In this document: piece after piece, positions 1 to 64,000 of the stretch | How the letters are laid out: every line of letters starts with the position of its first letter | Position numbering within the stretch: the first letter of the stretch is position 1 | Source of the DNA: a virus | Reading direction: 5' to 3' (one strand) | Length of the DNA stretch: 64,000 bases | Virus record (IMG/VR): IMGVR_UViG_3300020146_000001 | Made by a program: the position numbers and the translations under genes | The notes under the pieces: generated by a model | Seen by the model: only the letters and a program-made list of their open reading frames with translations | Database searches by the model: none | What the model was told of the DNA's origin: nothing

Positions 1-50
1 GGAGGCGGAAAAGGGCGGGGATTTTCAAGGATATGCCGCACGGTGCGACA

Positions 51-70
51 CCATGCAACATCATGCAACA
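51..70 (+). repeat. Tandem direct repeat (C/T)CATGCAACA x2 directly 5' of the tRNA fragment. Possibly a recombinase arm-type site.
   Basis: ccatgcaaca (51-60) is followed directly by tcatgcaaca (61-70). Confidence 0.4.
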
Positions 71-80
71 AGAGGATGTC

Positions 81-127
81 GCGGACTCTTAATCAGCGGG
101 TCACTGGTTCGAGCCCAGTCCGGCTCA
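81..127 (+). tRNA. Partial tRNA: the 3' portion of a tRNA-Lys(CTT)-like gene (anticodon arm to acceptor 3' strand). Probably the tRNA-derived core of an attachment site.
   Basis: GCGGA 81-85, loop CTCTTAA 86-92 (anticodon CTT), TCAGC 93-97 (one mismatch). T arm is ACTGG 103-107, TTCGAGC, CCAGT 115-119. Acceptor 3' strand is CCGGCTC 120-126 plus A. The complementary GAGCCGG and a D arm are absent upstream. Confidence 0.55.
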
Positions 128-326
128 TCAAATTACCTAGAAAATCCTCACTTTTCCAGGTTCAGAACAATTCACTTCCACATAGAACGTCCACATACGA
201 TGCCGGGGAGGGGCGTTTTGCGCCTTCCCGCGCCCGGAAACGAAGCAGCCCGCCCATCCTGCGTGCAACAGGAATAGGGCGGGCCTTTGACCATCAACTT
301 CAACGGCCGTAGGAGGGCCACTGATT

Positions 327-806
327 ATGACGATCAATCGAAATCTAGCACGCCTCGTTTTCTCTTTTCTACTGATTGCCCTCGCATCAACCGCACACGC
401 CCAAACCGAGTACCCCGACGAACTCAAACAGAAGTTCGTCAAGCCTGAGACTGTCCAGCGTGAGGCGAGCGTGCCGAAGCTTAATGGGCGGCAGAAAGGT
501 AAACAGGAGCGCCGGGGCTTCTTCCGCCCTTACGGCCCGTCGGCGTGGGTCTCGTCGGCGGTCTATTGGGCGGGTTCGGGGATGGACATAGCATCCTCTG
601 ACCAGCCCAACTTCCGGGAGGGAAACTCGCTCTTTCGGAATGAGCGGGGCGGCACGGCGATGGGTAAGAACATCGCGGCCACGCTCGGCATCTACGGAGG
701 GACGCTCGTCGTGGAGAAGTTCAAGCCGGAGGTGGCGTTCCTCATCAGGATGGGGGTCGGGGTCGGGCGGATGATTGTCGCCGCGAGGAACTGGAAGAAG
801 TATTGA
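327..806 (+). CDS. Secreted hypothetical protein (accessory/moron candidate)
   Basis: 159-aa ORF with signal peptide LLIALASTAHA/QTE. It is on the opposite strand to the virion operon and att-proximal. No domain recognised. Confidence 0.6.
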   Translation: MTINRNLARLVFSFLLIALASTAHAQTEYPDELKQKFVKPETVQREASVPKLNGRQKGKQERRGFFRPYGPSAWVSSAVYWAGSGMDIASSDQPNFREGNSLFRNERGGTAMGKNIAATLGIYGGTLVVEKFKPEVAFLIRMGVGVGRMIVAARNWKKY

Positions 807-866
807 TCGAAGGGCGGGCCTCGCACCCGCTCTCTTTTAGTTTATAATGGGCGTGAGGTGAAGACG

Positions 867-989
867 ATGAGATTCTTTCAGGTACTCAGTGAAAAAGATG
901 CGTGGCCGATTTGGTTGAGCGGGCTGTTCTTAGGCGCAGCCATCGGTGTTATAGCAACCTCACTCGTCATCTGGCTTCTAGGGTCGTGA
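867..989 (+). CDS. Small single-TM membrane peptide (40 aa)
   Basis: Below the ORF-track cutoff. ATG 867 is preceded by GAGGTGA. Product is MRFFQVLSEKDAWPIWLSGLFLGAAIGVIATSLVIWLLGS, with TGA at 987-989. Confidence 0.35.
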   Translation: MRFFQVLSEKDAWPIWLSGLFLGAAIGVIATSLVIWLLGS

Positions 990-1078
990 TACAATCCCCC
1001 TCGCCTAGCGTTCCTTCTACTCTAGGTAACGAACAGGCGAGAGCGGCGTTGGGGGGAAACCTTGACGCCGCCTTTTAG

Positions 1079-1519
1079 TCAATAACAGTTCCTCGCGGCC
1101 CTGTATCCCGCCGCTTCAGCTTCCGCACGAGTCCTGAAATGAACCCTGTTATGCGGGGCTATGTCATCATAGTTCGGACATCCCGGCCAGTGGTAAATCA
1201 TGCTTCGGCGGTTTCCACGGATACGCTCATCTTGGGGCGTCCTCGCCTGAGACGTGCCCCGGCAGACCCGATAGTAAGCAGGCCGGTATCCTGCCTGTTG
1301 CGCCTCGCGTTGCGTCGTGTAGAAACCGCGTTTTGTTTTCCCGTACCACTGAGAACCGGGACACCAATAGATGTCGGAAGAGGTGTTGACCCAAACTCGC
1401 ACGTTGGGGTCGCCGTCTTGCCGTGAGGTTGCGGCATGAACAAGCAAGAGAGAACTTTGCGGCAGTGCGGACAGTATGAGCGTGAGAGCGATTGAAAAGG
1501 CTAGAATGAGCTTTCGCAT
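1079..1519 (-). CDS. Secreted protein with two tandem Ada-Zn-binding-like small Cys domains
   Basis: Signal peptide MRKLILAFSIALTLILSALP. Repeats are IYWCPGSQWY..FYTTQREAQQAGYRPAYYRVC and IYHWPGCPNY..HFRTRAEAEAAGYRAARNC. Paralogue of 59739-60032. Confidence 0.7.
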   Translation of the reverse strand: MRKLILAFSIALTLILSALPQSSLLLVHAATSRQDGDPNVRVWVNTSSDIYWCPGSQWYGKTKRGFYTTQREAQQAGYRPAYYRVCRGTSQARTPQDERIRGNRRSMIYHWPGCPNYDDIAPHNRVHFRTRAEAEAAGYRAARNCY

Positions 1520-1587
1520 GGGCTTCCTCCTGTAGGGGCTAGTGAGACGGCGGGCAATCTATATCAAATCGGGGAGGAAGGCAAGGG

Positions 1588-1923
1588 TCAGAGCTTTGCG
1601 AGTACCTTAGACCAGTTACCGAATCTCTTACACACAGAACTCAGGTGAATCTTTCCGTGTTCCTTGTATTCGGTTGATGTTGGCTTGTGTCTCAACATAC
1701 GTGCGACACGGCGAACGTCTCTCAAGATTTCCTCGTCACTTCTTATCGTCCTGTTGGTCTTGAGCCTCAAGACTTCGGAGCGGAAGACGTAGATAGTTCC
1801 GCCTATCTTGATTGAGCGTAATCGCCCTCTGACGACTAGGCTGTGAATGGCGGGCCGGGTAACACCGCGCAGTTCCCCGGCTTCGGTTTGGGTGATAAGG
1901 TCGTCGGCGTCAACTGAGCGCAT
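1588..1923 (-). CDS. Excisionase-family HTH (HTH_17/MerR-like) fused to one homing-endonuclease-associated repeat (HEAR)
   Basis: The N-terminus [39 protein letters not shown] fits the Xis-type HTH pattern. The C-terminus [28 protein letters not shown] fits the HEAR pattern. Located next to the att-like site. Confidence 0.65.
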
Positions 1924-2019
1924 GGACTCATAATAATGATTTTTGAGGGGGCGTGCTATACTCTGCGACCGTCAAGCAGGGTTTACAGTCTCCCGAAACC
2001 TTTACTCAGGAGTCCAGCC

Positions 2020-2184
2020 ATGCCCGATACTCTCACGGCGCAGGAGCGCGAAGTCGTAGAAGCCGCCAAACGATTTGTTAAAGCCGTCCACGAATCGAAC
2101 GGAGATTCACAGTACAGCGAGAAGGTAGTCACGGCGGAAGATGAGTTAATTGAGGCCGTGGACAGGCTGGAAGGTCAGTCGTAG
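2020..2184 (+). CDS. Small acidic hypothetical protein (54 aa)
   Basis: Internal ATG of ORF 1936-2184, preceded by AGGAG (2008-2012). Convergent with 2175-2495 and overlaps its end. Confidence 0.4.
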   Translation: MPDTLTAQEREVVEAAKRFVKAVHESNGDSQYSEKVVTAEDELIEAVDRLEGQS

Positions 2185-2495
2185 ACGCGAATCTCTAAAC
2201 TGTGATTGTAGAGCAATCCGTCTGTCGGGTTGCCGCCAGTCGCCGTGGTCACATTTATCTGGTCGTTGCTCGCGCGGCAGATGGTGACGCGCTCCGAAGT
2301 TGAGCTATCCCCGATGCTCTCATTTATCAAGCAGAAGGTCTTGCCGTCGGGGAATGCGCCCGACAAGATGCCTTCATAGATTCCTTCCCCGGCCCGCGTC
2401 CAAACGATTTGCCCGAGAGAGTTTTCAAGTATCATAGGCGAGGGGTCATTACTGCCTTGCTGCGTCAAAAGCGCGGTGTAGACTTTCATAAGCAC
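2175..2495 (-). CDS. Stand-alone copy of the tail-fibre C-terminal tip domain
   Basis: 106 aa. It shares Y.ALL.Q.G...P....LENSLG..VWTR...G.Y.G.LSG.F...KT ... D.L......EIRVY with the last ~100 aa of 2498-3109. Confidence 0.65.
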   Translation of the reverse strand: MLMKVYTALLTQQGSNDPSPMILENSLGQIVWTRAGEGIYEGILSGAFPDGKTFCLINESIGDSSTSERVTICRASNDQINVTTATGGNPTDGLLYNHSLEIRVYD

Positions 2496-2497
2496 CT

Positions 2498-3109
2498 CTA
2501 GGGATAAACCCTTATCTCAATCGCGGTTTCATTCAGCGCGTCGTCAAAATTCCCGCCCTCTACTACTGAGTAAGTTTCGACGGCCACACTGTTGGCGTCA
2601 AAGCGATACCCTGTTGTAACAATCCCACTCCGCGTCGCGGGAAAGATGGCCGTCTTGCTTGCCATGAATACGCCCGAGAGCGTGCCAGTGTACACGCCGA
2701 CATCAAACCGAGTCCAAACGACAGTTCCGCCGAGTGAGTTTTCAAGAACCGTTACCGTTGGCGCGGACGTTCCCGACTGTGAGAGTAAGGCCACATACCT
2801 CTTTACTCCGTTGATTGTCCCCACTCCGCTCATGTTGCCCGAGTCGTCTACAGTGACGGCAGAGTTCTGAATCGTTTTACCACCCGCCCCGTCGAACCTA
2901 GCCAAGCGGTTATCATTGGAAGACGCTGGCCCGGCCACGTCCCCCGTAGAAGCCTCCCCAAGTGGCCCTTCCCATGTGTTTGCAACCGCACAAGAATATA
3001 GCCCCGCGTCTGCCCCGGTTTTTATAAAGACTTCGCCGGGGGAACAAGTAGCAGGAAGTGTTGCACCCTTGCGGACCCTTCTTGCTGTACTGCTTGATAC
3101 TCCGCTCAT
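2498..3109 (-). CDS. Tail fibre protein (short), with a C-terminal tip domain paralogous to 2175-2495
   Basis: 203 aa, last genes of the virion operon. The N-terminus is Gly/Ala-rich and the C-terminal ~100 aa form the conserved tip domain. Confidence 0.7.
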   Translation of the reverse strand: MSGVSSSTARRVRKGATLPATCSPGEVFIKTGADAGLYSCAVANTWEGPLGEASTGDVAGPASSNDNRLARFDGAGGKTIQNSAVTVDDSGNMSGVGTINGVKRYVALLSQSGTSAPTVTVLENSLGGTVVWTRFDVGVYTGTLSGVFMASKTAIFPATRSGIVTTGYRFDANSVAVETYSVVEGGNFDDALNETAIEIRVYP

Positions 3110-3118
3110 AAATTCACC

Positions 3119-6100
3119 TCAGTTATGCAAAAGCCAAAAAGGAATCGAATCCGCTGACGTTATCCCGGTCAAAGCCCCGAGCGTGGCGGGCAGCACGCCC
3201 CCGCTCATCGCGTTGGCGCAACTGACCCAACTCTTGCCCGTAGTAGGTTTGTTGAGCAAATCAAGGAAGCCAGCGGCAACTGAGCCGGTTCCGCCAATAG
3301 TGGGAACGGTAGTGTCGGCCGCGAACGCGATGAAGTACGAGGTGTCAGGCAAAAGCGTAATAGCCGTCACGGTCCCCGTGTAAGTAGTCGTGCCTGCGCT
3401 GATTGAAATGTTGTCCGCCGAGACGAGCTTGTTGCCCGCCGAGTCGTAGATGCCCACCGCCAAGACGTTGCCGGCGGTGCCGATGCGGAAAGAGATTTTC
3501 GTGATCCTCGTCGGCTCCGTCACCTTGAAGCGGTAAGCCCTGACGGCGTTATTGGAGTCCGAGACGGCTTCGGTGGTTTCGCCCACTCCCCCCGTAGGCA
3601 CGCGCGGCACCATGAAAACCGCGTCGTCGCCGGTAAGAGCCGCCCTGCCCCCCTCCCACAGCACCATCCAGTTCGTTCCGTCCGTGTTGAAGAAACAGAC
3701 GGCCTGGCCCTGGCGGGTTAAACGGTAGGAAGTCTCCGCGCCCCCGATGGTCTCCGTGCCCGCGGCTCCTGTAATTGTTACGGCGTTCGTTGACGAGTCG
3801 GTCTTGATGAAAGCTACCGTTCGGCCTTTGATGAACTCGGTGAAACCCGGCACCGGGGCTGCGGGTAATCGGCAGGTGAAAGCGCCCCCGGCGGCGTTGG
3901 CCCGAATCAGCCCCTCGTCCGTCTTGATGTCGTGCGGGGGAGAGCCTGAGATAGTCTTCTCAGTGGAGAAATAATGAAGGCCCGTCAGAGCCGTCGCGCC
4001 CCACGGGATGTCAGGCGGGGGCGGGGCGATTTCCGAGTCGCCTGAGTTTCCGGCCCACACAATGCCTGTAACCTTCCCCGCCTGAGCCGCCGTAATGTCT
4101 AAGTGAATAAGACTCTTGTCGGAGACGGAAACCGTACCAGTGAAGCGGTTGCCGATAACGACTAACCCCCTAGTTTCCGTGGTCGCGTCGCCGTAGACCT
4201 TGAGGAACTGGCCCAACTTCGTGGTTCCGTTGTTGTAGATGTAAATGAGGTTCCCTTCAAACAACCACCCCTGGCCCCGGATTTTGCACGCTATCCCGCC
4301 GCCCTGGGAATCCCAGAAACCGCAGTTGGACACCCTCACGGCCGCCGCAGGAAGATTGATGCCCGCCCTCACAACAGGGTCTTCGGTCGTAATACCCCTG
4401 ACAATGGCGTTCGTGAACGCCGGGCCTTCGTTCGGCTCGAACACGCAGGAGCGAATGTCCCATTGGGTGCCGGGGCACACTACGGCGTAGCCGCCCTCTC
4501 CAGCAGTATCCCCCGTGCCTGAAGGCGGAGAAGTGTTCTCGTTTAAGAACTGAAGGCGGCAGCCGTCAATGACGACAGAATTTGAGTAGGCCGTACTCGG
4601 GGTGCCGACCACCCCGGAGGGCGGGACGACGCGGCCCCCTATTCCTCTGCGCGCGTGGCTGAAGGTGGAGCTGAGGATTCTAATCTCCACCGTGTTGCGA
4701 AGATTGAGAAGCATTCGCGCATTGACGGCGTTGTCATTCATCGCGGCCTCGTTGCCGCCGAATCCGCCGATGAAGCAGCGGTCAATGATGTTTGCGACCG
4801 AAGCACCCGAGCCTACGGAGTCGTCGGCCGCGAATGAAATGAAGTCTCCAACGAACCCAGGAGAGGTGTAACGCATGATGAGATTGCGGAACTCTGAGCC
4901 GACTAGACAGTTGCCGTTGATGAACGGTGAACTACCCGACGCCGTGTACCGAAGCTCTGTGCCCGCGGAGCGAGAGATAACGCCCGTCTGCGTGTCAGAG
5001 ATGAGGCCGATTCCGGGCGAACCCTCAATACAAATCTGCTCCATGTCCACCATCTGAATGCCGGAAGAGAAGGAGTACCAGCCCTCCCAGGTGCGGTCCA
5101 GTTGAATCCGCATTCTGGCCTTGGAGCGATCCAGACAGTCTATCGCGGCCTGTAAGTATGGGCTGTTATCCGTAGTCCCGGAGTCGGCTTTCATCCCGAA
5201 CCACGCCCCCAACACCTCCCTGACTTTCTTATTTCCCTCGAATGAAAGCACGCCCTGGCCGGAGAGAATGTTAGTAAATATGGTGTGGGGCGGGGCTTCA
5301 ATCGCACCCAGAATAGTTAGCGTTTGGCCCGTGGCGATGTTCAGTGACCCGCCGCGGATAAATTTCAAAGTAATCGTCTCAGGAACCGTAGCGGTCTGAG
5401 CCGTCACCGCAGAAGTGACGTAGAGAGTGGTTGGCGTAGAGCTTATCGTGGAGAGTGCCGTGGCGAAGTCGGCGTAGTTCTCTACCTTGTTGAGCCGAGC
5501 GTCGCTCGTGACAACCAACTTGGACGTGTCAGCTATCCCGTGAACATTCGTGGTGCCAACGATGTGGGCGGCGAGGTCGTCAGCCAAGTCGTCAAACTCT
5601 TCGTCCGTGACTACCACGGGGGAGGCTGGGTTAGAATAGGCGCGGCTGAGTTTCACCCTGCCCAGTACGGTGGGTGTGGCGGGATTGCCGACGTTAATTC
5701 GCCCCTCAATCAGTTCCTCTATCTGGGTCCGAGAGAGCGACCACCTGTCGTCCAATCTCCTAACCTTCGGTGTGTTGTGAACCCGCAAGTCTTCATAGGT
5801 CACTGTCGAACCTAACGAGATAGGAATATCCCACCGCTCGCCTAAGAGTATCGCCGTGTTTTTATTCCTCTTAGCATCAACCAATCTGAGGTAGCAGAAA
5901 ACGTCTGAGCGGTCAGTAATATCAGGCGTGGAATCTAAAACAAACGTGTCTACGTCCACCACGTTGCCCGCTAGATCGCATTCAATCTCGCGGTAGAAAT
6001 CGGTGAGCGACGGTTTCCACACTTCACCCGTAGAGAACGAAAACGCCTCTGGACTGCTACCCGCATAGTAGATTTGCAGGTAGGCAGTCGAACCCGACCA

Positions 6101-6148
6101 GCGGGAGCCGGCGGCGGTTGAGAATCCTGATACAGTTATCTTGCTCAT
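3119..6148 (-). CDS. Large tailspike/tail-fibre protein, probably with a right-handed beta-helix (depolymerase-like) core
   Basis: 1009 aa. The central region has repetitive G/N/V-rich turns (e.g. NIIDRCFIGGFGGNEAAMNDNAV, IRILSSTFSHARRGIGG) typical of parallel beta-helices. Position is distal in the tail module. Confidence 0.75.
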   Translation of the reverse strand: MSKITVSGFSTAAGSRWSGSTAYLQIYYAGSSPEAFSFSTGEVWKPSLTDFYREIECDLAGNVVDVDTFVLDSTPDITDRSDVFCYLRLVDAKRNKNTAILLGERWDIPISLGSTVTYEDLRVHNTPKVRRLDDRWSLSRTQIEELIEGRINVGNPATPTVLGRVKLSRAYSNPASPVVVTDEEFDDLADDLAAHIVGTTNVHGIADTSKLVVTSDARLNKVENYADFATALSTISSTPTTLYVTSAVTAQTATVPETITLKFIRGGSLNIATGQTLTILGAIEAPPHTIFTNILSGQGVLSFEGNKKVREVLGAWFGMKADSGTTDNSPYLQAAIDCLDRSKARMRIQLDRTWEGWYSFSSGIQMVDMEQICIEGSPGIGLISDTQTGVISRSAGTELRYTASGSSPFINGNCLVGSEFRNLIMRYTSPGFVGDFISFAADDSVGSGASVANIIDRCFIGGFGGNEAAMNDNAVNARMLLNLRNTVEIRILSSTFSHARRGIGGRVVPPSGVVGTPSTAYSNSVVIDGCRLQFLNENTSPPSGTGDTAGEGGYAVVCPGTQWDIRSCVFEPNEGPAFTNAIVRGITTEDPVVRAGINLPAAAVRVSNCGFWDSQGGGIACKIRGQGWLFEGNLIYIYNNGTTKLGQFLKVYGDATTETRGLVVIGNRFTGTVSVSDKSLIHLDITAAQAGKVTGIVWAGNSGDSEIAPPPPDIPWGATALTGLHYFSTEKTISGSPPHDIKTDEGLIRANAAGGAFTCRLPAAPVPGFTEFIKGRTVAFIKTDSSTNAVTITGAAGTETIGGAETSYRLTRQGQAVCFFNTDGTNWMVLWEGGRAALTGDDAVFMVPRVPTGGVGETTEAVSDSNNAVRAYRFKVTEPTRITKISFRIGTAGNVLAVGIYDSAGNKLVSADNISISAGTTTYTGTVTAITLLPDTSYFIAFAADTTVPTIGGTGSVAAGFLDLLNKPTTGKSWVSCANAMSGGVLPATLGALTGITSADSIPFWLLHN

Positions 6149-6427
6149 CTACATCTTGGTGTCGGTGATAGTGAACTTCTTTCCCGTGGTCGCGCCGAAA
6201 ATAGAAATCGCCTGAGTAATCAGAGACCGGTACTCCGGCCCGTAAAACTGCGTGTCCCCTGCCCCCACAAAGATTGACGGACTTGTTGCCGCAGCGGTCC
6301 CGCCGAAGCGAACCCAGAAATCCGTGTCATCTGAATTTTGGATTAGAAGCGTGGCGCGGTTGGCATCTGCCGCCGCTGCGGTTTGGGCACTGCCGCCCGT
6401 CGTGATTGTCGAACTGTAGTCAGCCAT
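6149..6427 (-). CDS. Hypothetical small virion-module protein
   Basis: Start moved to the ATG at 6427 (MADYSS...), 1 nt after the stop of the upstream gene. The stop abuts the start of 3119-6148. Confidence 0.55.
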   Translation of the reverse strand: MADYSSTITTGGSAQTAAAADANRATLLIQNSDDTDFWVRFGGTAAATSPSIFVGAGDTQFYGPEYRSLITQAISIFGATTGKKFTITDTKM

Positions 6428-6428
6428 A

Positions 6429-7163
6429 TCAAGCCGCCTTTCTGAACCCAAATCTTTCCTGAAACGCCCTCAAACTTTCGCCCGGATTCCACTGAACAGT
6501 TTCAATCTCAACCTGTGCCTTTGGGCAAAACACCTTTTCCGCGCCCGCCTGCAAGCAGCGTGAACAGCAAGATAGCGTGTCCGGGTCAGGGCCATCGTTG
6601 AAGTACCTTTCTTCGTCCACGGGGACGTTTAATTCTTTGGTTGCCGCCCACACTTGCTCGTCCGTGTAGCTTCTGAGCGGCGCGTAGACCTTTGCCTTCC
6701 CTAACTGCCAGCCGTCACCGGGGCAGAAGCCGCTTCCGCCGAGCGTCCAGTGGTAATCACTCTCCTTGTACCCGATGAGCAGAACGTCAAAGTGGGGGAA
6801 CAGCACGGGCGTTCTTTCTGGAAACACGTCACCGACACATTTATCCCCGTGCTCGACATCAAGCAGGACGGGAAAGTTTTGCGTGCCGAATGATTGCTCA
6901 CGAATCAGACTTAGGCCGTTTTCATTTGGCAACACGTAAACGTCTGAGGGCTCCCATGACCACGCTTCTAGGTCCATTTCAAGAATCATTCGCTTGGCGA
7001 ACTTTTGATTCTCGGGGCGGAACCAGATCACGGGGATGTCGGGCCTAACTTCCCTTGCGAGCGTCAGAAGGAGCATGGAGTCTTTGCCGAAGCTCGACAG
7101 CACAGCCGGGCTCTCTGCGGCCTCTAACGCTTCCCTGATTACTTGTCTCGCCTTACTTAGCAC
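6429..7163 (-). CDS. PAPS-reductase / PP-loop ATP-pyrophosphatase family protein
   Basis: 244 aa. N-terminal AVLSSFGKDSMLLLTLA matches the SGGKDS PP-loop of the CysH/DndC-type family. There is a C-terminal Cys cluster CCSRC..FCP. Confidence 0.75.
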   Translation of the reverse strand: MLSKARQVIREALEAAESPAVLSSFGKDSMLLLTLAREVRPDIPVIWFRPENQKFAKRMILEMDLEAWSWEPSDVYVLPNENGLSLIREQSFGTQNFPVLLDVEHGDKCVGDVFPERTPVLFPHFDVLLIGYKESDYHWTLGGSGFCPGDGWQLGKAKVYAPLRSYTDEQVWAATKELNVPVDEERYFNDGPDPDTLSCCSRCLQAGAEKVFCPKAQVEIETVQWNPGESLRAFQERFGFRKAA

Positions 7164-7383
7164 TTCGTTTCGCCCTATTCGTCACTACTAACTGCGTGAA
7201 CAAAGCCAGATAAATAGCTTCCAGTGAAACCCACGTCGTCAAGACTAGAAGAACCCGGTCCACTTCGACCCAGAACACCAGCGAAAGATTCAAAGCGAAC
7301 AACAGGGTGTGGACGAGGATTGAGATGGGAGACCCAACCTTATCGGCCACTTGCTCGGCCAGCCTGTTAAATCTGTCTTTCAC
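7153..7383 (-). CDS. Small 2-TM membrane protein. Resembles low-affinity iron permease (PF04120)-like small proteins (tentative).
   Basis: GTG 7383 forms a GTGA overlap with the upstream stop. Product is F.RLAEQVADKVGSP followed by two hydrophobic helices. The start is uncertain (ORF extends to 7437). Confidence 0.45.
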   Translation of the reverse strand: MKDRFNRLAEQVADKVGSPISILVHTLLFALNLSLVFWVEVDRVLLVLTTWVSLEAIYLALFTQLVVTNRAKRSAK

Positions 7384-7844
7384 GCCGCCGTCCCCGAAGA
7401 CGCCCCGCCAGCAGCGGCTATAAGTAAATCCGTCCAAATTGGAGAGGACGTTGTACCTACGCCCGAAGAAGTACCTGAGCTGCTTTGCTGAACGAGACGG
7501 GGCGCAGTTAATCCCGCCACAGCAGCGCGTTGTGAAAACCTTGCCCCTTGAAGATCGTTGTACGCCTCACTCCTGGCCTGCCCCTCTTTCTGACTCAAAT
7601 CAGACAAAGTGCTTCTCAAAATCTGGTCGCGCATTTGTGGCGAATACACACCACCCAAAGGGTTATTAAAAGAGTTGGCGGCTTGATTTCTTGCGTTACC
7701 GTAAACATTGGCGATGGACGGGTCCGCTTGAAAATCGAACTCCCGCATCCGTTTAAAGTCATCAGTGTCCGGCGTATTCATAAAACCGTACTGATTCGTA
7801 CTTTGGAAATTCTGACTTTGAGTGCTCTTCGACTTTTTACTCAT
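7380..7844 (-). CDS. Hypothetical Ser/Gln/Asn-rich protein (internal virion protein candidate)
   Basis: Start set at MSKKSKST (ATGA overlap with the stop of 7841-8314). Composition is polar and low-complexity. Confidence 0.5.
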   Translation of the reverse strand: MSKKSKSTQSQNFQSTNQYGFMNTPDTDDFKRMREFDFQADPSIANVYGNARNQAANSFNNPLGGVYSPQMRDQILRSTLSDLSQKEGQARSEAYNDLQGARFSQRAAVAGLTAPRLVQQSSSGTSSGVGTTSSPIWTDLLIAAAGGASSGTAA

Positions 7845-8314
7845 GCTGCCCTCACGCTGTATCTCATCCACAAAATAGGCTTCCCGTGTGATTGGCCTTT
7901 GTATTTAGTCAACCCATCCCTTCTCATCCCAATCATTTCGAGAACCTTTCTCACGCCTGTATTCTTTGCGGCGGGCCACGACCAACCTTCTTTCAGCCCC
8001 ATCTCGAACAGTCGTCTCAATACCGCATACGCGGCAGGAACTATCAACTCAGGCCGAGTCCCGCGTTTGACTAAAAGATGCGAATCGAACATGCCCTTTC
8101 CCACTAGCGAAATGGTAATCATGGCTACTAATCCGCCATCAAATATCCCGAAATCTGCTTGTGGTTCTGTTCTCATCAATTCAAGGTAAAAACCAACGTC
8201 GCCATTTCCAAATGCTTTATCGGCGTCCTGAAAGAATCGCGGCTGCTCGTTGACCCATGAAAGAGCCTCGCGGATTAACTCTTGATCCTTGTCCGGGTCT
8301 AATCTTCTAATCAT
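7841..8314 (-). CDS. Hypothetical protein, possibly an acetyltransferase-like (GNAT) fold (tentative)
   Basis: 157 aa, overlapping both neighbours by 4 nt. The size and C-terminal NTGVRKVLEMIGMRRDG are only loosely GNAT-like. Confidence 0.45.
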   Translation of the reverse strand: MIRRLDPDKDQELIREALSWVNEQPRFFQDADKAFGNGDVGFYLELMRTEPQADFGIFDGGLVAMITISLVGKGMFDSHLLVKRGTRPELIVPAAYAVLRRLFEMGLKEGWSWPAAKNTGVRKVLEMIGMRRDGLTKYKGQSHGKPILWMRYSVRAA

Positions 8315-8511
8315 TGCTTCTGAATAAAGTTGATAACCACCCCTTTGGGCAGCTTCAAAACCTTGTCGGTCAAGTCAGGAGTCCCGTTCGTCCCGTCGCA
8401 GATGACCCAACCCTGCGGCGGCTCCCCTTTCCACATCCCTATGAAACCGGCAGGCACGGGGTTGACCTCCAGCTTTTCATTCGCCCCGATTTCACCGAAA
8501 CTCTTCTCCAT
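8311..8511 (-). CDS. Small phage tail-collar-like protein
   Basis: Start at MEKSF (GAGG directly upstream). PAGFIGMWKGEPPQGWVICDGTNGTPDL matches the tail-collar signature G.I..w.g..P.GW..CDG...PDL. Confidence 0.5.
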   Translation of the reverse strand: MEKSFGEIGANEKLEVNPVPAGFIGMWKGEPPQGWVICDGTNGTPDLTDKVLKLPKGVVINFIQKQ

Positions 8512-8513
8512 CC

Positions 8514-8987
8514 TCACGCCTTCAAAATGTTCAACGCCAAAAGCGCGTCCACAACGGCCTTTAGCCCTTGCGCCACGTCCGCCAAAGTCGCCGTGGCCGT
8601 GTCCTTCGTCGCCTTGCTCGCCGTCCCGGTCCACGCGGTCCAACCAGCATTCCCACCGAGCCACTTCACCCCCACAGCCTGCGCGGAATCGGCAACCAGA
8701 AACGTCCCGTCCGCCCCCGCTGACAACCTCACCCCGTTCGTGCCGTCGTGCGCCAGCAAATCACCCTTAGTGGTTAAGGGGCTTGAGAGAGTGACGGTCG
8801 CGCCCACGCCCGAGAAGGTGAAACCCGATGTCCCTCCCGAAAAGGTGAGACTTCCCGCGACTCCGTTGATGGTCGAAACGAATGTAGTGCCCGCAGGTAA
8901 GACCGTGGGTAAAGGCTCGGCCCCGGCGGCAGGGCCGAACTGCTCGTGAACAAAGTCTGAGTTAAGGTCAAGATTTGTGTCCCTCAT
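8514..8987 (-). CDS. Tail-fibre-like protein
   Basis: 157 aa. TTKGDLLAHDGTNGVRLSAGADGTFLVADSAQAVGVKW is a motif recurrent in short-tailed phage fibre proteins. Confidence 0.6.
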   Translation of the reverse strand: MRDTNLDLNSDFVHEQFGPAAGAEPLPTVLPAGTTFVSTINGVAGSLTFSGGTSGFTFSGVGATVTLSSPLTTKGDLLAHDGTNGVRLSAGADGTFLVADSAQAVGVKWLGGNAGWTAWTGTASKATKDTATATLADVAQGLKAVVDALLALNILKA

Positions 8988-11074
8988 CTGCGTGCCCCCT
9001 GTACCTCGTACTCGTATGCGGCCTCGTCAATTCGGTCTCTCTCGCCGGACCCGTCCCACGTCCCCTCAACCCGAACGGTATGCTGCTTCAGGTTCTTGAC
9101 ATTCGCCTTCAGTGCTGCGCCTTCAATTACATTTGAGCCGTTAGACAGGGCCAGCGTGGCTAGAGCATTTGTGCCTGCCTCCAAATCCGATACCGGAATA
9201 CTCTGCGTCGGCGCGGCACCGTAAACTTTCAAGTTTCCGCTGGTGATTTTTCCGGTTACACGAAAAGTCGGCCCGAGCTTCTTCGTTCTTAACTCTTCGC
9301 CGGAATCACTGAACTGTGCCGCGATGTAGTAGGAAACACTCGACCCTGAGCCGGTGTCGAACCTGTACGTCCCCATACTCACGGTGTTGTTGCTGAGTCT
9401 TCCCCCGCAGAGGAAATCAAGATTATTTCCGACCGTGGATACGCCACTCACAATCATGTCCTGTGTCGTGGAAGATAAAAGTATGTCAGCGACCCACTCC
9501 TGAGCCGAGAGCCCCCAGCACCAGACACGAGTGGTCCAGAACCCGGAGGAATTTAGGTTGTAAGCTGAGTGGAAGTAGCAGACACAATCATTCAGGGGGT
9601 CGTGTGCTACTAAGATATGGCCTTTAACCCAAGACTTGTAGAACTCGGCAATCGCGGAAGCCCAGGTGTTTTCCGCCTCCTGCTTGTCACCCCCACCCAC
9701 GGAGCGGGCCGGGCCTGAGTTAGTCGCCCCGTACAGAGTCCCATTGATGAAAACCAGTTGGTATGGGTTCTTAAATCCGGTCTTCCAGAACGGGCTTACT
9801 CTCACGGGGACAAACTCGCTCGCCGTGGGCTGTGCGATCTGCAAATGATTCGTGGTTAAGAGGTACAAGCGGGCTTCGCTTGAAACGACACCCAGAATGG
9901 TTTCGGGGGGAGAGGTAGGGTATCCAAGCCCAGCCGGCGCGGCTTCGACGTTGGAGGGTTTGGCCGGACGAATGAACGGGCCGGGGCTGGTGTCTCCGGG
10001 GCCGTTACATGAAATCCACACGGGCACGCCGTTGAAGAGTGCGACAAATTCAGCATTCGGGGGCGCGTCGTTGTCGAACGTTAAGAGAGAACCCGCCAGC
10101 CCGGCCCCTTGAGTTTCTATCTCCCCGTCCAGCCATTCGAAATTAGCCCTGCGGCTACCGTCCAATGCGGATTCTGCAACTTGACCAACGCGGAACCACG
10201 GGCCATTGATGAGGTTCTGTCCGGTGGTGTCCTGTGAGTCTACGTAGCGCGTTCCCCACACCCCATGAGCGTCTTGCCCGTGGGTCGAATCAACGGCGGC
10301 GAATGTGATTTGAACTCGCTGGCCTGCCGTGATTGAGAATGTCACAGGGGCGGAGGGGTTGTTAAAGCCCAGCGTCGCTAAACGTTCGGCCGTCACTCGG
10401 ATGGCATAACTGGCCGCTATCATCCCTTTCGTGCCGCCAGCTACTCCCGCTACCGTAGGCGCTCCAGGCGTGTCCATTCCGAGCGGGTAGTGTGAATAAG
10501 TGGAACCCGAGAGAATAGAAACTTTCGGGGCGCGGGTCAGTGCCAGGGTGTTGGTGAGCGCCGTCCCGTCCAGTCGGAAAGTACCATCGCCCACAGAGAA
10601 CAGAGTGCCCTTATCCAGCCTGACAACATTCCCTCTGAGACAAGTACCCCGTTGATTATCCACCGCGAATATCACAGGCAAGCGATAGCCCGTTTTCCCA
10701 GACACCGACGCCGTAGGCGCTCGGGAGATAATCAAGGAGGTGTTGGAAATGATTCTTTCGACAACACAGAGGAATGACTGGCTTCCCACCGCATCAAGCA
10801 CGAGGAAGAATTGGCCCAAGTGTAATTCCGTGGTGAATGAAGTTCCCGTACCTGTAACGGTGGTAGAGCCGGAAGTCAAAGCTACGGTTCCCGTCAGAGC
10901 GGTATTGTCAACAGTCTCGGAAAGGTTCTGCGGCCCGCCCGTGCATTCGTGGTAGGCGGCGTCTCCTGAGCCTCTTTTGAATACGTTCTGCATCCTGAAA
11001 ATCAAGTCACCGAGATTGCCCGACCGCGGGCTGGTCGGAAAATACGGATTACCCCTGATAGTGCGCGTACCCAC
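8984..11074 (-). CDS. Large tail structural protein (tail hub/nozzle candidate)
   Basis: 696 aa, between the neck paralogues and the fibre genes. No catalytic motif recognised. Confidence 0.65.
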   Translation of the reverse strand: MGTRTIRGNPYFPTSPRSGNLGDLIFRMQNVFKRGSGDAAYHECTGGPQNLSETVDNTALTGTVALTSGSTTVTGTGTSFTTELHLGQFFLVLDAVGSQSFLCVVERIISNTSLIISRAPTASVSGKTGYRLPVIFAVDNQRGTCLRGNVVRLDKGTLFSVGDGTFRLDGTALTNTLALTRAPKVSILSGSTYSHYPLGMDTPGAPTVAGVAGGTKGMIAASYAIRVTAERLATLGFNNPSAPVTFSITAGQRVQITFAAVDSTHGQDAHGVWGTRYVDSQDTTGQNLINGPWFRVGQVAESALDGSRRANFEWLDGEIETQGAGLAGSLLTFDNDAPPNAEFVALFNGVPVWISCNGPGDTSPGPFIRPAKPSNVEAAPAGLGYPTSPPETILGVVSSEARLYLLTTNHLQIAQPTASEFVPVRVSPFWKTGFKNPYQLVFINGTLYGATNSGPARSVGGGDKQEAENTWASAIAEFYKSWVKGHILVAHDPLNDCVCYFHSAYNLNSSGFWTTRVWCWGLSAQEWVADILLSSTTQDMIVSGVSTVGNNLDFLCGGRLSNNTVSMGTYRFDTGSGSSVSYYIAAQFSDSGEELRTKKLGPTFRVTGKITSGNLKVYGAAPTQSIPVSDLEAGTNALATLALSNGSNVIEGAALKANVKNLKQHTVRVEGTWDGSGERDRIDEAAYEYEVQGARR

Positions 11075-11593
11075 CTAAGCCTTTAACCTTTCTACAACCC
11101 TATCCATTGCCATAAACAGAAATTCATTAGGTGCTGATATGGTCGAGCTGGCCGAAGCCGGAATGCTCGGAATACAGGGAATTGTTAGTTTTCTCGTGTC
11201 ATCAATCCCGTCGCCGTCCTCATAACTTGCTCCCGGCTCAATCACGAAGATGTCCGACTCTTCTCTAATGCAGTAATAACCAACACGGTCGTCATACACT
11301 CTTATGAAGTCCGCCCACTCTGGCACAAGTGAGTAAATCTTCGTCGGGTCGTCAGGGTCGTAAAGCTCACTATCAAATTTGCGCCGCGTCAGCACGTCAC
11401 TGGTTAAGGTTGCCGTGCCGTTAGCAAATGTGACCGTCTTCGTATCCCTTAATAGACTCCTGTTCTTCTCTGTAAATTCATCGGCCACTTCCTGAAAGAC
11501 CTGAGACAGTTGGGCCTCTACTACAGCCTCAACCTTTTGGGCGTTCTGGCCGCTCTGCTCAACTGTCCTATCTATGAACTCTTGCAAGGTCAC
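11075..11593 (-). CDS. Neck/adaptor-module protein, type A, copy 2
   Basis: 172 aa. Shares EVA(D/E)EF, NG(T/A).TL.S, W.DFIR and PG(A/S).Y with 12276-12857. Confidence 0.6.
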   Translation of the reverse strand: MTLQEFIDRTVEQSGQNAQKVEAVVEAQLSQVFQEVADEFTEKNRSLLRDTKTVTFANGTATLTSDVLTRRKFDSELYDPDDPTKIYSLVPEWADFIRVYDDRVGYYCIREESDIFVIEPGASYEDGDGIDDTRKLTIPCIPSIPASASSTISAPNEFLFMAMDRVVERLKA

Positions 11594-12279
11594 GCGGCTA
11601 CCTCGCTAATAGCCTTCGGCGGAACGGATGTGAGTCCGCCCCGTATCGCCCTTATCGTCTCCTCAAAGAACGACAGAAATTCATTCTTGCCCAAGTAGGC
11701 CGCACCGCCGCATACAAGTGCTTCCTCTAACACATCCGGCAGAAGCATGTTCGAGTTGTTGTCTATCGCAGTTCTTTGTGTTGCCGCGTCATAGGTACAG
11801 ACATCAATCTTCACATTTGTACGGGTGTGAAATATCCGATTATCATCAATGTGATATGCGTACAAAGAGCCTTTGCGCCAGGTGTTCGCATTCCTCACCC
11901 ACCTGCGAATATCAGCCAATGGGTATTCGTCACAGACAATCCCGTCCGAGGCGTCCACCACACTTCCTCGTATGCCGACCACAGGCACAGAGGTGGAATT
12001 AGTCGAAGGTATCAACGCGCCGTGTGCGATATTGGCGGTCTGAGACTTCAGGATTCTTCTCAAAGGATGATTGCCCGTCTCGGCAATCGCACTGACAATC
12101 TTCTCCTCCGCGAGTTGAACGGCGTCCTTAACCATGTCGAGTGAGAATCCACCTTTGAAGTCGGCCACGGTCAAAGGAAGGGTCGCGTAGGAGATGTCAA
12201 CGCCCGCGGGCACACTTCCACGGAGAGCGCCGACCCTCAGCGCAACACCTCTGACAATGCGACCGTAGGGGACACTCAC
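11590..12279 (-). CDS. Neck/adaptor-module protein, type B, copy 2
   Basis: 229 aa, collinear with 13062-13796. Shared motifs include TG.HP.R, DGN/DDNRI(F/Y)HTRTNV.ID.C.Y, NNMLLPDVLEEA.VCG and SVPPK. Confidence 0.65.
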   Translation of the reverse strand: MSVPYGRIVRGVALRVGALRGSVPAGVDISYATLPLTVADFKGGFSLDMVKDAVQLAEEKIVSAIAETGNHPLRRILKSQTANIAHGALIPSTNSTSVPVVGIRGSVVDASDGIVCDEYPLADIRRWVRNANTWRKGSLYAYHIDDNRIFHTRTNVKIDVCTYDAATQRTAIDNNSNMLLPDVLEEALVCGGAAYLGKNEFLSFFEETIRAIRGGLTSVPPKAISEVAA

Positions 12280-12857
12280 GCGGCAACCCTCTCCCTTCTA
12301 GGAACTCGAATCTTCGTCGCCAGCCTTTCTACCAATGCAAGCTCAAGCCTCAACGGACAGGTGATAGTTGCCGACTCACTAGCCGGCATGTCTACAGCGG
12401 CGAATGTGGTCAAATCAACATTCCCCGTGACACCACTTCCGGGCGTGTAGGCACTTCCCGGCGCGACGTAATAAAAGGACGTGCCTTTGACTGAGAAATA
12501 CCCTCGGTTGGTGTCTGCCGGCGCTCTGATAAAGTCGTCCCACGGCAGGAATCTCATCTTCTCTGCCACGGTCGCGTCCGACGTGCTCAACACAACACGG
12601 TCATCTGAAATGAAGCCTTCCAGGACTCTTGAAGGTAGAGTTCCTGCGCCGTTGGTCAGTGCGATGGTGACAGTCTCAGTGACGTAGGGGGCTAGCATCG
12701 GATCGGCGGCAAACTCTTCGGCTACTTCCCTCATGACGTGGTGCGCCCAGGATTCCGCTATCTGCTCCGGGTCTAAGACGGCAGACACGTTTAAGTCCTC
12801 GCCGGACAGGGCTAGGTCGGACGCGCGGTTTATCCATTGCTTCAAAGTGAAAGCCAT
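12276..12857 (-). CDS. Neck/adaptor-module protein, type A, copy 1
   Basis: 193 aa, paralogue of 11075-11593. Overlaps both neighbours. Confidence 0.6.
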   Translation of the reverse strand: MAFTLKQWINRASDLALSGEDLNVSAVLDPEQIAESWAHHVMREVAEEFAADPMLAPYVTETVTIALTNGAGTLPSRVLEGFISDDRVVLSTSDATVAEKMRFLPWDDFIRAPADTNRGYFSVKGTSFYYVAPGSAYTPGSGVTGNVDLTTFAAVDMPASESATITCPLRLELALVERLATKIRVPRRERVAA

Positions 12858-13051
12858 TAGCCTTCAGCCTTCTTCTCCGCGCCCTTAACATTCAACGCCA
12901 AGTCGCCGCCGTTGCTCAGGACGTTAGGGGCCATGCTGTTCAAGACCCCTTGTAGTGCCTGGTAGACTTGCTGCACCTGTTCCGCACTTCCAGACACTTC
13001 CACGGTCAAGTCTTTGGTTTTCACGCTGAATCCTGTGTCTTTGGTCGCCAT
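12857..13051 (-). CDS. Small hypothetical protein (64 aa)
   Basis: Sits between the type B copy 1 and type A copy 1 genes. A GGAG-type RBS region lies upstream. Confidence 0.45.
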   Translation of the reverse strand: MATKDTGFSVKTKDLTVEVSGSAEQVQQVYQALQGVLNSMAPNVLSNGGDLALNVKGAEKKAEG

Positions 13052-13061
13052 TTATTTCTCC

Positions 13062-13796
13062 TTATGCGGCATTGGCTGTGAGCGTCGGGCCGGGTACGAC
13101 TTTCGGCGGGACACTCACCAGCCCCTGTGAAATCCAAGAGAGAGTTTGATCAAAGTAGGACTTGTAGACCTGTGCCTGCTGCATGAATGCGTCGTCACGA
13201 ACGAGCATCGAAACGATTCCGCACACCATTGCTTCCTCCAAGACATCGGGCAGAAGCATATTGTTCGTCAGAGTGCCTATGGCCGTCAGTTGGTCCGTCT
13301 TGGAGTAGGCACAGCAGTCAATCACCACGTTCGTCCTCGTGTGGTAGATTCGATTGCCGTCAATCTTGTAGTTGTAAACGGCCGCGAGGTGAAAACTGCC
13401 CGCGTTCTCAACCCTGCGGCTAATCATCTCCAGGGGTTTCTCGGTACACACCCGCCCGTCCGACGAGTCGTACACGGAACCCCACACGCCGATAATCGGC
13501 TTGCTCCCGCTGCTCTGCGTCGGGAGTGCTGCTTTATGAGCGAGAGAACCCGTGACGGCATGAAGGTTGGCCCTGAACGGATGCCCGCCCGTGTTTGCTA
13601 TGGCGTGGGCAAGTTTCTCTTCGACCAGCAAACAAGTATCAGTGAGGGGCGTCTTGGAGAAGTCCGCAGAGTCGAGTTGAGTGGCCGTGAGCGGGCTTGT
13701 GACGTAGGCAGACTCTAAGGCACTGCTGGTAGAGCCAGCGATGCCGTTAATGCGAACGGCGGCAGCACGTAGAACATGGTTGTAGGTGACAGCCAT
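13062..13796 (-). CDS. Neck/adaptor-module protein, type B, copy 1
   Basis: 244 aa, paralogue of 11590-12279. Confidence 0.65.
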   Translation of the reverse strand: MAVTYNHVLRAAAVRINGIAGSTSSALESAYVTSPLTATQLDSADFSKTPLTDTCLLVEEKLAHAIANTGGHPFRANLHAVTGSLAHKAALPTQSSGSKPIIGVWGSVYDSSDGRVCTEKPLEMISRRVENAGSFHLAAVYNYKIDGNRIYHTRTNVVIDCCAYSKTDQLTAIGTLTNNMLLPDVLEEAMVCGIVSMLVRDDAFMQQAQVYKSYFDQTLSWISQGLVSVPPKVVPGPTLTANAA

Positions 13797-14500
13797 TACT
13801 CAATCGGGAACGCCTCAAGCCTGTAGTTATTCCTCGGAACACTAATCATCATGTCGAACTTCAAATCTCTTTCGTACTCGGCGACATGACCTTCAAGGTA
13901 ACTTCTGAGTTCCGCCCGCTTGGTCCGGTTCTCGTTTTCATCCTCCGACCACGAAGCCGCCGGCAATGCCCTCAGTGCGAGTTTGGCGATAATCAAATGG
14001 TGGTGGTGTTCAAGAATCGGTGATTCGTCTAATGCCGTGTCAGCGGTCCCCGCAACCGTGTAAGCCACCCTGAAGGTTTCACTGGCCGACGGTCTGGGCC
14101 GGAACCTCGCATACAGATTCGGGTCTCCGTGCTTTCTATAGAACGCTACCCGTTCAGTGCCAGCGCCCCACCCCTCTTGCCAACCTTCCGCCATGTCCGT
14201 GAAATCCGAAAACGGCAGTTGATATTCGTACTCCCCGTTGTCGGGGTCGTAGTTCGAGGTGACATCAATAATTCTTCCTATTGGCCCACCCTGCGGATTG
14301 ACGACGTACGCACTCTCCCCGTCCTGAACCTCTATGGTCGTTTCGCCTATCACCCAAGCCTGCCCCGAGCTCGTCAGCCTGTTTTGAATAGACTGAAGGA
14401 TGCCGACAGCCCAATGAAGGAGTTGTCGATAACTCGGTTTCTGCGGGCGCGGCTCAAGGAGTTCAATCCTAGCTGCGCTCAGTATCTCCCTGAGTTTCAT
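13796..14500 (-). CDS. Head-tail adaptor candidate
   Basis: 234 aa, first gene after the head-associated block. The call rests on position only. Confidence 0.5.
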   Translation of the reverse strand: MKLREILSAARIELLEPRPQKPSYRQLLHWAVGILQSIQNRLTSSGQAWVIGETTIEVQDGESAYVVNPQGGPIGRIIDVTSNYDPDNGEYEYQLPFSDFTDMAEGWQEGWGAGTERVAFYRKHGDPNLYARFRPRPSASETFRVAYTVAGTADTALDESPILEHHHHLIIAKLALRALPAASWSEDENENRTKRAELRSYLEGHVAEYERDLKFDMMISVPRNNYRLEAFPIE

Positions 14501-15584
14501 CGGGGTTCTTCCTGGGCCTGCCGCCTTTGTTCTTCACTGGCTGCGAATCAAAAGCCGTGGTCGGTAAGTCGCTCACCGTTGACCCCATCGGCTGAGACAC
14601 CATTGGCGGGGCGTCTTGTTGCTCTGCTGCGGGCGGAACAACGGCCTGCGCCTGCGCGGCAAGTATCTGATTCGCCACCACACCAGCAATCTGGCCTACA
14701 ATCTCGGGCGTCATCTGACCGCCGCCAACGGTAGCTATGATCTCCCTGAGTTGGTCGGCAGAAATACCACCCGCCATGCCTTCAATAATCCTGTCCTGCG
14801 GCGTCATCTCAAGCTGCCTGAGAAGTTCACGGGCCACGGGCGAGTATGAGTGGACATACAGATGAGATTTCCGCTCGCGGAGCATGGCGTGCTCGACAGA
14901 CAGCCGTGTCTCGGCCCATCTGCGGAACTGCGCGCAACTCTGCTGCATGTCTTGAGCGACCTTCCCGTGAAGCTCACTTCTGCCAGACGCCCTATCAATT
15001 TGCTCCTCCAACTTATTCAACTCAATCGGAGGCAAGGAAGGAAAGAAATCAAAGTTCAGGAGTTGGGGTATTCCGGGCTCACCCCTAGACTCGTCCTTGT
15101 ACCAGGGCTGGTCGAAAAGGGCTTTAATCTCGACAATCCCCTTGCCATCGTTGGTTCTCAGAACAGACTTGATCTCGTCGCCGGGATAGTATTTAACGTG
15201 CCTGAGAGACTTCCCGATGAGGAATCCGGGCTTATTGGTTATGCCCCCCGCGGTAACGCTCGGCTGCGCGCCCGCAATCGTCACGGTGTCGTGCTCAAGA
15301 CCTTCACCGATAAGTTCGGGCGGGAGTGCTTCGGCCCAAATCTCAAGGGGCATGACGCGGGCACGGGGCAGGAAGCCGCCCACGGAGCGCCTCAGACAGT
15401 AGGTCTGAATCTCCTCACCCCCACCCCACTGCCGAATGTGCTCACTACGCTCCACGCGCTCGGGGTCAAGGAACTGGCCGGCGGTGAACAGGTAGCGAAT
15501 CTTCTCAAGGGAAGCGTCGCGGGTGGAGACCAAGCCCATGCCCCTTGTGGGGTCGTCAAATATGATTCGTTGCGGTGTTGCCAT
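14469..15584 (-). CDS. Hypothetical virion-module protein with a C-terminal AT-hook-like GRPRK motif
   Basis: 371 aa. The C-terminus is KNKGGRPRKNP. There is a 32-nt overlap with the downstream gene. Confidence 0.55.
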   Translation of the reverse strand: MATPQRIIFDDPTRGMGLVSTRDASLEKIRYLFTAGQFLDPERVERSEHIRQWGGGEEIQTYCLRRSVGGFLPRARVMPLEIWAEALPPELIGEGLEHDTVTIAGAQPSVTAGGITNKPGFLIGKSLRHVKYYPGDEIKSVLRTNDGKGIVEIKALFDQPWYKDESRGEPGIPQLLNFDFFPSLPPIELNKLEEQIDRASGRSELHGKVAQDMQQSCAQFRRWAETRLSVEHAMLRERKSHLYVHSYSPVARELLRQLEMTPQDRIIEGMAGGISADQLREIIATVGGGQMTPEIVGQIAGVVANQILAAQAQAVVPPAAEQQDAPPMVSQPMGSTVSDLPTTAFDSQPVKNKGGRPRKNPDETQGDTERS

Positions 15585-15599
15585 ATACTCCTCTATTCA

Positions 15600-16298
15600 T
15601 CAAAGGCCGGTAGCGTGAACGGCGTAGCGCACCTTCACCCTCACGACGCCGGTGGCGGTGCCGGGGTTGGTGAACGCACTCGCGGCCACAAGGTTGAGTC
15701 CCGTATTCGCGGCCAGTTGGTTGTTCGTAGGTACCGCGGCTTGGACGACGGCCACCTTGTCTGCCGCGCCCCCGATGGAGTTCGCGGCAGAAACGGCCGC
15801 GGAGACCGCCGCCCCGCCCCCGGCATAATTCACAGTCACGTTGCCGCCATCCGCGTAGGCGGCAACACCGAAGTCCAAAATTATTACGGCGGATCGGAAC
15901 TCAATAGCGTACCCCGCGCCCGGAGCGGCTACTAAGGGATACCCATTCGCGTGGCCCAGCTTTCCCGCGCTCGTGGACACAATGTCCGCGGCACTGATGG
16001 TGGCCTCGGCGTACTGAACTCCGGTCAAGGCACCGGACGCTGCCTGCCACAGAGAGCCGTCGGAGCGGAAAATCTTATTGTTGCCCGTGGCGTGGGAGGT
16101 GAAAGCGAAGGAGCCCGCGGGCGCAGAAGTCGCTGTCTCGCCTTCCGTAATCGCCGTGGTGAAGTTGTAGATACGGATGCCGCCGATTGTGACGTACTTA
16201 CCCGACTCCATTGACGAGAAATCAAGGTTTCCGTTCTCATCAAAGAAACCCGAAAGCCCGCGGTTGTACTTGTCGAGTAGAACTACCGATCCTGCCAT
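15600..16298 (-). CDS. Hypothetical Ala/Gly-rich structural protein
   Basis: 232 aa, in the head-proximal module with an RBS-like sequence upstream. Confidence 0.55.
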   Translation of the reverse strand: MAGSVVLLDKYNRGLSGFFDENGNLDFSSMESGKYVTIGGIRIYNFTTAITEGETATSAPAGSFAFTSHATGNNKIFRSDGSLWQAASGALTGVQYAEATISAADIVSTSAGKLGHANGYPLVAAPGAGYAIEFRSAVIILDFGVAAYADGGNVTVNYAGGGAAVSAAVSAANSIGGAADKVAVVQAAVPTNNQLAANTGLNLVAASAFTNPGTATGVVRVKVRYAVHATGL

Positions 16299-16334
16299 TT
16301 GTTTATCTCCTTACCGGCCCTTGTCGTCCGGTAG

Positions 16335-17132
16335 TTAATCAGGGATGGCTAATCCGGCCTTCCCCTTCTTCCATGTGCTTCCCAAGAAGTGATACTTCCC
16401 GTGTGCCAGCTTCTTTGCGCTTGCCTCGAACAAACGCCAGCCGTGTAGGTAGTCAAAGTCCGAGCCCATTTCCTGCTCATACTTATTAACCTCATCGGCT
16501 ATGCGAGATGCCTGCATGTTCGCTTCCGTCTCTATTGCCGCGAGCTGGTGCGGGCTCAAAGGGGCGTAGGGGTCGTAATACTTCCCGTGCTTCAGCTCCT
16601 GTGCGGCACGTTCGATATTCCGCATGTCCGAGTCATTCGGCTCACGGTATTGCCCCCAGCACCTCTGACGGCCGCCCACCGGAACCTTCACGAGTTCCCC
16701 ACGGGGCGTCAGGTCGAACTTGTAAGTCCCCTGCCAAGCCTCCTCACAACACTGCGGCTCGCCGCTTTCCGCTTTGTGTCCAGAGTGAACCGCAATCAGT
16801 GAATCAAACACGTAGTAGTCTTCGGGCGGCGGGCCTAAATCTAGAGTCTCGCCCGTGGCCTCAACATACTGAAAGCGTGTCGCGTTGAAGGCGTCCCAAT
16901 AGGCTTCCCGCTCAAGGCGTTTCTCGAAGACGAACCTGTCGGGCTGGTCATACTTCCATGTACCGCCGTCCTTCCACCTTTTAGTCCAGTACCTCGGAAC
17001 CTCTTCACCGAGAACACGAGTAAAGACGAGGGGCGCGTAGGACAGTCGAATGATGGGCTTGCCGTCCTTATTCAGCCCGACACGCTCATTGATTCGTTTC
17101 TGGAATGTCTCTACGTCGAAGCCGCGAATCAT
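16335..17132 (-). CDS. Hypothetical protein
   Basis: 265 aa, co-oriented in the head module. No motif recognised. Confidence 0.55.
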   Translation of the reverse strand: MIRGFDVETFQKRINERVGLNKDGKPIIRLSYAPLVFTRVLGEEVPRYWTKRWKDGGTWKYDQPDRFVFEKRLEREAYWDAFNATRFQYVEATGETLDLGPPPEDYYVFDSLIAVHSGHKAESGEPQCCEEAWQGTYKFDLTPRGELVKVPVGGRQRCWGQYREPNDSDMRNIERAAQELKHGKYYDPYAPLSPHQLAAIETEANMQASRIADEVNKYEQEMGSDFDYLHGWRLFEASAKKLAHGKYHFLGSTWKKGKAGLAIPD

Positions 17133-17183
17133 TGGTTTTATTGCGGCGACCCCGGCCCGAAGACTAGAGCCGCCGCAGTTAAA

Positions 17184-17198
17184 GGGAGCAGCACTCCC
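17184..17198 (-). terminator. Weak hairpin directly after the stop of 17199-17465
   Basis: Minus strand reads TAA GGGAG tgctg CTCCC TTTAA. The T tract is short. Confidence 0.3.
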
Positions 17199-17465
17199 TT
17201 ACTCGGTGCCCCAGATTTCAGCGTGGCTGAAGTTGCTGGCCGCTATGGTCGCTGTGGTCTTCACGTCAACCGAATGGTCCGCAGTCTGCGCGACCATTTG
17301 AAGCGGAGGCGAAACTGAAAGGACCGTCTTAATGTGCGGCAGAGCAAGGGTCTGGGTGTCGCCAGCGGTTGACGCGGGGACTTTCCAAATCTCCCTTACG
17401 AGCCCACCCGCCGCCGCGCTATGCGGGATGCGCTTAACGAAAACTATTCCTGTGATGGCTGCCAT
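17199..17465 (-). CDS. Small protein downstream of the capsid gene (head decoration candidate)
   Basis: 88 aa, with GGAGGTGA 7 nt upstream of the ATG. The call rests on position. Confidence 0.5.
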   Translation of the reverse strand: MAAITGIVFVKRIPHSAAAGGLVREIWKVPASTAGDTQTLALPHIKTVLSVSPPLQMVAQTADHSVDVKTTATIAASNFSHAEIWGTE

Positions 17466-17483
17466 TTCTCATTCACCTCCCGC

Positions 17484-18758
17484 TTAGCTGTTCACCGACA
17501 CTTGCGTGTCGCTCGAAGAAATCAACGCGCGCTTAATGAACGCCGAACTCTTCGGGTCCACCAGGCCCATGTTGTAGGCGATGCCGAAGGCCCGCTGCCA
17601 CGAGTCCGAGCCCGTGCCGTGATTGCCCAGAAGCATCCTCCACTCCTGCCCGTCGAGCCTGAAGTCTCCCATCTCCATCTCCTCGAACATCACCAGAGCG
17701 TCCTTAGCCACAAGGTAGGCACGGTCCTCGTCCATGTCGGCGTCGAGAATGAACGTGGTGTCGCCGTCTTGATACCTTCTGGCAATGCCCGTGGTCGTGT
17801 CCGTACCCTGCGTCGTCAAATTCCAGCCCTGCCGCTTGAGAAGGGCGTAGAAGTTGAACGTGCAGAAGCACAGCAGGCCGTTCTCCGCGCCCTGCTCGTT
17901 GGCCCTGGTCTGCAAGGCCACCTTCGCCCGGTCGAACGTCACGGGGGTCGCCAGCGTGCCGTTCAAGTCCACGCCCGGACTGTTGAGGTTGGTGTCGTTC
18001 GCCGTGTTGAGCGTTTGCAGGATGCGTGAGGCGTTGGAAATCAGATGGCCCAATCCGCGGGGCATCCGGTTGTAGGAGTTCGGGTCCGTGATGTAGTCGC
18101 CCGAACTGATGGTTCCAGACAGGAGATAGATCGTGCAGGAACTCGCACCAGGGGTTTCCACGTAGAACGTGCCACGGACAGCACCCGTCGAGGGGTTGAT
18201 GGCGTCGTAGTAGTGACTTTTCATCAACCGGACAGTGCCTTTGGTCTGACCTGGAGTCGTGGCCGCCGCGGTAGTGCCCGTCAAAGTTTGGCCCGTACCC
18301 AGAGTCGAAACCGCCCCGCCCGCTACCGCCAACGTCCCCGAGCCATCACCGTAAATCATGTGATTGATTCGCTTGGTGAACACGTCGTAGTGCAGGTTTA
18401 TCGCCTGGTCCAGGTTCGTAATGTTCTGCTCACTACCACTCTTCAACATGCGAATGGCCGCACCGTCCATAACAATGGGCTGCGCCATGTACGTGGGAAA
18501 CACGTACATCGAACGGCTGGACGGGGGAACGTAAGGGTTAAAGGACGAGTCCGTGGGGACAAAGCCTCCGACGCCGCCGGGCATCTGATACCAGTGGGGC
18601 AGGCGATAGCCCTTCTGCGTGATGGGCTCTGTCCTCGTCGCCTTTTTGATTGCGTTGTAACCGGGACTCTTCATCTCGAAGAGTTTCTTGTCACTCGTCA
18701 GACTCCGCGTCTTCTGAGTCACCCAGTCGGTAAAATTCTCAGCCTGTGCGACTGCCAT
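17484..18758 (-). CDS. Major capsid protein (HK97-fold type)
   Basis: 424 aa, immediately downstream of the scaffold-like gene. Size and composition are typical of coat proteins. Position follows the portal-scaffold-coat order. Confidence 0.75.
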   Translation of the reverse strand: MAVAQAENFTDWVTQKTRSLTSDKKLFEMKSPGYNAIKKATRTEPITQKGYRLPHWYQMPGGVGGFVPTDSSFNPYVPPSSRSMYVFPTYMAQPIVMDGAAIRMLKSGSEQNITNLDQAINLHYDVFTKRINHMIYGDGSGTLAVAGGAVSTLGTGQTLTGTTAAATTPGQTKGTVRLMKSHYYDAINPSTGAVRGTFYVETPGASSCTIYLLSGTISSGDYITDPNSYNRMPRGLGHLISNASRILQTLNTANDTNLNSPGVDLNGTLATPVTFDRAKVALQTRANEQGAENGLLCFCTFNFYALLKRQGWNLTTQGTDTTTGIARRYQDGDTTFILDADMDEDRAYLVAKDALVMFEEMEMGDFRLDGQEWRMLLGNHGTGSDSWQRAFGIAYNMGLVDPKSSAFIKRALISSSDTQVSVNS

Positions 18759-18770
18759 TTACTTATCTCC

Positions 18771-20267
18771 TTACCCCTGCGCCTGATTCGCTGCGTTGAT
18801 CTGTTTCCAGAGGTTGAGGCCATAACCCGGAGCATTGGCCCGCATGGTTGTGCCATCTCCCTCCGGCTCAGTGCCGCCGTTCGGCGTGGGGCGCACAGTG
18901 CTCGCACCCTGAAGTAACTGGTTCTGTCCGTTCGCCCTACTTACAACTTGAGCCCCCAAAGTCTGCGCGTACCTCAAAGCGATAGGCGAGAGCTTTGCCA
19001 GGACAAGTTTCTTCGCGGTCGCGGCCTCGTTCAGAGAATTTCTGGCGCGGGCCTTCTGCCCTACCAGCTCGTAGGCTTTGGCATCACGAAGGTGCTTATC
19101 CGCAAGGTTCAGGGCTTCGTCAAAGTCGCCGCCGAGTTTTATTCCGGCCGCTTCTAATTGACTCTTATTTGCTTCCCTGAAATCGGGGTCACGAAGGGAG
19201 AATAGGAGTGCGCCGATGGCGCTCTTGATTCCCTCGGATTGGGCGGGGTCGGAAGAAAAAGTCACTTTGGACGCGAGGTCGTCCATGATTGAAGCGTAAC
19301 CCTCGCGGAGATGCTGAGAGACGAAAGACTCTTGGGCCTCGTTAACTTGCTGGCGGAACTGCTGAATCTGCGCCTGCTGCTGCTGCTGTTCAGCTTGCTG
19401 GCGCTGTTCCTCCTGGGCCTTGCGGTCGAATCTTTCCTTGTAGGTTTCCAGGTCGAACTTACGAGTGTCCTCATCCCTTTGCAGGAGGTCATTCCTGATT
19501 CCCGCGGGAAGAGACTTGAACGTCTCGTGAAATTCGGCCGGAATCTTCTCTAAGTCTTCCGGGGTCACACTCGCTGCCGGTTGCGCGAGCGCGTCAATGT
19601 TTCGATAGTCGTTCCCCCTACTCGGGTCGTAGCCCCAAGCCCTCATCAGCACGTCGTGGAGACGTTGGTTGCGGAATAAGGGAAGTTTCTGCCCATCCGG
19701 GTACTCGACTTTGCTGTTAAGCGCGTCGAATAGCAGGGTTTCGGTGAAGCCGGGGTTCTCACTTTCCATTCGCTCTATGAAAGGAGCGGTGGTGTAACGC
19801 GGGACGCCGGAGACTTCATCAAATTCGGGCTGCTGTGTTTCGGGGTTGACTACCGGGGTGAAGAGAGAGTTAAAGGCTTCAACGGCGGTCTTGACCACTT
19901 CGGGCTCGCCAATCTCTGACAAACCTTTCAGCGGCTCGAACTGCTGTTGGAGTCTCTGGTTCTCTTCGTTGCGCGCTTCTAAGGCTTTGCGGAGTTGTAA
20001 CAGCGCAGCGGCATACGGCACCTTTTGCTCTACCTGCTGCTGCAATTCTTCGGACGTTGGAATCCCTTTAAGGGGGTCATCGTCCGGCGGGGGAGGTGTC
20101 GCGCCCCCCTGCTCAACTTCACTAGCTTCCGCCCCAGCGGTTACGCCGCCAGCGGTTGGGGACGACTCCTGTGGGCTGACGGACGGAGCAGCCGCCGAAG
20201 TGGACTCTTCGACAATGGCGGCAGGAGTTGCGCCGCCTACGTCCGTTGACTGGGTGGTATCGTCCAT
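18771..20267 (-). CDS. Scaffolding protein
   Basis: 498 aa, acidic and Gln/Glu-rich with long coiled-coil-like stretches (QEEQRQQAEQQQQQAQIQQFRQQ). Lies between portal and capsid. Confidence 0.7.
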   Translation of the reverse strand: MDDTTQSTDVGGATPAAIVEESTSAAAPSVSPQESSPTAGGVTAGAEASEVEQGGATPPPPDDDPLKGIPTSEELQQQVEQKVPYAAALLQLRKALEARNEENQRLQQQFEPLKGLSEIGEPEVVKTAVEAFNSLFTPVVNPETQQPEFDEVSGVPRYTTAPFIERMESENPGFTETLLFDALNSKVEYPDGQKLPLFRNQRLHDVLMRAWGYDPSRGNDYRNIDALAQPAASVTPEDLEKIPAEFHETFKSLPAGIRNDLLQRDEDTRKFDLETYKERFDRKAQEEQRQQAEQQQQQAQIQQFRQQVNEAQESFVSQHLREGYASIMDDLASKVTFSSDPAQSEGIKSAIGALLFSLRDPDFREANKSQLEAAGIKLGGDFDEALNLADKHLRDAKAYELVGQKARARNSLNEAATAKKLVLAKLSPIALRYAQTLGAQVVSRANGQNQLLQGASTVRPTPNGGTEPEGDGTTMRANAPGYGLNLWKQINAANQAQG

Positions 20268-20283
20268 TCAAACTCCAAACACG

Positions 20284-20311
20284 AAAAAGCCCGCCACCGA
20301 AGCAGCAGGGC
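20284..20311 (-). terminator. Intrinsic terminator-like hairpin just upstream of the scaffold gene
   Basis: Plus strand is AAAAA GCCCGC caccgaagca GCaGGGC. On the minus strand the stem is followed by TTTTT. The GGAG RBS of the scaffold gene follows. Confidence 0.45.
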
Positions 20312-20448
20312 GTTTAAGCCTTTGGCTGATTCAATGGCGGGCTGACCTTTAAGGGGTTGTGGCCCTTATTAAATTGTTGGCCCGGACTTTTTCTTTATAC
20401 TCGCGCTCGGTGCTCACACCTTCTAAGCTGGTGACGAGTCTCTGAGGG

Positions 20449-20661
20449 TTACTCAGATTTCAAACCTAACTCTTTATCAATGCCTTCTAGTTCTGACTTC
20501 ATCCCGCGTCTCAGATGAAAGAGTTCGTCGCGGCGAAGTCGCTGCCATTCCTGGCGCATGAATTGGCGAATCGCTTCAGCCAATTCGGGAGGCAGTATAT
20601 CACAATCCCGTTCCGGGGGAGTATTTTTATCACGCTTAATCAATCTAATTGCTTGGCTCAC
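20449..20661 (-). CDS. Small hypothetical protein (70 aa)
   Basis: Overlaps the stop of 20658-21410 by 4 nt. Product is charged and helical. Confidence 0.45.
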   Translation of the reverse strand: MSQAIRLIKRDKNTPPERDCDILPPELAEAIRQFMRQEWQRLRRDELFHLRRGMKSELEGIDKELGLKSE

Positions 20662-21410
20662 CTTGATAAAGCCCCAGGTCGCTCTACAGAGCGCGCAACA
20701 AAAAATTGCCTTATCGCCTCAAGGGATTGGGATTTTAATACTTCCCGTGTGGGGTCTGCTACATGACCAAGTTCCCTAACGTCTGAAGGCTGCTTCTCTA
20801 CGAATGGGTCAATTCCTTGTCTTACATCTGCCCATGACCCGTACCTCTTAGAGCCGTCGCTCGGCCTAAATTCGTAGGTAATAGCAAACGCGGTTAGCCG
20901 CCCATATTTTTCGTACTCCTTCATTGACGGGAAATGCCCAAGAAGGCGAGCAACTCTACGCACATCGGCAAATTTCTGCTCCTTGCCGGAAATAGCCCTT
21001 TCAGTCTTGCGCTGTTTTTGCTTCTTACTCCTACCCTTACCAAAATAGAATTCAAGAACCCTTTTCCATCCAGACGGCTTTCCACAAACCCTTCGGCAAT
21101 AGGTTTCGTGACGAAACTTGCCGACCTTACTGTAATCCTTAATCGTAGGTAATCGCCCACATTCAACGGCTACCCTCTTTATATCCAACTCCAACGCCTT
21201 ATCATCAATTCTTGGAATTACGGTACGACGCTCGTATCTAAGCCCCGCTTTCTTAATCACCATCGGCCAACTGCCGCCGAATCTCTTGGTTACGGTTCGT
21301 GTATCGTGCGACCCGTAATTCCGATATTCAAGCGACGTGGGATAGTGGCCCAACTCCCTCGCCAAGCGTTTTACGTCATTAAGCAAGTCAACTGAGGAAA
21401 CTTTCTTCAT
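20658..21410 (-). CDS. Protein made of three homing-endonuclease-associated repeats (HEAR), with no nuclease domain seen
   Basis: Repeats are LGHYPTSLEYRNYG..TVTKRFGGSWPMVIKKAG, CGRLPTIKDYSKVG...GKPSGWKRVL and LGHFPSMKEYEKYG...KRYGSWADV. Confidence 0.7.
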   Translation of the reverse strand: MKKVSSVDLLNDVKRLARELGHYPTSLEYRNYGSHDTRTVTKRFGGSWPMVIKKAGLRYERRTVIPRIDDKALELDIKRVAVECGRLPTIKDYSKVGKFRHETYCRRVCGKPSGWKRVLEFYFGKGRSKKQKQRKTERAISGKEQKFADVRRVARLLGHFPSMKEYEKYGRLTAFAITYEFRPSDGSKRYGSWADVRQGIDPFVEKQPSDVRELGHVADPTREVLKSQSLEAIRQFFVARSVERPGALSR

Positions 21411-21571
21411 TTCTTACCTGCCTTCTTTCCCCCAGCACGACAAAGCTCAAGGTTCAACTTCTGGCAACGAATCTCAGCGTCCTGCAAATTGTCCGCGTAC
21501 AGTTCCACATAACACCACCTACCGCTGTGGAAATACTTGCCGAGAAATCTATGCTTGCAGTTTAAGCTCAT
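21407..21571 (-). CDS. Small Cys-containing ORF (54 aa) coupled between the portal and HEAR genes
   Basis: Below the track cutoff. ATGA overlap with the portal stop (21568-21571) and ATGA overlap with the start of 20658-21410. Product is MSLNCKHRFLGKYFHSGRWCYVELYADNLQDAEIRCQKLNLELCRAGGKKAGKK. Confidence 0.4.
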   Translation of the reverse strand: MSLNCKHRFLGKYFHSGRWCYVELYADNLQDAEIRCQKLNLELCRAGGKKAGKK

Positions 21572-24225
21572 TTTCGTATTTCCTCCTGCTCCTGCCTCAC
21601 CGCCAAAGCATGTTCACGGTCGGATTGTTTCAGCGCGTTCTGTGTAACCTCGGACTCCTGTTTCATCTGCTCGCGCACGGCATCAAGTTCTAGCTTCTGC
21701 GCCTCGCCCTCTAACTCCTGTTGCTGGCCCATTGCCTGTAATTCGAGTTGCTGTTGTTGCACCCCCAACTGCTCCTGCATCTGCTGGGATTGCATCTCCT
21801 GTTGGGCTTCCATTCCGGGCTGCTGTTGGGCAAGTTGCATCTGCCCTTGTTGCATAGCAATCATCTGCCCCTGCTGACCCGAAAGCTGGTGATGTAAGGC
21901 CACAAGGATTTCAACCGCCTGACGAAGCACGGGAGACGCCTTCAATCCGTTGTCGGAATCAAGCCAGTTCATCAGCCACAGCCTCTTTACTTCATGCCCC
22001 GGCTCCGCAGCACTAATCGGCGGCTGTATTGCCCCCTGCCCCGTAACCACCAACTGTCCCGTGGGCACAGGCTGTCCGCTCATCGGGTCAACCTGAACCT
22101 GCGGCTGAACGCCAACCAACATCATCGGGTCCGCTATGAGATTCGCCGCCTGCTCCATCTGACGTATGCGCCTGAAGCACAAACTTTCGGCCACGTTCCT
22201 CTCATCAGACTCCATCTCCAAATCAAATGCACGTTCAATGTCAGCCACACGCTTGGCATCCATTTGTCTCGCCTGAAGGTAGCCAGCAATCCCGCCCATC
22301 AGTTGAAAGAAACCGAAGTAGGATTGCTGCTTTCGATAACTATTTCTGGGGAGCCACGAATCCTTGACCACCTCATAAACAAGGTCCGTGCAAAGGTCGG
22401 CCTTAACCAGAAACGAGCCTGTGTGCGATGAATGCTTACCGCCTAAAGGGAATTGGCGATCAATCGGGAAATGCTTCGGGTAGAGTTTAATTAAACGCTC
22501 GAATATACCCTGCCGGATTTCACCCTTGACACTCAACGGCGGTGTATAGAGTGCATCCGTCGCGGCCTGAGTGATGTTCGCCCCCGTGGCAGTCTTGTTA
22601 TCCACACCTGGGATGCCGCCCGTGAAGGGTAGAAAGTGACTGGCGAACTGTGCATATTCACCTAAACGGTTGTAGGTGAACTCAAAGAATTGGGCCGGGA
22701 CGCTTCCGGGCTGAAAGGCTGGCCTTACAACCTGGTCAAGCGTCAAGCCTTCGGCCAGGGCTGCCAAAGGAACCGTAATATTTCTTCCCGGCGTAGCGAT
22801 GCTTCTGGTGTCGCCCTCATCAAGAATGCCGGCGGCAACTAACATTGCTGGTGTAGAAGTTGAGCGCAGATACTTATGAATAATGGCGTGGTCAGAGTTT
22901 GCCACTTTCTGAACCTCTGTTAAATCCTGCAAGCCTCTGCCGGCACCAGTGCCCTTCTTGGCGTACCATTTCCCCTGAACAATGTAGTCCCGGTGGTCTT
23001 CTAGGTAGATACCGAGAACGGTGGACATCTCATTGACTCCGAGGACACAGATTGATTGGTTCTTGAGCAAGTCTCCCAACCGGACGCCACTAGGAATCTC
23101 TACGCCGTCAACTGTCTTGGCCGAACGCTGCAACTGAATGTCGCCGTACTCCGAAGGAGACATCCAGAACTCTTCTACCGTCGCCGCTTCCTTGTAGAGC
23201 GTGGGACGCTCAGAGGATGAGCTATAACCCGCCTGCGCCTGGCCGCTGTAAGCCAATCTGTCTGTAATGTCCAATCCTAAATCGTTACCTTCGCCGCCGG
23301 GCAGTTTCACGTTGCCGATTAACTGCCGAATTGCAGACATGGTGGTTCGCCTGCGGATAATCATCCAAGACGATTCGTCAGCATGAACTCTTAAATCCCA
23401 CCGGCAATTTGAGAAAGGAACCAACGACAAGCGGAAGTCGCCAAGCTCGACAGGCTCTTGGCCTACTAATGACGGTAGGGTTCCCATTGCCGGAGGAATG
23501 ACTAACGCCTCGCCGTGGCACTTGGGACAGGTGTAAACCCCTTCGCCGGGAACCTCATTAAACCCCTCGAAAGAATCTTCATTCCCGCAGTCGCCACACT
23601 TGCCCCAGCCCGGACCTACCTTGACTTCACGATTTTCAAAAATCTGCCTGTATGCGGTGACGGTCTTGAGCGTTGGGTCAACACCCAAGCGCCATATGTA
23701 GGAACCAAACGTCAGCCCCTCAAGGCATTCTTCAATCTGTAGCCTCGCTTTGTTGTTGAAGAACCTCTTTTCGTAGTGATTGACAATTATCTTAGCGGCT
23801 TGTGCGGACTCATACGCTTCGTCACTTTCGACGCCTGGGGTAATCAGGATGTCGGGATTGGATGAGAGCCACTTTTCAAGGTTTCCGCTCACATGGTATT
23901 GCATGAGACTGAGCGCACGCCTCTCAGTAGCATTGGCAGAATTAGGATTGACCTTGTAAGGAAGCCAGCCACCCTGCTTAAAAGGGTTCGGCATCAAAAA
24001 CTGATGTCCCGCCAGAAACAACGCTACTTCCTGCCCGGATTTAAGCATCTCTTCACGAGTTGATTTCTCGTGATTGAGGAAGTGTAGGTAACGCTCGCGG
24101 AGGGCATCGGTGAGGGATGTAGACGCATCCTTGTCGCCGGCCCCCACCTTCAGCAAAGGGTCGAGCGGGGCGAAGTTGCTCCCGTTGTGCGTCGGTAGGA
24201 TTTCTAAGGCGGGTGCGCTCATCAA
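21568..24225 (-). CDS. Portal protein with an embedded Zn-ribbon and a Gln-rich C-terminal helical extension
   Basis: 885 aa, the largest head-module gene upstream of the scaffold. Contains CGDCG...(x21)...CPKCHG. The last ~150 aa are Q/E/L-rich coiled coil, as in P22-type portal barrels. Confidence 0.75.
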   Translation of the reverse strand: MMSAPALEILPTHNGSNFAPLDPLLKVGAGDKDASTSLTDALRERYLHFLNHEKSTREEMLKSGQEVALFLAGHQFLMPNPFKQGGWLPYKVNPNSANATERRALSLMQYHVSGNLEKWLSSNPDILITPGVESDEAYESAQAAKIIVNHYEKRFFNNKARLQIEECLEGLTFGSYIWRLGVDPTLKTVTAYRQIFENREVKVGPGWGKCGDCGNEDSFEGFNEVPGEGVYTCPKCHGEALVIPPAMGTLPSLVGQEPVELGDFRLSLVPFSNCRWDLRVHADESSWMIIRRRTTMSAIRQLIGNVKLPGGEGNDLGLDITDRLAYSGQAQAGYSSSSERPTLYKEAATVEEFWMSPSEYGDIQLQRSAKTVDGVEIPSGVRLGDLLKNQSICVLGVNEMSTVLGIYLEDHRDYIVQGKWYAKKGTGAGRGLQDLTEVQKVANSDHAIIHKYLRSTSTPAMLVAAGILDEGDTRSIATPGRNITVPLAALAEGLTLDQVVRPAFQPGSVPAQFFEFTYNRLGEYAQFASHFLPFTGGIPGVDNKTATGANITQAATDALYTPPLSVKGEIRQGIFERLIKLYPKHFPIDRQFPLGGKHSSHTGSFLVKADLCTDLVYEVVKDSWLPRNSYRKQQSYFGFFQLMGGIAGYLQARQMDAKRVADIERAFDLEMESDERNVAESLCFRRIRQMEQAANLIADPMMLVGVQPQVQVDPMSGQPVPTGQLVVTGQGAIQPPISAAEPGHEVKRLWLMNWLDSDNGLKASPVLRQAVEILVALHHQLSGQQGQMIAMQQGQMQLAQQQPGMEAQQEMQSQQMQEQLGVQQQQLELQAMGQQQELEGEAQKLELDAVREQMKQESEVTQNALKQSDREHALAVRQEQEEIRK

Positions 24226-24449
24226 TAACGATAAATGCCTGTGGGCCGAACCTCAACAGACTCTAAGAAGCCATTGGCGTAATAGACATTAGACTTAATA
24301 CCGCGGGTCGGAACAGCTAGAGTGTGGCAAGCAACGCCACACCTTCTACAGCACGGCTCGGTAGAAATGCCGCCGCCTCTCAGGATGTGCCACCTATGGC
24401 CCACGGCCTTGCACGCCAGCTTGCACCAAATCTCCAACAGTTGCTTCAT
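24222..24449 (-). CDS. Small Cys-rich protein (75 aa)
   Basis: Start at MKQLLEIW (TGATG overlap with the upstream stop). Overlaps the portal start by 4 nt. Contains CCRRCG. Confidence 0.45.
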   Translation of the reverse strand: MKQLLEIWCKLACKAVGHRWHILRGGGISTEPCCRRCGVACHTLAVPTRGIKSNVYYANGFLESVEVRPTGIYRY

Positions 24450-24787
24450 CACATCACCCCACTTTGCTGTATCGCCGCTGCAAGTTCCTGCTCGGTCCAA
24501 CCCGTCGCCCTCTTAATCTCTTCTTCGATCTCCTGCTGACTAGCACCTGCTATCCGTCCCGCCTCCCTCAAGGCTTCCGCCTTTGCGTAATCGGTTTCAG
24601 TAGGTTGGGCCACGGGAATAGGTTCAGGCTGTTCAGCCTTCTGCGGAGGGACAGGGATAGTACCCGCCCTCCGCATGAGCATGTTGATACACCAATCTTC
24701 ACGATAGCGATTCGCCGCACGCTCCGCTTCGAGTTGGCGTTCAAGGGTAATCACCCGCTGGCGCAGGTATCTGAGTTCACCGAACAT
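24449..24787 (-). CDS. Hypothetical protein (112 aa)
   Basis: N-terminus is coiled-coil. Overlaps both neighbours by 1 nt. Confidence 0.5.
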   Translation of the reverse strand: MFGELRYLRQRVITLERQLEAERAANRYREDWCINMLMRRAGTIPVPPQKAEQPEPIPVAQPTETDYAKAEALREAGRIAGASQQEIEEEIKRATGWTEQELAAAIQQSGVM

Positions 24788-25101
24788 TAGCCCTCGACAG
24801 AGCCATACGGACGATTGACCGTGTCCACCTCAGTCAACCCGGCGAGGCTCGCTACCGTGGTAGACGTACCGATGTCCGTGGTGTTGATCGTCCCGTCGTC
24901 CACGCCGATGTCTATCATCTGGTTGATGCGGCCCTTCAAAGGCTGCTGGTCGGCGTGCCCACCTCCCGCCGTAATCAGTGCCTTCACACTCGCGGGCGTG
25001 GTGGCCGTGCCGACGTTGGTGGTGGTGAGCCAAGTGAGTTCACCCGCCCTCATAATGGCGTTACCGACCATGCGGGATGCCGGATATGCGTCTGCGTGCA
25101 T
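24787..25101 (-). CDS. Hypothetical Thr/Gly-rich protein (104 aa)
   Basis: Co-oriented, with a GGAG-like RBS (aaaggagaaataagcgATG). Confidence 0.5.
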   Translation of the reverse strand: MHADAYPASRMVGNAIMRAGELTWLTTTNVGTATTPASVKALITAGGGHADQQPLKGRINQMIDIGVDDGTINTTDIGTSTTVASLAGLTEVDTVNRPYGSVEG

Positions 25102-25118
25102 CGCTTATTTCTCCTTTG

Positions 25119-25724
25119 CTATTTGCTTGCCTTCTTGGCCTTCGCCTTAGAAGTCTTTGAAGCACTCGCCTTGCTCCGCTTGCTGGACTTCTCGGCGGCC
25201 TTCCTCTCTTCGGGACTGGGAGCATTACCCGGCGCTTCGGCGGCCAAAGGACGTGCAGCACTCGGCGCACTAGGGCTGTGAGCCTCAGAGGCTTCAACTC
25301 TGGCACCAGCGGCAGCCGCGTTCTCAAGCGCCTTCTCGGGCGTCTGCTTCTCGGGCTCGTCCTGCTGCCCACTTCCCCGACTGGTTTTCTTCACTGATTT
25401 CTCTCCTTCCGCGTCTGCCGACTGTAGGCCAATGTCTGCGGGGTTGATTCCGTCCGTTGAGCGGGCCTGTTGTGAGCCGTCTACTAGGGCGGCATCCACG
25501 TTAGAGCCCGAAGGTTCCGACTTCTCAGACTTCTCGTTCTTGGTCAGACGCCTGACTTCCTCTTCAAAGTCTTCAAGGCCAGCTATGCCGGTGGAACCAC
25601 CCTGACGGGCCACGCCCACCGCGTAATTCAACTTTGCACGGAAAGCAGGGTCGGCGCGGGCGAACTCGGCGTCCCCCGCATCTTTGTTTCTCACCTTGTC
25701 CCAAGCCTTTTCAGCTACGTTCAT
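25119..25724 (-). CDS. Disordered protein with a Lys/Ser/Ala-rich histone-H1-like tail
   Basis: 201 aa with a strong RBS (AAGGAGAAAATGAAATG). The C-terminus is KAAEKSSKRSKASASKTSKAKAKKASK. Confidence 0.55.
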   Translation of the reverse strand: MNVAEKAWDKVRNKDAGDAEFARADPAFRAKLNYAVGVARQGGSTGIAGLEDFEEEVRRLTKNEKSEKSEPSGSNVDAALVDGSQQARSTDGINPADIGLQSADAEGEKSVKKTSRGSGQQDEPEKQTPEKALENAAAAGARVEASEAHSPSAPSAARPLAAEAPGNAPSPEERKAAEKSSKRSKASASKTSKAKAKKASK

Positions 25725-25737
25725 TTCATTTTCTCCT

Positions 25738-25998
25738 TTAGCTAAAGATGAATGATTTAAGGAAGTCCATGTTGGGGGCGTCTGGCTGTTTCTTCTTCTT
25801 GAAAATCAAACCCATCGCTCTCTGCGTACCCATCCCGGCCAATTCACTCAAAGCGCCGTTCTGTGGGTTATCAAGGGGTGCCATCTGCATCTGGGGCATC
25901 ATCATGGGCATAGGTTCAATGTCGGGTCCGGCCGCTTGGGACGGCATTTGATACAAGTCCTGTAAGTGGGAGCGGCGGCGTGGGATGTTGATGTTCAT
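25738..25998 (-). CDS. Hypothetical Met/Pro/Gln-rich protein (86 aa)
   Basis: Start placed at ATG 25998, just after the terminator T tract. No SD sequence. The longer ORF (to 26040) would include the terminator hairpin. Confidence 0.3.
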   Translation of the reverse strand: MNINIPRRRSHLQDLYQMPSQAAGPDIEPMPMMMPQMQMAPLDNPQNGALSELAGMGTQRAMGLIFKKKKQPDAPNMDFLKSFIFS

Positions 25999-26001
25999 GG
26001 C

Positions 26002-26048
26002 AAAAGAAAAACCGCCCCACGATTCCCCGAAGAGAACCATGCGGGCGG
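26002..26048 (-). terminator. Strong intrinsic terminator inside the leftward late array
   Basis: Minus strand reads CCGCCCgCATGGTTC-tcttcggg-GAATCGTGGGGCGG followed by TTTTTCTTTT. By hand pairing this is a ~14-bp stem with one bulge. Confidence 0.6.
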
Positions 26049-26092
26049 TAAAGGTCTAAGCCTTTCTTGGCTCGCTAATAGAATGAAAACAA

Positions 26093-26275
26093 CTAGGCCG
26101 CTTTTAACTCTTGAAGCCTATTAAGGATTTCATGCCCGAGGGCAATCATCGCTTTGGTCTTGCGCTCTAAAACTTCAATCTCAGACTTGGACACATTCCC
26201 CTTATCCGCCGACATTCTATCAGATTCCTGCGGCTGTGGGGTAGTTTTATTCAACTCTTTGCGCTCGTCAGGCAT
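26093..26275 (-). CDS. Small hypothetical protein (60 aa)
   Basis: Start at MPDERKEL, which reduces the overlap with 26268-26528 to 8 nt. No clear SD sequence. Confidence 0.4.
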   Translation of the reverse strand: MPDERKELNKTTPQPQESDRMSADKGNVSKSEIEVLERKTKAMIALGHEILNRLQELKAA

Positions 26276-26528
26276 CAACGTATTCAGCGTCAAGAATGGT
26301 ATCGCCCTCTTCCGCACGCAGGGTAATGGAATGAAGGTCGGAGTTTACCTTTTCGACCGCTTCGGGCTTGAAGCTCACCCAAGCCCCGCCCTCTGGCTTC
26401 CACACATGGAATAGATTATCGCTATATTGGAGCACGCCAATGGAAATCTGCTTTATCCCGCATGACTTCCAATAGACTGAAATCGGGTGTCCCAAAAGTT
26501 CTTGAATTTCTTCTAAACTTGCGCTCAT
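26268..26528 (-). CDS. Hypothetical protein (86 aa)
   Basis: Co-oriented ORF with GGAG upstream (aaggagaggggcgaaggATG). Confidence 0.5.
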   Translation of the reverse strand: MSASLEEIQELLGHPISVYWKSCGIKQISIGVLQYSDNLFHVWKPEGGAWVSFKPEAVEKVNSDLHSITLRAEEGDTILDAEYVDA

Positions 26529-26562
26529 CCTTCGCCCCTCTCCTTCAGTAGCCGCTCAACAA

Positions 26563-26877
26563 CTAATTAGTCTCCCGCTCATAGTCAATTCCCATCAAGA
26601 ATCCAAAGGCTATAGCGAGCACCACGCCCACGGTGATGAGCCATAGATGCCGCATGGATTGAATGAGATGGGTATTCAGGAACAGCCACAGGCAGACAGG
26701 TGATGCCGCGACCGCAACGCCAATAACACCCTTAGCCGGGGTTAGTATCCGCTTCTTCTTGCCCCGCCTTTCGCCTGACGGACTTTCAAAGCGCATCACA
26801 TCGCCGCTCTGTAAGTTCGACGGCAGGCTATCAAGCGTCACTGTCATATCAGTCGCTTTAACGATTCTTGATTTCAT
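26563..26877 (-). CDS. Membrane protein (104 aa, two C-terminal TM helices)
   Basis: Start at MKSRIV, with AAGGAGAAACG upstream. Confidence 0.5.
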   Translation of the reverse strand: MKSRIVKATDMTVTLDSLPSNLQSGDVMRFESPSGERRGKKKRILTPAKGVIGVAVAASPVCLWLFLNTHLIQSMRHLWLITVGVVLAIAFGFLMGIDYERETN

Positions 26878-26899
26878 CGTTTCTCCTTGACGGGCCGCT

Positions 26900-27118
26900 C
26901 TAACCGACGTGGTCAGCGTCCAGAACATCAAGATATTCTGGGAAGGCTAGCGATGCGGACTCCTTGCAGAACATACATTCCTCTTTCGGGCAACCCGCCG
27001 CGCAAGACAGACAGGAGGCGTCATACGGTAAACCAGACATCTGAGCCGCCAACCGCTCATTTAGAATCCGCAGCATTTCAAGGGTGCGCATTACCATTTC
27101 ACGCTCTAAGTCGCTCAT
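26900..27118 (-). CDS. Small Cys-rich protein (72 aa)
   Basis: Start at MSDLEREM, with AAGGAGTGAAGGGG upstream. Contains CLSCAAGCPKEECMFC. Confidence 0.5.
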   Translation of the reverse strand: MSDLEREMVMRTLEMLRILNERLAAQMSGLPYDASCLSCAAGCPKEECMFCKESASLAFPEYLDVLDADHVG

Positions 27119-27170
27119 CCCCTTCACTCCTTCGGCTGACCCCCAACCCACACACAAATCAACAGTAGTA

Positions 27171-27407
27171 TTAGGCATCAGCGGAGCTTGCTACTTCATG
27201 CCCTCTTACCCCGCACTCTTCTCTTGTGTATCGCCTAGCCTCTTCGCCAAACGCCCTGTAAAGCGCAAGGGCATAGTTGGCGTTCCAGAGCGGGCTTGCT
27301 ACGGCAGCATCCTCTACCCGCTTGATGAATTGAAGAACGGGGTTACTTTCTACAAGCGCCTGCCATTCTTCAGCGGTTAGGAATTTACCGTTAGATTCGT
27401 CGTTCAT
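27171..27407 (-). CDS. Hypothetical protein (78 aa)
   Basis: Start at MNDESNGKF, with an AAGGAG RBS and an ATGA overlap with the upstream stop. Confidence 0.5.
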   Translation of the reverse strand: MNDESNGKFLTAEEWQALVESNPVLQFIKRVEDAAVASPLWNANYALALYRAFGEEARRYTREECGVRGHEVASSADA

Positions 27408-27976
27408 ACAGTCTCCTTTGGTTGGCCCCAGCCACATACAGAACACTTCTCATTCAGCGGAATATCCTTTACTTCCATCCCCGGAGCGTGGCGGAAACAG
27501 GTGTAGGTATCGGTGATGCGCTCGGCTTCGGCGGTAGTGGCTAGAATATCGCAGCGTGGCTCCCCGTTCCGTGTCATGTAATGAGCGTGAATCTCACCCG
27601 CGCCAATAGCTTGCGCCCTGAGACCGCAGTATTCGGAGACAACCACGGGGAAGGGGCAATCGTTCAAACACTCGTCATGGGTCTCGCTTAACTTGAGAAG
27701 GGTGGGGTCGGGCCATTCCTTTGACTCCCAAAATGCCCACCGTGGCGGTAGTGCCCTCCCCCTCTCGTCAGCCACTTCAAACTGTTGATTGCTCATTTCG
27801 GCTTGCTCCTCTATCTGTTGGTAGAACGGCACGGGAGGACAGTGGCTCAGAAACATCCTTTCTAGAGACGACAACACAACCGCCTCGCAGAGCAAACGCG
27901 CCTGACGGATGCGCTTTATGTTCCTCGCCCTTTGTCGGATCAGGAAGGCGCGGTCAACTTCTTCGTCACTCATCAT
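27404..27976 (-). CDS. Hypothetical Cys-containing protein (190 aa)
   Basis: Start at MMSDEEV, with GGAAGGAAGGTGG upstream. Confidence 0.5.
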   Translation of the reverse strand: MMSDEEVDRAFLIRQRARNIKRIRQARLLCEAVVLSSLERMFLSHCPPVPFYQQIEEQAEMSNQQFEVADERGRALPPRWAFWESKEWPDPTLLKLSETHDECLNDCPFPVVVSEYCGLRAQAIGAGEIHAHYMTRNGEPRCDILATTAEAERITDTYTCFRHAPGMEVKDIPLNEKCSVCGWGQPKETV

Positions 27977-28214
27977 CCACCTTCCTTCCCCGATGAGTCT
28001 CCCCACACCAGCAAGGTAGTCCAGTCTCAGGGTGCGGGTCGTCTAACCTCTCCGACATGGCAATCACAATGAACTGCTGCGCCACGTCGTTAGAAATGAT
28101 TCCATGCTCGACTAAGACGTTGGCATTATCGCAGATTCTTGCGAGCCTGCTTGTGGCAAGATCATACCTGGCTTGTAGGTCATTGGCTTCCGTGACTTGA
28201 ACATTCGTGCTCAT
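27966..28214 (-). CDS. Hypothetical protein (82 aa)
   Basis: Start at MSTNVQV. ATGA overlap with the terL stop. Confidence 0.5.
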   Translation of the reverse strand: MSTNVQVTEANDLQARYDLATSRLARICDNANVLVEHGIISNDVAQQFIVIAMSERLDDPHPETGLPCWCGETHRGRKVDDE

Positions 28215-30292
28215 ATTTCCTCTCCCCACTCGTTAGTCTCAACAATGCGAGGTCTGATTTTCTTCTCTGCCTGTTTCCGGTTATAAATGAAAGTCATCTC
28301 AGCTTCAGGCGTCAGCCCCCCGCCCGGAATATTGGACTGCTCCTGTAAAGCCTCGAATCGCTTGCTCGGTGGCGTGGCCTCAACTACCTTCTCACCAAAC
28401 GTCAAAGGCAAAGGTGCAGGCGGGCCATTTACCATTGCCATCTGTAAGCCCTGCCCGAAGTCGTCATTCATCTTCATCGGGCCATGCTCGACTAACCCGC
28501 CTTCTGTAAGTTTGGCGGGCCGCATTCTCCAGTTGTTGAACTGATACCTGCACAAATCAGAATCGTGCAAAGCATCCGGTGTAGAGACTTGCGGATAAGG
28601 GTATTTCTCATCCTCAAGCAGTATGAACATGCCCGGACAACCTAGTTTCCACGTACCGTCTTCAAGTTGCTCATCCTCAAAGAACGGGTGTCGGGTCTTC
28701 TTATCTACCAGCATGAAGTGGTCTATCCATTCGAGCCCACCACTTTCGCCGGGATTCACTGGGGCGAATGGCAGGCCGAAGACTTTACGGTAAACAGTCA
28801 AAGCGTCGTTGTTCTGGTCGTGGGAGCCCACGAATGATGTGTAGCCGTTCTCCTGAAGCAAGGGAACCACGAGGGGAGGGATGACACCCGCTAAGACGTT
28901 CCTTCGGGCTTCGATCAATCTGGTTAGGTCGGATAGGTAGATTTCCAACCCAGCACGGGAGGTAGAAGAATCAATAAGCTGCGCCCAGGTCTGATTCGTG
29001 CCAGGGACAAAGGGCGTGATACTCTCTAATAACCTTTTACCAACATCATCGGCCTGCGTCTGCTCCTCAAATGACATCAAGTCGAACAGGAACAGCTTGC
29101 CGGGGAGCTTGGTGTTCTGATTGGAGACCGTCAGTTTCCCCGCGATGTTAGCGTGGTATGCTGATTTAGTACGTGACCAATCATGGAACACTCTCTTAGG
29201 CCAGTTCTTAGGGATGAATCTTTGACCGTAGACCCTCTGGAAATCAGAGCGACGAATCACCATCAGCTTGTCATTGTAGTTTCTTAATACTCTTCCTTCT
29301 TTGTTGCTCTCAAGGTCGTGCTGGTACTCTGCTAAGAAGGCGACCTTGCCGGAGTCGGCTAGGAACACACTCGCAGCCCTCAAGTCAATGCTCGGCCACG
29401 TAGGTCTGGCACTTTTAATCTTCCACTTCCTGCCCGCACTGGATGAATCCAACTCCAGTTCTAAATCGTCGAAGGCGGGGTACGGCCCTGACTCCTGACG
29501 CTCGGACAGGATGTCACTTCTGCGAGTGTAAACCTGAGTGACAAACCCATTCTCGTGAATAAGATTCTGTGGCACTAATTTAAGAGTGTCCGGCGTGCCG
29601 GCGGGTAGAATCTCGTGGGAGATAATCTTCATCTTCTTCTCTACGGCGGCCGGAGAATCTTTGCGGCTGTCAATGTCGTCAAAGACGAACATGGTAAAGC
29701 GCAGATCGAACAAACGCCCGCCGCGCACGCCTTCTTCTAGGCCAATCGGGATGATGCCCCAGTGTGAAGATGTTGCTAGAAAGTCCTGCCTCCACGCGGT
29801 CTGATAGCCGTGCTTATCCACACGAGGGTTAGAGAGTCCGGGGTAGTAGTAAGCCACCTGTGGAGAATCCAGGCGATTCCTGATTGACTGAATATGCCCC
29901 TTAGCCAATGCCTCAGTGTCGCAGACGTAACCGACGAATCCCGGCTCATCCGTCACACCTTCACCCAAAGCACCTTCAGCAATACAGGCCCACTCAACGT
30001 GCGAGCTTTTACCCATCCCGCGCCCCCAAATGAGGAGCATCGTCATTTCTTCGGGGGTCAGTACCTCGCCGCGAAGGAGTTTGAAGCGTACAGGCCAGTA
30101 CCAATCCCAAAATTCAAAATGGAAAGAGGCGAAGGGCTTACTAAACGTCCGCCTGCCGAGAGTCTGAAGCCAAGCCAGATAGCCCTTGCACTCCAACTCA
30201 GCGGCCTGCTCCGTTTTCGGGAACATCGCCGCTCGGCCAGGGAACAAAGCCCGCAAACGTGTGGCCTCTGCTATTGTCACACTAGTTGGCAT
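28211..30292 (-). CDS. terL: Terminase large subunit
   Basis: 693 aa. Walker A is WGRGMGKSS and Walker B-like is MFVFDDID. Follows the small-subunit gene with an 11-nt overlap. Confidence 0.9.
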   Translation of the reverse strand: MPTSVTIAEATRLRALFPGRAAMFPKTEQAAELECKGYLAWLQTLGRRTFSKPFASFHFEFWDWYWPVRFKLLRGEVLTPEEMTMLLIWGRGMGKSSHVEWACIAEGALGEGVTDEPGFVGYVCDTEALAKGHIQSIRNRLDSPQVAYYYPGLSNPRVDKHGYQTAWRQDFLATSSHWGIIPIGLEEGVRGGRLFDLRFTMFVFDDIDSRKDSPAAVEKKMKIISHEILPAGTPDTLKLVPQNLIHENGFVTQVYTRRSDILSERQESGPYPAFDDLELELDSSSAGRKWKIKSARPTWPSIDLRAASVFLADSGKVAFLAEYQHDLESNKEGRVLRNYNDKLMVIRRSDFQRVYGQRFIPKNWPKRVFHDWSRTKSAYHANIAGKLTVSNQNTKLPGKLFLFDLMSFEEQTQADDVGKRLLESITPFVPGTNQTWAQLIDSSTSRAGLEIYLSDLTRLIEARRNVLAGVIPPLVVPLLQENGYTSFVGSHDQNNDALTVYRKVFGLPFAPVNPGESGGLEWIDHFMLVDKKTRHPFFEDEQLEDGTWKLGCPGMFILLEDEKYPYPQVSTPDALHDSDLCRYQFNNWRMRPAKLTEGGLVEHGPMKMNDDFGQGLQMAMVNGPPAPLPLTFGEKVVEATPPSKRFEALQEQSNIPGGGLTPEAEMTFIYNRKQAEKKIRPRIVETNEWGEEI

Positions 30293-30926
30293 AACTACTG
30301 ACTATCGGGGCGAGTTCCGGCACGTCGCCCAACTCCGCAAGCAAGGTCTTTGCCGCCGTGGGCTGGTCTACTCCGTCACGCTCCATGATTCTGTGAATTG
30401 AACGCTCAACTTCTGCCCTGCGGGTTTCGTCAAAGGTGTTGGCTCTAGGCTCCTGCTTCATCCCGAACGTGTCCCTAAGCTGGTTCAAGGCTTCAAGGCG
30501 GGAATACATCTCGTATTCCCGAGACTTTATATTCCCTTTGGTGTCGTAATTGACCTTGACTTTCTTAATTAAATGGTCCGTTCCACTTTTCTTCGCATTT
30601 CGCAAGAACGGATCGTCGGGAACCACGTCGGCAAGTGAGGCCGTAGCTATCTCAGCGAGAGAGCCAACTATAATATCCGTATGAATTTGCGCCCTCCGCA
30701 TGGCCTCGGCCTTCCGGTTTTCTACGGCCTCCAAAATTCTTGCGTTTTCTTGCGTTTTATAAATCATGGATTTCGCCGTATGCGGCGAGTAGCCGGCATC
30801 TAAAGCGGCCCTATGCAAACTCTTGCCTTGTGCTACACCCTCAGCCGTTAGGAGTTGCCTCTTTGTTGGTCTCCTATTTGGCTTACCATCTCCCGCCCCC
30901 TTCTTTGTTGACTTCCTTTGAGCCAT
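30282..30926 (-). CDS. terS: Terminase small subunit (Terminase_2-like)
   Basis: 214 aa. SLHRAALDAGYSPHTAKSMIYKTQENARILEAVE matches the AGYS..tA HTH signature of small terminases. Directly upstream of terL. Confidence 0.75.
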   Translation of the reverse strand: MAQRKSTKKGAGDGKPNRRPTKRQLLTAEGVAQGKSLHRAALDAGYSPHTAKSMIYKTQENARILEAVENRKAEAMRRAQIHTDIIVGSLAEIATASLADVVPDDPFLRNAKKSGTDHLIKKVKVNYDTKGNIKSREYEMYSRLEALNQLRDTFGMKQEPRANTFDETRRAEVERSIHRIMERDGVDQPTAAKTLLAELGDVPELAPIVSSYAN

Positions 30927-30935
30927 AAAACACCC

Positions 30936-31415
30936 TCAGTCAATGCGGGTCAGAAAATTAACGCAACGGTTTTCGGTGTCATCGTTCATGCCGCAAAATT
31001 CGGCGTAATGCGGTATCTCGCCATCAAGCTCTATAGCGCGGCTCTCACCCAGCATCCGGTCTAGCAGAACCGACACGGTCAACTCCCCCGGAAGCAACTC
31101 GTTCAAATTCCTGCGTATCCTGCCTAACCTCGACCAACCAATCCCGTTAACGGCAAGCAAGTCCAAATCCCGCGCCCTCACCACATCGTTTGGATAGAAA
31201 AACCCCGCATTCGCTAATGCACGCGCTGTAGCAAAGCCAATGCCGCTAACAAGAGCATAAAAGCAGAGGGAATCACCGAACAGATGACTAACCATCGGCG
31301 CAATGTTAAACTCCTCTTCGTAAACCCGCCGACAGGCCATCCGAAACGCGCTACGAAACGCCGACCCCGAATCATCCGATTCACTCAAACTCGCAGTTTT
31401 CGTTTCAATGTTCAT
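30936..31415 (-). CDS. Hypothetical protein with helix-hairpin-helix-like motifs
   Basis: 159 aa. ALVSGIGFATARALANAG and LLAVNGIGWSRLGRI resemble HhH (h.GIG) motifs. Confidence 0.5.
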   Translation of the reverse strand: MNIETKTASLSESDDSGSAFRSAFRMACRRVYEEEFNIAPMVSHLFGDSLCFYALVSGIGFATARALANAGFFYPNDVVRARDLDLLAVNGIGWSRLGRIRRNLNELLPGELTVSVLLDRMLGESRAIELDGEIPHYAEFCGMNDDTENRCVNFLTRID

Positions 31416-31475
31416 CTAATCACCCCCAACAGAATAACCGCCGACAAACAAACTATTTCCTGTCCTCAAGAGAGA

Positions 31476-31685
31476 TTACAAATCTTTTGCGGTAGCGGCG
31501 TGAAGACATTTGCCGCAAATATTACTGACCCGCGAGTAAAATTTTCCTCCGCTCGCGCTTACATCGAAAAAACAAGTGCATTCCCCGTGTCCATACAGCA
31601 CGGGAGGCTTGCCGAATAACTCCACGGAGACGACAGCCACTAGAACAACCACCGCCGCAGATTTAAGAAAGTTTCTTCTGTTCAT
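31476..31685 (-). CDS. Small Cys-rich protein with a twin-arginine (Tat) signal motif
   Basis: Start at MNRRNFLKSAAVVVLVAVV (RRxFLK consensus), with GGGAGGTG RBS and an ATGA overlap with the upstream ORF. The mature part has 5 Cys and 3 His. Confidence 0.5.
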   Translation of the reverse strand: MNRRNFLKSAAVVVLVAVVSVELFGKPPVLYGHGECTCFFDVSASGGKFYSRVSNICGKCLHAATAKDL

Positions 31686-31831
31686 TTCACACCTCCCACT
31701 ATTACCGCCCCCACGATGCAGGCGGCGGCGAGCCATTCAAATCTAATCTTGCCGTTAGCCGTGACATTCAGCCCGGCCAACACAAAGAAAACGAAAGCGA
31801 GTATCCATAAGATGAGTGATGCAGAAATCAT
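31682..31831 (-). CDS. Small two-TM membrane protein (49 aa)
   Basis: Below the track cutoff. ATGA overlap with the stop of the 1738-aa gene and with the start of the Tat-signal ORF. Product is MISASLILWILAFVFFVLAGLNVTANGKIRFEWLAAACIVGAVIVGGVK. Confidence 0.45.
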   Translation of the reverse strand: MISASLILWILAFVFFVLAGLNVTANGKIRFEWLAAACIVGAVIVGGVK

Positions 31832-34800
31832 TCCTTCGTACTCCTTTGTGGTTTGGCCGGGCGCGACGCGGAAGGTCGCGCAGTACCTCTGGACGTTCCT
31901 CTGTTCTCGCGCTGCTCGTAAGACGTAGCCCCTTCACCCAGGAATGAAGCGATGCCGATTCCCAACCCAGCACCCAAGCCGGATTGTTTGTAGGCTTCAA
32001 TCGCATCGTTCCACACCATCGGCGTCAGCTTCTTAAATGGGTAACTCGTGCGGAGGCGCTCAAAGCCCGACGTTCCCGGTTTCCCGGCCATGTAAACAGG
32101 CTCTCCCGTCACGTCAGTTCCCCTACCTTCTTTCCGCCGACTCAAGAACGTGTCGTGGACGATTGACGCTATCGGGGACTCCTTGCCCCTCACGTAAGTA
32201 CCAAATATTTCCATCGGCTCACGATTACTCTCTCCGCGAATGGCTTTCTCAAGATTCAACGCCAATCGAATGTGGCTCTGGAATCCGGCAGAGAAATCAA
32301 AACAGGTGTCGCCCCAACACGCCTTGCCAAACTTCTTATCTTCGGGCGAAGTTGCAACCTCGGCCCCGTTCATCTTCGCCAATGCCAACTGGGCAGCCAC
32401 CAGAGATGAGAAGGCAAACAAGGTCTTGAACGCTTCCTTACGCGCTGGACCCGAAAGCCCGCCCATCCTCTCGGGCAAAACCATCCTCGCAGGGGTGATA
32501 GTTAGTGAGCGCACACGGGCCGCCCAAAACCGCGGACTAAATATAGTGTTATTTAGAACAGGCGCAGCGCCTTCCAACTGGCGGGGCAATTTCCCTCTCC
32601 CGGTGAAATCATTTATCAAGTCCACGCCCTGCTGGAATACCGCACGATCTTCTGCTTTCTCGGGGTCAAGCCCCGCCTTTCGGGCCTTGTTCAGATAGTC
32701 CTTGAACCACCCGAACTTCACCACGTCGCCCATAGCCGTTTGTGCTCTTTGGGACATTGCGATGCCGGGAATCTTGTCAGCCAATGAGGTTTGGAATGAC
32801 TCTTCACGAGCGCCCAGAGTTTCACCCCTCAAGCCTTCCGCCGTGAGTCCCAGCTTGAACCTCTTGGCATACTTGAAATCGGCGTCGCCTTCAATCTCAG
32901 AAACAATCCGCTCGAACTTATCGGCCTTCAACGCCTGTATTTGCTTGCCGAACCCTTTAGCCCAAATCAGGGGATGCCGCGCAAGCGCCATCTTGCCCTG
33001 CCTGAGCCCCCACGACAGGTCTAAGGCTGTCTCAGCCGCGCGAGCCAAACCAAGTACGTCAACCACCTTCCGGCCGAACGTCCTACCGGGCGTGGCAGAG
33101 AGCTCGTCAAACTTCTTGGCTAATTGCTGCCTTGCTTTCCTGGCATCCGTCTGAGCGTCCAACCTCTGATTGACGAGTCTCCGCATGTCTTCGGGGCGCA
33201 GCGGGCCAACATTCTCACGCCTGACACTTCTCTCCCGCTGCTCCTGAAGTAAGTCCTTCCTGTTCTGGTCGTAAAGTTTGTAGGCTTCACGGTAAATGGC
33301 CCGCATTTTTGGCCTGATTTCCTCGCCAAATTCCTTCACCATATCCGCCGTGAAACTCGCCGCCGAAACGCCTTTCTGTGCAAGCTTGCTCGCCCCGATA
33401 ATCGCGTAGTCCGCAATATCCAAAGGTATGATTGACGCGCCAGCTTGGCTACCTTTGACGCCACCTTGCTTACGTGCTTCCAACCTCGCCCGTGCTTCAC
33501 TCTCGGCCTTCTGCAATCGCTCCTGAAGGGTTTCTAATTTGGGCCGGGGCGCACGAGTAGTCGCACGCATTTGAAGCTCGGCAATCTGTTTTTCGAGTGT
33601 AGATATTTTCCCTTCCGCTTCACGGACTTTAGCGGCAGCTTCAGTTACCGAGTTACTTTCTTGGACCGTCAACTCCCTCCCGGCTTTCCTGCTGGCGGCA
33701 ATCTTCACCCCCTCCGGGGAGAGCCGAGCAAGCACGGACGCGGCTTGCGTCACTTGGCCTGCTTGGGTGAGCTTCTGTGATAAGACGTTTGCTAACTCAG
33801 CCGCGCGTTTCGTCTCACCGCTCTCCTCAAAACGTCGCATTAACTCAAAGCCCGCTACGGCATCATCCTTCGACACTTCTTCGCCGCCATGAAGTTTCGT
33901 CAAGAGGTCAGCGGCGACTCTATCTACGCCTTGCTGCCGAATGCTTTCCTGGGCACGGCCGTAGGCAGCCTTATCAGTGACGACCTCGTAAGTTAAATCT
34001 TCACCCTTTTGGAGTCCGACACGTTCGAGTGATTGGGGGAGGCTACGGGCCGCGCCTTTCGATTCTGACGCAGCTCTTTCAACAGTTCCAGTGCGAGGTA
34101 GGCCAACATCGGCGGGCCGAGCAGGAACAGCAGAAACAGGAACTTCATTTGTCTCTCCTTTCGGTGCTTCCTCTGACCGTACACCCGAAACAGCAGGCGA
34201 CTCTTCTTTGAAGCCGGATTTGAATTGACCTTTCCTCCCTGTGGCCGTGTTTCTGGCGCGGCGGTTCTGGCGCTCGTAGTGGGGGGTAGCGGGGGCCGCG
34301 CTTAGTCCCCTCGGCGCGTCCTTCAAGCCAGACGTGTCCTTGAACAAGTGGCGCAGCATGAACTCCGCGTCCTCACGATTGGAGAATCTACCTTTGGCTC
34401 GTTCAGCCGCCATCCCGGTTATCTTCGCCGTGTCGAAACCTTTCCCTCTCGCAATCTCAGCCGCATACCTCATCTGCGCGTAAGCACGTTGCTGCTGACG
34501 GTTCATCTTGGCCGGGTCACGTTCGGCCCCGATGTCCGTCAGCGGCTTCGCCAATGCCCGAGCGAGTGATTCCTCGGAATCCGAATGGGCGGCGATGGTT
34601 TCGAGGTCGTCGCGGAAGGTCTTATAGTCATCCACCGAGACGGGGCTTTCCTGCTCCAGCCTATTCAGTTGCTGCTCAGTCAGCCCTCTAGTCATTTGCT
34701 CCATTTCAGAGCGCGCACGACGAACCACAGAGTCGGGGGCGTCAGGGCTAAGTATCTTCCTCTCAAGTTCTAAGTAGCGATTACCCTTCTCCCTGCCGAG

Positions 34801-37044
34801 CAGGCCAACCGCCACTTGACGCTGCTCACTTTCCAACCTCTGCCGCGAAGCCTCAAGGTCTGGAATTGACATCTCGTAGAGCGGTTTCTCTACTACGGGC
34901 GGGGCGGCACTCACCTCATTGAGCGCGGAACTAATCTCTTCGGTGGTGGCGTCGGCGACTCTCGCCTCTCTCGACGCCCTCAGAAAAGCCTCACGGTCAC
35001 CGGACTGTGCGGCCACTTTCAGCCCCTCAAGCGCGGCGGCTTTAGGCGTCAACGCACTCGGCGATTCTGCGGTTGGCCTCCGTTCTATCTCACCCCGACG
35101 ACTCATCCGATTTTTGTCTGGCACCTGTTGAATCTCGGGGTAGTCAAGCAGTAAACGACCTTCGGGGCGGGCTAATGGCTCGCTGGCGACCTCAGAGACG
35201 GGCATGTCGGCGGCGGATTTAGGCCGTGCGGGGCGTTCGAGCCCTAAAGGCGTCCTGACATCCCCGTCAAGCGGTCTGCGGCGTCCTACGGGCATTGCGG
35301 CACCCAAAGCGGCGTCCAGAACAAGGTCCGTGGGGTCGGTCTTTCCGGCAAGAGCAGATTGAGCAACATTGGTTGCTCCCGACGCCCCGCGGGTCAGGGC
35401 TTGGCGAGCCAAAGGACTCATCTTGTTGGTCAGACGAGAGACGGCAGAACCAGCGGCAACCATCGGGATTGTAGGCACGGCCTGACGTGTGGCCTCCATC
35501 GGCCCGCGGTGCAGGTTTTCGGCAAAGACAACAGCAGGGAACGCGGGGCCACTCCAACCCTTTGTTGCGATGGTTCCGGCAATCTCCGCACCACCTCTGG
35601 CTAGTTTGTTGGCTACGGTAGTCTCTTCGGGAATCGCACGCTGGGAGGCGTCCACTAAGGCTTGGGCCTCGCGATCTTCTGCGGCGAGGCGTTCCAGTTC
35701 GGGATGATTCTGACCCAACCCCAATCGAGCCCCAGCGGCCTTGGGAAGCATTACGACGTTGTGCAGAAGTTGACCCGCACCAGCCGCCGTCTCATCCACT
35801 CCGGTTCCTATCGCCGCTGCGATGCCCCTTTCCGCCCGGTCTTTCTTAAACGCCTCCGCTCTTTCCCTCTCAAACTTCTCGTCGGCTTCGTCAATCTGCC
35901 GCGTGGCTTCCCTGACGGCATCCACCGAGCCGGTTTGTAGGTAAGTATTCAGCGCGTGAATGAATCTCTGATTGGGCGCGACGTTGAAGACGTAAGTCCC
36001 GGTCTTATCGTCATATCCAACTTCGCCACGCTGGAAGGCTTCGGCTAAATTAAACTTGGCTTGTCCCAAAGGCTCGCCAGCTTCGGCCTTGAACCGTCTC
36101 CCCGCTTCGACATATGCAGGCCCGCCCATCGCTTCCAAGACAGCATCATCAATCTGCTCGACGGACGGATAACTCGACTTAGGAGAGCGCACGCGGACTG
36201 TGACACCCTTACCTTGCTCCCTGCCGTAGCCTTTGGGCGGCTCGGGCAAATCCGGCCTCGCGCGGTCGTGGAAATACTTTGCAATGCGCTGGCCCAGGTC
36301 CAAAGTTAGAGGTTCGGGTGTGGCGTCAGGATAGAGTTGCGGCTGAGTACCATCAGTTGTAGGCTGAATTGGTGCGTCAAAGTCTACGTCTTCGCGCACT
36401 GTGGAAGTCACGCGGGGCGTCCTCAGTACGGGCTGCGTGGCTGGCTGTAGGGCAGGTTGCGGAGCTCTGGCAACTCTTTCGACTGCGGCGTTGAGTCCGA
36501 GCGGCCCATCGGCAGGAGAAGCAGGCGAGTCCAGCCCGTCAGCCTTAGCCATCAACTCGGCAACCCTATCCTGACTAAATGGCTGCCCGGACAAGCGAAC
36601 AGGGTAGTAAAGGTCTTTGACGGTACTCGGGTCCACCACTTGGCCGTTTTCCCACCATTCGTAGTGAATGTGCGGGCCGTGCGCGTTCCCGGTTCTGCCG
36701 ACTGTAGCGATAGGCTGACCGGGATTTATGGTCTGCCCGACTTGAACAAGGTTCTGCGTATTGTGCATCATGCGGGAGCGGGCCTTGCGCCCGTCCGGCA
36801 TGTCAAACTCTAATTCAACCCAGTTGCCGCCACGCTTCGCACCCGTACCCACATTAGTTACTCTCGCGGGCACGTTGAACCCGTAGGGCGTCTTGTCTTC
36901 AATCTGAAGGTCGTAGCCCTTATGCCTACGCGCGCCGCCGTCACGGGGAGCGCCCCACTGGGAAATGACGCGGTTGATCGAACCGTCCCCGGACAGCCCG
37001 TCAGCCTTCTGCATCAACTCTCTTATGCGCTTCTCGTCCTGCAT
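31828..37044 (-). CDS. Giant polyvalent-type protein with an N-terminal M23 (LytM) peptidase domain. Candidate ejected/internal virion protein.
   Basis: 1738 aa. M23 motifs are RRHKGYDL (HxxxD) and GNAHGPHIHYEW (HxH). The remainder is long, helical and charged with no motif I recognise. Confidence 0.8.
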   Translation of the reverse strand: MQDEKRIRELMQKADGLSGDGSINRVISQWGAPRDGGARRHKGYDLQIEDKTPYGFNVPARVTNVGTGAKRGGNWVELEFDMPDGRKARSRMMHNTQNLVQVGQTINPGQPIATVGRTGNAHGPHIHYEWWENGQVVDPSTVKDLYYPVRLSGQPFSQDRVAELMAKADGLDSPASPADGPLGLNAAVERVARAPQPALQPATQPVLRTPRVTSTVREDVDFDAPIQPTTDGTQPQLYPDATPEPLTLDLGQRIAKYFHDRARPDLPEPPKGYGREQGKGVTVRVRSPKSSYPSVEQIDDAVLEAMGGPAYVEAGRRFKAEAGEPLGQAKFNLAEAFQRGEVGYDDKTGTYVFNVAPNQRFIHALNTYLQTGSVDAVREATRQIDEADEKFERERAEAFKKDRAERGIAAAIGTGVDETAAGAGQLLHNVVMLPKAAGARLGLGQNHPELERLAAEDREAQALVDASQRAIPEETTVANKLARGGAEIAGTIATKGWSGPAFPAVVFAENLHRGPMEATRQAVPTIPMVAAGSAVSRLTNKMSPLARQALTRGASGATNVAQSALAGKTDPTDLVLDAALGAAMPVGRRRPLDGDVRTPLGLERPARPKSAADMPVSEVASEPLARPEGRLLLDYPEIQQVPDKNRMSRRGEIERRPTAESPSALTPKAAALEGLKVAAQSGDREAFLRASREARVADATTEEISSALNEVSAAPPVVEKPLYEMSIPDLEASRQRLESEQRQVAVGLLGREKGNRYLELERKILSPDAPDSVVRRARSEMEQMTRGLTEQQLNRLEQESPVSVDDYKTFRDDLETIAAHSDSEESLARALAKPLTDIGAERDPAKMNRQQQRAYAQMRYAAEIARGKGFDTAKITGMAAERAKGRFSNREDAEFMLRHLFKDTSGLKDAPRGLSAAPATPHYERQNRRARNTATGRKGQFKSGFKEESPAVSGVRSEEAPKGETNEVPVSAVPARPADVGLPRTGTVERAASESKGAARSLPQSLERVGLQKGEDLTYEVVTDKAAYGRAQESIRQQGVDRVAADLLTKLHGGEEVSKDDAVAGFELMRRFEESGETKRAAELANVLSQKLTQAGQVTQAASVLARLSPEGVKIAASRKAGRELTVQESNSVTEAAAKVREAEGKISTLEKQIAELQMRATTRAPRPKLETLQERLQKAESEARARLEARKQGGVKGSQAGASIIPLDIADYAIIGASKLAQKGVSAASFTADMVKEFGEEIRPKMRAIYREAYKLYDQNRKDLLQEQRERSVRRENVGPLRPEDMRRLVNQRLDAQTDARKARQQLAKKFDELSATPGRTFGRKVVDVLGLARAAETALDLSWGLRQGKMALARHPLIWAKGFGKQIQALKADKFERIVSEIEGDADFKYAKRFKLGLTAEGLRGETLGAREESFQTSLADKIPGIAMSQRAQTAMGDVVKFGWFKDYLNKARKAGLDPEKAEDRAVFQQGVDLINDFTGRGKLPRQLEGAAPVLNNTIFSPRFWAARVRSLTITPARMVLPERMGGLSGPARKEAFKTLFAFSSLVAAQLALAKMNGAEVATSPEDKKFGKACWGDTCFDFSAGFQSHIRLALNLEKAIRGESNREPMEIFGTYVRGKESPIASIVHDTFLSRRKEGRGTDVTGEPVYMAGKPGTSGFERLRTSYPFKKLTPMVWNDAIEAYKQSGLGAGLGIGIASFLGEGATSYEQRENRGTSRGTARPSASRPAKPQRSTKE

Positions 37045-39014
37045 TACTTCTTAAACTTCAGGCGAACCCCGGCAGCAGCCTCTTCAGGACTGGCCCCGAC
37101 TTGAATCATGCGGTTGTAGTATTCCTGCTCTTGGGGTGAATACCTTTGAACTGCGCCCGACGATTGTGCGGCACGGGGCGGGGTGTATTGAGTCTGCTGG
37201 GGCGCGGGGCGGGCAGGGCTAGGCTGCTTAGGAGTCCTTATCTGCCCCTGCATCTCGCCTATCTCATCCCTCAACCTGATTGCCCGCTTACGGTGCTCCT
37301 CGCGGTAGTAAGGGTCAATGTTCGGGTTCTTAGCGTTGGCGTCTTCGCCTTCCGCCTCGCGTTGTTTTTCACGAATGCGGCGCTTCAAGTCCTCGTTGAA
37401 ATCGGAATCTTCTTTGAATTGCTGTTCCTCCTTAGCAACCCTTTCGGCCTCACGCCGCTCCCACTCACTCGCGTACTTCGTCTGCTCGTTTATCTGTTCG
37501 ACTTTCGCCCTTTCTCCCGTAGCCGTCGCCATCGCAGCCGTGTTCGGTGAGACCTTGAATCTCTGACCGGCAATCTCAAACTCGACCGGAGTTCTCAGTG
37601 TGTCCGTAATTTCTCTTCCCTGATTGTCTGCCGCAGGCTCGTACTGGCGGGACTCAGGATTAAAAATCAGGAGCTTACCGTCTGCCCACTGGGTATTCGG
37701 TGCTCCTGTCCTCTTCGCGCTGACCACAACCTCCGTCCGGTCAGCCTCGCCCTCTGCGCCGGGGGTGATTTTCACGATTTGGCCCTGCGCGTTAGTTCTG
37801 TAAATAGGTTTAGGCTGCGGTGGGCTCAGAATCTTTCGCGTCTGGGCCTTGCGCCAGTCGTCAAGAATCTGGTCCGACTGAATGCCCGTCATGGCCCTTC
37901 TCAGTCCGACCTGATTTACTAACTCCTGCTGATTCTCAGCCTGTACCCTCTTCAACCTTCCCTCTGCCAAAATGTCCGGGTCAGCAGCGGCGTGGGCTCC
38001 ACCCGCGAGGGAAGGAATTAAACCCCTGCCCTCAAGCATCCCCTGCCCTAACGCCTTGCCGAAAGCCCCGAACCTTCCCCAGAAGCCCCGCTTCGCCTGA
38101 GTACGCGGATTCCCAAACTTGTCCTGCCCGAAGTCCGGCCTTGAACTGTCCGCATAGGCAGAGTTTTCTGCCGCTCTTATTAGGGGGTCTACGGGCTGGG
38201 TCAATCTCAATCTTCCGGTAGACGCCACTTCTGAAGGCGAAAGCATGTGCGAGCCTTCCACCAGAGTCGGGGGTCGCTCTAGGGCAGGCAGAGCATCAAC
38301 CGTTGACAAGCTACCTACCCGAGCAATGGGAGAACGCATCAGCGGGGGGATGTCATTCACAATCAGACCCCCAGTTTCAACCGGGATAGGCATCCCAACG
38401 GCGCGGCGTCTGGTCAACGGTTCCGGCGCGTCATTCTCGCCCCCGGCATTATGTAGGAGGGGCACGGCGCGGAGAACGGCATCGTTTACCGACTCCCCGC
38501 TCGGAAGAGTCTCGTCTAACTGCCGCCTTCTCAGTAAGAGAGGAATTAAGCTATCCATTGCTCTGCGTGATAGTGCCATTACCTTCTTCTCCTTCTTCTT
38601 CGCGGCCTTCGCCTCAGACGGCGAGATGTACGGCGACAAAGCCCTCTTCAGCCTGTCCGAACGGGCGGGGTGGCGTAACTTTCTCAGCGCCTTTGCCTCA
38701 ATTTGCCGCACCCGTTCCCTACTCACCCCCAGGCGCTTACTGATGTCCTCTAACGTGTGCCCCTCCGAGCCGTCAAAACCAAACCGCAGCTTGATAATCA
38801 ACTGCTCTCGCGGTGCTAGGGTTGAAACCGCCGATTCCAATAGCCCCGACATCTCATGCTCCGCGACCACATCAAAGGGCGAGGGTGGAACCTGAAAAAT
38901 ACCGGAAGGCGACATCTGCTCAGACAGCGACAAGTCTTCAGACGACAGCAAGTCGTTAAGCGTCACGCCGCCCAACATCCTTGATTCGTCTAAATACATC
39001 ACCGCTTGCTGCAT
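37044..39014 (-). CDS. Sigma-70 region 3.2/4 module fused to a ~530-aa uncharacterised C-terminal region
   Basis: The N-terminus LAPREQLIIKLRFGFDGSEGHTLEDISKRLGVSRERVRQIEAKALRKLRHPARSDRLKRAL follows the RpoD C-terminal consensus. TAATG overlap with the 1738-aa gene. Confidence 0.8.
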   Translation of the reverse strand: MQQAVMYLDESRMLGGVTLNDLLSSEDLSLSEQMSPSGIFQVPPSPFDVVAEHEMSGLLESAVSTLAPREQLIIKLRFGFDGSEGHTLEDISKRLGVSRERVRQIEAKALRKLRHPARSDRLKRALSPYISPSEAKAAKKKEKKVMALSRRAMDSLIPLLLRRRQLDETLPSGESVNDAVLRAVPLLHNAGGENDAPEPLTRRRAVGMPIPVETGGLIVNDIPPLMRSPIARVGSLSTVDALPALERPPTLVEGSHMLSPSEVASTGRLRLTQPVDPLIRAAENSAYADSSRPDFGQDKFGNPRTQAKRGFWGRFGAFGKALGQGMLEGRGLIPSLAGGAHAAADPDILAEGRLKRVQAENQQELVNQVGLRRAMTGIQSDQILDDWRKAQTRKILSPPQPKPIYRTNAQGQIVKITPGAEGEADRTEVVVSAKRTGAPNTQWADGKLLIFNPESRQYEPAADNQGREITDTLRTPVEFEIAGQRFKVSPNTAAMATATGERAKVEQINEQTKYASEWERREAERVAKEEQQFKEDSDFNEDLKRRIREKQREAEGEDANAKNPNIDPYYREEHRKRAIRLRDEIGEMQGQIRTPKQPSPARPAPQQTQYTPPRAAQSSGAVQRYSPQEQEYYNRMIQVGASPEEAAAGVRLKFKK

Positions 39015-39094
39015 TACCTTTTCCTCACGAACCTACTCACCACCCACAACAACCCCGCCGGCAACGACTAAAACCATGAATATTTGGCCTGCAA

Positions 39095-39463
39095 TCAATG
39101 TGCTAAACCGTTCCCGCCGTGGCGGAATCTTTCAAGCTCAAGTTCGATCATTTCGAATCTATCTTTCCAGAGGTCGCGGTCTTCAACTAACTGCTTCTTT
39201 TCCTGCTCCCACGCTTGCTCCGCTTCTCTTAAATCTTTGCGAATGTCCCTGATAATGTCGTTATAAGTTTTCGTGGCCTCGGCTTCTATCTTCAGAGCCT
39301 CGGCGCGTTCTCTGACTGTCTTCGCGTCCGTGTAGTGAATCTCCGCCGGTATCTTCTTCCGCTCCCTCCACTCCCTGAACCACCCTCCCGCAAAAACAAT
39401 TGCAAGCAGGTAGATGATAAGGTCCAGCCACGAGCGCGGTGAGGTTGGAAAAGGTACTTGCAT
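39095..39463 (-). CDS. N-terminally anchored coiled-coil membrane protein (i-spanin-like architecture)
   Basis: 122 aa. One TM helix (LDLIIYLLAIVFAGGWF) followed by a charged coiled coil. Confidence 0.5.
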   Translation of the reverse strand: MQVPFPTSPRSWLDLIIYLLAIVFAGGWFREWRERKKIPAEIHYTDAKTVRERAEALKIEAEATKTYNDIIRDIRKDLREAEQAWEQEKKQLVEDRDLWKDRFEMIELELERFRHGGNGLAH

Positions 39464-39464
39464 C

Positions 39465-39884
39465 TCATATCTTCTGCCTTGAATTTAACCGCTTGGCATC
39501 TCGACTCAGTTCGTCAAGCAAATCTGTATTCACACTGGCATTCTTGAACCTGCGCCTCAGATACCTGCTCACCGCCGGGGAGTTCGGGTGATACTGACGC
39601 CCCAACTGACACAGGGCGGCCGGGTGACTTCGATTCCACGGACTCTTTTGGACAAAGCCTCTGGGGTACGTCTCCGCGTCGGCGTCAGCCTCTTCCTCGC
39701 GCTCGTACACGCCCTGAATGTGGGGAGCATTCCGCCACTGCCAGCAGAAGAAGACGAAGCGTTCAATGGGCAGGAGGATGCACGAGACGAACACCCTCCC
39801 GGCCAAAGGCAAGCCCTCGAAAGAGGTGTTCTGCCCGACGATGTGGACCTCACACAGAGGCTCTTGTTTGGGTTGCGCGCTCAC
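39465..39884 (-). CDS. Hypothetical protein (139 aa)
   Basis: Co-oriented ORF that overlaps the upstream gene by 4 nt. Confidence 0.5.
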   Translation of the reverse strand: MSAQPKQEPLCEVHIVGQNTSFEGLPLAGRVFVSCILLPIERFVFFCWQWRNAPHIQGVYEREEEADADAETYPRGFVQKSPWNRSHPAALCQLGRQYHPNSPAVSRYLRRRFKNASVNTDLLDELSRDAKRLNSRQKI

Positions 39885-40042
39885 GGCCTGTCAGGGGGCT
39901 TCCCACTACCGGGACCGGGTATCTCGCCATCCGCGGGCATCGGCTCAGGTTCCGACTCTGGCTTAGGTGGCGGTTGCGGCTTAGGCTTCTCGGGCTCGTC
40001 TTCCGCCCTCGCGTCAATCGGTATCTCTTTCTTATCTGCCAT
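39881..40042 (-). CDS. Small Pro/Glu/Lys-rich protein (53 aa)
   Basis: Start at MADKKEI, with AAAGGAAAACAGA upstream. Low complexity. Confidence 0.35.
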   Translation of the reverse strand: MADKKEIPIDARAEDEPEKPKPQPPPKPESEPEPMPADGEIPGPGSGKPPDRP

Positions 40043-40260
40043 TCTGTTTTCCTTTCGCTGAATGATTACTAGTGGTTGCGGCGGCTTGTGGGCCTCCATT
40101 TACCTCTGCCCTTCTCGTGCATATACTTTGCACGGGCTGGGGCAAAGATGTTTCCTTTGCTCTGGTCAAGTCCGGGCTGCGTCATCTTCGCGGGTAGCGC
40201 AGTCCGGGCGTCCCGGTTTAGTTACTCACCACACGCTCAAAAGCCTTATTTTTCGGTTCA

Positions 40261-40584
40261 TCATTTCGGATGAACCTGTGGTTTCGGAATCTTTGCTACC
40301 GCCACGGCCTCAAAATCATGCGGACGTAAACGGCGGTCCTCGCCAATCATGTGGGCGGCATACTGCGCCCGCGGGCTGTGTCCAACCGTGAACCCACGGC
40401 AACAGGCGTTGCAGATGAACGACGGAACGCCTAAGCCGACACCGCGCTTATTCGCCGGGTTGAAGGAATCATCCCGCGAGATATTCTCAACGCCACACCA
40501 CGGGCAGAAGCGCACGGCTTTAATCGTTCCCGAATGTCTGCGTCCTCTAGTCGGCATCTTCCCCTTCCGCTTAGCTTTAACCAC
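40261..40584 (-). CDS. Basic Zn-ribbon protein (107 aa)
   Basis: GTG start. Contains CPWCG ... CNACC. The N-terminus is Lys/Arg-rich. Confidence 0.5.
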   Translation of the reverse strand: MVKAKRKGKMPTRGRRHSGTIKAVRFCPWCGVENISRDDSFNPANKRGVGLGVPSFICNACCRGFTVGHSPRAQYAAHMIGEDRRLRPHDFEAVAVAKIPKPQVHPK

Positions 40585-40641
40585 TTGAGCAGCATTGCTC
40601 GTGTGGCAACGTTCACCTTGTTCCCGGCCCGTGGGCCGAAC

Positions 40642-40971
40642 TCAAATCCCCACACTCCTCAAATCTTTCCTCAGCAAATTCAGCCCCCAGATGATGAGTC
40701 CGAGCATGAGGAAGGTCGCGCCGACCTGTATCCACTGCTCGACACTCAGGCTCTCGGGCATCACCCCTTCCTGCTGCGCCTTCATAATCGCCGCCGGCAG
40801 TCGGATGTACCCTATGACCTGCCTCGCCCCGCCAACGATGAAGGCCAGAGCCAGAAGCGTCCAGGCGCTCGACTTGAGGATGTGCCTCAGTGCCACGGCC
40901 TGCATGACGATCACCAGATAGCAGGAGGTCAGTGCGAAGGCCAGAAGTAGAACTTGCTCACTTATGCCCAT
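40642..40971 (-). CDS. Multi-TM membrane protein (holin-class candidate)
   Basis: 109 aa with about 3-4 hydrophobic helices. Overlaps the upstream gene by 10 nt. Confidence 0.5.
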   Translation of the reverse strand: MGISEQVLLLAFALTSCYLVIVMQAVALRHILKSSAWTLLALAFIVGGARQVIGYIRLPAAIMKAQQEGVMPESLSVEQWIQVGATFLMLGLIIWGLNLLRKDLRSVGI

Positions 40972-41360
40972 TTGAATTTCCTCATCGTCTGCATGGCTGC
41001 CAGTAGCTGAATCGCCGCGTTACGCTCCGACTTCGGGCAGGTGTAATCGTCCTTCAGCCTCTTGAGATAATTCATCAACTGCTGCCGCTCCTCTTCACTC
41101 AACGCGCCCTCCTGGTGCTTACGGAGCAGGACGCGAATGTTGTCCGGCGTCGGGTTAGGCGAATCAAGCACCATCGCGGCCCCCTTGCCCGTGTTTTCCA
41201 GGTAGTATTTGAAGGCCGTTTCCAGCTTCACAATATCTTTCCCGAATTGAATCACCTGCTTGACCAGCCAGGTCAGCAAACCGATAACCGCCATTGATGC
41301 GGCGATGATGTAGGGCGTCAGCGTCGGGTCTAAAAGTATTAAGCCTGTCGGGTCTTGCAT
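40962..41360 (-). CDS. Single-TM membrane protein (132 aa)
   Basis: TM helix is PYIIAASMAVIGLLTWLV. The C-terminus is helical. Confidence 0.5.
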   Translation of the reverse strand: MQDPTGLILLDPTLTPYIIAASMAVIGLLTWLVKQVIQFGKDIVKLETAFKYYLENTGKGAAMVLDSPNPTPDNIRVLLRKHQEGALSEEERQQLMNYLKRLKDDYTCPKSERNAAIQLLAAMQTMRKFKWA

Positions 41361-41384
41361 TCATAACCTCTTGCTCACTCGGGC

Positions 41385-41666
41385 TTACTTCCGTCGCCAC
41401 CGCTTCTCGTTCGCCTCGTGCAGCTTCCTCAAGATTTCCGGCTTGAGGTGGTTGCGAATCGCAGAGGCCACGTCCACGCAAGCGAACTCTTCATTTTCGC
41501 CTTCCACTTTGGGCGGCGACAGGTAGCGCGCGACGGTCTCAGTGATGAACTCAACAAGCTCGTCATGGAATGGGGTTTCCGGTGGCTCTGGAAACTCAAA
41601 GTTCGGGTGAAGCCGAAGCGACTTATGTACGGCATGTGCCGTTATGTCTCTCGTCAAATGTCCCAT
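41385..41666 (-). CDS. Hypothetical protein (93 aa)
   Basis: GTGAGGAAAGA RBS upstream of the ATG. Confidence 0.5.
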   Translation of the reverse strand: MGHLTRDITAHAVHKSLRLHPNFEFPEPPETPFHDELVEFITETVARYLSPPKVEGENEEFACVDVASAIRNHLKPEILRKLHEANEKRWRRK

Positions 41667-41803
41667 TCTTTCCTCACTTCTTTTCCTCGCCGCCTACTTC
41701 CCCTTCCAATCCAACCAAAACCCAATCAGTACAAGCATTGCCAGGATTACCGCCAACAGGACGCAGCCCCAAAGGTTCTTTCCGGGCATGGGGCGAAAAC
41801 GTG

Positions 41804-42016
41804 TCACGGCTTACTAAGGTCACGAACCTCACGCCTCAACGGCGTATGCGGGTGGCAGTATTCGGAGTTCATAGCCACACAGGCCCGCATCGGACAACCA
41901 ACCATCTTGCACTTCGGCCATCGGTAGTAATGAACAAGAATCCCGTTCTCAGTCTTGTAGGCCGCAACCGCAAGGTCTGTCTTCGGGTCAAGAATTAGCG
42001 ATACAAGTTCCATCAC
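41804..42016 (-). CDS. Small Cys/His-rich protein (70 aa)
   Basis: Contains CKMVGCPMRACVAMNSEYCHPH. Confidence 0.45.
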   Translation of the reverse strand: MMELVSLILDPKTDLAVAAYKTENGILVHYYRWPKCKMVGCPMRACVAMNSEYCHPHTPLRREVRDLSKP

Positions 42017-42191
42017 TTATTCACCCTCTTTCAACGGCCCCTTGCCGGGGGAGAGCCGGAAACCGACGTGCGCGTGTACTCACCACGTCGACTACAAGAT
42101 ATTGCTTGCGAGTTCAATCCTTTGCCTGTCGACCGCAACATATAGTGCCCTTTGGTGCGCGCGGGGCTTGTTTCGGGCTCCCACGTCGACA

Positions 42192-42509
42192 TCAGCCATC
42201 CCTCTTAGTCTGGCTACTACCGGCCCCACCCGTAGGCGGGGGCATGGCCGAGACAACGGCAGTAGCGGCGGCACGGGTGAACCCGAAGATGCCGGCGGCG
42301 GACAACGAAACAGCAACCCACCCCGCGAAGTAGTCGAAAGCTACGGCACGTTCAAAATTGCCCTTTGACCACCCCCACACGCCAACGCCTAAAAGCGAGA
42401 CGAGCAGGACGGCAATCGGCCCCCACCTGTCGGGCAGACCGCCCCACTTGATTATCTGAACCAACCCGACCACCGAAGCCGAAACCGCAATAATGGCCTG
42501 ACCGTCCAT
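42192..42509 (-). CDS. Holin-like membrane protein
   Basis: 105 aa with three hydrophobic helices and a polar C-terminal tail. Resembles small Gram-positive-phage-type (r1t/LL-H-like) holins (tentative). Confidence 0.5.
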   Translation of the reverse strand: MDGQAIIAVSASVVGLVQIIKWGGLPDRWGPIAVLLVSLLGVGVWGWSKGNFERAVAFDYFAGWVAVSLSAAGIFGFTRAAATAVVSAMPPPTGGAGSSQTKRDG

Positions 42510-42521
42510 CTCTTCACCTCA

Positions 42522-43037
42522 CTACGGGCACAAACTGTCGTCCCTGTTCACGGGAAGCCTGTCTCCCCCGATTTCCACGGGCACGTCTTCAACTTCCACC
42601 TTCAGCGGCTCGACTAGTTCACCTACGCCATCGAACAAACCGCTTAATTGCTCTTTGAACTCGCCTTCAAGAATGCGTAAGTGACATCTCACGTCCCGGT
42701 ATAAGCCCTTGAACTTCCCCGCCGCCTTATCGAAATCCGCTTTACTGCGGACAAGCCTGACTTCGCCGCTTAGCCCCCTGAAACTGCCTATGAAGCCCCG
42801 ATAATGCGTCTTCACCTCATCGGGCAGATTCACTTTGTCGAACTTCTCCTCCAGTTTGTTGAGTTGGGCGTCGAACAGATCGGCCAATTCGTTAAAAGCC
42901 AGCGGGGTAGCCTTAGACACGAGTACGGCAACCAGCTTCTTGATGTCCTGCTTCTGCTCGCAGCCGGGGGCGGTGAATCCCGCCGTGCCGAAGACGATGA
43001 CGAGGATTAGGATTGTGAGTCTGATGGATTTTCGCAT
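42522..43037 (-). CDS. Secreted or lipid-anchored helical protein
   Basis: 171 aa. Signal peptide is MRKSIRLTILILVIVFGTAGFTAPGC, with a possible non-canonical lipobox. Confidence 0.55.
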   Translation of the reverse strand: MRKSIRLTILILVIVFGTAGFTAPGCEQKQDIKKLVAVLVSKATPLAFNELADLFDAQLNKLEEKFDKVNLPDEVKTHYRGFIGSFRGLSGEVRLVRSKADFDKAAGKFKGLYRDVRCHLRILEGEFKEQLSGLFDGVGELVEPLKVEVEDVPVEIGGDRLPVNRDDSLCP

Positions 43038-43141
43038 GGGCTTCCTTCCTCAATTTGAATCACGTAGAACTTATCTTTGCGTTCACGAATGACGCGCCGG
43101 GTTTCTTCTTCTTCCGGCTCGTCTTCCATTGGTACAAATGC

Positions 43142-43185
43142 AAAAGACCTGAGACACAGACTCGTTTGAGTCCACATCTCAGGTC
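43142..43185 (-). terminator. Intrinsic terminator after 43244-43573
   Basis: Perfect 9-bp stem GACCTGAGA (43146-43154) / TCTCAGGTC (43177-43185), with an inner GACTC/GAGTC stem. On the minus strand it is followed by CTTTTG. Confidence 0.55.
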
Positions 43186-43243
43186 CGCTGATACCAGCCG
43201 ATTAACCAGATTACCCGGCCAACCTGAAGTTAAATTGTAATCA

Positions 43244-43573
43244 CTACTGCCCGCCTAGCGGGTCAACAATCGGACGCCTTTCGTCCATGTCTGTCATAGC
43301 TTCCGCCTTATCCGTGAATCCAACGAACGGCGGAACGGTTATCGTTATAGGTTCGTGTACCATCCGTTGATAAAGCCGTTCCTGCGATTCCGCATTGGAC
43401 TTCGCAAGGTGCCAGACAGCAAGTAGCAAAACCTCTTCCCTTGTAGCCGCACCGCTCAGATGCAACCGCATTGCGTGACGAACAATCGGGTTATTACTCT
43501 GCATGGCCCACCGCTCAAACTCTTCCGCGGTTTGGGGCATCTGCTCAAATTCTTTAAGATTGATTTCAAACAT
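43244..43573 (-). CDS. Hypothetical protein (109 aa)
   Basis: Co-oriented ORF, 3 nt after the upstream stop. Confidence 0.5.
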   Translation of the reverse strand: MFEINLKEFEQMPQTAEEFERWAMQSNNPIVRHAMRLHLSGAATREEVLLLAVWHLAKSNAESQERLYQRMVHEPITITVPPFVGFTDKAEAMTDMDERRPIVDPLGGQ

Positions 43574-43576
43574 AAC

Positions 43577-43879
43577 CTACGCCGCCCGCTCTCCCTCTTC
43601 ACCCGACAGTATATCAGAATCCGAATCATATCCTACTTCTTTTTGCCACGCTTCTACTAAATCAGCGATTGCCCGAAGGTCTTTAGGCGTCAATGTCCCA
43701 TCGTGCTCATCACCCTTCCGATGTGTTTTTGACGACAGGGGCAACCCGGCGAGCGTAACGTAAGCCAGCGGGCATTTGCAGTTGACCGCACGGCACATCT
43801 TAGCGATTAGAGCATAGCCTTTATGCTTCTTCACCAAATCGAAATAGATGAGCTGTAGTTTTTCTTCCACAGTTACCAT
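43577..43879 (-). CDS. Hypothetical protein (100 aa)
   Basis: Co-oriented ORF. Confidence 0.5.
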   Translation of the reverse strand: MVTVEEKLQLIYFDLVKKHKGYALIAKMCRAVNCKCPLAYVTLAGLPLSSKTHRKGDEHDGTLTPKDLRAIADLVEAWQKEVGYDSDSDILSGEEGERAA

Positions 43880-43884
43880 CCGGC

Positions 43885-44124
43885 CTATTCCCCAACGTTG
43901 GCAGGCAGTTTATTTACCCGCGCAAAGTAAGCATCCTTCAGCTCGGCAGCCCATCCGTACTCAGTGTTAAGCATTAGCTTGCCTTCACGCTCATAATATG
44001 AGCCCGAATAGTATTCGCGCCCATGTTCGGTGACGAATGACCATAAGCACCATTCGCCCGGCCGCGGGTTGTAGATGGCTTGATTGCCCGACTCGAACTT
44101 TATCCATTCCGTTGCTGCGTACAT
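43885..44124 (-). CDS. Hypothetical protein (79 aa)
   Basis: Co-oriented ORF. Confidence 0.5.
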   Translation of the reverse strand: MYAATEWIKFESGNQAIYNPRPGEWCLWSFVTEHGREYYSGSYYEREGKLMLNTEYGWAAELKDAYFARVNKLPANVGE

Positions 44125-44155
44125 CTCTTTTTGTTCCGCCCCCTCCCCCCCAAAA

Positions 44156-44509
44156 TCAAAACCCGAGCATCGTTAAAGCGTCTTCCTCGTCCTCAATAAC
44201 CCAGTAAGGTACGCCGCCCGCCTCAACCTGCGCCTTGCGCTTCGACTCCGTGTCAGTCAGCTTCCGGGCCGAGCGCGTCAGACGGCCATTCTTGATTTCA
44301 ACGATGTAGACTTTCCCGCGATGAATCACCAGCCCGTCAAAGCCGATTGACGGATCGCCGGAAGTAGGTATCCAGGCCGCGCCGACTTTACGCAGGGCTT
44401 TGACTATCTCGGGCTGGTTAGCGTCTATCCGTTTCGGCATCCGTTCTCTCGCTTCGGGGGGTACGCCCAAAAACTCACACGACACTGAATAGGCTAACAA
44501 GTCGCTCAC
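44156..44509 (-). CDS. PD-(D/E)XK nuclease (VRR-NUC / resolvase-like)
   Basis: 117 aa. GFDGLVIHRGKVYIVEIKNG contains the D...(E)xK catalytic arrangement. Confidence 0.55.
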   Translation of the reverse strand: MSDLLAYSVSCEFLGVPPEARERMPKRIDANQPEIVKALRKVGAAWIPTSGDPSIGFDGLVIHRGKVYIVEIKNGRLTRSARKLTDTESKRKAQVEAGGVPYWVIEDEEDALTMLGF

Positions 44510-44510
44510 T

Positions 44511-44774
44511 TCACATTGTCAGTACCATGTCAGCAAAGCGCGCCCGCTCGTCTTCATTCATCGGCCGAGTCGTTTCCTTCGGGAAGCGCACGCCGTGAAT
44601 GCCAAGCCCCGCCAGCCAATGCCCTACGTAGCAATCGCCGTCCTCACCATCTATGACAGCGTAGTCAGCCTTAGAGAAGGTGTCTAGCTTGTCCTCTTCG
44701 CCTGCCATGCCGTAGTAACAGGCGGTCGCCATCATCACAGTGTCGGCTTCGGGTTTAGGTAATATTACTGACAT
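44511..44774 (-). CDS. Hypothetical acidic protein (87 aa)
   Basis: Preceded by the conserved leader GTAACCAAACAAAAACAGGAGAAAT. Confidence 0.5.
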   Translation of the reverse strand: MSVILPKPEADTVMMATACYYGMAGEEDKLDTFSKADYAVIDGEDGDCYVGHWLAGLGIHGVRFPKETTRPMNEDERARFADMVLTM

Positions 44775-44837
44775 CCTAATTTCTCCTGTTTTTGTTTGGT
44801 TACGGGCGGGGCCGATTCCCGAGACCCCGAAATGGTT

Positions 44838-45233
44838 TTATGCCGAAAGCTTCTCAAACGCTTTTTTGATTAACGCTTGCACGGCTTCCTCTTCCGTGTC
44901 GTAACCGCTGACGCGCAGTTCGAAGCTATCAGGCGTCGTCTCCCCGTCCGGCATAAAGTAAGCAAACCAGCCGCCCTCATCTGAGCACTCATTCGTGTGA
45001 ATGAACTTGTCGAAGATTGAAAGCCGCGCCTCTGCCTTCCACGCGCGCCGCGCCCACGTATGGCGATTCAAGGTCAGACAAGGTATGCACTCCCAGACCG
45101 TGCCGACGTGGCAAATGGCGTCCGGCTTGCCGGCGTTAGGGTGCGGATTCTTTGACTTCGGCTCCCCGCAGAAAGAGCAGACCGGCACGTCGGACGCTCG
45201 CGCCTTTTCGATCAATTCCTTTTCCGTAATCAC
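44838..45233 (-). CDS. Hypothetical Cys-rich protein (131 aa)
   Basis: GTG start preceded by the conserved leader GTAACCAAACACAGGAGAAAT. Contains CSFCG...CIPC. Confidence 0.5.
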   Translation of the reverse strand: MITEKELIEKARASDVPVCSFCGEPKSKNPHPNAGKPDAICHVGTVWECIPCLTLNRHTWARRAWKAEARLSIFDKFIHTNECSDEGGWFAYFMPDGETTPDSFELRVSGYDTEEEAVQALIKKAFEKLSA

Positions 45234-45289
45234 CTTGATTTCTCCTGTGTTTGGTTACGGCGGCCCCGGAAACAATTAAGCCGCCTAAC

Positions 45290-45439
45290 TCAATTAACGA
45301 CATGCGCCCATCGGCCTTTAGGGTCAAACCTCTCGCGCCGTTCGAGGGCGAAGATAAAGCCCATCGCCTTGCCCCAACTCGGAAAGAGTATGAAGCCTTT
45401 CATGCCGCCATCTTTGAATGCGACCCCTACATTGTTCAT
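45290..45439 (-). CDS. Small hypothetical protein (49 aa)
   Basis: Below the track cutoff. ATG 45439 is preceded by GTAACAAATCAGGAGAGAT. Product is MNNVGVAFKDGGMKGFILFPSWGKAMGFIFALERRERFDPKGRWAHVVN. Confidence 0.4.
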   Translation of the reverse strand: MNNVGVAFKDGGMKGFILFPSWGKAMGFIFALERRERFDPKGRWAHVVN

Positions 45440-45630
45440 CTCATCTCTCCTGATTTGTTACGACGGGAGCCGGGAATCATTATTCCCAGTCTGACGCCCG
45501 GCCCCCTTTGTTCTCCCCTCCACCACTGAACCCGTCAGTGGCCCCGGTTACTTCTTAACTGGCAGTGGACGAGGTAAGCGGGTCGCTTCCCTTTTGCCAG
45601 TCCTCCCTTAATGAACAGGAGGGGAGAAAA

Positions 45631-45825
45631 TCAAGCCACCATTTCAATCACCGTCGGCACGTAGAGAGATTGATACTCCCGCTCAAATGTTTCGCGCATG
45701 AGCGCCCCTTTGCGGAGTGAACGTAAGTCCTCGACCTCACCCGCCAGCCTGTCGCGCTCCGATTCGAGCTGTGCGAGTCGGGCGAGTTTGGAGTCGATCT
45801 GCCGCTTGTATTCCTCTGAACCCAT
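45631..45825 (-). CDS. Small coiled-coil protein (64 aa)
   Basis: First minus-strand gene left of the divergent promoter region. GGGGGAGAAATAGAAG lies upstream. Confidence 0.45.
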   Translation of the reverse strand: MGSEEYKRQIDSKLARLAQLESERDRLAGEVEDLRSLRKGALMRETFEREYQSLYVPTVIEMVA

Positions 45826-45922
45826 CTTCTATTTCTCCCCCGATTTCAGACCAGCGGCGCGCCAAGACGAACCACAGGTGAACGATTCCCCGAAAATAAT
45901 TCTTGAATTTAAGCGATTTCTC

Positions 45923-45952
45923 TTGACAACCCATCGTCGTTGGGTTTATTAT
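45923..45952 (+). promoter_or_regulatory. Sigma70-type promoter for the plus-strand island
   Basis: TTGACA at 45923-45928 and TATTAT at 45947-45952 (18-nt spacer; TTATTA gives 17). It lies 60 nt upstream of ATG 46013, which has a GGAG RBS. Confidence 0.5.
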
Positions 45953-46012
45953 CCCTGTGTCGTTGGGGAAGAGTTCTTGAGACCCTGACGAGAAGGTGTA
46001 GGAGATACGAAA

Positions 46013-46330
46013 ATGGCTTGGACAATCAAAATAACGAGGCAGCAAATCACGGACAACGCGATGGTCGTTCGCTCGATTCTGGGCAAGGACGTTGAGACCA
46101 TCAGCTACTCTGTGACCGAAACTGAGCCCGCACCTAGAACACTTGACGCGGAAACCGGCAAGTATCGTATGGCCCGTGTAGTAAGCGGCAAGAGCACGCA
46201 AGAGTGGATTGAGCACGGCACGGAGTTGTGCCACAGCCGCGAAGAATACAACGCGATTCACGGCACAAAGGATTTGGAATTGACGCTTGACTACCTGGGC
46301 AGTCTGACGGCAATTAAGGAGGTGGAATAA
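46013..46330 (+). CDS. Hypothetical protein (105 aa), island gene 1
   Basis: RBS is GTAGGAGATACGAAA. On the strand opposite to all neighbours. Confidence 0.55.
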   Translation: MAWTIKITRQQITDNAMVVRSILGKDVETISYSVTETEPAPRTLDAETGKYRMARVVSGKSTQEWIEHGTELCHSREEYNAIHGTKDLELTLDYLGSLTAIKEVE

Positions 46331-46660
46331 ATGACCACAATTAATCTGGGAAACGGTGGTCAGTACGTGAACGGCCACACCTACTACGACTTCAAGCCTT
46401 ACAGGGGCAACGACGTGGGTGGCTCTTACAGGAGAGTTGATATTCCCGGAGTCGGTAGGCGGGTGTGGGCGCGGCTGGAAGATAGGGGTGAAGACGAAAC
46501 AGGGCGCACCGTCGGCAAAGGCGGAGACAGCGTGGTGCTTCCTCGCTACTCGGTCTGCGTGATTGGCTGGGGCAGCGACACGATTAACAGCGAACTTCAC
46601 CTTGACGGCGACGAAATGGACGCCGCGCTGTTTGCCAGGCTCAAATCGGAATTGTCGTAA
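46331..46660 (+). CDS. Hypothetical protein (109 aa), island gene 2
   Basis: The ATG directly abuts the TAA of gene 1. GGAGGTGGAA lies upstream. Confidence 0.55.
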   Translation: MTTINLGNGGQYVNGHTYYDFKPYRGNDVGGSYRRVDIPGVGRRVWARLEDRGEDETGRTVGKGGDSVVLPRYSVCVIGWGSDTINSELHLDGDEMDAALFARLKSELS

Positions 46661-46736
46661 GAGTTTGAAAGGGCGTGCCGCGAATCCAACTCGTAGCGCG
46701 CCCTTTCTCTGTTCGTAAAAACAGGAGATACGAACT

Positions 46737-47003
46737 GTGTCAAATCCTACCACAGAAAAAGAACTGGTCGGTAAATTCGTCCTCTGGGCAGCCTCCCTCG
46801 AAGACGGTCGCGGCACGCTCTGTTCGCCTGAGCACGTCGAAGCGATCAAGGCGGCCGCCGAGCGCCTCGTCAGACAGATGCAGGCAACGGCACGAGCCGG
46901 CCGTGCAACGTCCGAGCGCAAGGCCGAGGCCGCACGAGAGAACGCCAAACGGGGCGGCGCACCGAAGGGGAACCGCAACGCAACCCGGAAAGGAGAAAAG
47001 TAA
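46737..47003 (+). CDS. Hypothetical protein with a basic GGAPKGNRNATRKG tail (88 aa), island gene 3
   Basis: ACAGGAGATACGAAC RBS (nearly the same leader as gene 1). Confidence 0.5.
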   Translation: MSNPTTEKELVGKFVLWAASLEDGRGTLCSPEHVEAIKAAAERLVRQMQATARAGRATSERKAEAARENAKRGGAPKGNRNATRKGEK

Positions 47004-47174
47004 GTGACCGCCGAAGCCAAAGAAGCAATCGTCAAAGAACTGGAACGCCTCGCCCTGGAGCTAATCAATACTTCCCGCAACCTCTCCTCGCCCAAGAAGG
47101 CGGAAGGGTACGGCGAGTGCGTGCAGCGCATTAACAAGCGCAAGGAAGAAATTCTGTGGTCTAAGACGGATTGA
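47004..47174 (+). CDS. Small helical protein (56 aa), island gene 4
   Basis: Below the track cutoff. GTG 47004 lies 1 nt after the upstream TAA, with AAGGAG 8 nt upstream. TGA at 47172-47174. Confidence 0.4.
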   Translation: MTAEAKEAIVKELERLALELINTSRNLSSPKKAEGYGECVQRINKRKEEILWSKTD

Positions 47175-47202
47175 CTCAACTCGTCACCTCGAATAAAGGT
47201 TC

Positions 47203-47219
47203 GCCCCCGCCGGGGCTTT
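47203..47219 (+). terminator. Intrinsic terminator closing the plus-strand island
   Basis: GCCCC (47203-47207), loop cgcc, GGGGC (47212-47216), then TTT. Confidence 0.5.
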
Positions 47220-47230
47220 CGCTGCCCGTT

Positions 47231-47254
47231 ACTCATTCACCGCAGAAGGTAAAA
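47231..47254. repeat. 24-nt element ACTCATTCACCGCAGAAGGTAAAA, copy 1
   Basis: 22 of 24 nt are identical to 54397-54420. Both copies lie just 3' of a minus-strand gene stop. Confidence 0.6.
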
Positions 47255-47309
47255 GGCTGATTAAGAAAATTACGAGAACTCATTCCGCGCGCTCCGATGA
47301 AACCCTCTT

Positions 47310-47741
47310 TCATGTTGAAGGCTGCTCAACTCTAAACTTCGGGTCATGAATCAACCTGTTAGCATCAACGCATTTCTTACATCGCCGCCGTGCCGTTCCT
47401 GTTTTCCTTCCGCCGCACTGGACGCAAGTATCTGAGCGGGTTTTAGGCTCGGCACTTCTGCCCCGATTGCAGGTCGCACAAGAGGGGATAAGGTTGCGCG
47501 GCTCGTTAGTCCCACCGTTACGCAGTTCGAAGTAGTGGTCAACGGTAGCAAGTAGCAGTTGCCTCCTAAAGCCATTGATGCTCACCGTCACAAAGGTGTG
47601 GCCGACTTTCAGAATATTCTGCGGCGGAATCATGTTGAGCCAGTAGACTGTTTCCCCGCACCACATACATTGCGTGCAGAGTTCGCCGCGCCTTTGAAGC
47701 TTCTTTCTGGCACGCCTTTGTGAGCCCCCGTTTTGACTCAT
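47310..47741 (-). CDS. HNH endonuclease
   Basis: 143 aa. ATVDHYFELRNGGTNEPRNLIPSCATCN contains the H-N-H core, plus flanking Cys pairs. Confidence 0.8.
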   Translation of the reverse strand: MSQNGGSQRRARKKLQRRGELCTQCMWCGETVYWLNMIPPQNILKVGHTFVTVSINGFRRQLLLATVDHYFELRNGGTNEPRNLIPSCATCNRGRSAEPKTRSDTCVQCGGRKTGTARRRCKKCVDANRLIHDPKFRVEQPST

Positions 47742-47750
47742 CTCTTACGC

Positions 47751-48149
47751 TTACGCTCCCGCAGTTTCTTGCCCTGCTCCTGCTTCAAGCGATTCTGCTT
47801 CCTCCGCCGGAGGTAGCGCAGATTCTTGTTTCAAAGTTTCTTTTTCATCGAGAATCCCCCTGATACCAGCCCAGCGATTGTTTCTGCCCTCTATCGCAAG
47901 TTCAATATTTTCGACTCGCATAAGTACGTCCATCATGGTTTCGCTGACTGAGTTAATTGGCCCGGACATGAAAGCGCCATTGCAGCGAATCCCGGCGTCA
48001 TGCAGCCTCTTGCAAATGCAACTCGGGCAGAGAAGCCCGCCGTCGTTCTTCGTGGGCGAAATCTCTTTCCAGGCCCAAAACGGTATCAACAAGTCGGGGA
48101 ATCCATGCTCATCCCCGTAAGGTCTCTGACAATCAAAGCAGCCTGCCAT
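47751..48149 (-). CDS. Hypothetical Cys-rich protein (132 aa)
   Basis: Start at MAGCFDC, with GGAAGGG upstream. Contains CFDC...CPSCIC. Confidence 0.5.
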   Translation of the reverse strand: MAGCFDCQRPYGDEHGFPDLLIPFWAWKEISPTKNDGGLLCPSCICKRLHDAGIRCNGAFMSGPINSVSETMMDVLMRVENIELAIEGRNNRWAGIRGILDEKETLKQESALPPAEEAESLEAGAGQETAGA

Positions 48150-48301
48150 CTTATTTACCCTTCCGCGCTGTTTGCGCTCCAAATTGATTCAAGTAACTTG
48201 ACTTTCAAACCCTGACCTCCCGCCAATCGCCCCGTCATATCCCCTACGTCTCACTTTTTTCGTCCGTAGCTACATCGGCAGAGAGAAAGCCGACGACGTT
48301 T

Positions 48302-49108
48302 TCATGCCGCGCGTTCCCAAATCAAATCTTTGACGCTCGACTCAATTAGCAATGCGTCACCGCCCAAATTAACGAAGGCTCTCATGTCCTTACAGGGAGG
48401 CGTCCATAAGCAAGATGAGACGGGCAATTTACTTCTGAGCTTCGCCGCACCACGTAGGCCCGGCTCGTCGTTGTCCGCGACGATCACGGCCCGGCTGACT
48501 TTCTTGGCACGGATGAACTGGGCAATCATGTCCTCACAACCCAAGCAGGAGGGGCGGCCAATGGCGTATAAACCGATAGACAACGCTGCCGCACAATCTG
48601 TCGGACCTTCAACGATGTAAAGAGTCTTCTGTGGGTCCACTTCGGGAATGAACAGACCTTGCTTACTTCCTTTGACCGCCCACTTTTGCCCTTCGTCGTT
48701 TCTGAGGCGTATGCCTATTATCCTGCTCTCGCTGTCTTTCATGGGAAAGGCCCAGGCGCGACCATTCCAGGCGCAACCCAGCGCGCACAGGGCGTCGGCG
48801 GAAACGCCGAGCGATTGGGCTAAAGTATTCAAGCGTTCATAATTGGTCGCCTCGAACCAGCGGAGCCACATCGGGCCAACCTCGGCGGGCTTCTCATCAA
48901 CAACCTTCTTGGGCGGAACGTACAGGCGGGGCGCACTGCCATCCCTCCGGTGAATCCACCCGCCCATACTGTTCGTGCTGGGCCAATCACTCTCTACTCT
49001 CATGCAGAGTATCAAGTCGGCTTCAGGCGCGTAGTCGCAGAAGTCCGGCTTGCCGCAAATCTGGCAAGGGTCTTTCTTAGTAACCCGAACCCACCTATAC
49101 TTATTCAC
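48302..49108 (-). CDS. Toprim-domain primase-like protein with an N-terminal Zn finger
   Basis: 268 aa. Contains CQICGKPDFC, the Toprim Glu in LYIVEGPTDCAA, and DxD in VIVADNDEPG. Confidence 0.75.
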   Translation of the reverse strand: MNKYRWVRVTKKDPCQICGKPDFCDYAPEADLILCMRVESDWPSTNSMGGWIHRRDGSAPRLYVPPKKVVDEKPAEVGPMWLRWFEATNYERLNTLAQSLGVSADALCALGCAWNGRAWAFPMKDSESRIIGIRLRNDEGQKWAVKGSKQGLFIPEVDPQKTLYIVEGPTDCAAALSIGLYAIGRPSCLGCEDMIAQFIRAKKVSRAVIVADNDEPGLRGAAKLRSKLPVSSCLWTPPCKDMRAFVNLGGDALLIESSVKDLIWERAA

Positions 49109-50832
49109 GCCACCCGCCTCCAGCCATTATTGGCAAGCTGACTAATAAGCCTTGACGCCTCGTCTCGCGTGAAGTTCTGAGCATTTACATAACCATGCTT
49201 CTGCAACAGAGCTGCTTGCTTAATCGAACAAAGATTGTTCTTCCAACGATAGAATTGATGGTCAATAATCTGCTTGGCTTGCGCGTAGGGCATTCCGTCA
49301 GGGTCAATACCTTGTTTCAGCAATAATCCCCTTTGCTTCTCTGACAACACTTTGTCCTTGTGCCAACCACGCTCACGCATCGGGGTCAGATGGAAGACAT
49401 CAAAAGGACTAACCGTGTGAACACTGAATTGCGCTTTGGCAACCACCTTCGCGCGCCGCGCCATTTCGCGCTGCCTACGTTCTTCCTCTTCCCGTCTAAT
49501 TGCCGCTTCCGCCTCTTCAAGTTCCCTCGCCATATCAACGGGCCGACCTTCCCGTTTGGCCCTCTCTACGGCTCTCTCAACTGCCGCCTCCGACACCTTC
49601 CCGCCTAAAATATCAGCGGTCGTCATTAGCTTGTGCTTGCCAGAGTTTCCTACGAAATCAAGAATGAGCGCGGCCGGTTTAGGACTCTCCGCTATGGCAA
49701 TTTTTCTATCCTCCGCCTCTTCCCAGGCGTCCACTAAATTGCCCAAAGGTCGCAAGGCTCGTCCGATGATTTGAGCATAAAGACAGCGTGATTTTGTGGG
49801 CCGGGCCTGTACAATTACTTCAACCCCGGCCTCATCGTAGCCTTCGGTCAGCACTCCAACATTGCAGAGGACTTGAATCTTGCGCTGGGAAAAATCTTGA
49901 AGAATCTTGAACCGCTTGTCCTTGGGTGTTTCTCCGCAAACCCAGTCAGCCATCCCCGGCCTGTGCCTGTTGAATATCTCGGCCAGGCGTTCGGCCTGCT
50001 TAACGCTGACAGTAAAGGCGAGCGTTTGACGATTGCCGATAATCTCTATTGACGCCCCGGCGACGCCTTGTAAATTCTGCTCGGCCTCCATTACCGCCGC
50101 GAGGTCCGCGCCGTTCAAATCCCCCCTCGTAGTCCCCACGTGCGAAAAATCGAGCCCTTCAATATTCACCATCTGTTGCTCAACTGGCACGAGCCAGCCG
50201 TCATTGATGGCGTCAAGAATTTCATAGTCATAGGCCACGCTCTGAAAAACCTGGCCCAGTGCTTCCTCATCGGCCCTGTCTGGCGTGGCGGTCACGCCGA
50301 GAATTTTCAGGTTTGGATTTTTACGATAGTAGTCAAGGACTCTTCGGAAAGACGCCGCCGTGTAGTGATGAGCCTCGTCGGCCACAACCAGCCCGAAGTC
50401 GTAAGGATCGAAGCAAGACATCCGACCTTTACCGTTACGCCCGGCGTTCTGTGTTTGAACTGTTGAGACAACTACAGGCGCACGTTCCCAAGCTTGCTCA
50501 TTGGCGTACTGGTCGGCCATCTCAATGCTGGCCTCTATGCCAAAACCCCAGAGCTTTCGAACGGCCTGCGTGATGAGTTCCGAGCGGTGTGCTAAGACTA
50601 TCGCCCGCTGCGGCTGCATACGCCTGATGATTTCGCAGAAAGTAATGGTCTTGCCCGTCCCAGTAGGGCAAACAACCAGCGTACTGTCGTGCTCAGTCCA
50701 CGCCTCGAACACGGCGTCCACCGCTGTCGCCTGATAAGGTCTTAGTTGCATGATTCGTATCAATCTGCATAAAGACCTTCCTGTAAGTCTGACCTGAACT
50801 GTTTTCGGCCCGCAGGCAATGTCAGGATTCAC
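49105..50832 (-). CDS. SF2 DEAD/DEAH-box (ResIII-type) helicase
   Basis: 575 aa. Motif I is CPTGTGKT, motif II is VVADEAHH and motif III is GVTATP. GTG start with a GAGGA RBS. Confidence 0.85.
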   Translation of the reverse strand: MNPDIACGPKTVQVRLTGRSLCRLIRIMQLRPYQATAVDAVFEAWTEHDSTLVVCPTGTGKTITFCEIIRRMQPQRAIVLAHRSELITQAVRKLWGFGIEASIEMADQYANEQAWERAPVVVSTVQTQNAGRNGKGRMSCFDPYDFGLVVADEAHHYTAASFRRVLDYYRKNPNLKILGVTATPDRADEEALGQVFQSVAYDYEILDAINDGWLVPVEQQMVNIEGLDFSHVGTTRGDLNGADLAAVMEAEQNLQGVAGASIEIIGNRQTLAFTVSVKQAERLAEIFNRHRPGMADWVCGETPKDKRFKILQDFSQRKIQVLCNVGVLTEGYDEAGVEVIVQARPTKSRCLYAQIIGRALRPLGNLVDAWEEAEDRKIAIAESPKPAALILDFVGNSGKHKLMTTADILGGKVSEAAVERAVERAKREGRPVDMARELEEAEAAIRREEEERRQREMARRAKVVAKAQFSVHTVSPFDVFHLTPMRERGWHKDKVLSEKQRGLLLKQGIDPDGMPYAQAKQIIDHQFYRWKNNLCSIKQAALLQKHGYVNAQNFTRDEASRLISQLANNGWRRVA

Positions 50833-50882
50833 CGCTTGTCCTCGGGTTGATCAGACCTGAGTAAGCGGGCCGAATATGGAAA

Positions 50883-51770
50883 TCAGGATTTAATGCTTTT
50901 CGCCCTTATCTCTTTCGTCTCTTTTGGCACCCATTGCTCGTAACCAAATTTGCTTATAAACCCGCGTTGTTTACATAAGGTGCACTTCTTTCTATTTCGC
51001 CCGTTGCACGTCGGACAAACCGCATACGGCAAAACTCTTTCAAGGGTGCTCCAAGCGTTTTTCAAATCGGCTGTTGTAGAATTAGTTATTTCGCGGAAGG
51101 ATAGCTCACCCTTCTCTATCGCCTTTTCGACGGTGAGCTTTATCTTGTGAAGTTGTTTTAAGGTTTCGCTGAAAGATTCAGCGGCTTGCCAGTCTTCTAA
51201 AATTTCAACGGGAATTGGATAGCCTGTTTTATCTTTGGGCTGTTCAGGCTCAACAACCGCCTTCGACTTCTCAGCCTTCGATCTCATCTCTTTGGCGACG
51301 GCGTTGACGGTCTTCTCGCCGCGCTCTACTTTCTCAACCTCTTCCTTCGGCGCTTCCTCTAAAACCTCCTTAGCAGTTGCCACACTGCGCGGGCTGACCT
51401 TCAATTCCTTTGCAGCCTGCTTGCGTGATACTTTGGATTCCGATTCTTTGTCGGGCCTTCCTGGCCTTAAGGATTCAATCTTTGCGGCAATCATGGCACG
51501 CTGGCTTGTAGTCAAATGCCGACGGTGGACATTGGCGGAAATGATGAAAGCGAGTGGATCACCGTTGCCGTTGAAGTCCTTAAACCGCGGCTCGACTCCG
51601 GCAATCGCGCACGCCTTGTAGCGGTTTCTTCCGTCCAGAATCTTGTCCCCAAGCAAGGTGATCGGCGCGCGCTGACCATTCTCCTTGATATCCTGCGCCA
51701 GTTCTTTCAAGTCAGCATCGGACATCATCGGAAGTATTGAAGCCAATTCATGTTCTTCGTATTTCTGCAT
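50883..51770 (-). CDS. ParB-like nuclease-domain protein with a C-terminal Zn ribbon
   Basis: ParB N-terminal signature is PITLLGDKILDGRNRYKAC. The C-terminus is CPTCNG...CTLC. Start set at MQKYEE (AGGAG 9 nt upstream). Confidence 0.7.
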   Translation of the reverse strand: MQKYEEHELASILPMMSDADLKELAQDIKENGQRAPITLLGDKILDGRNRYKACAIAGVEPRFKDFNGNGDPLAFIISANVHRRHLTTSQRAMIAAKIESLRPGRPDKESESKVSRKQAAKELKVSPRSVATAKEVLEEAPKEEVEKVERGEKTVNAVAKEMRSKAEKSKAVVEPEQPKDKTGYPIPVEILEDWQAAESFSETLKQLHKIKLTVEKAIEKGELSFREITNSTTADLKNAWSTLERVLPYAVCPTCNGRNRKKCTLCKQRGFISKFGYEQWVPKETKEIRAKSIKS

Positions 51771-51940
51771 CTCACACATCTCCTACATTCCTGACCAACG
51801 GTTGGGAGCTGAGTGGTAGGTAAACCTACCCCGTGCAGGCTTACCCACCTGAAGCTGAAAACCTGACCAATCGGCGGTCGCTTCGCGGCAGTGCCGGTTC
51901 TCTCGCACGGATTGACGGGCTGCTACTACCCGCCGGGCCG

Positions 51941-51964
51941 AAAAGATGCAAATTTGCATCTTTT
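51941..51964. terminator. Perfect 24-bp palindrome AAAAGATGCAAATTTGCATCTTTT. It has bidirectional terminator architecture, or it could be a protein-binding site.
   Basis: The GATGCA/TGCATC stem is flanked by an A4 tract on one side and a T4 tract on the other. It lies in the 328-bp non-coding gap between the HNH and ParB-like genes. Confidence 0.5.
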
Positions 51965-52107
51965 ATTTAACGTCCGCCTGCGAGACACAGGGCTAAGGTT
52001 GAAAGCCTGTTTGCGCCCCCGAGTGAACGACGGCGGCTTGACCGTATGTTGACTGTCAACAACCTAGCTTCGTATTCGGCAAGTGCTACCCCAACGGACG
52101 AGCCCCA

Positions 52108-52449
52108 TCAGAACTGTAGCGGGGCTGGTTGCTGTGACTTTTCACCCCAGAAAACTATCGTTGCCGAGTCATTCTTTCGGCCGAGATAGCTTCTGTATTC
52201 CTCAACCGACTTCTTACCTTTTTGTGAATTGCATTTCCGGCAAGATGTCACAAGGTTTGAGTCCAAGTCATAGCCGCCTTTGATTCGCGGCTCCAAGTGG
52301 TCTAATGTAGGCAGCAATAGAATGCTTTGTTGGCCCACACACGTTCCATTCAGGATTATGGTTTCTTTAGCCAGACCAAGCCCGCAGTACCAGCAGGCAT
52401 AGCCGTCCCGCTCGTATATGCGTTTCCTCTTGGCCTGGCTAAAGATCAT
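52108..52449 (-). CDS. HNH endonuclease
   Basis: 113 aa. Contains CWYCG... and TLDHLEPRIKGGYDLDSNLVTSCRKCN. Confidence 0.8.
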   Translation of the reverse strand: MIFSQAKRKRIYERDGYACWYCGLGLAKETIILNGTCVGQQSILLLPTLDHLEPRIKGGYDLDSNLVTSCRKCNSQKGKKSVEEYRSYLGRKNDSATIVFWGEKSQQPAPLQF

Positions 52450-52458
52450 GTCAGTCCC

Positions 52459-52986
52459 TCAGAACGGAATATCGTCGTCAGACAAATCAGGTTCGGGCGA
52501 AGATTCCGGCGCGGAACCAGTCCCGTTGTTACCCACTCTCTCTTCTTCCCTCGTATACCCTTCGGGCTTGATGGCGTCCCCGAACTTTTGCGAGTGGGGC
52601 GTGATACCGTCAATGTTGGCGTATATCTTTCCGCCGGTGCCTTCGTTGTGAACGATGTTCAAGACGCACGGCACGCCTATAACCTTTTCGAGATCGAAGC
52701 CGGGAGGGGTGTTGACTTCCTCGTCAGTCAACGCCTTCCCCCGCCATTTACCGAGAAACTTTCTCAGCGTGGACTTCTCGTGCATGGACAGGTTGAACCA
52801 AGCCGTTATGGTGTGGCGATAACCGCGCGAGTTCTTCTCATCGAGTTGAAACACATACTTAACCTTGTGCTTTTCCCCGAACTGCGTGGCCTTCATTCCA
52901 TCGTCAACGAAGTCAACACACACGGCGGAATGAAACCCTGCGGTTGGTAACTCGTAAGTTGGCGCTGGTGGTGCGTAAGTTGGCAT
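52459..52986 (-). CDS. Phage single-strand DNA-binding-type protein with the canonical SSB C-terminal tip
   Basis: 175 aa ending in PEPDLSDDDIPF (E. coli SSB ends DDDIPF). Lies next to the NinB-like gene. Confidence 0.65.
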   Translation of the reverse strand: MPTYAPPAPTYELPTAGFHSAVCVDFVDDGMKATQFGEKHKVKYVFQLDEKNSRGYRHTITAWFNLSMHEKSTLRKFLGKWRGKALTDEEVNTPPGFDLEKVIGVPCVLNIVHNEGTGGKIYANIDGITPHSQKFGDAIKPEGYTREEERVGNNGTGSAPESSPEPDLSDDDIPF

Positions 52987-53025
52987 CTGCTTTTTCTCCT
53001 TCTAGTCTTTATCTGCGGTTAATGT

Positions 53026-53463
53026 TCAAGCTGCACGCTCGTAAAAAGCCTCCGGCGGCAGCACTACTATTCCGGCAAACTCGGCTAAGAATTTGGCGGC
53101 GGACTCCAAGTAATTATTGAATTCGGTTGTGTTCATATCGCGTGTGGTCGGCGGAACGTCTATCGCCTCGCCTGTGGATTTATTGGTAATTACTTTGCTG
53201 CCCAGCACGGCACATTTGAGGGCTATATGGGCCTGCTCTGCGGTGATAGAAGAATCCCCTTCTTCACGTCTTAACCATTCAAGCCATCCCGGAATGAATG
53301 CTGCCCAGTAGTAGGAGTTTTGATTCAGACTCCGGTTACGCTTTCGCCGCTTAATGCTGACTTCATATAAGCCCGAGAGCAGATTGATGTGTTGAATCAA
53401 CTGCCGCTTGGCATTGATATTTGACAGGTTCAACAACATGGGCGGCTCTTTCTCTTTGCTCAT
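53026..53463 (-). CDS. ninB: NinB/Orf-family recombination mediator
   Basis: 145 aa. RKRNRSLNQNSYYWAAF parallels lambda NinB ERNRSLDQNRKLWACL. The later part, TTRDMNTTEFNNYLE, parallels STSRMRVGEFAELLE. Confidence 0.65.
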   Translation of the reverse strand: MSKEKEPPMLLNLSNINAKRQLIQHINLLSGLYEVSIKRRKRNRSLNQNSYYWAAFIPGWLEWLRREEGDSSITAEQAHIALKCAVLGSKVITNKSTGEAIDVPPTTRDMNTTEFNNYLESAAKFLAEFAGIVVLPPEAFYERAA

Positions 53464-53536
53464 AATTAAAATCCTCCGTTTCTACCTACCCGGCGTCACA
53501 CCAGAAAATGAAATGATTTGAAGATACGCGCTTCGC

Positions 53537-53908
53537 TCACCCCGTCTTGTCGAGAGACGCGCCTTCGGCGTCTTTGGGGGTTGTGTGCTGCCCGTTCAAC
53601 CAATCCCGCAGCCTCGCTATGCCATTGGTCGTCAGGTAGAAGCTCAACGTGTCGTCGCGGGTGGTGATTGTCACGTCCGCCTCGCCGTCGCCGTCTATGA
53701 AGATGTCGAGCGCGCGCACGCCCCCGAAGACGTTCTCTTCCTCGTGGAAGTGGCCTTTAGGTGCTGGCGGGATTGAAGGGCAGGCCGCTTTAACGTCGTT
53801 GCGGACCTGCGTCAGTAGAGCCTGAAACTCGACGCAGTTCTCTAACGGGTGTCCGAGTTCGTCAGTGAAATTGTATTTCCGAAGTTCTGACATCATATCT
53901 GTTCTCAT
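53537..53908 (-). CDS. Hypothetical protein (123 aa)
   Basis: GGTGAGGTGAAGGATT RBS. Confidence 0.5.
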   Translation of the reverse strand: MRTDMMSELRKYNFTDELGHPLENCVEFQALLTQVRNDVKAACPSIPPAPKGHFHEEENVFGGVRALDIFIDGDGEADVTITTRDDTLSFYLTTNGIARLRDWLNGQHTTPKDAEGASLDKTG

Positions 53909-54055
53909 AATCCTTCACCTCACCTGACCGCCGAAGGCGGCTGTCTCAGAACTTTGAAAGCTTCAGTCCGGCGTCTAGCCCTTAATCGTCCCGTTCAGTT
54001 CCCGTGCTGGCGGGAGCGACTGAAACACCTTCCGCTGTGCCGCATCTAGTTGCTT

Positions 54056-54334
54056 TTAATAATCGTCGCCATAGTCGCCGGGATAGGCGTACTCGCCTTC
54101 TGCTGCACGCTCCCGCTCCCGGTCATTCTGCGGGCCGCATGACATACACATGAGGTCTCCGCTGCTCAACACGTAAGGCCCGGCGATAACGTCATCAGCG
54201 GTGCGGTCATCCCAATCAATGAACGTACGCCCGCAGTTCTCACAGTCCTTAGTCGAGAGCATCGCCCCGCAATATTCACAGCCGATTGACGGGTGTACTG
54301 ACTGCTCATCTTTGTGCCAAGCGCATGACTTCAT
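54056..54334 (-). CDS. Cys-rich Zn-ribbon protein (92 aa)
   Basis: Contains CEYCG...CENCG...CMSCG. Confidence 0.5.
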   Translation of the reverse strand: MKSCAWHKDEQSVHPSIGCEYCGAMLSTKDCENCGRTFIDWDDRTADDVIAGPYVLSSGDLMCMSCGPQNDRERERAAEGEYAYPGDYGDDY

Positions 54335-54396
54335 CTCATCCCCCCTCTTTGTGCCGTCCGCCGGCCCCCTTGCAGCCGGTATGCGGCTCTCATGTC

Positions 54397-54420
54397 ACTC
54401 ATTCACCGCAAAAGGTAGAA
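54397..54420. repeat. 24-nt element ACTCATTCACCGCAAAAGGTAGAA, copy 2
   Basis: 22 of 24 nt are identical to 47231-47254. It ends 2 nt before the stop codon of the MT-A70 gene. Confidence 0.6.
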
Positions 54421-54422
54421 CC

Positions 54423-55007
54423 TCATGCCGCCAGTTCAACGTCGCTCTCAACTTCATTCCCCCAAACGTGCCAGCCTTCGTGCCGTTGCCGCGCGAACAG
54501 TTCAACGCGGGGTAAATCACCGACGAGTTGAATGATGCGGTCGCGCGTCTCGGCGGGCTTGCGGCTATGCTCCTGCACTGGCGCATAAATAATCTGACGT
54601 ACGGCTGCCGATTGCCGCTCGACTCTTCCCTTGCCCGCCAGCAAACAGAACTCGGTGTTAGAGCGTGTCCAGTTGCCCATCCCGAAGAACTCTTCAAACG
54701 AGTCGGCGGGAAAGAAACCCAACTGGTCGACCGCCGCGTTCTTCTTAGTTTTCACCCAAACGAAAGCGACCGTCTTGTAGTCGAAGCCCCACGCCTTGAT
54801 AACTTCCATGCAGTCTTTTAACTTCGGCCAGATACCCCAAATGAATAGCAGGCAGTTCTCATCGGCAATCTTAGAAATTGGAAGGGCGCATATCTCTGCC
54901 GTTTTCATAGTCGAATAGTCGTCCGGCGTGGCATCGCTCCGAGTGTTCGGAAAGTTGTATTGCCACGGCGGGTCGGCGTATATGATTTTGTAGGGCTGAT
55001 TAACCAT
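54423..55007 (-). CDS. MT-A70-family N6-adenine DNA methyltransferase
   Basis: 194 aa. Contains IIYADPPWQY (the DPPW catalytic motif). Overall collinear with phage MT-A70 enzymes. Confidence 0.85.
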   Translation of the reverse strand: MVNQPYKIIYADPPWQYNFPNTRSDATPDDYSTMKTAEICALPISKIADENCLLFIWGIWPKLKDCMEVIKAWGFDYKTVAFVWVKTKKNAAVDQLGFFPADSFEEFFGMGNWTRSNTEFCLLAGKGRVERQSAAVRQIIYAPVQEHSRKPAETRDRIIQLVGDLPRVELFARQRHEGWHVWGNEVESDVELAA

Positions 55008-55145
55008 TCAATCTACAGCGTCCCGAAGGGCGCTCTCTCAAAAGTCAGAAAGTGTGCCCGTCTTCTCCCTTAAACCTTTTCCCTTCCGCCCGCCCCGTGC
55101 TACAGAATGCCGGGCTGTCGGATATGAGTAACCCCGGATAGCGTT

Positions 55146-55433
55146 TCATCGGCTGTTCCATATTTCGTGTAATCTCTTCTTCTGCTCATCAGTCCACGGG
55201 CGCTTCGCCGTGAACTCAACTCCTAACAGGGCCGCGATCATCTTCCGCACGGGTACGGGCTTGTGGCCGATGTGCCAGTTGACGCAGTAGTCGCACTTGT
55301 AGGGCCATAGGCTGTCGCCGGAAATCTGGTAAATGAAGTGGCATGTAAGGAGCGCGCGTACCGGGTCGCCGTGGTTCTGTTTTCCAAAGCATGAACTCGC
55401 ATAGTTAATCGCCTTCTCGTGCTTGGCACTCAT
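55146..55433 (-). CDS. Hypothetical Cys/His-containing protein (95 aa)
   Basis: Overlaps the upstream gene by 4 nt. Confidence 0.5.
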   Translation of the reverse strand: MSAKHEKAINYASSCFGKQNHGDPVRALLTCHFIYQISGDSLWPYKCDYCVNWHIGHKPVPVRKMIAALLGVEFTAKRPWTDEQKKRLHEIWNSR

Positions 55434-56125
55434 CGCTCGGCCTGATAATCAACCGCAGCCTTAATCAGCGTCGGAATCGAATCGTCTAAAAGTTTCTTCT
55501 CGCCCCGAGATATAAACGTCTTCACCGCGTCCACGATGTAAGACAGGGCTTCCAGTGGCTGCTCATCCTGCAAGCACACCTGCGCCGTCGTGTCGTCTAC
55601 CTGCGCGGAGGTAACGGGGTCGTCAACGAAGTATCGGCGGGCCTTGTCCAGGTGCCCACGGGCCTCTGCCGTGCGCCCCAGTCGGCACAGCACGACGGCG
55701 ATGTTGTTTTCGAGGTTCCCGGCGTATTGCAGATCGCCCGCCTCTTCCGCGTGGAACCTCGCCGCCTCGTACTCAATCAGCGCGCGGTCAAGGTGGTCAC
55801 TTCGAACGTCCGCCGACTCCTCGTAAGTAATGCCAAGCCCGTTGTGGAATCTGGCGCGGAGGATGTGAAAGTTGCAGAGCTGCGCCAAGGGGTAAATATC
55901 GGCGTGGATTCTTAAAGCCTCCCGGTAGTTCTTCGCGCCGCGCTCTATTGAGGCGAGCAACGTCTTGTGCGCGAATATCTGGTCAACGTCTTCGAGGGTG
56001 AGAAGCTCCCGCGAGACAATGGCGCGCGCCTCATCGAAGCGGCCCGCCTTCCGCTCGTCTTCCGCCAATCGGTAAGCGTCAGTCAGCGTAAATTCGGCTT
56101 CTTTTATGCTCGCCAATTTTTCCAT
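55430..56125 (-). CDS. All-helical TPR-like repeat protein
   Basis: About 231 aa from ATG 56125 (ORF track start GTG 56137). Repeated A..A/Y-type helical hairpins, e.g. GRFDEARAIVSREL, KNYREALRIHADIY, LGRTAEARGHLDKARRYF. Confidence 0.6.
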   Translation of the reverse strand: MEKLASIKEAEFTLTDAYRLAEDERKAGRFDEARAIVSRELLTLEDVDQIFAHKTLLASIERGAKNYREALRIHADIYPLAQLCNFHILRARFHNGLGITYEESADVRSDHLDRALIEYEAARFHAEEAGDLQYAGNLENNIAVVLCRLGRTAEARGHLDKARRYFVDDPVTSAQVDDTTAQVCLQDEQPLEALSYIVDAVKTFISRGEKKLLDDSIPTLIKAAVDYQAER

Positions 56126-56130
56126 AACAG

Positions 56131-56159
56131 TTGACACTCCACTCGCTTTACCAACTTAT
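56131..56159 (+). promoter_or_regulatory. Candidate promoter for the small exported-peptide gene
   Basis: Perfect TTGACA at 56131-56136. Only a weak -10 is present (ACTTAT 56154-56159, 17-nt spacer). Confidence 0.3.
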
Positions 56160-56173
56160 CCGGGGAGTCTCCC

Positions 56174-56344
56174 ATGAAACTTAAAGCCCTGCTCTTGGCC
56201 TTCTGCTTGACCGTTTCCACTTCCGCATACGCGGGCAACATCGAAACCAACGGCGTCACGTCTCAGGAAGCACCTGTGACCACATTAGACCCCGTGACCG
56301 ACGCCCTTCTGAGCATCGTTCAGTCCGTACTCGCGCTCTTCTAG
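56174..56344 (+). CDS. Exported small pre-peptide (56 aa)
   Basis: Below the track cutoff. GGGGAG (56162-56167) precedes the ATG at 56174. Product is MKLKALLLAFCLTVSTSAYA/GNIETNGVTSQEAPVTTLDPVTDALLSIVQSVLALF. The stop TAG shares a CTAG with the stop of 56341-56880. Confidence 0.45.
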   Translation: MKLKALLLAFCLTVSTSAYAGNIETNGVTSQEAPVTTLDPVTDALLSIVQSVLALF

Positions 56345-56880
56345 CCCACCTTCCGCTCGCGCATGATTGGTGCGCCCGGATACTCCGCGGCCCCGATCTG
56401 CGCGTCAACCATTATCGAAAGCTCGTGCGCGAGGGTCATTACGTTCAATAACTTCTGCTCGAAATCTCTCAACTCGCCCGGCGTCAAATCTTTCAAGTCT
56501 CTGCCCTTCAACTGATAGTTCGCGTCCGACGCACTTTTTAAGAGGAAGTTCAATTTGTGGATGGCGTCGCCCTCGTCCGGCACGTCGCCGCGAAGCTGTT
56601 GCAGGAAACTCAGCGGGTAGCGGGCCATTTCCAGGGCGGCCGAGACTTCCCCGCCCTCCCGCTGCTCTATTTCGAACAACTCGCGCACAAGCTCGCAGAG
56701 GACGTATAAGTGACTGCGCCGCCCCGAGCCGTACAGCCCGACCTCTTCCGTCATCTGGTAGGCCATCGAAAGGGCTTTGTTAGTGACGCGCGCCAGAATC
56801 TTTATCCTGTGCAGGTCAACCCCGTCGCGCTCCGCGAAAGCCCTGCGCGTGACCAGATTTCCTTTGTTCTCGACTTGCAT
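56341..56880 (-). CDS. Hypothetical protein (179 aa)
   Basis: Co-oriented early-operon ORF. Confidence 0.5.
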   Translation of the reverse strand: MQVENKGNLVTRRAFAERDGVDLHRIKILARVTNKALSMAYQMTEEVGLYGSGRRSHLYVLCELVRELFEIEQREGGEVSAALEMARYPLSFLQQLRGDVPDEGDAIHKLNFLLKSASDANYQLKGRDLKDLTPGELRDFEQKLLNVMTLAHELSIMVDAQIGAAEYPGAPIMRERKVG

Positions 56881-57061
56881 AATCTGAGGTTTCTTTATGC
56901 TTCGGCTGGTTAACTTTTCCTGTTACCTTCCCTCTTGCTGAATAAGCGGGGCTGACCAACGGCCCCATACGTCACCTGAAACCAAAGGGCTAGACGTTCT
57001 ATAGGGCGGGGCTGGCTTGCTGTGGTGGCTGACAGCCCCCGCCCGACAAAGTTCTTTGACA

Positions 57062-57205
57062 TCAATCGTCAAGCTCTGTGAATGGGTCACACTCATGCTC
57101 GGGCATGCAGTCATCACAGAACGTGCCGTTGCAGTCGTCGCAAAGTTCTGTTGGCCGCTCAACGTCGCAGTCATCGCAGATGTAAGTGAGAACTAAAGTA
57201 GCCAT
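57062..57205 (-). CDS. Small acidic Cys-rich protein (47 aa)
   Basis: Start at MATLVLTY, with AAGGGA upstream. Contains CDDCD...CDDCNGTFCDDC. Confidence 0.4.
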   Translation of the reverse strand: MATLVLTYICDDCDVERPTELCDDCNGTFCDDCMPEHECDPFTELDD

Positions 57206-57230
57206 TTGTTTTTCCCTTAAACTTCCTGTC

Positions 57231-57266
57231 AAAAAATAGGGGGCGAATTTTGCGAGAACCGCCCCC
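57231..57266 (-). terminator. Intrinsic terminator after 57311-57559
   Basis: On the minus strand, GGGGGCG (complement of plus-strand CGCCCCC at 57260-57266), a 14-nt loop, then CGCCCCC (complement of 57239-57245), followed by TATTTTTT. Confidence 0.6.
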
Positions 57267-57310
57267 TCAAGTGCCATACGGCACACAGGAGGAAACTTGG
57301 TGTTTGACAA

Positions 57311-57559
57311 TCAGGCGACAAGAGCCTCAACAGCGTCTTTCGCTTCTTTCAAGCTGAGGCCGGTAAGGTTCCGGCATAGCCTGATAGCGTCAATCTTTTG
57401 GCCGGCCTGAATCAGTAGCCTTGCTTCTGCTTGCCAGCCGTGTTTAAGAACAGCGTCCACGATGATTTTGGGGTGGCTCTTGGCAATTTCCAGAACGAGT
57501 TTGCGGAAGTCAGTATTAGAGTCGGTGATGATGCTGATTGCTTGTGCGTAGTAGTTCAT
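57311..57559 (-). CDS. Protein with a ribosomal L7/L12 C-terminal-domain-like segment
   Basis: 82 aa. GQKIDAIRLCRNLTGLSLKEAKDAVEAL parallels the L7/L12 sequence K(I/V)AVIKAVR..TGLGLKEAKDLVE. Confidence 0.55.
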   Translation of the reverse strand: MNYYAQAISIITDSNTDFRKLVLEIAKSHPKIIVDAVLKHGWQAEARLLIQAGQKIDAIRLCRNLTGLSLKEAKDAVEALVA

Positions 57560-57748
57560 GGCTTCCTTTCCGCTGGCTATTTGACAAAAGATTTAAGGGG
57601 CTGGCTGGTCATCCACTCGCTACCCATCCCTATTTCGGCGCCTACTCGTTGACACTTTCATGCGTCCTTTGGGCCAAAGCCTTGTCCGATGCGCCAGCCC
57701 CGATTGCAGTCAGGCAACAACCGCTCTGACCGCAAACCCTGAAAAGAA

Positions 57749-57994
57749 CTATTGCTGACCCGAGGCGTCAGACCACGCCCGCATTTCTGCCTGCTTCTCT
57801 TTGGCGGTCGGGCAAGTATTCAACGGCCCTTCGTGGTGCTTCGGACACTTCCGGCAGTAGAAGCAGAAGTCAGGGCCGAGCATGGTTCCGAAATAGCACT
57901 CGCAGGACGGCGGGCCTTTGACGCAGCCTGATTGGTCGTTCTCAGCACCGCAGCAATCGCATGTCCATGTTCTATTGCCGATTCTTGCGCTCAT
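57749..57994 (-). CDS. Cys-rich protein (81 aa from ATG 57994; ORF extends to TTG 58057)
   Basis: Contains CDCCG...CECY...CFYCRKC. Start uncertain, with no clear SD sequence. Confidence 0.4.
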   Translation of the reverse strand: MSARIGNRTWTCDCCGAENDQSGCVKGPPSCECYFGTMLGPDFCFYCRKCPKHHEGPLNTCPTAKEKQAEMRAWSDASGQQ

Positions 57995-58168
57995 GTTCGA
58001 CTCGTGTTGGCCGCGCTCTCGCGTCTCTCTGGTGTCTAAAATCAGTACCCGTTGCAAATTTCAGCGCGGGGGTGAAAATTTTTCGCCGCCGGGCAAGTAT
58101 ATTTGCGGGGGCGTAGTAAATGAGTTCAGGCGCGGGAGTTCTGGTCCGCGCGCCTGCTTAACTACAAA

Positions 58169-58381
58169 TCAACCTGTCGTTGCCTGCTCAAGTTTGGCGG
58201 GCACTTTTAAGCCGTGCTTCTTGAATAAATCCGGTAGCCCGAGCGCCACCGCTTCATCGGCAATCTCAGCCCTAGTGATACCGGTTTTCTTTACAAGTGT
58301 GTTGATAGCCTCTTCCGAGGATGGCCGTGGCCGAAATGGAAGAGGTTTGGTTGCGACGCCATATTTCGGTGGTCTCGCCAT
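58169..58381 (-). CDS. Cro-like ribbon-helix-helix DNA-binding protein (first gene of the leftward operon)
   Basis: 70 aa. The beta-strand KPLPFRPRP followed by two helices (SEEAINTLVKKTG, TRAEIADEAVALG) gives an RHH pattern. The ATG lies only ~10 nt downstream of the -10, so the mRNA is near leaderless. Confidence 0.55.
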   Translation of the reverse strand: MARPPKYGVATKPLPFRPRPSSEEAINTLVKKTGITRAEIADEAVALGLPDLFKKHGLKVPAKLEQATTG

Positions 58382-58384
58382 AAC

Positions 58385-58464
58385 GGTATACCGTATACAG
58401 CATACCGTATACCCGTGTCAAGGGCAAAATTTTAGGGGTGGACATAGATGCCTATTCCGTATAC
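58385..58464. promoter_or_regulatory. Operator cluster (left): three copies of CCGTATAC
   Basis: CCGTATAC occurs at 58391-58398, 58405-58412 and 58457-58464. The 12-mer TATACCGTATAC is at 58387-58398. The cluster lies between the divergent cro-like and repressor-like genes. Confidence 0.55.
58392..58421 (-). promoter_or_regulatory. Leftward early promoter
   Basis: On the minus strand, TTGACA (58421-58416) and TATACG (58397-58392, 18-nt spacer; GTATAC at 17). It overlaps the operator repeats. Confidence 0.5.
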
Positions 58465-58900
58465 AGTATCCGCCATGCCAGCGGACGGGAATCGCCAAAG
58501 AAACCAATTTCAATTCAAGCTGTCCCCCGAAGAGTTTAAGAGGTGGGACAAGGTAGTTAATGACGCGAAACTGCGGGTGAAAAAAGCGCAGATTGCCGCC
58601 ATGCAAAAAGGTGAATCTGTTGAAGAGATTTCTTTATCCGACATCAACAGGGCACTAGTCGGCATGGCGGAAGCGAAAAAAGGCATAGTCACCGAGCCTG
58701 AGCGTCAATACTTTTTAGGTCTAGCAAACGGCGATTATGGTTCCGATGATAACGGAGGAAAAGAATCTCCCCCAGACAATCCCGGCAACAAAGGAGGTCT
58801 TGCAGTATTTAGACCTACCAACAGCGGGCGGTCAGCGCCAGTTGTCAACGCGAGAACCGAGGGTGAAAAATCAAAGAAGGGAGAGCGCAAAAAGAAGTGA
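58448..58900 (+). CDS. Repressor-side ribbon-helix-helix-like protein with a disordered basic tail
   Basis: 150 aa. NQFQFKLSPEEFKRWDKVVNDAKL gives a beta-strand plus helix (RHH pattern). AGGGGTGGA RBS. Ends in KSKKGERKKK. Confidence 0.55.
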   Translation: MPIPYTVSAMPADGNRQRNQFQFKLSPEEFKRWDKVVNDAKLRVKKAQIAAMQKGESVEEISLSDINRALVGMAEAKKGIVTEPERQYFLGLANGDYGSDDNGGKESPPDNPGNKGGLAVFRPTNSGRSAPVVNARTEGEKSKKGERKKK

Positions 58901-59328
58901 GTGCCTTTGTGTCTGCCGTTTACACGCCTCGTATCCAAAGGTGGCCCACTTGCGCTCTGGTAACGCTACCCGTGTCTGCCGGTAATCCGTTCGCAACCGA
59001 CAGTTACATCGAAGGCCAGATAGACCCTTACGAATACCTTATCAAGCATCCCTCAAACACGTTCTTTGTTCGTGTGACGGGGGATTCGATGATTGACTTG
59101 GGTATTCAGCCGGGGGATTTACTTGTCGTGGATCGCTCTATTGAAGCTCAAAACGGAAAGGTAGTTATTGCGATTCTTGACGGCGAGCTGACTGTGAAAA
59201 AGTTTGAGCTTGCCGGGTCTCACCTCCGACTTGTCCCAGCTAACAGCAATTATCAGCCAATCGTAGTCAAGCCCAACCAGGACTTTGAGGTATGGGGCGT
59301 GGTAACTTTTGTGATTCATAGAGTATAG
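58897..59328 (+). CDS. S24 (LexA/UmuD/CI C-terminal) self-cleaving serine peptidase domain protein
   Basis: Cleavage-site-like VSAG/NP, catalytic Ser in VTGDSMIDLGI and Lys in ELTVKKF. The GTG start forms a GTGA overlap with the upstream stop. Only ~28 aa precede the cleavage site (UmuD-like). Confidence 0.8.
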   Translation: MSAFVSAVYTPRIQRWPTCALVTLPVSAGNPFATDSYIEGQIDPYEYLIKHPSNTFFVRVTGDSMIDLGIQPGDLLVVDRSIEAQNGKVVIAILDGELTVKKFELAGSHLRLVPANSNYQPIVVKPNQDFEVWGVVTFVIHRV

Positions 59329-59500
59329 GTCTCCCCGATCTTAGACAAATTGGCCTCCCACCCACTCACAGGAGAACTCTATTTAATCGTCTTGGAATTT
59401 AATCCATTCTTTCGTTTAGATTTCCGTAACATGCAAAACCCCTTTCTAGGCTGTAAGGTTTTATGACGCAGTAAAATTCAGGCATTAAAGGAGTACACAC

Positions 59501-59746
59501 ATGCTGAATGATTTAATGCGTGCCTTCGGCGCTTCGCTGATAATTTTCCCGCTTTGTGTCATCGTCATGGTCCTGACGTACCCCAAAAGCGTGCGGATTT
59601 GGTGGGTCTGGTTGGTGGCTTACGGCATCGCCTACGTAGCCGGATTCTTTACCGCACTTGTCATACCGATGATAGCGACTTTTTTATTCTGCATATTTCT
59701 ACGCGGGCAAGAAAGTGTGGACTACAAAGGAGACCCTCATGCGTAA
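59501..59746 (+). CDS. Three-TM membrane protein (superinfection-exclusion/moron candidate)
   Basis: 81 aa with an AAAGGAG RBS. It follows an AT-richer spacer downstream of the immunity genes. Confidence 0.55.
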   Translation: MLNDLMRAFGASLIIFPLCVIVMVLTYPKSVRIWWVWLVAYGIAYVAGFFTALVIPMIATFLFCIFLRGQESVDYKGDPHA

Positions 59747-60032
59747 GCTACTCCCACTCCTACTACTCTTCACCCTCGCCTGCTCCAACAACGACACCCC
59801 GGCAAACAAGGCGACGGCCTATGTCGCCAAATCAGGACTCGCCTCGCAAAGCGGCACAGGCCCGACCAGCACGCCCCGCGACGAACGTATCAGAGGCAAC
59901 CGCCGGAGCATGATTTATCACTGGCCCGGATGTCCGAATTATGACGACATCGGCCCGAGCAACAGAGTCTATTTCAAAACTCGTGCCGAGGCTGAAGCCG
60001 CTGGCTATCGAGCCGCAAGAAACTGCGGATAG
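59739..60032 (+). CDS. Lipoprotein with one Ada-Zn-binding-like small Cys domain
   Basis: Start at MRKLLPLLLLFTLAC (lipobox LAC) with an AAGGAG RBS. The C-terminal 53 aa are a paralogue of the C-terminus of 1079-1519. Confidence 0.7.
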   Translation: MRKLLPLLLLFTLACSNNDTPANKATAYVAKSGLASQSGTGPTSTPRDERIRGNRRSMIYHWPGCPNYDDIGPSNRVYFKTRAEAEAAGYRAARNCG

Positions 60033-60057
60033 GCTGGATTTATATAAGAGAGGCCAT

Positions 60058-60438
60058 ATGAGCGAAGGCTATGTAGAGTTTTCCAGAATTAAAGAAGCAC
60101 TAATCAGTGACGACGGTGAAGAGGTTACGCTCACTTGCCAGGGCGGCGACGGCCTTGAGTTCGATATGCAAATCCCGGCTAACGCTATCGGCCAGCTTGT
60201 CAACCAACTGATGATACTTTGGCTGTCGCCCCAACTTAAAGCGTCGGAATCCCCGGAACCGCCACTGCTTCAAGTCACCGATCTTGAGGCTCAGATTTAT
60301 CCGAACGACGTACTTGTGTTGACGATTCAGAATCAGATTGGCTACAAGATTCGCGTCGGATTCGTACCCGAGATGACGGAGAAACTTTTTGGTCTTCTTT
60401 TGCGCGAGGGTAAGTTTCATGGCGACGAAATTCAGTAG
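60058..60438 (+). CDS. Hypothetical protein (126 aa)
   Basis: Internal ATG of ORF 59941-60438, with AGAGAGG upstream. Last gene of the immunity-side operon. Confidence 0.5.
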   Translation: MSEGYVEFSRIKEALISDDGEEVTLTCQGGDGLEFDMQIPANAIGQLVNQLMILWLSPQLKASESPEPPLLQVTDLEAQIYPNDVLVLTIQNQIGYKIRVGFVPEMTEKLFGLLLREGKFHGDEIQ

Positions 60439-60658
60439 CATCCCCTTCGCCACTGATTTCTTTGCTGATGTGAAAGCCCACGCCCCTTCCCTGACCAGTC
60501 CCAAAGTATTCCTCAAATTGCCGCAACTCGTCTTCGGGCATTAGAGCTAAAGCGTAAGCCATCCAACGAAACACCGACATAACCCGCCTGCCTTTCCACT
60601 GAATTTCCGTCCACTTCCTAGCGCCCTGAAAAATTCCTGAAAATCTTTGCCCACCCTA

Positions 60659-60687
60659 TTGACTCCGTATACGGTATACCGTATACT
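60659..60687 (+). promoter_or_regulatory. Rightward early promoter overlapped by two operator copies
   Basis: TTGACT at 60659-60664, a 17-nt spacer, and TATACT at 60682-60687. CCGTATAC occurs at 60665-60672 and 60679-60686, and TATACCGTATAC at 60675-60686. Confidence 0.6.
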
Positions 60688-60793
60688 GCATACCAGCTTA
60701 TGATGTTTTTGGAAATCAAGCAAGCGGGTAAGCTGAAAGATTTTTATCGATGAACTTCCCGCCCGTTAAGGTGGGCGAGCAAGAGGATACGAG

Positions 60794-61051
60794 ATGCGAG
60801 AAGAGAATCAAGAATCGAAGATGACGCAAGCTGAGAAGATTCAACTGACGAAGGAACTCATCAAGCGTTGCCCACGCTCCCGCAGGGACATCAAGCGGGA
60901 TTTGCAAAACACCCTCACCCTTGCCGAGCGGCACGAGATTGAAATCAATGAAGCCGTCTTGCTGCGCCGCAAGGGTGCGATTGACTTAACTATTGGCTGC
61001 ACCACTGGCGACATGCTCGGCGATGACGAAGAAGAAAGCGAGGCGGCGTGA
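60794..61051 (+). CDS. Hypothetical charged protein (85 aa), first gene of the rightward operon
   Basis: AAGAGGATACGAG RBS. Confidence 0.5.
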   Translation: MREENQESKMTQAEKIQLTKELIKRCPRSRRDIKRDLQNTLTLAERHEIEINEAVLLRRKGAIDLTIGCTTGDMLGDDEEESEAA

Positions 61052-61254
61052 TGGCTAAAGAGGAAGGGCTGCCGGAGGGTTTCACCTGTGAGTGCGGCGG
61101 GCATCACCGATTCCCTGCCTATGTTTACGCACACTGGGATACGCGCCTAATACACACCTGCGACGTGTGCGACAGGCAGCACGCAATCATAAGGGGGACG
61201 GTAAGTCTTATTGAACCCCGCCGCCGTGCCGCCCTACCTTCGGAGGTTCAGTGA
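61051..61254 (+). CDS. Cys/His-rich Zn-ribbon protein (67 aa)
   Basis: The ATG overlaps the upstream TGA (TGATG). Contains CECGGHH...CDVCDRQH. Confidence 0.5.
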   Translation: MAKEEGLPEGFTCECGGHHRFPAYVYAHWDTRLIHTCDVCDRQHAIIRGTVSLIEPRRRAALPSEVQ

Positions 61255-61424
61255 TGCAATCCACACAGACTGAGACAGAGATTCCAGACGCCATCAACCT
61301 TGCCGAGTTGAATGTGCAGGAAGCACATCTCGAAAGAGAGACGACTTACGGTCACAGCCTTTGGTGCTGGGGCTGCGCGGCGTGCTGGCCGGAATCCGTT
61401 GAACGTGATTCGGATATTTGGTGA
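61254..61424 (+). CDS. Small Cys/Trp-rich protein (56 aa)
   Basis: Below the track cutoff. TGATG overlap with the upstream stop. Contains LWCWGCAACWPE. Confidence 0.4.
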   Translation: MQSTQTETEIPDAINLAELNVQEAHLERETTYGHSLWCWGCAACWPESVERDSDIW

Positions 61425-61444
61425 AGGAAGCGAGGGCGTAAGCG

Positions 61445-61657
61445 GTGTACGACAAGTTATCTAGTGAAGAAGTTGAGCGCCTCGCTGATTCAATGAAAAG
61501 CAATGGCATGAGTTCCTACGGTGGGAGTGCGCTTGAGGCTTCTATGGGTCGCGCTTCACACGACTTCTTTCAACGCTGTCGAGAGGCGGGCAGGTTCGCC
61601 GTCCGGCGCGAAAACGGCAAGGTTGTCTTGAGTCTCTGCGAAGACGAGGCGGCATGA
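61445..61657 (+). CDS. Hypothetical protein (70 aa)
   Basis: GTG start with GAGGG upstream. Confidence 0.45.
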   Translation: MYDKLSSEEVERLADSMKSNGMSSYGGSALEASMGRASHDFFQRCREAGRFAVRRENGKVVLSLCEDEAA

Positions 61658-61689
61658 AGAAAGCCGTAGTGTAACCATGTCGGCTATTC

Positions 61690-61845
61690 ATGGTCAGAAC
61701 TTACGGCCCGGGAGTGCTTGATGAATTAGAGCAGAGGATGCGGGCGCACACGAAGCAGACGGACGAAGAAATCAAAACTGACATTGAAGAGTATTTGATG
61801 CTGGTCGAGATATTGAAGTCAGAAAGAGATTGCGAGGCAGCATGA
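61690..61845 (+). CDS. Small helical protein (51 aa)
   Basis: Below the track cutoff. Its stop forms an ATGA overlap with the next gene. No clear SD sequence. Confidence 0.3.
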   Translation: MVRTYGPGVLDELEQRMRAHTKQTDEEIKTDIEEYLMLVEILKSERDCEAA

Positions 61846-62453
61846 GCGACGAGCAGAAGCAAAGGCGACAGCTTGACCAAAGGCTGCACGAGAACATTAA
61901 CGAGCGTCAGCGTGCTATTGGCGCGTGGACGGCGGAAGGTCAGGATAAGTTCGAGCATTGGCTCTACGAATCCAGGCGCGTGATGTCGGAGCTTCGCCGC
62001 CTGCCTATCCTGTTTGCCCGAGAGCGCAACGGAGAATTACCGAAGGCTTTCAAATATTGCTCGCTATCACCCGTTGAGCAGTTGCCCGCCGAGAACAAGC
62101 TGGTGTGCTGTCTCGGGCAGGAAGTCCGGGCGTGCGAAATCCTGCGCGACACTTTCAAAAACACGGATGAGTTTCCGCCCGAAGTGATTGACCAAGCGAA
62201 GGCGCACGTCTGCGTCACTCACATTCTGGCCGAAAGCGCAAGGCATTCTATTGATACCTCCGAGGGTTACGTTTTAGACGAGACAGACCGCCAATTCTGG
62301 CAACGTACCTACGCAATCATGGCGATGCCCGAACCTGTTCCGCAGTGTGAAGAGTGCGGCGCAGAAGTCGGCGGCGAAGAGATAGACGACTCCGAAAAGG
62401 TTGGTTCTATTCTCCGCTGCCGTGAATGCTTGGCCAAAGTCGGCATGGTCTGA
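61842..62453 (+). CDS. Hypothetical protein (203 aa) with a C-terminal Cys pair motif
   Basis: Start at MSDEQKQ. Contains CEECG...CRECL. Confidence 0.55.
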   Translation: MSDEQKQRRQLDQRLHENINERQRAIGAWTAEGQDKFEHWLYESRRVMSELRRLPILFARERNGELPKAFKYCSLSPVEQLPAENKLVCCLGQEVRACEILRDTFKNTDEFPPEVIDQAKAHVCVTHILAESARHSIDTSEGYVLDETDRQFWQRTYAIMAMPEPVPQCEECGAEVGGEEIDDSEKVGSILRCRECLAKVGMV

Positions 62454-62552
62454 ATGCGCCACTGCTTGCCCTGCGCGAATTAAATCCGTTTCAGCGCGAG
62501 GGGTTGCGGGTGACGGGGTTTCAACCGGGAAGCCGGAATTACAGGACTCTTT

Positions 62553-62804
62553 ATGGATACCACGTTAGACCAGCGCACGGAAGAAGGGGTCAGGGTTCAG
62601 ATGGCCTGCCGGGAGTGCGGCAACAAAGAGTTCTACCTGCTGACCGTGGTGACTGAGGTCTTCTTCGACCACGACGCCGGGACGCTCTGCTTCAAAGCCC
62701 CGTACTGCATGACCAACCTTGAGGAAGGGTTTACCTGCTTCAAGTGCAACGAGCCTTGTGACGACTTCGAAGGTGTTTGGGATTTCACGGCGACACGTTT
62801 ATGA
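62553..62804 (+). CDS. Zn-ribbon protein (83 aa)
   Basis: Contains CRECG...CFKCNEPC. Confidence 0.5.
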   Translation: MDTTLDQRTEEGVRVQMACRECGNKEFYLLTVVTEVFFDHDAGTLCFKAPYCMTNLEEGFTCFKCNEPCDDFEGVWDFTATRL

Positions 62805-63346
62805 CGGCCTTTAATAACAAGCTTGACGAAGGCAGTAAGACGGAGTGGTGCACGCCAGTCGAGATAGTGCGCGCGCTGGGTACGTTTGAACTCGACCCCT
62901 GTGCCCCTATCATCCCGCCCTACAAACTCGCGGAGCGGACATTCAATATCAACGACGACGGGCTGTCAAAGGAATGGGGGGGGGCACGAGTGTTTTTAAA
63001 TCCTCCATACGATCAGAACCTTTACCGCTGGCTCGGCATGATGTACGCGAACAGCAACGGCATAGCCCTAATCTTCGCGCGGACGGACACGAAATACTTC
63101 CATGACTTCGTGTGGACGGCGAGTGCCGCCCTATTTCTCAGCCGTCGCATCACCTTCCTGCACGTTGACGGGAGCCGGGCCGCAAGGAATAGCGGAGCAC
63201 CTTCGGTCCTAGTCGCCTACGGTGACGACAACGCGCTCGCTTTGAAACAGTGTGGATTGCAAGGCAAGTACCTAGTTCTTAACAAAGGCTTGAAGGCGCG
63301 GGTTGAAGTCGCTCCAGGGCTGGCCCAGTCAGTTTTATTCGGGTAA
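62801..63346 (+). CDS. Phage Dam-type N6-adenine DNA methyltransferase (N6_N4/PF05869-like)
   Basis: Start at MTAFNNK (ATGA overlap). Contains TEWCTPVEIV..FELDPCA and the catalytic VFLNPPYD. Confidence 0.8.
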   Translation: MTAFNNKLDEGSKTEWCTPVEIVRALGTFELDPCAPIIPPYKLAERTFNINDDGLSKEWGGARVFLNPPYDQNLYRWLGMMYANSNGIALIFARTDTKYFHDFVWTASAALFLSRRITFLHVDGSRAARNSGAPSVLVAYGDDNALALKQCGLQGKYLVLNKGLKARVEVAPGLAQSVLFG

Positions 63347-63455
63347 ACGAGTAGGCCACAGGGGGCCGAACGGATGAGCGTTTGGGGGAGACGGCGGACT
63401 AGGGCTTTCGAGGTTCGAGGATGAAACCCACTTGGAGATTGGGAGGTTAATGACG

Positions 63456-63692
63456 ATGAAAAGCAGCGAAGCGCGAAGCATAAATAAAGGCGAGAAGGTG
63501 GCACACAAGCGTTATGGTCTGTGCGTTGTTAAGGACGTCTTGACTTGCGGCAGTTCGCTTTTCGGCCTCGTCTTGACGCCGCAGGATACGGAAGGGCAAT
63601 CACTCCTCGCCGCCGACTGCGGCTGTGATATCCCGGACTACCTTGAAGCTGACCCGCGTACTTTATCAACGCCTGAGCAGCCTTCAACGTAA
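63456..63692 (+). CDS. Hypothetical protein (78 aa)
   Basis: GGGAGG lies 9 nt upstream of ATG 63456. Confidence 0.45.
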   Translation: MKSSEARSINKGEKVAHKRYGLCVVKDVLTCGSSLFGLVLTPQDTEGQSLLAADCGCDIPDYLEADPRTLSTPEQPST

Positions 63693-63782
63693 CTGACTTT
63701 TGAAGCCCTGACCTGTGAACGAGCGCCCGTCATATCTTGAAAGGATTTGGGCAATCGCACCACCGAAGGGAGGTCCGACACG

Positions 63783-63950
63783 ATGGAAGTCAAGCAAGCC
63801 GTAACTGAAGCCGAAGAAACCAAGCAGGAAGATAAGAGGTATGAAGACTGCCCTGATGGATGCGGCGGACATCTTGTCTCTAGCACCGGCGGGGCAATCG
63901 TCTTCTGCTCGAACCGATGCGGCTACGGCTGCTGGTATTCGACGGAATGA
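63783..63950 (+). CDS. Small Cys-rich protein (55 aa)
   Basis: GGGAGG RBS. Contains CPDGCGGH...CSNRCGYGC. Confidence 0.45.
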   Translation: MEVKQAVTEAEETKQEDKRYEDCPDGCGGHLVSSTGGAIVFCSNRCGYGCWYSTE

Positions 63951-64000
63951 ACGACTCCCTTTTCCGCCGACTGCTTTTGCGTGAGGATTTGAAGAAATGA

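Follow-up and report, generated by a model that had tools for sequence, protein, structure and literature searches.

Background

Bacteriophages are known to attack the interface formed by sigma region 4 (sigma-4), the beta-flap of RNA polymerase and the -35 element, to substitute sigma factors as a whole, and to pack polymerases or proteins that modify polymerase into the virion. In T4, whose two-subunit sigma factor consists of gp55 and gp33, sigma-4 is replaced on the beta-flap by gp33, a separate polypeptide with neither homology to sigma-4 nor DNA-binding activity. Transcription proteins delivered with the virion include the N4 virion RNA polymerase and T4 Alt. The T7 pair gp15/gp16 consists of a mid-sized ejection protein and, after it, a giant that begins with a peptidoglycan hydrolase, and the T7 genome is pulled into the cell by host RNA polymerase acting at early promoters.

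The sigma-4/beta-flap/-35 interface is the target of T4 AsiA, Thermus gp39, Xp10 P7 and phage G1 gp67 (PMC6755090, PMC3950348, PMC3985653). Late activators with sigma-4-like domains, RinA and Ltr, are classically encoded ahead of terS, where early genes give way to late ones (PMC3152322, PMC3753634), and a sigma domain is unmentioned in the survey of polyvalent proteins by Iyer et al. 2017 (PMC5512222).

Here we analyse a 64,000-nucleotide stretch of viral DNA (hereafter the window), in which an RpoD-type sigma-4 is fused in frame to a protein of a conserved phage family. No described precedent for sigma-4 on a virion-module protein was found in the literature consulted, as an earlier reading made from the letters alone (the sequence-only reading) had supposed, and a phage carrying the stripped sigma-4 domain itself would represent a different solution to the same problem.

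Results

The ORF exists at the positions given by the sequence-only reading but lies on the minus strand, with its stop codon at 37044-37046 (Table 1). The phage comes from an acidobacterial metagenome, and the exact 656-aa sequence (P0001) was found in NCBI, JGI, ENA and Logan assemblies.

Table 1. Features of the 656-aa ORF and its surroundings, in positions of the window
Feature	Positions	Strand	Remarks
Whole 656-aa ORF	37044..39014	-	sigma-4 module fused in frame to conserved phage family protein
aa 1-45, N-terminal leader	38880..39014	-	low confidence, pLDDT 25-30; no HTH domain
aa 46-128, RpoD-type sigma region 4.1-4.2	38631..38879	-	pLDDT 73-86, expected helices; Pfam core aa 63-115 = 38670-38828
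aa 129-145, junction linker YISPSEAKAAKKKEKKV	38580..38630	-	Y129 (TAC) and Lys-rich stretch
AAGGAG Shine-Dalgarno, 9 nt 5' of M146 internal ATG	38589..38594	-	
ATG of M146, inferred ancestral start	38577..38579	-	family N-terminal motif and Shine-Dalgarno
aa 146-345, basic family motif, then Pro/Gly-rich disordered region	37980..38579	-	
aa 346-490, long helix and small beta domain; best-conserved part (core) of the family	37545..37979	-	MSA-based AF2 model
aa 491-656, ~90-residue helical hairpin (coiled-coil-like), Pro-rich spacer, small two-helix C-terminal domain	37047..37544	-	
1738-aa giant, translationally coupled	31828..37044	-	M23 peptidase aa 40-139 (36628-36927)
terS	30282-30926	-	Pfam, PHROG
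terL	28211-30292	-	Pfam, PHROG
885-aa portal-like gene	21568..24225	-	assigned by position only
Upstream small-ORF block	39095..43037	-	6 of 9 ORFs with 1-3 predicted TM segments; lysis-/membrane-like cassette
Terminator-like hairpin	43186-43145	-	precedes small-ORF block

The N-terminal part of the protein matches Pfam Sigma70_r4 (PF04545) over aa 63-115 with 67.9 bits, against a gathering cut-off of 24.1 (E=5.5e-19), and PHROG 351 'sigma factor' over aa 18-146 (E=1.5e-21). Solved structures of sigma-A/RpoD region 4 align with aa 42-125 (best E 1.4e-18), and the alignments reach the extreme C-terminus of the solved chains. Regions 4.1 and 4.2 keep every residue that is near-invariant in RpoD, among them the equivalents of R584, E585, R586, R588, Q589 through P601, R603, S604 and L607 (E. 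coli numbering), the recognition helix is unchanged relative to RpoD and the C-terminal HPxRS...L signature is present, in full accordance with the RpoD-type sigma-4 and terminal signature claimed by the sequence-only reading. Since all residues with which RpoD reads TTGACA and docks on the beta-flap are retained, the module should, as predicted from its sequence, bind -35-like DNA and/or host core polymerase by itself.

The absence of regions 1.2-3.1, also claimed before, is reflected in the lack of Pfam matches to PF00140 (region 1.2) and PF04539 (region 3) in the 656-aa protein and to PF04542 (region 2) in this protein and its upstream neighbours, and the score against the NCBIfam equivalog for full-length RpoD (93 bits) falls below the cut-off of 555. 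A sigma-2 domain encoded elsewhere was not found: Pfam detected neither region 2 nor region 3 among the selected early-region ORFs scanned (39.9-57.2 kb), and the six-frame translation of the whole window yielded no second sigma-like ORF with a profile built from the last 200 aa of RpoD, which covers regions 3-4 only. The likeness of the preceding acidic stretch to region 3.2 held up less well, given that HMMER alignments do extend back into it, to aa 12-18, but about 3 of its ~20 near-invariant residues are retained; aa 1-45 are possibly a decayed trace of region 3.2.

The junction points to two genes where the sequence-only reading saw one. In the alignment, RpoD C-termini map onto aa 127-132 (mode 129), the codon of Y129 (TAC) is one substitution away from a stop, and no stop codon is present between sigma-4 and its partner. 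The N-terminal motif of the partner family, M..RL.RRR.LDE.LP.G, begins at M146. AAGGAG at 8-9 nt spacing is found at 4 of 55 gene starts in the window and at none of the other in-frame internal ATGs of the ORF (14 in all). The Shine-Dalgarno of M146 is of the strongest type in the window; M1 has a weaker GAGG at 8 nt. Because the start and Shine-Dalgarno of M146 are kept and Y129 occupies the position at which RpoD ends, two adjacent phage genes have merged in frame to form the ORF, and the Lys-rich stretch of the linker is the translated former ribosome-binding region. Taken jointly, this fusion origin and the domain identity are highly probable. Judging from the strengths of the two sites, two products are probable: M1 would give a minor 656-aa form tagged with sigma-4, and M146 a major form of 511 aa. 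The fusion stands alone and has no sequence variants, sigma-4 being present in 1 of 43 family members.

The long tail after sigma-4 (~530 aa), previously regarded as free of motifs, corresponds for its 511 aa from M146 onwards to a small, uncharacterised phage family, with 41 representatives among 1.84 billion proteins in a profile search. The profile covers the N-terminal basic motif, the beta core and the helical hairpin; its E=3.7e-247 for the window protein is a self-match, as this protein is included in the query profile, and relatives are matched down to 1e-111. Within the Pro/Gly-rich region (aa 146-345) there is a conserved block, RxRxTQPxxPL...PDFGQDK...AKRG. The family gave no match in PHROG, Pfam, PDB or BFVD and had no cultured-phage homologue. 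The MSA-based AF2 model on which the core at aa 346-490 is drawn has a mean pLDDT of 82, and Foldseek searches identified no structural neighbour in PDB (best E=0.31, with matches that are helical/coiled-coil noise) or BFVD (best E=0.029). Polyvalent proteins are defined by at least two disparate effector domains; the 656-aa protein has one recognisable domain and an uncharacterised scaffold. As sigma-4 accompanies the partner family in only 2 of 9 loci, it is not central to what this family does.

The surroundings agree with the sequence-only reading as to the 1-nt overlap (TAATG) with the gene for the 1738-aa M23 protein and the placement of terS and terL downstream. No sigma-70-like promoter was detected on the coding strand between 30 and 46 kb and, together with the TM-rich cassette upstream, this is the reason why the 656-aa ORF appears to sit within late genes. 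TTGACA occurs at 23 sites in the window, five of which are clustered at 57056-57654, in a divergent control region; on sequence grounds, these clustered sites are possible targets of the sigma-4 module.

In eight of the nine loci read (the window, L002-L007 and L015/16) a giant gene lies directly 3' of the family gene, with an overlap of 1 or 4 nt in most loci. These giants contain M23, SLT, ART-PolyVal, TopoIB or PBECR5 domains, or none recognised; those with a cell-wall hydrolase (M23 or SLT) carry it at the N-terminus, and the giant of the window is a mosaic of modules common to the giants of related loci. In L007 and L015 the family-plus-giant pair directly follows a ~875-aa gene, portal-like by position as in the other relatives, inside a terL...capsid-like module. 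The slot after the portal-like gene also carries HNH-type mobile genes and may be a simple insertion hot spot.

Phage proteins that combine an HTH with sigma-4 and have no region 2 form at least 20 clusters (P0163-P0181, P0184, P0187, P0188 and P0194; XRE/YdaS-like HTH), here defined as the HTH-sigma-4 family. The module of the window scores 113.6 bits against the HMM of this family (aa 39-138) versus 106.6 bits against that of RpoD, and in a neighbour-joining tree it falls inside the family in 204 of 300 bootstraps and with RpoD in 86 of 300, a placement that is moderately supported by these sequence comparisons. Positions 1-113 of the family HMM, the HTH part, are unmatched by the window protein, in which Pfam found neither HTH_3 nor YdaS. 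In the closest relative, L003, a member of the HTH-sigma-4 family is encoded by a separate, sigma-4-only gene (265 aa) that overlaps the start of the partner-family gene by 4 nt; the partner-family protein of L003 has the N-terminal motif LPSGESxNDAVLR of the window protein and shares with it 33% identity over 536 aa, the longest aligned stretch of any relative. HTH-sigma-4 genes occupy the slot right after the portal-like gene in L008/9 and L013/14 and, as for ordinary regulators, lie among replication/early genes in L010 and L011.

The best identity of the sigma-4 segment to any of 5.8 billion proteins is 49-58%, and its GC and GC3 equal the phage average. These values, the better score with the HTH-sigma-4 family and the nesting in the tree are the reasons why the module looks, from its sequence, like an old phage-resident module and not a recent capture, contrary to the captured 3' end of host rpoD proposed earlier. 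Equally, the statement that phages do not keep transcription factors at this place is not supported, given that RinA/Ltr sit upstream of terS and that the sigma-4 gene of L003 is in exactly the same position.

Discussion

We give roughly even chances to an explanation in which the merger is combined with delivery by the virion. The tagged isoform would be assembled together with the untagged protein and the giant and delivered along with the DNA. This would bring a small number of sigma-4 copies to the incoming genome, and these could hold -35 promoters or draw in host polymerase for the initial transcription. Delivery is favoured by the late-gene setting and by the occurrence of the partner behind the portal-like gene, a slot in which head-internal or ejected proteins are typically encoded, and the modelled shape of the partner (long disorder and a helical hairpin) plausibly suits passage through the tail channel. 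The polymerase-driven entry of T7 offers a rationale for sigma-4 at the channel exit. Even so, delivery and action of sigma-4 at the entering genome is the least certain step, and we propose it tentatively, at less than even probability. Of the placement on a virion-module protein suggested by the sequence-only reading, the grouping with virion/ejection-type giants is borne out by the context, and the ejected protein becomes one of several possible readings.

A wider version, which we hold to be somewhat unlikely, is that an acidobacterial phage clade includes sigma-2-less, RpoD-grade sigma-4 proteins in its head-internal/ejected set, its particle delivering a '-35 reader / beta-flap plug'. 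Sigma-4 would then be free-standing after the portal, adjacent to the ejection-type pair, or fused as in the window, and would seed host polymerase on the incoming DNA, so that transcription would assist entry or early genes would get a jump-start. If true, this would be the first virion-borne sigma domain.

Rather unlikely, in our judgement, is a late-made, unpackaged competitor that would act inside the cell by occupying -35 boxes or the beta-flap, or by titrating host factors that bind sigma-4, so that -35-dependent host and early phage promoters would be shut off, the C-terminal hairpin merely oligomerising or stabilising the protein. Retention of all DNA- and flap-contact positions of RpoD region 4 and the late-looking block in which the gene is embedded fit such a role, its stoichiometry would suit a highly expressed protein and not a few virion copies, and relatives in early/replication contexts resemble regulators made de novo; in addition, AsiA, gp39 and P7 disable -35 recognition via sigma-4 or the flap (PMC6755090, PMC3950348, PMC3985653). 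However, the ribosome-binding site of M1, weaker than that of M146, argues against bulk synthesis of the tagged form, and the repeated occurrence of sigma-4 genes beside the family-plus-giant pair or in its slot goes unexplained.

We consider improbable a neutral or very recent read-through fusion, in which a decaying regulator lost its HTH and then its stop codon, leaving a functional 511-aa product from M146 and a tag without role. The singleton status among 43 family members, the intact ancestral start with its ribosome-binding site of the strongest type, a codon one substitution from stop exactly at the RpoD end, the missing family-typical HTH and the apparently unstructured aa 1-45 would all be accounted for. 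Against it, sigma-4 is undecayed, with every invariant residue of 4.1/4.2 kept next to a 3.2-like stretch that has drifted, M1 is preceded by a GAGG site of its own, and the identical ORF is present in several independent assemblies.

Much less probable still is an Ltr/RinA-like activator whose sigma-4 would bind upstream of the late operon and turn on packaging and lysis, with the fusion incidental. The module of the window and the separate gene of L003 do lie just upstream of a late block, but no RinA, ArpU, DUF1492 or LtrC profile (Pfam, PHROG) matched, the gene is apparently inside the late block instead of preceding it, and in L008 and L013 the HTH-sigma-4 gene is located 3' of terL and of the portal-like gene, where an activator of terS would be misplaced. 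Moreover, a recognition helix identical to that of RpoD implies the reading of ordinary -35 boxes and not of a phage-specific operator, and the surroundings of the gene showed no direct-repeat operator.

Extremely unlikely is a 3' end of the host's rpoD that was captured recently and now serves as a decoy for host factors binding sigma-4: although the best matches are primary sigma factors, the LDDGSEHTL-like loop is shared by acidobacterial-type RpoDs and the MAG of the contig is labelled Pyrinomonadaceae, identity to any RpoD does not exceed 58% in a domain highly conserved within phyla, the composition is phage-like, the phage-borne sigma-4 family accounts for its origin at least as well, and the separate sigma-4 gene of L003 at the same place implies an older phage history. 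For a stoichiometric decoy brought in by the virion, the small number of copies by itself makes this role implausible.

Beyond the window, the analysis brings to light a larger, as yet unnamed family of HTH-sigma-4 proteins in phages, in which the recognition helix of RpoD is almost unaltered; such proteins could act as one-piece 'sigma appropriators', the HTH reading a new DNA site and sigma-4 contacting the flap. The fusion provides a Rosetta-stone link between this family and the unstudied partner of giant proteins of the peptidoglycan-hydrolase/polyvalent virion type, in a phage group that currently has almost no functional annotation.

Comparison with known systems

With RpoD/SigA the window protein shares a homologous region 4 domain, including the -35 recognition helix and the HPxRS...L tail, but it is devoid of regions 1.2, 2 and 3, and its sigma-4 heads the chain, ahead of ~530 aa of unrelated phage sequence, where that of RpoD closes it. 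The HTH-sigma-4 proteins resemble it in having an RpoD-type sigma-4 without sigma-2, in belonging to the same phage clade and in shared linker and tail regions; they are, however, free-standing proteins of 200-340 aa with an N-terminal HTH, whereas the module of the window lacks the HTH and is fused.

Compared with T4 gp55+gp33, no partner resembling gp55 or sigma-2 was found in the window. The order of a mid-sized protein and a hydrolase-headed giant recalls T7 gp15/gp16, but the partner protein shows no sequence or fold similarity to them (PDB sequence search, Foldseek against PDB and BFVD), and its genomic position differs. Similarly to the N4 virion RNA polymerase, T4 Alt and polyvalent proteins (Iyer et al. 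2017, PMC5512222), the window protein has a transcription-related domain, looks late-expressed and lies in or near the head module beside giants, but the cargo would here be a sigma domain. ART-PolyVal, TopoIB and PBECR5 occur in the giants of syntenic loci.

RinA/LtrA (Ferrer 2011, PMC3152322; Quiles-Puchalt 2013, PMC3753634) likewise have a sigma-4-like DNA-binding part, and their genes mark the junction that leads into the packaging genes. These activators of Gram-positive siphoviruses are small and basic, resemble sigma-4 only to a limited extent and use phage-specific operators made of repeats, whereas the 656-aa protein is encoded upstream of terS but inside a late-looking block, in the context of late/head modules, with no repeat operator seen. 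Finally, AsiA, gp39, P7 and gp67 are binders of sigma-4 or the beta-flap, whereas the window protein is sigma-4 itself.

The gene fusion in the window is real, and its structure goes beyond what the sequence-only reading could see: it joins phage sigma-4-only proteins of an unnamed family to a so far unstudied protein that accompanies giants of virion type.

The fusion ORF carries an RpoD-grade sigma region 4

The ORF 37044..39014 exists on the minus strand and encodes 656 aa, and the proposed Sigma70_r4 domain is clear: Pfam PF04545 matches aa 63-115 (E=5.5e-19, 67.9 bits versus a gathering score of 24.1), PHROG 351 ("RNA polymerase sigma factor") covers aa 18-146 (E=1.5e-21), and solved structures of SigA/RpoD region 4 match aa 42-125 (best E=1.4e-18), in alignments that extend to the very C-terminus of the sigma chains. 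Alignment of the segment with 119 RpoD hits indicated that all invariant or near-invariant RpoD residues of regions 4.1 and 4.2 are retained, which we take to be, in E. coli numbering, L551, P553, R554, E555, R562, F563, G564, T572, L573, E574, R584, E585, R586, R588, Q589 through P601, R603, S604 and L607. Substitutions at conserved positions are few and conservative (V576I, G577S, F580L, T583S, F610A). Upstream of the module, the stretch previously likened to region 3.2 bears out that likeness only in part, with about 3 of about 20 near-invariant residues retained and an AlphaFold pLDDT of 25-30. No domain of region 2 or 3 was found in the fusion protein, its upstream neighbours or selected early-region ORFs at 39.9-57.2 kb, and a search of the six-frame translation of the window with the 200 C-terminal residues of RpoD as profile (regions 3-4 only) gave no second sigma-like ORF.

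In the NCBIfam scan, MzaA, which represents the sigma-70 family in the MZA anti-phage system, gave with its C-terminus the second-best match of the module (38565-39014, minus strand), at 92.6 bits far below the cut-off of 800, and the best match of P0174, a small phage protein of the HTH-sigma-4 family described below. All that follows is that a defence protein, too, can have a sigma-4 domain of RpoD grade.

The C-terminal partner family and its giant neighbours

With the C-terminal 530 aa as sole query, two homologues were found, both without sigma-4, and 41 family proteins were found among 1.84 billion representatives searched by profile. A recognisable domain (Pfam and PHROGs) was found in one of 43 members, the window protein, and that domain is sigma-4. 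The N-terminal motif of the family, 'M..RL.RRR.LDE.LP.G..', starts in the window protein at M146 (MALSRRAMDSLIPLLLRRRQLDETLPSGESVNDAV), the putative ancestral start. A Pro/Gly-rich disordered region of ~170 residues precedes the part modelled by MSA-based AlphaFold (aa 340-656, mean pLDDT 82), which comprises a long helix, a small beta domain, a ~90-residue helical hairpin and a two-helix C-terminal knob. For this family the NCBIfam scan gave nothing usable, the PDB profile search no significant match, and Foldseek no significant fold neighbour in PDB or BFVD. Two members, P0124 and P0128 (L007:10001-11899), have additional modules inserted in the disordered N-terminal half, e.g. 'NPYDRPVLKNADGSISTTSS...LTPEQAMAEFRKTGGNFGSY'. 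Because locus scans of IMG/VR, JGI metagenome contigs and GTDB genomes for the C-terminal family gave no relative, the gene context of the related loci (L002 onwards) comes from exact-protein look-ups only.

That the gene is coupled to the one for the 1738-aa M23 protein was confirmed (TAATG, shared base 37044), as was the order of the genes downstream of this giant: HHH protein, terS, terL. A giant gene is found directly 3' of the family gene in the window, L002, L004-L007 and L015/16, mostly with an overlap of 1 or 4 nt (see the table). The window giant is a mosaic, aa 1328-1712 matching the C-terminus of the L004 ART-PolyVal/PBECR5 protein (32%, 9e-46) and aa 196-588 the L006 giant; BLASTP against the L002 giant gave no significant similarity. 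The conserved C-terminal module of the giants may serve in targeting to the particle. An N-terminal peptidoglycan hydrolase on a giant phage protein, as in T7 gp16, is a feature of proteins delivered at infection, and so are ART-PolyVal-type domains (Iyer et al. 2017, PMC5512222); on these grounds the gene context makes it reasonable to suppose that the family-plus-giant pair has a role in the virion or in ejection. The related phage contig L002 contains an IS605 OrfB/Cas12f-like TnpB gene (6400-7515, minus strand), which precedes the family gene by a few kb.

Coordinates and sizes of features in the window and in related phage loci
Feature	Locus	Coordinates	Strand	Remarks
Ada-type zinc-binding protein	window	1079-1519	-	
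Gene in the slot after the 885-aa gene	window	20658-21410	-	250-aa protein, three HNH-associated repeats (PF18780, E=1.8e-27)
Giant	window	31828-37044	-	1738 aa, M23
MT-A70 methyltransferase	window	54423-55007	-	
S24 (LexA/UmuD-like) peptidase	window	58897-59328	+	
Dam methylase	window	62777-63346	+	
Giant	L002			2650 aa, ART-PolyVal + TopoIB
Giants	L004			1108 aa SLT, then 1530 aa ART-PolyVal/PBECR5
Giant	L005			1152 aa, SLT
Giant	L006			>790 aa
Giant	L007			2315 aa
Giant	L015/16			2918 aa, SLT
HTH-sigma-4 gene	L003	3868-4665		
HTH-sigma-4 gene	L008	8001-8615		
HTH-sigma-4 gene	L013	7829-8455		
HTH-sigma-4 gene	L010	8001-8699		
HTH-sigma-4 gene	L011	8001-8930		

Origin of the sigma-4 module

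The nearest relative of the window family protein is P0132 of locus L003 (33% over 536 aa, the longest alignment of any relative), with which it has in common the N-terminal motif 'LPSGESxNDAVLR'. Upstream of P0132 there is a separate 265-aa gene, whose stop overlaps the family-gene start by 4 nt. Sigma70_r4 (E=1e-17) is the only strong domain of its product, which has a Cro/YdaS-like HTH at its N-terminus and lacks region 2. Proteins of this make-up, HTH (XRE/YdaS-like) plus an almost unaltered RpoD-type sigma-4 without region 2, form a family of at least 20 clusters (200-340 aa) to which the L003 protein belongs, and many members have an unaltered recognition helix; such a protein could be a one-piece "sigma appropriator".

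Residues 1-150 of the window protein scored 113.6 bits (aa 39-138) against the HMM of this HTH-sigma-4 family and 106.6 bits (aa 44-126) against an RpoD HMM, the latter built from RpoDs selected as the module's own best hits. In a neighbour-joining tree the module falls within the HTH-sigma-4 family, and its sister group consisted of family members only in 204 of 300 bootstraps and of RpoDs only in 86. Identity to cellular RpoDs does not exceed 58% (52% to P0193 by BLASTP), and GC and GC3 of the sigma-4 segment equal the phage average. The module is therefore of primary-sigma descent, and these values speak for an old phage resident and against a fresh capture of host rpoD. The 4.1-4.2 loop of the module is common to acidobacterial-type RpoDs. 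A 4-residue insertion and a 'DGxE' loop were considered as derived characters linking the window and L003 sigma-4 and were rejected, given that the acidobacterial-type RpoDs P0193 and P0195 have equal length and loop.

The fusion junction and an internal start

The sigma-4 frame continues beyond the point at which RpoDs end: RpoD C-termini map to aa 127-132 (mode 129), codon 129 in the window is TAC (Tyr), one substitution short of a stop, and 17 codons, YISPSEAKAAKKKEKKV, link this region in frame to M146. The Lys/Glu run at the junction is the translation of 'AAGAAGAAGGAGAAGAAGGTA', and a perfect AAGGAG Shine-Dalgarno stands 9 nt before the M146 ATG. AAGGAG at a spacing of 8-9 nt was found at 4 of 55 gene starts in the window and at none of the 13 other in-frame internal ATGs of the fusion ORF, and M1 has GAGG only. 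From this weak M1 and strong M146 site we infer two products, a minor 656-aa form tagged with sigma-4 and a major 511-aa form. Nested in-frame phage genes, such as lambda C/Nu3, place a sub-stoichiometric N-terminal cargo into an assembly of the shorter form. In the simplest history the two genes would at first have stood side by side and been translationally coupled, as they are in L003, and the upstream one would have lost its HTH and stop codon in the window lineage. The disordered N-terminal half of the family seems able to take up accessory cargo, and sigma-4 would be one case of this.

The slot after the portal-like gene

L007, L008 and L015 are, to judge from protein similarity, true relatives of the window phage, with terL identities of 29-54%, counterparts of the 885-aa window protein at ~30% (E between 1e-102 and 1e-117) and matches to the 424-aa protein as well. 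The ~875-aa gene of these loci is called portal-like by position only; profile and structure searches with the 885-, 498- and 424-aa head-module proteins gave no portal, scaffold or capsid assignment. Directly after this gene, within the terL-to-capsid-like module, L007 and L015 have the family-plus-giant pair, and in the same slot L008/L009 (P0174) and L013/L014 (P0177) have an HTH-sigma-4 gene, overlapping the portal-like gene or 14 nt from it and upstream of homologues of the window 498- and 424-aa proteins. Within the window clade, the family-plus-giant pair and the gene for sigma-4 are thus interchangeable in position, adjacent (L003) or fused (window), which argues for a common module. 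The slot accepts mobile genes too, sigma-4 stands beside the family gene in only two of nine loci, and in L010 and L011 the HTH-sigma-4 gene is surrounded by genes of replication or the early region.

Setting in the window

Just upstream of the fusion gene, at 39.1-43.0 kb, six of nine small ORFs have 1-3 predicted TM segments; a terminator-like hairpin of 19 bp lies at 43186-43145, and no sigma-70-like promoter was found on the coding strand at 30-46 kb. The fusion gene therefore appears to belong to a late block of membrane/lysis-like genes, fusion, giant and terminase. The window as a whole has no excess of TTGACA (23 observed versus 28.6 expected), and 5 of the 23 sites fall within ~600 bp (57056-57654), in a divergent region between leftward early and rightward genes, which is likely an early control region.

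Of the sigma-70-like promoters in the window, the best (45923-45952, plus strand, TTGACA-18-TATTAT, 11/12 matches) stands before a plus-strand cassette at 45900-47200 (ORFs 46013-46330, 46331-46660, 46737-47003 and 47004-47174). A 499-aa minus-strand ORF over this cassette (45737-47236) looks spurious (low-complexity translation, local skew flip). The ends of a 56.6-kb Logan contig map to ~668 and ~57267, where the only att-like direct repeat is a 9-mer. The window gave no tRNA, no Rfam family and no GenBank phage similar at the DNA level; the protein is also present on a 302-kb MAG contig labelled Pyrinomonadaceae.

Possible modes of action and comparison with known systems

From residue conservation only, the module would bind -35-type DNA and/or the beta-flap; the fusion ORF would be expressed late and its protein packaged in the particle. 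A handful of virion copies would be unable to titrate thousands of polymerases, and the module, if delivered, must act locally. We tentatively favour, at less than even confidence, a virion-delivered sigma-4 that would act on the genome locally as it enters. Rather doubtful is the alternative that the protein made late stays in the cell as a competitor for -35 boxes or the flap. A neutral recent read-through, which would leave the sigma-4 tag without a role of its own, is unlikely; in its favour, the fusion is a singleton, with sigma-4 in one of 43 family members. Quite improbable is an Ltr-like late activator: the window protein is like RinA/LtrA activators in idea, having a sigma-4-like part near packaging genes (PMC3152322, PMC3753634), but unlike them in sequence and context. 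Recent host capture or a decoy, as the sequence-only reading had it, can practically be set aside, given the divergence from cellular RpoDs and the few virion copies. Part of the confidence is assigned to none of these readings.

Returning to the delivered sigma-4, no virion-borne or stand-alone phage sigma-4 was found in the literature searched, and sigma domains are not named in the survey of polyvalent proteins (Iyer et al. 2017, PMC5512222). Compared with a sigma factor, the window protein has a bona fide Sigma70_r4 and lacks every other defining feature. AsiA, gp39, P7 and gp67 target the same interface (PMC6755090, PMC3950348, PMC3985653), but they are binders, whereas the window protein is the target domain itself, and T4 gp33 functions in the manner of sigma-4 on the flap without being homologous to it. 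The fusion is a variation on these known themes rather than a separate category.

Follow-up and report, generated by a model that had tools for sequence, protein, structure and literature searches.

A divergent TPR-protein and exported-peptide gene pair in a probable Acidobacteriota prophage and its candidate signalling relatives in Blastocatellia

Introduction

Here we describe a gene pair in the early region of a viral genome, in which a stand-alone TPR protein of 231 aa is encoded divergently from a small pre-peptide with a Sec-type signal sequence, and find that both genes have homologous, likewise paired counterparts in Acidobacteriota of the class Blastocatellia. The pair lies in a stretch of 64,000 nucleotides (IMG/VR record IMGVR_UViG_3300020146_000001; hereafter the window) that is probably the prophage of a soil Acidobacterium, and we put at roughly 45% the probability that it is a stripped-down copy of a Blastocatellia-native module in which an exported peptide signal is read by a TPR sensor. 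Judging from its relatives in GTDB genomes, the host is likely a diderm of the phylum Acidobacteriota, class Blastocatellia, which bears out the different host type at which a first-pass annotation of the same DNA had hinted.

Peptide quorum sensing through intracellular TPR receptors and arbitrium-type communication are regarded as Firmicutes specialities, and the signals of Gram-negative bacteria as small molecules. The locus studied here links a soil Acidobacteria prophage to several hundred pairs of peptides and TPR sensors with transcription, sigma54, c-di-GMP and kinase outputs, and a phage lineage may have borrowed such a pair, possibly for its decision between killing the host and lying dormant. 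Should the peptide be the ligand of its neighbour, peptide signalling would reach a dominant and poorly understood soil phylum, and the family, if the reading is true, would provide the first RRNPP-like peptide communication beyond the monoderm Firmicutes as well as a second, independent origin of peptide-based phage decision-making. The 231-aa sensor, a 36-aa mature peptide and a 179-aa partner would then make up a compact test system, and metagenomes could be searched for communication genes with the family as a new key. Even if the peptide has another role, a large and strictly paired gene family still calls for explanation.

Results

The pre-peptide gene occupies positions 56174..56344 of the plus strand (56 codons and a stop) and encodes MKLKALLLAFCLTVSTSAYA followed by GNIETNG...SIVQSVLALF. 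The Sec-type signal peptide MKLKALLLAFCLTVSTSAYA (56174..56233) has, by eye, a basic n-region, an h-region of 13 residues and Ala at -3 and -1 of a predicted signal peptidase I site between AYA and G, which leaves a predicted mature part of 36 aa. This part begins with a single unit, GNIETNG (56234..56254), recognized from the phage consensus and the cellular repeats described below, and ends in an amphipathic to hydrophobic tail, DPVTDALLSIVQSVLALF (56288..56341), whose last residue is Phe and whose ..SVLALF aligns with the ..sllqsvLsLf of an HMM of cellular peptides. The coordinates, the cleavage site and the GGGGAG Shine–Dalgarno sequence (SD) at 56162-56167, 6 nt 5' of the ATG, all agree with the first reading of this ORF.

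In 9/9 distinct related elements, the opposite strand holds an ORF that starts with a signal peptide and is preceded by a GGAG-type SD, and the dN/dS of the peptide is 0.23-0.28 between the window and its relatives and 0.16-0.45 across the whole family. Moreover, an HMM built from 71 cellular peptides only gives the six phage peptide ORFs the first six ranks among 1387 six-frame ORFs, with E-values of 1.4e-7 to 5.9e-5 (3e-6 for the window peptide) against 0.27 for the next ORF. The gene is already called in the protein database, as P0018, and gene callers predict its relatives too. Judged by this conservation, the 56-codon ORF is a real gene and not a chance reading frame. Queried with the 56-aa peptide, a word-indexed protein search gave the self-match only; the family was found by synteny and not by peptide sequence search. 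Among the phage peptides, the predicted cleavage site has a small residue at -1 and then Gly in 8/9, the remaining one (L091) having Gln-Gly after the site. Each carries one unit, with the consensus G-x-[IM]-E-x-[PND]-[GPL], and tandem units (two or more) are absent, unlike in many cellular precursors. Other readings of the peptide were rejected: a lipoprotein with Cys11 as the lipidated residue (this Cys is not retained among the peptides, and position -1 holds Phe or Leu), a PEP-CTERM-type sorting signal (ruled out by eye, as the basic C-terminal cluster is absent) and a cationic antimicrobial peptide (the mature peptides carry a net charge of -4 to -7).

The pre-peptide gene runs antisense within the early operon, on the strand of the repressor-side genes, and is flanked on both sides by minus-strand genes; its stop and that of the 179-aa gene share 4 nt, and these two genes overlap at their 3' ends in 8/9 elements (by 4 to 31 nt) and lie 3 nt apart in L002. 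Such a position inside the operon would suit the view that the ORF is incidental, either a by-product of transcription (antisense or convergent) that dampens expression of the 179-aa and TPR genes in the manner of oop RNA opposite lambda cII, or an unrelated moron beside a generic TPR protein. We consider this highly improbable, given the purifying selection on the protein, the retention of signal peptide, unit, tail and SD in all relatives, and the pairing of the same peptide family with the TPR core in cellular loci, where there is no phage operon. The suggestion that the peptide is simply an exported moron product is likewise at odds with its membership of a homologous family that is paired with the sensor core in cells. 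An added antisense effect of the peptide gene on the early operon may nevertheless exist.

The start-to-start gap between the TPR and peptide genes is 48 bp (56126..56173) and holds both the SD and a TTGACA at 56131-56136; in related phages the gap is 27-82 bp, with a GGAG-type SD in all. The first-pass annotation had located this TTGACA upstream of the peptide gene, which holds, and inside the first codons of the TPR gene, which is the case only with a GTG start; with the conserved ATG it is intergenic. Its role as a promoter is doubtful: it fits poorly as a -35 element, with ACTTAT as the best -10 to accompany it, and transcription would by prediction begin within the SD. A scan of the window for promoter consensus sequences and terminators gave none on the plus strand for the peptide gene, and TTGACA was dropped as its promoter.

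The minus-strand ORF of the TPR protein reads 55430-56137, and an alignment of 12 homologs shows the ATG at 56125 to be the conserved start, so that the product has 231 aa (55430..56125). The protein matches Pfam TPR_12 (E=9.1e-12, 45.4 bits, cut-off 30.1), and its AlphaFold2 model has 11 helices (pLDDT 93.2, pTM 0.87), so that the modelled fold can be taken with confidence as a TPR superhelix, as the first reading of an all-helical TPR-like protein had it. Both a signal peptide and a membrane segment are absent from the sequence, consistent with a cytoplasmic location, and no HTH is found by Pfam or in the model, again as first noted. The closest folds in Foldseek are LGN/Pins (TM 0.75-0.80) and KLC, both peptide-groove binders; Rap proteins rank below these (E 5e-4 to 1e-3, TM about 0.55-0.64), and the Rap of phage phi3T with its pheromone is among the fold matches (8rsv, E 1.2e-3). 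Pfam and NCBIfam return generic TPR families only for the 231-aa protein, and a PDB profile search with it returned zero RRNPP proteins. Thus, of the proposed likeness to RRNPP and arbitrium systems, the resemblance in architecture stands, while membership in the Rap, NprR, PlcR or AimR families does not, the relationship being generic TPR only. Downstream of the TPR gene lies the gene for a 95-aa protein without assigned function.

The relatives of the TPR protein point to its origin. A profile of the phage-clade TPR proteins matched 50/50 cellular regulators, in one segment each (E 1e-36 to 1e-47), such that the phage core corresponds to residues ~108-327 of regulators of ~640 aa. The phage protein stops where this core ends, and the C-terminal outputs of the cellular proteins (HTH_8, REC, sigma54 AAA+, GGDEF-EAL or kinase) are absent from it, which makes it an output-less offshoot of the Blastocatellia sensor family. 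The missing HTH is explained in the same way, as cellular and short relatives bear a Fis-type HTH_8 C-terminal of the same core. In GTDB species genomes we find 552 relatives, the best 80 of which are essentially all from Blastocatellia/Pyrinomonadaceae (Acidobacteriota) MAGs, with several to dozens of paralogous sensor/peptide pairs per genome; the sensor-core family comprises 571 representative clusters at E<=1e-10. The fusion of the core to many signalling outputs (HTH_8, HTH_8+REC, sigma54-AAA+, GGDEF-EAL and HisKA/HATPase/REC) is the behaviour of an input domain.

The pairing itself is strict, and the co-conservation that the first-pass annotation wished to see checked is found in 9/9 phage elements and in 73/75 assessable cellular loci, where the divergent neighbour codes for a homolog of the exported peptide. 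In the cellular precursors, the signal peptide is followed by short tandem units, one to five in number, and by a hydrophobic tail that usually ends in Phe, and the window peptide fits the pattern of these divergent neighbours (signal peptide, G-x-x-x-[ST]-P-type unit or units, tail). A 7-mer repeat with at least 5/7 identical residues occurs in 48/71 cellular precursors vs 4.6% of shuffles, and the units share 5.9/7 residues within a precursor and 2.3/7 between precursors, paralogs in one MAG differing from each other. The peptides are 52-91 aa long and their mature parts are acidic, with Lys and Arg almost absent. The exported partner is kept beside the core at a sigma54 locus (L093), at a GGDEF-EAL locus (L095, 5x GDLGTD) and at a core+HTH_8 locus (L097, GDIEQPP, 53 bp distant), and at a kinase locus (L096) the partner is a subtilase with C-terminal repeats. 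The adjacency is therefore independent of a DNA-binding output, and because the peptide tracks the sensor core even where the output does not bind DNA, a link between ligand and sensor is favoured over one between regulator and target, or over a moron. In sequence and arrangement, the cellular pairs look like an undescribed peptide-signalling system; a literature search for the family of TPR cores and exported peptides found none.

The commonest cellular architecture carries a C-terminal REC domain, which would suit a scheme in which an unlinked membrane kinase senses the peptide in the periplasm, in an Agr/Com-like fashion, and signals via REC, the TPR region being a scaffold and the phage TPR protein an unrelated adaptor. 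Re-import of the peptide in a diderm would then no longer be needed. We nevertheless judge this scheme improbable: the flanks of the cellular pairs hold no conserved histidine kinase or transporter, architectures without REC exist (core+HTH_8, ~520-aa forms, sigma54, GGDEF-EAL and the phage form), and what is common to all checked architectures is the TPR core, with an exported partner gene adjoining in each.

A rather unlikely but more serious competitor concerns the tail. The peptide could be an envelope effector or secretion reporter rather than a diffusible signal, its OMP-like Phe tail engaging a periplasmic PDZ protease or BAM or serving superinfection exclusion, with the TPR protein acting as a cytoplasmic chaperone and co-regulator, or with both merely co-regulated. 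Type III secretion TPR chaperones, which double as co-activators, provide a model for such a role. The tail is hydrophobic, ends in Phe in 56/71 cellular peptides (79%) and is the best-kept segment of a mature part that is acidic and has no basic residues (34% conservation vs 16% for the unit), and PrsW-type membrane proteases adjoin 5/61 flanks and stand in for the peptide gene in L067 and L083. Tests for covariation were also negative, as this scheme would have it. Mirror-tree comparisons of peptide parts with the TPR core or with HTH+REC gave weak and uninformative partial correlations (<=0.14, with imperfect automatic parsing of the cleavage site), in a comparison of 50 cellular pairs the score of a phage-unit PSSM did not follow similarity to the phage TPR protein (rho 0.08, p 0.29), and a domain-wise analysis of regulator divergence did not find the sensor region clearly faster-evolving. 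A tail-driven role, however, explains poorly the precursor-specific tandem units and the repeats fused to a subtilase; many paralogous pairs per genome, each peptide with its own sensor, are odd for a single envelope function; and a Sec-exported peptide has scant time to meet a cytoplasmic chaperone. Defence and exclusion families gave no match either: PADLOC recognized neither the TPR protein, the peptide and the 179-aa protein nor their neighbours, and an anti-phage defence or superinfection-exclusion system was rejected on that basis.

In the phage elements, the pair has a constant third member. The gene for a helical protein of 179 aa (56341..56880, minus strand) precedes the TPR gene in the early operon, and has 28 homologs of 49-66% identity. 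The order ~180-aa gene, antisense peptide gene, TPR gene is found in 9/9 phage elements, window included, so that of the two-gene module first proposed the strict pairing holds, while the conserved phage unit is a trio and not the pair alone. The trio lies in the early operon close to the immunity switch in every element, 0-5 genes after cro in the relatives, and is kept across differing immunity modules of the S24, ImmA/HTH and HTH_3 types. In the window, the switch region (58169..59328) consists of an RHH-like first early gene (70 aa, 58169-58381, minus strand), a divergent 150-aa gene (58448-58900, plus strand) and an S24/UmuD-like gene (58897-59328, plus strand), and the divergent switch at 58382-58447 is about 2.1 kb from the peptide/TPR pair, close to the 2 kb first given.

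One relative has the homolog of the 179-aa gene immediately 3' of cro, where lambda has cII. In lambda, the antisense oop RNA unit meets the 3' end of cII, a gene shortly downstream of cro, and the 179-aa gene is similarly met at its 3' end by an opposite-strand unit. The likeness is positional only: the unit here encodes a conserved exported peptide, and the 179-aa protein has no detectable similarity to CII. Pfam, PHROG, NCBIfam and PADLOC are all without a match for it, and its AlphaFold2 model (pLDDT 71) gave nothing significant in Foldseek, the top match being the CII of phage 186 (6vpe, E 0.9, TM 0.33). As an hhalign comparison with 186 CII gave a probability of 0.8%, homology to CII was rejected, and fold and profile searches found no recognizable DNA-binding domain.

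Relatives of the short form of the TPR protein are absent in GTDB species genomes and direct TPR-profile scans of IMG/VR were empty, while one 52.5-kb IMG/VR UViG was reached with the 179-aa profile and was also the sole match of a core+HTH_8 alignment (A7). INPHARED holds no similar phage DNA except for a 72-bp methyltransferase match, and tRNA and Rfam families gave no match in the window.

A phage protein that is exactly the sensor core without its output could also be an instrument of interference with host signalling, in which the core is a decoy or dominant-negative form that soaks up host peptides or poisons regulators, and the phage peptide mimics host signals to reprogramme the host rather than to communicate between phages. 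The phage units GDMESPG and GDIETPP do fall within the host range (GIMETPP, GDMETPT, GQIETPP), units are fairly conserved among phages, and the hosts carry many paralogous pairs as potential targets. Even so, we think this unlikely. All 9/9 phage elements keep a peptide gene of their own, needless for a pure eavesdropper or decoy, the phage TPR cores are only about 30-35% identical to cellular cores (about 36-58% among phage elements), and the conserved 179-aa partner suggests that the output is internal to the phage.

Discussion

We suggest the following course of events for the phage pair as a reduced copy of the Blastocatellia module. Sec would export the 56-aa pre-peptide, which its sequence predicts to be cut after AYA, and the acidic mature peptide would be trimmed further, its active part being either the GNIETNG unit or the hydrophobic tail. 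The unit is favoured, as is release by proteolysis, by the precursor-specific tandem units of the cellular relatives and by one relative whose secreted subtilase carries such units at its C-terminal end. Whole or as a fragment, the peptide would then reach the cytoplasmic 231-aa TPR protein, with putative binding in the concave groove; since the host is likely a diderm, this would need re-uptake. We know of no precedent for cytoplasmic sensing of a secreted peptide in diderms, and a literature search found none.

The TPR protein would in turn bias the lysis-lysogeny decision or the early-gene programme, most plausibly via the 179-aa protein, to which synteny points, and, as it lacks a DNA-binding or enzymatic output, would act by protein-protein contact. 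Control of lysis-lysogeny by the pair is plausible from gene position, that is, from its place in the early operon and its distance to the switch. The peptide gene runs against this operon and in the direction of the repressor genes, so that lysogens could express it and their peptide could, speculatively, tell incoming phages how abundant lysogens are. Against the model count the rather conserved phage unit (G-x-[IM]-E), unlike phage-specific 'languages', and the REC domain of the commonest cellular form, through which the signal could come by phosphorylation instead. The negative covariation tests, the lack of a recognized promoter or terminator for the peptide gene and the lack of a recognizable DNA-binding domain in the 179-aa protein count against it as well.

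Taken together, and as a tentative possibility, Blastocatellia would use a large unrecognized family of Sec-exported peptide signals with tandem, paralog-specific units, read by a cytoplasmic TPR domain that feeds into transcription, sigma54, c-di-GMP and phosphorelay outputs. One lineage of the temperate phages of these hosts would have taken over the core with a one-unit peptide as an arbitrium-like system of independent origin, which would set lysis-lysogeny with the 180-aa early protein.

The pair resembles the RRNPP systems (Rgg/SHP, Rap/Phr, NprR/NprX, PlcR/PapR, PrgX) in that a cytoplasmic TPR-repeat protein is encoded beside a small exported pro-peptide gene (here 56 aa, 48 bp off), and in the many paralogous pairs per genome. 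The hydrophobic C-terminal segment of the peptide recalls SHP, and Rap, like the phage TPR protein, lacks a DNA-binding domain and works by protein-protein contact. In contrast, the sequence relationship is only generic TPR, without homology to the Rap, Rgg, NprR, PlcR, PrgX or AimR clades, the sensor family has very diverse outputs that follow the sensor on its C-terminal side, and its peptides, at 52-91 aa, are longer as well as acidic, with a classical Sec signal, internal units and a Phe-ended tail. The nearest cellular relatives are diderm Acidobacteriota and not Firmicutes, for which RRNPP systems have been described (PMC10075063).

With arbitrium, the pair shares the combination of a TPR protein and a Sec-exported pre-peptide in the early region of a temperate phage, by the immunity switch. 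AimR, of about 380 aa, begins with an HTH; aimP follows aimR directly on the same strand, has its hexapeptide at the C-terminus of the product and is itself followed by aimX. Here, in contrast, the TPR protein has 231 aa and no HTH, the peptide gene lies divergently on its upstream side, antisense to the operon, and the 179-aa protein stands in place of an AimX-like output; the systems are not homologous. Rap proteins, for their part, start with a helical bundle, are encoded on the same strand as phr and act on host Spo0F/ComA; with about 365-380 residues in the PDB chains that were matched, they are also larger. The phage Rap-Phr systems of phi3T and phi105 offer a parallel in that a TPR-only receptor and its propeptide stem from a large host family, and some phage Rap-Phr propeptides carry tandem pheromone copies (PMC11343458). 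The host of the present pair is, unlike theirs, a likely diderm, and the target of its TPR protein is putative.

The divergent gene order, at first taken as a departure from known peptide systems, is not one, as Rgg/SHP pairs are divergent as well. In the cellular pairs of Blastocatellia, conserved blocks and inverted repeats are seen in the intergenic regions of ~150 bp.

Results

A conserved trio in the early array of related phages

Minus-strand genes are tightly arrayed across 52.1-58.4 kb of the window, beginning at a divergent switch (58382-58447) with a 70-aa RHH-like first early gene on one side (58169-58381, minus strand) and genes for a 150-aa and an S24/UmuD-like protein on the other (58448-59328, plus strand). 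Within this early array, 215 nt lie between the genes for a 179-aa protein (56341-56880, minus strand) and a TPR protein (55430-56125, minus strand); this gap has no minus-strand coding sequence and is exactly filled by a plus-strand pre-peptide ORF (56174-56344), whose stop codon overlaps that of the 179-aa gene. The ORF carries a GGGGAG SD 6 nt 5' of its ATG and encodes MKLKALLLAFCLTVSTSAYA followed, after the predicted cleavage site, by GNIETNGVTSQEAPVTTLDPVTDALLSIVQSVLALF. The first-pass annotation described its SD, signal peptide and position correctly, erring only in the promoter, a TTGACA (56131-56136) placed inside the TPR gene: homolog alignment sets the TPR start at the conserved ATG at 56125, yielding a 231-aa protein and leaving the hexamer intergenic, its best -10 is ACTTAT with an implied transcript start inside the SD, and a consensus scan gave no plus-strand promoter or terminator.

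The proposed co-conservation of the pair in related phages is borne out. Loci from four TPR-homolog contigs, two distant metagenome-scan loci and four found via homologs of the 179-aa protein represent nine distinct elements in total, most on 52-68 kb contigs and one an IMG/VR viral genome. All nine keep the order of ~180-aa gene, opposite-strand 52-71-codon gene and ~230-240-aa TPR gene, the last 27-82 bp from the small gene, which gene callers predicted independently in most of these contigs and which is always preceded by a GGAG-type SD. Every peptide has a basic n-region and a hydrophobic core, and in eight of nine Gly comes directly after a small residue at -1 (Gln-Gly in the remaining one, L091). 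The mature N-terminus follows the consensus G-x-[IM]-E-x-[PND]-[GPL], a unit exemplified by GNIETNG, GDMESPG, GDIETPP, GTMEMPG, GVMETDG and GDMEMPL, and leads through an acidic Pro/Thr/Ser-rich linker into a hydrophobic tail. The trio lies 0-5 genes beyond a cro-like gene and adjoins immunity modules of three different kinds (S24, ImmA/HTH and HTH_3), and thus behaves as a cassette.

For the 179-aa protein, Pfam, PHROG, NCBIfam and PADLOC give no family assignment. Its structural model, of moderate quality, ends in a long C-terminal helical hairpin; a fold search returned no significant match, the nominal best being phage 186 CII (E 0.9). Homology to CII is rejected, as hhalign against 186 CII gives a probability of 0.8%, so that 'cII-like' describes the position of this gene only.

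A predicted TPR superhelix without placement in known receptor families

The TPR protein matches Pfam TPR_12 above the gathering score (E 9e-12), and neither a signal peptide nor a membrane helix is predicted in it. Only 17 database homologs were found, all metagenomic, the close ones sharing 48-57% identity. An AlphaFold2 model built from the homolog alignment is a confident 11-helix superhelix (pLDDT 93.2, pTM 0.87). Its top Foldseek matches are kinesin light chain and the TPR domains of LGN/Pins (TM 0.75-0.80), which bind extended peptides along their groove. Lower down (E 5e-4 to 1.2e-3, TM 0.55-0.64) come RapF, RapH and the pheromone-bound Rap of phage phi3T; viral fold matches are generic only, and a profile search of PDB sequences returned nothing specific. 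The modelled fold is compatible with peptide binding and gives no placement within the RRNPP families.

Cellular regulators pair the same core with a predicted exported peptide

A distant metagenome match, L007, encodes a 644-aa protein that combines TPRs with a Fis-type HTH_8 and, at its C-terminus, a receiver domain. Upstream of it, a divergent 89-aa gene specifies a signal peptide ending ..AAFA, a mature start GETNTPPC.. with a second unit GETNAPP, and a tail, ..DVAINLLQSVLSLF, nearly identical to the ..SIVQSVLALF of the window. Scanning one genome per GTDB species revealed 552 relatives of this long form; the best 80 of the 552 come essentially all from MAGs of Blastocatellia, Pyrinomonadaceae or other Acidobacteriota, and a single MAG often contributes several (SMAG_U12510, for example, has six loci). 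Since GC content is 54.9% in the window and on average 55.1% in the cellular loci, a Blastocatellia-type host is likely.

Pairing could be judged in the 75 of 81 loci with enough upstream DNA: an intact divergent gene of 75-91 codons lies ~150 bp off in 72, one has a 5'-truncated copy, and in two (L067 and L083, upstream of 4001) a PrsW-type membrane protease takes its place. Among all 1387 six-frame ORFs of 30-200 aa in the window plus five phage loci, an HMM built from 71 cellular peptides alone placed the six peptide ORFs of the phages at the top (E 1.4e-7 to 5.9e-5; next 0.27). Conversely, a phage TPR profile matches all 50 full-length regulators examined (E 1e-36 to 1e-47), in each through one segment, residues ~108-327, and none of their other TPR repeats. 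These cellular pairs, together with a dN/dS of 0.23-0.28 for the window pre-peptide (against the related phage loci L001 and L005), a mark of purifying selection, contradict the view that the plus-strand ORF is antisense-only or a moron, the latter an alternative raised in the first-pass annotation. The phage TPR protein matching only the core of these regulators, a rival reading is that it serves as a decoy and, with a mimic peptide, interferes with host signalling.

The peptides share further features. A 7-mer repeat with at least 5/7 identities occurs in 48 of 71 cellular precursors, versus 4.6% of shuffled controls; units agree at a mean of 5.9/7 positions inside one precursor and 2.3/7 across precursors, and paralogs of one MAG bear different units. 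Phage Rap-Phr systems offer a precedent for tandem copies of the active peptide inside a single propeptide (PMC11343458). The mature parts, acidic and almost free of Lys/Arg, have a net charge that averages -7 in cells and is mostly -4 to -7 in phages, and the tail is better conserved than the unit. As 56 of the 71 cellular peptides end in Phe, the Phe-terminated peptide might alternatively have an envelope-acting or secretion-coupled role.

Two minor observations concern these loci. In L007 (1660-4032, minus strand), the cellular pair directly adjoins two tandem tyrosine-integrase genes and lies upstream of an OEP/HlyD efflux pair, so that at least some cellular pairs may ride on integrative elements. 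The ~150-bp peptide/regulator intergenic regions of L007-L081 (e.g. L007 5460-5616) contain conserved blocks, ..GCGCAA..TTATCA..AGAAAGG..CCTCAC just before the regulator ATG and TCTTGAAAC-GAACAAGA-CGAAGC near the peptide gene, and inverted repeats CGAAGC...GCTTCG, which may be operators or leader structures.

The TPR core behaves as a modular input domain

A profile search run exhaustively over 1.84 billion representatives yielded 571 clusters that match the TPR core at E<=1e-10. Pfam scans of selected matches show it joined to HTH_8 alone (272-290 aa), in ~520-aa proteins with HTH_8, with HTH_8 and REC (~640 aa), with a sigma54 AAA+ module and HTH_8 (766 aa), with GGDEF and EAL (889 aa) and with HisKA/HATPase/REC (1549 aa); the core behaves as a modular sensor. 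For four of these architectures, gene context was read at a single locus each. The sigma54-type locus has a divergent 71-aa peptide with signal peptide and hydrophobic tail. At the GGDEF-EAL locus the divergent peptide has 84 aa, is likewise tailed and repeats GDLGTD five times in tandem, and the core+HTH_8 locus has a 69-aa peptide (..ALC, then GDIEQPP..) 53 bp off in a phage-like arrangement. At the kinase-type locus, L096, the divergent gene encodes a secreted 637-aa S8 subtilase (213-2126, minus strand) with C-terminal tandem repeats DGTMLN, DGVMSTTG and GVISTTG resembling the small-peptide units; a protease and its own signal precursor may here be fused in one protein. An exported partner is thus kept beside a c-di-GMP enzyme, a kinase and the output-less phage TPR protein; because such proteins cannot bind DNA, the pairing is not merely that of a transcription factor beside its target promoter; it follows the TPR core.

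Otherwise the genes flanking cellular pairs are heterogeneous, and neither a kinase nor a transporter is conserved among them. Proteases of the PrsW family, which are intramembrane metalloproteases, account for 5 of 61 flanking genes and may act in processing or as an alternative partner. A further rival holds that an unlinked kinase senses the peptide.

Discussion

The best-supported reading, at a confidence of roughly 0.45, is that the phage carries, in this pair, a pared-down form of a host peptide-signal/TPR-sensor module. The peptide, judging by its export signal, would leave by Sec, be processed, be taken back up across the diderm envelope and be bound by a cytoplasmic TPR receptor that itself has no output; this receptor would then work through another protein, probably the 179-aa early protein conserved alongside it, to affect the early or lysogeny programme. 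Against this signal/sensor reading we count peptide-TPR covariation tests that were negative or uninformative, the fair conservation of the unit among phages, the REC domain in many cellular forms and the failure of the consensus scan to recognise a promoter for the peptide gene. Comparative data argue strongly for functional coupling, and the hypothesis lends itself to direct testing, which makes it of high interest.

By analogy, the system may work like RRNPP. Its divergent order and hydrophobic peptide recall Rgg/SHP, its putative receptor without DNA-binding domain and duplicated units phage Rap-Phr, and its phage context arbitrium. From the Rap-Phr/NprR/PlcR/AimR-AimP-type architecture suggested initially, the TPR protein and exported peptide stand; in homology, architecture and host range the pair falls outside those families. 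The RRNPP_detector survey frames RRNPP systems as Firmicutes-bound (PMC10075063), and literature searches gave no account of an RRNPP-like system in Acidobacteria, of quorum sensing by peptides in diderms or of this Blastocatellia TPR family.

Other features of the window

On the repressor side, the 150-aa protein (58448-58900, plus strand) has no recognised domain and its gene overlaps by 4 nt that of the S24/UmuD-like peptidase (58897-59328, plus strand; 143 aa, without HTH, PHROG 811 at E 2e-40). The related phage locus L089 is similar, a 121-aa gene there preceding an S24 gene of 135 aa, and the two window genes may form a split LexA/CI-type repressor. Overlapping the TPR stop codon, a 95-aa gene (55146-55433, minus strand) bears a C..YC.NWHIGH motif in common with a 56-aa post-TPR gene of related phage L092 (4446-4616) and with PHROGs 15216 and 14788 (function unknown); it may be a fourth, loosely linked cassette member. 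An 82-aa early protein (57311-57559, minus strand) matches the ribosomal protein L7/L12 C-terminal domain above cut-off (Pfam PF00542, E 4.5e-7), and a similar 84-aa gene lies in L091/L092 (4646-4900); a phage-encoded mimic of this domain is unusual.

Most large structural ORFs of this prophage lack any Pfam match, so that the lineage is very divergent; in a 1738-aa protein (31828-37044, minus strand) the only recognisable part is an M23 peptidase domain at the N-terminus (E 5e-15). A 146-aa protein (1079-1519, minus strand) contains an Ada zinc-binding domain (Pfam PF02805, E 1e-7), which by eye resembles the C-terminal YHWPGC...AGYRAARNC motif of a predicted lipoprotein (59715-60032, plus strand; lipobox LTLAC); an exported Ada-Zn-like domain would be odd.
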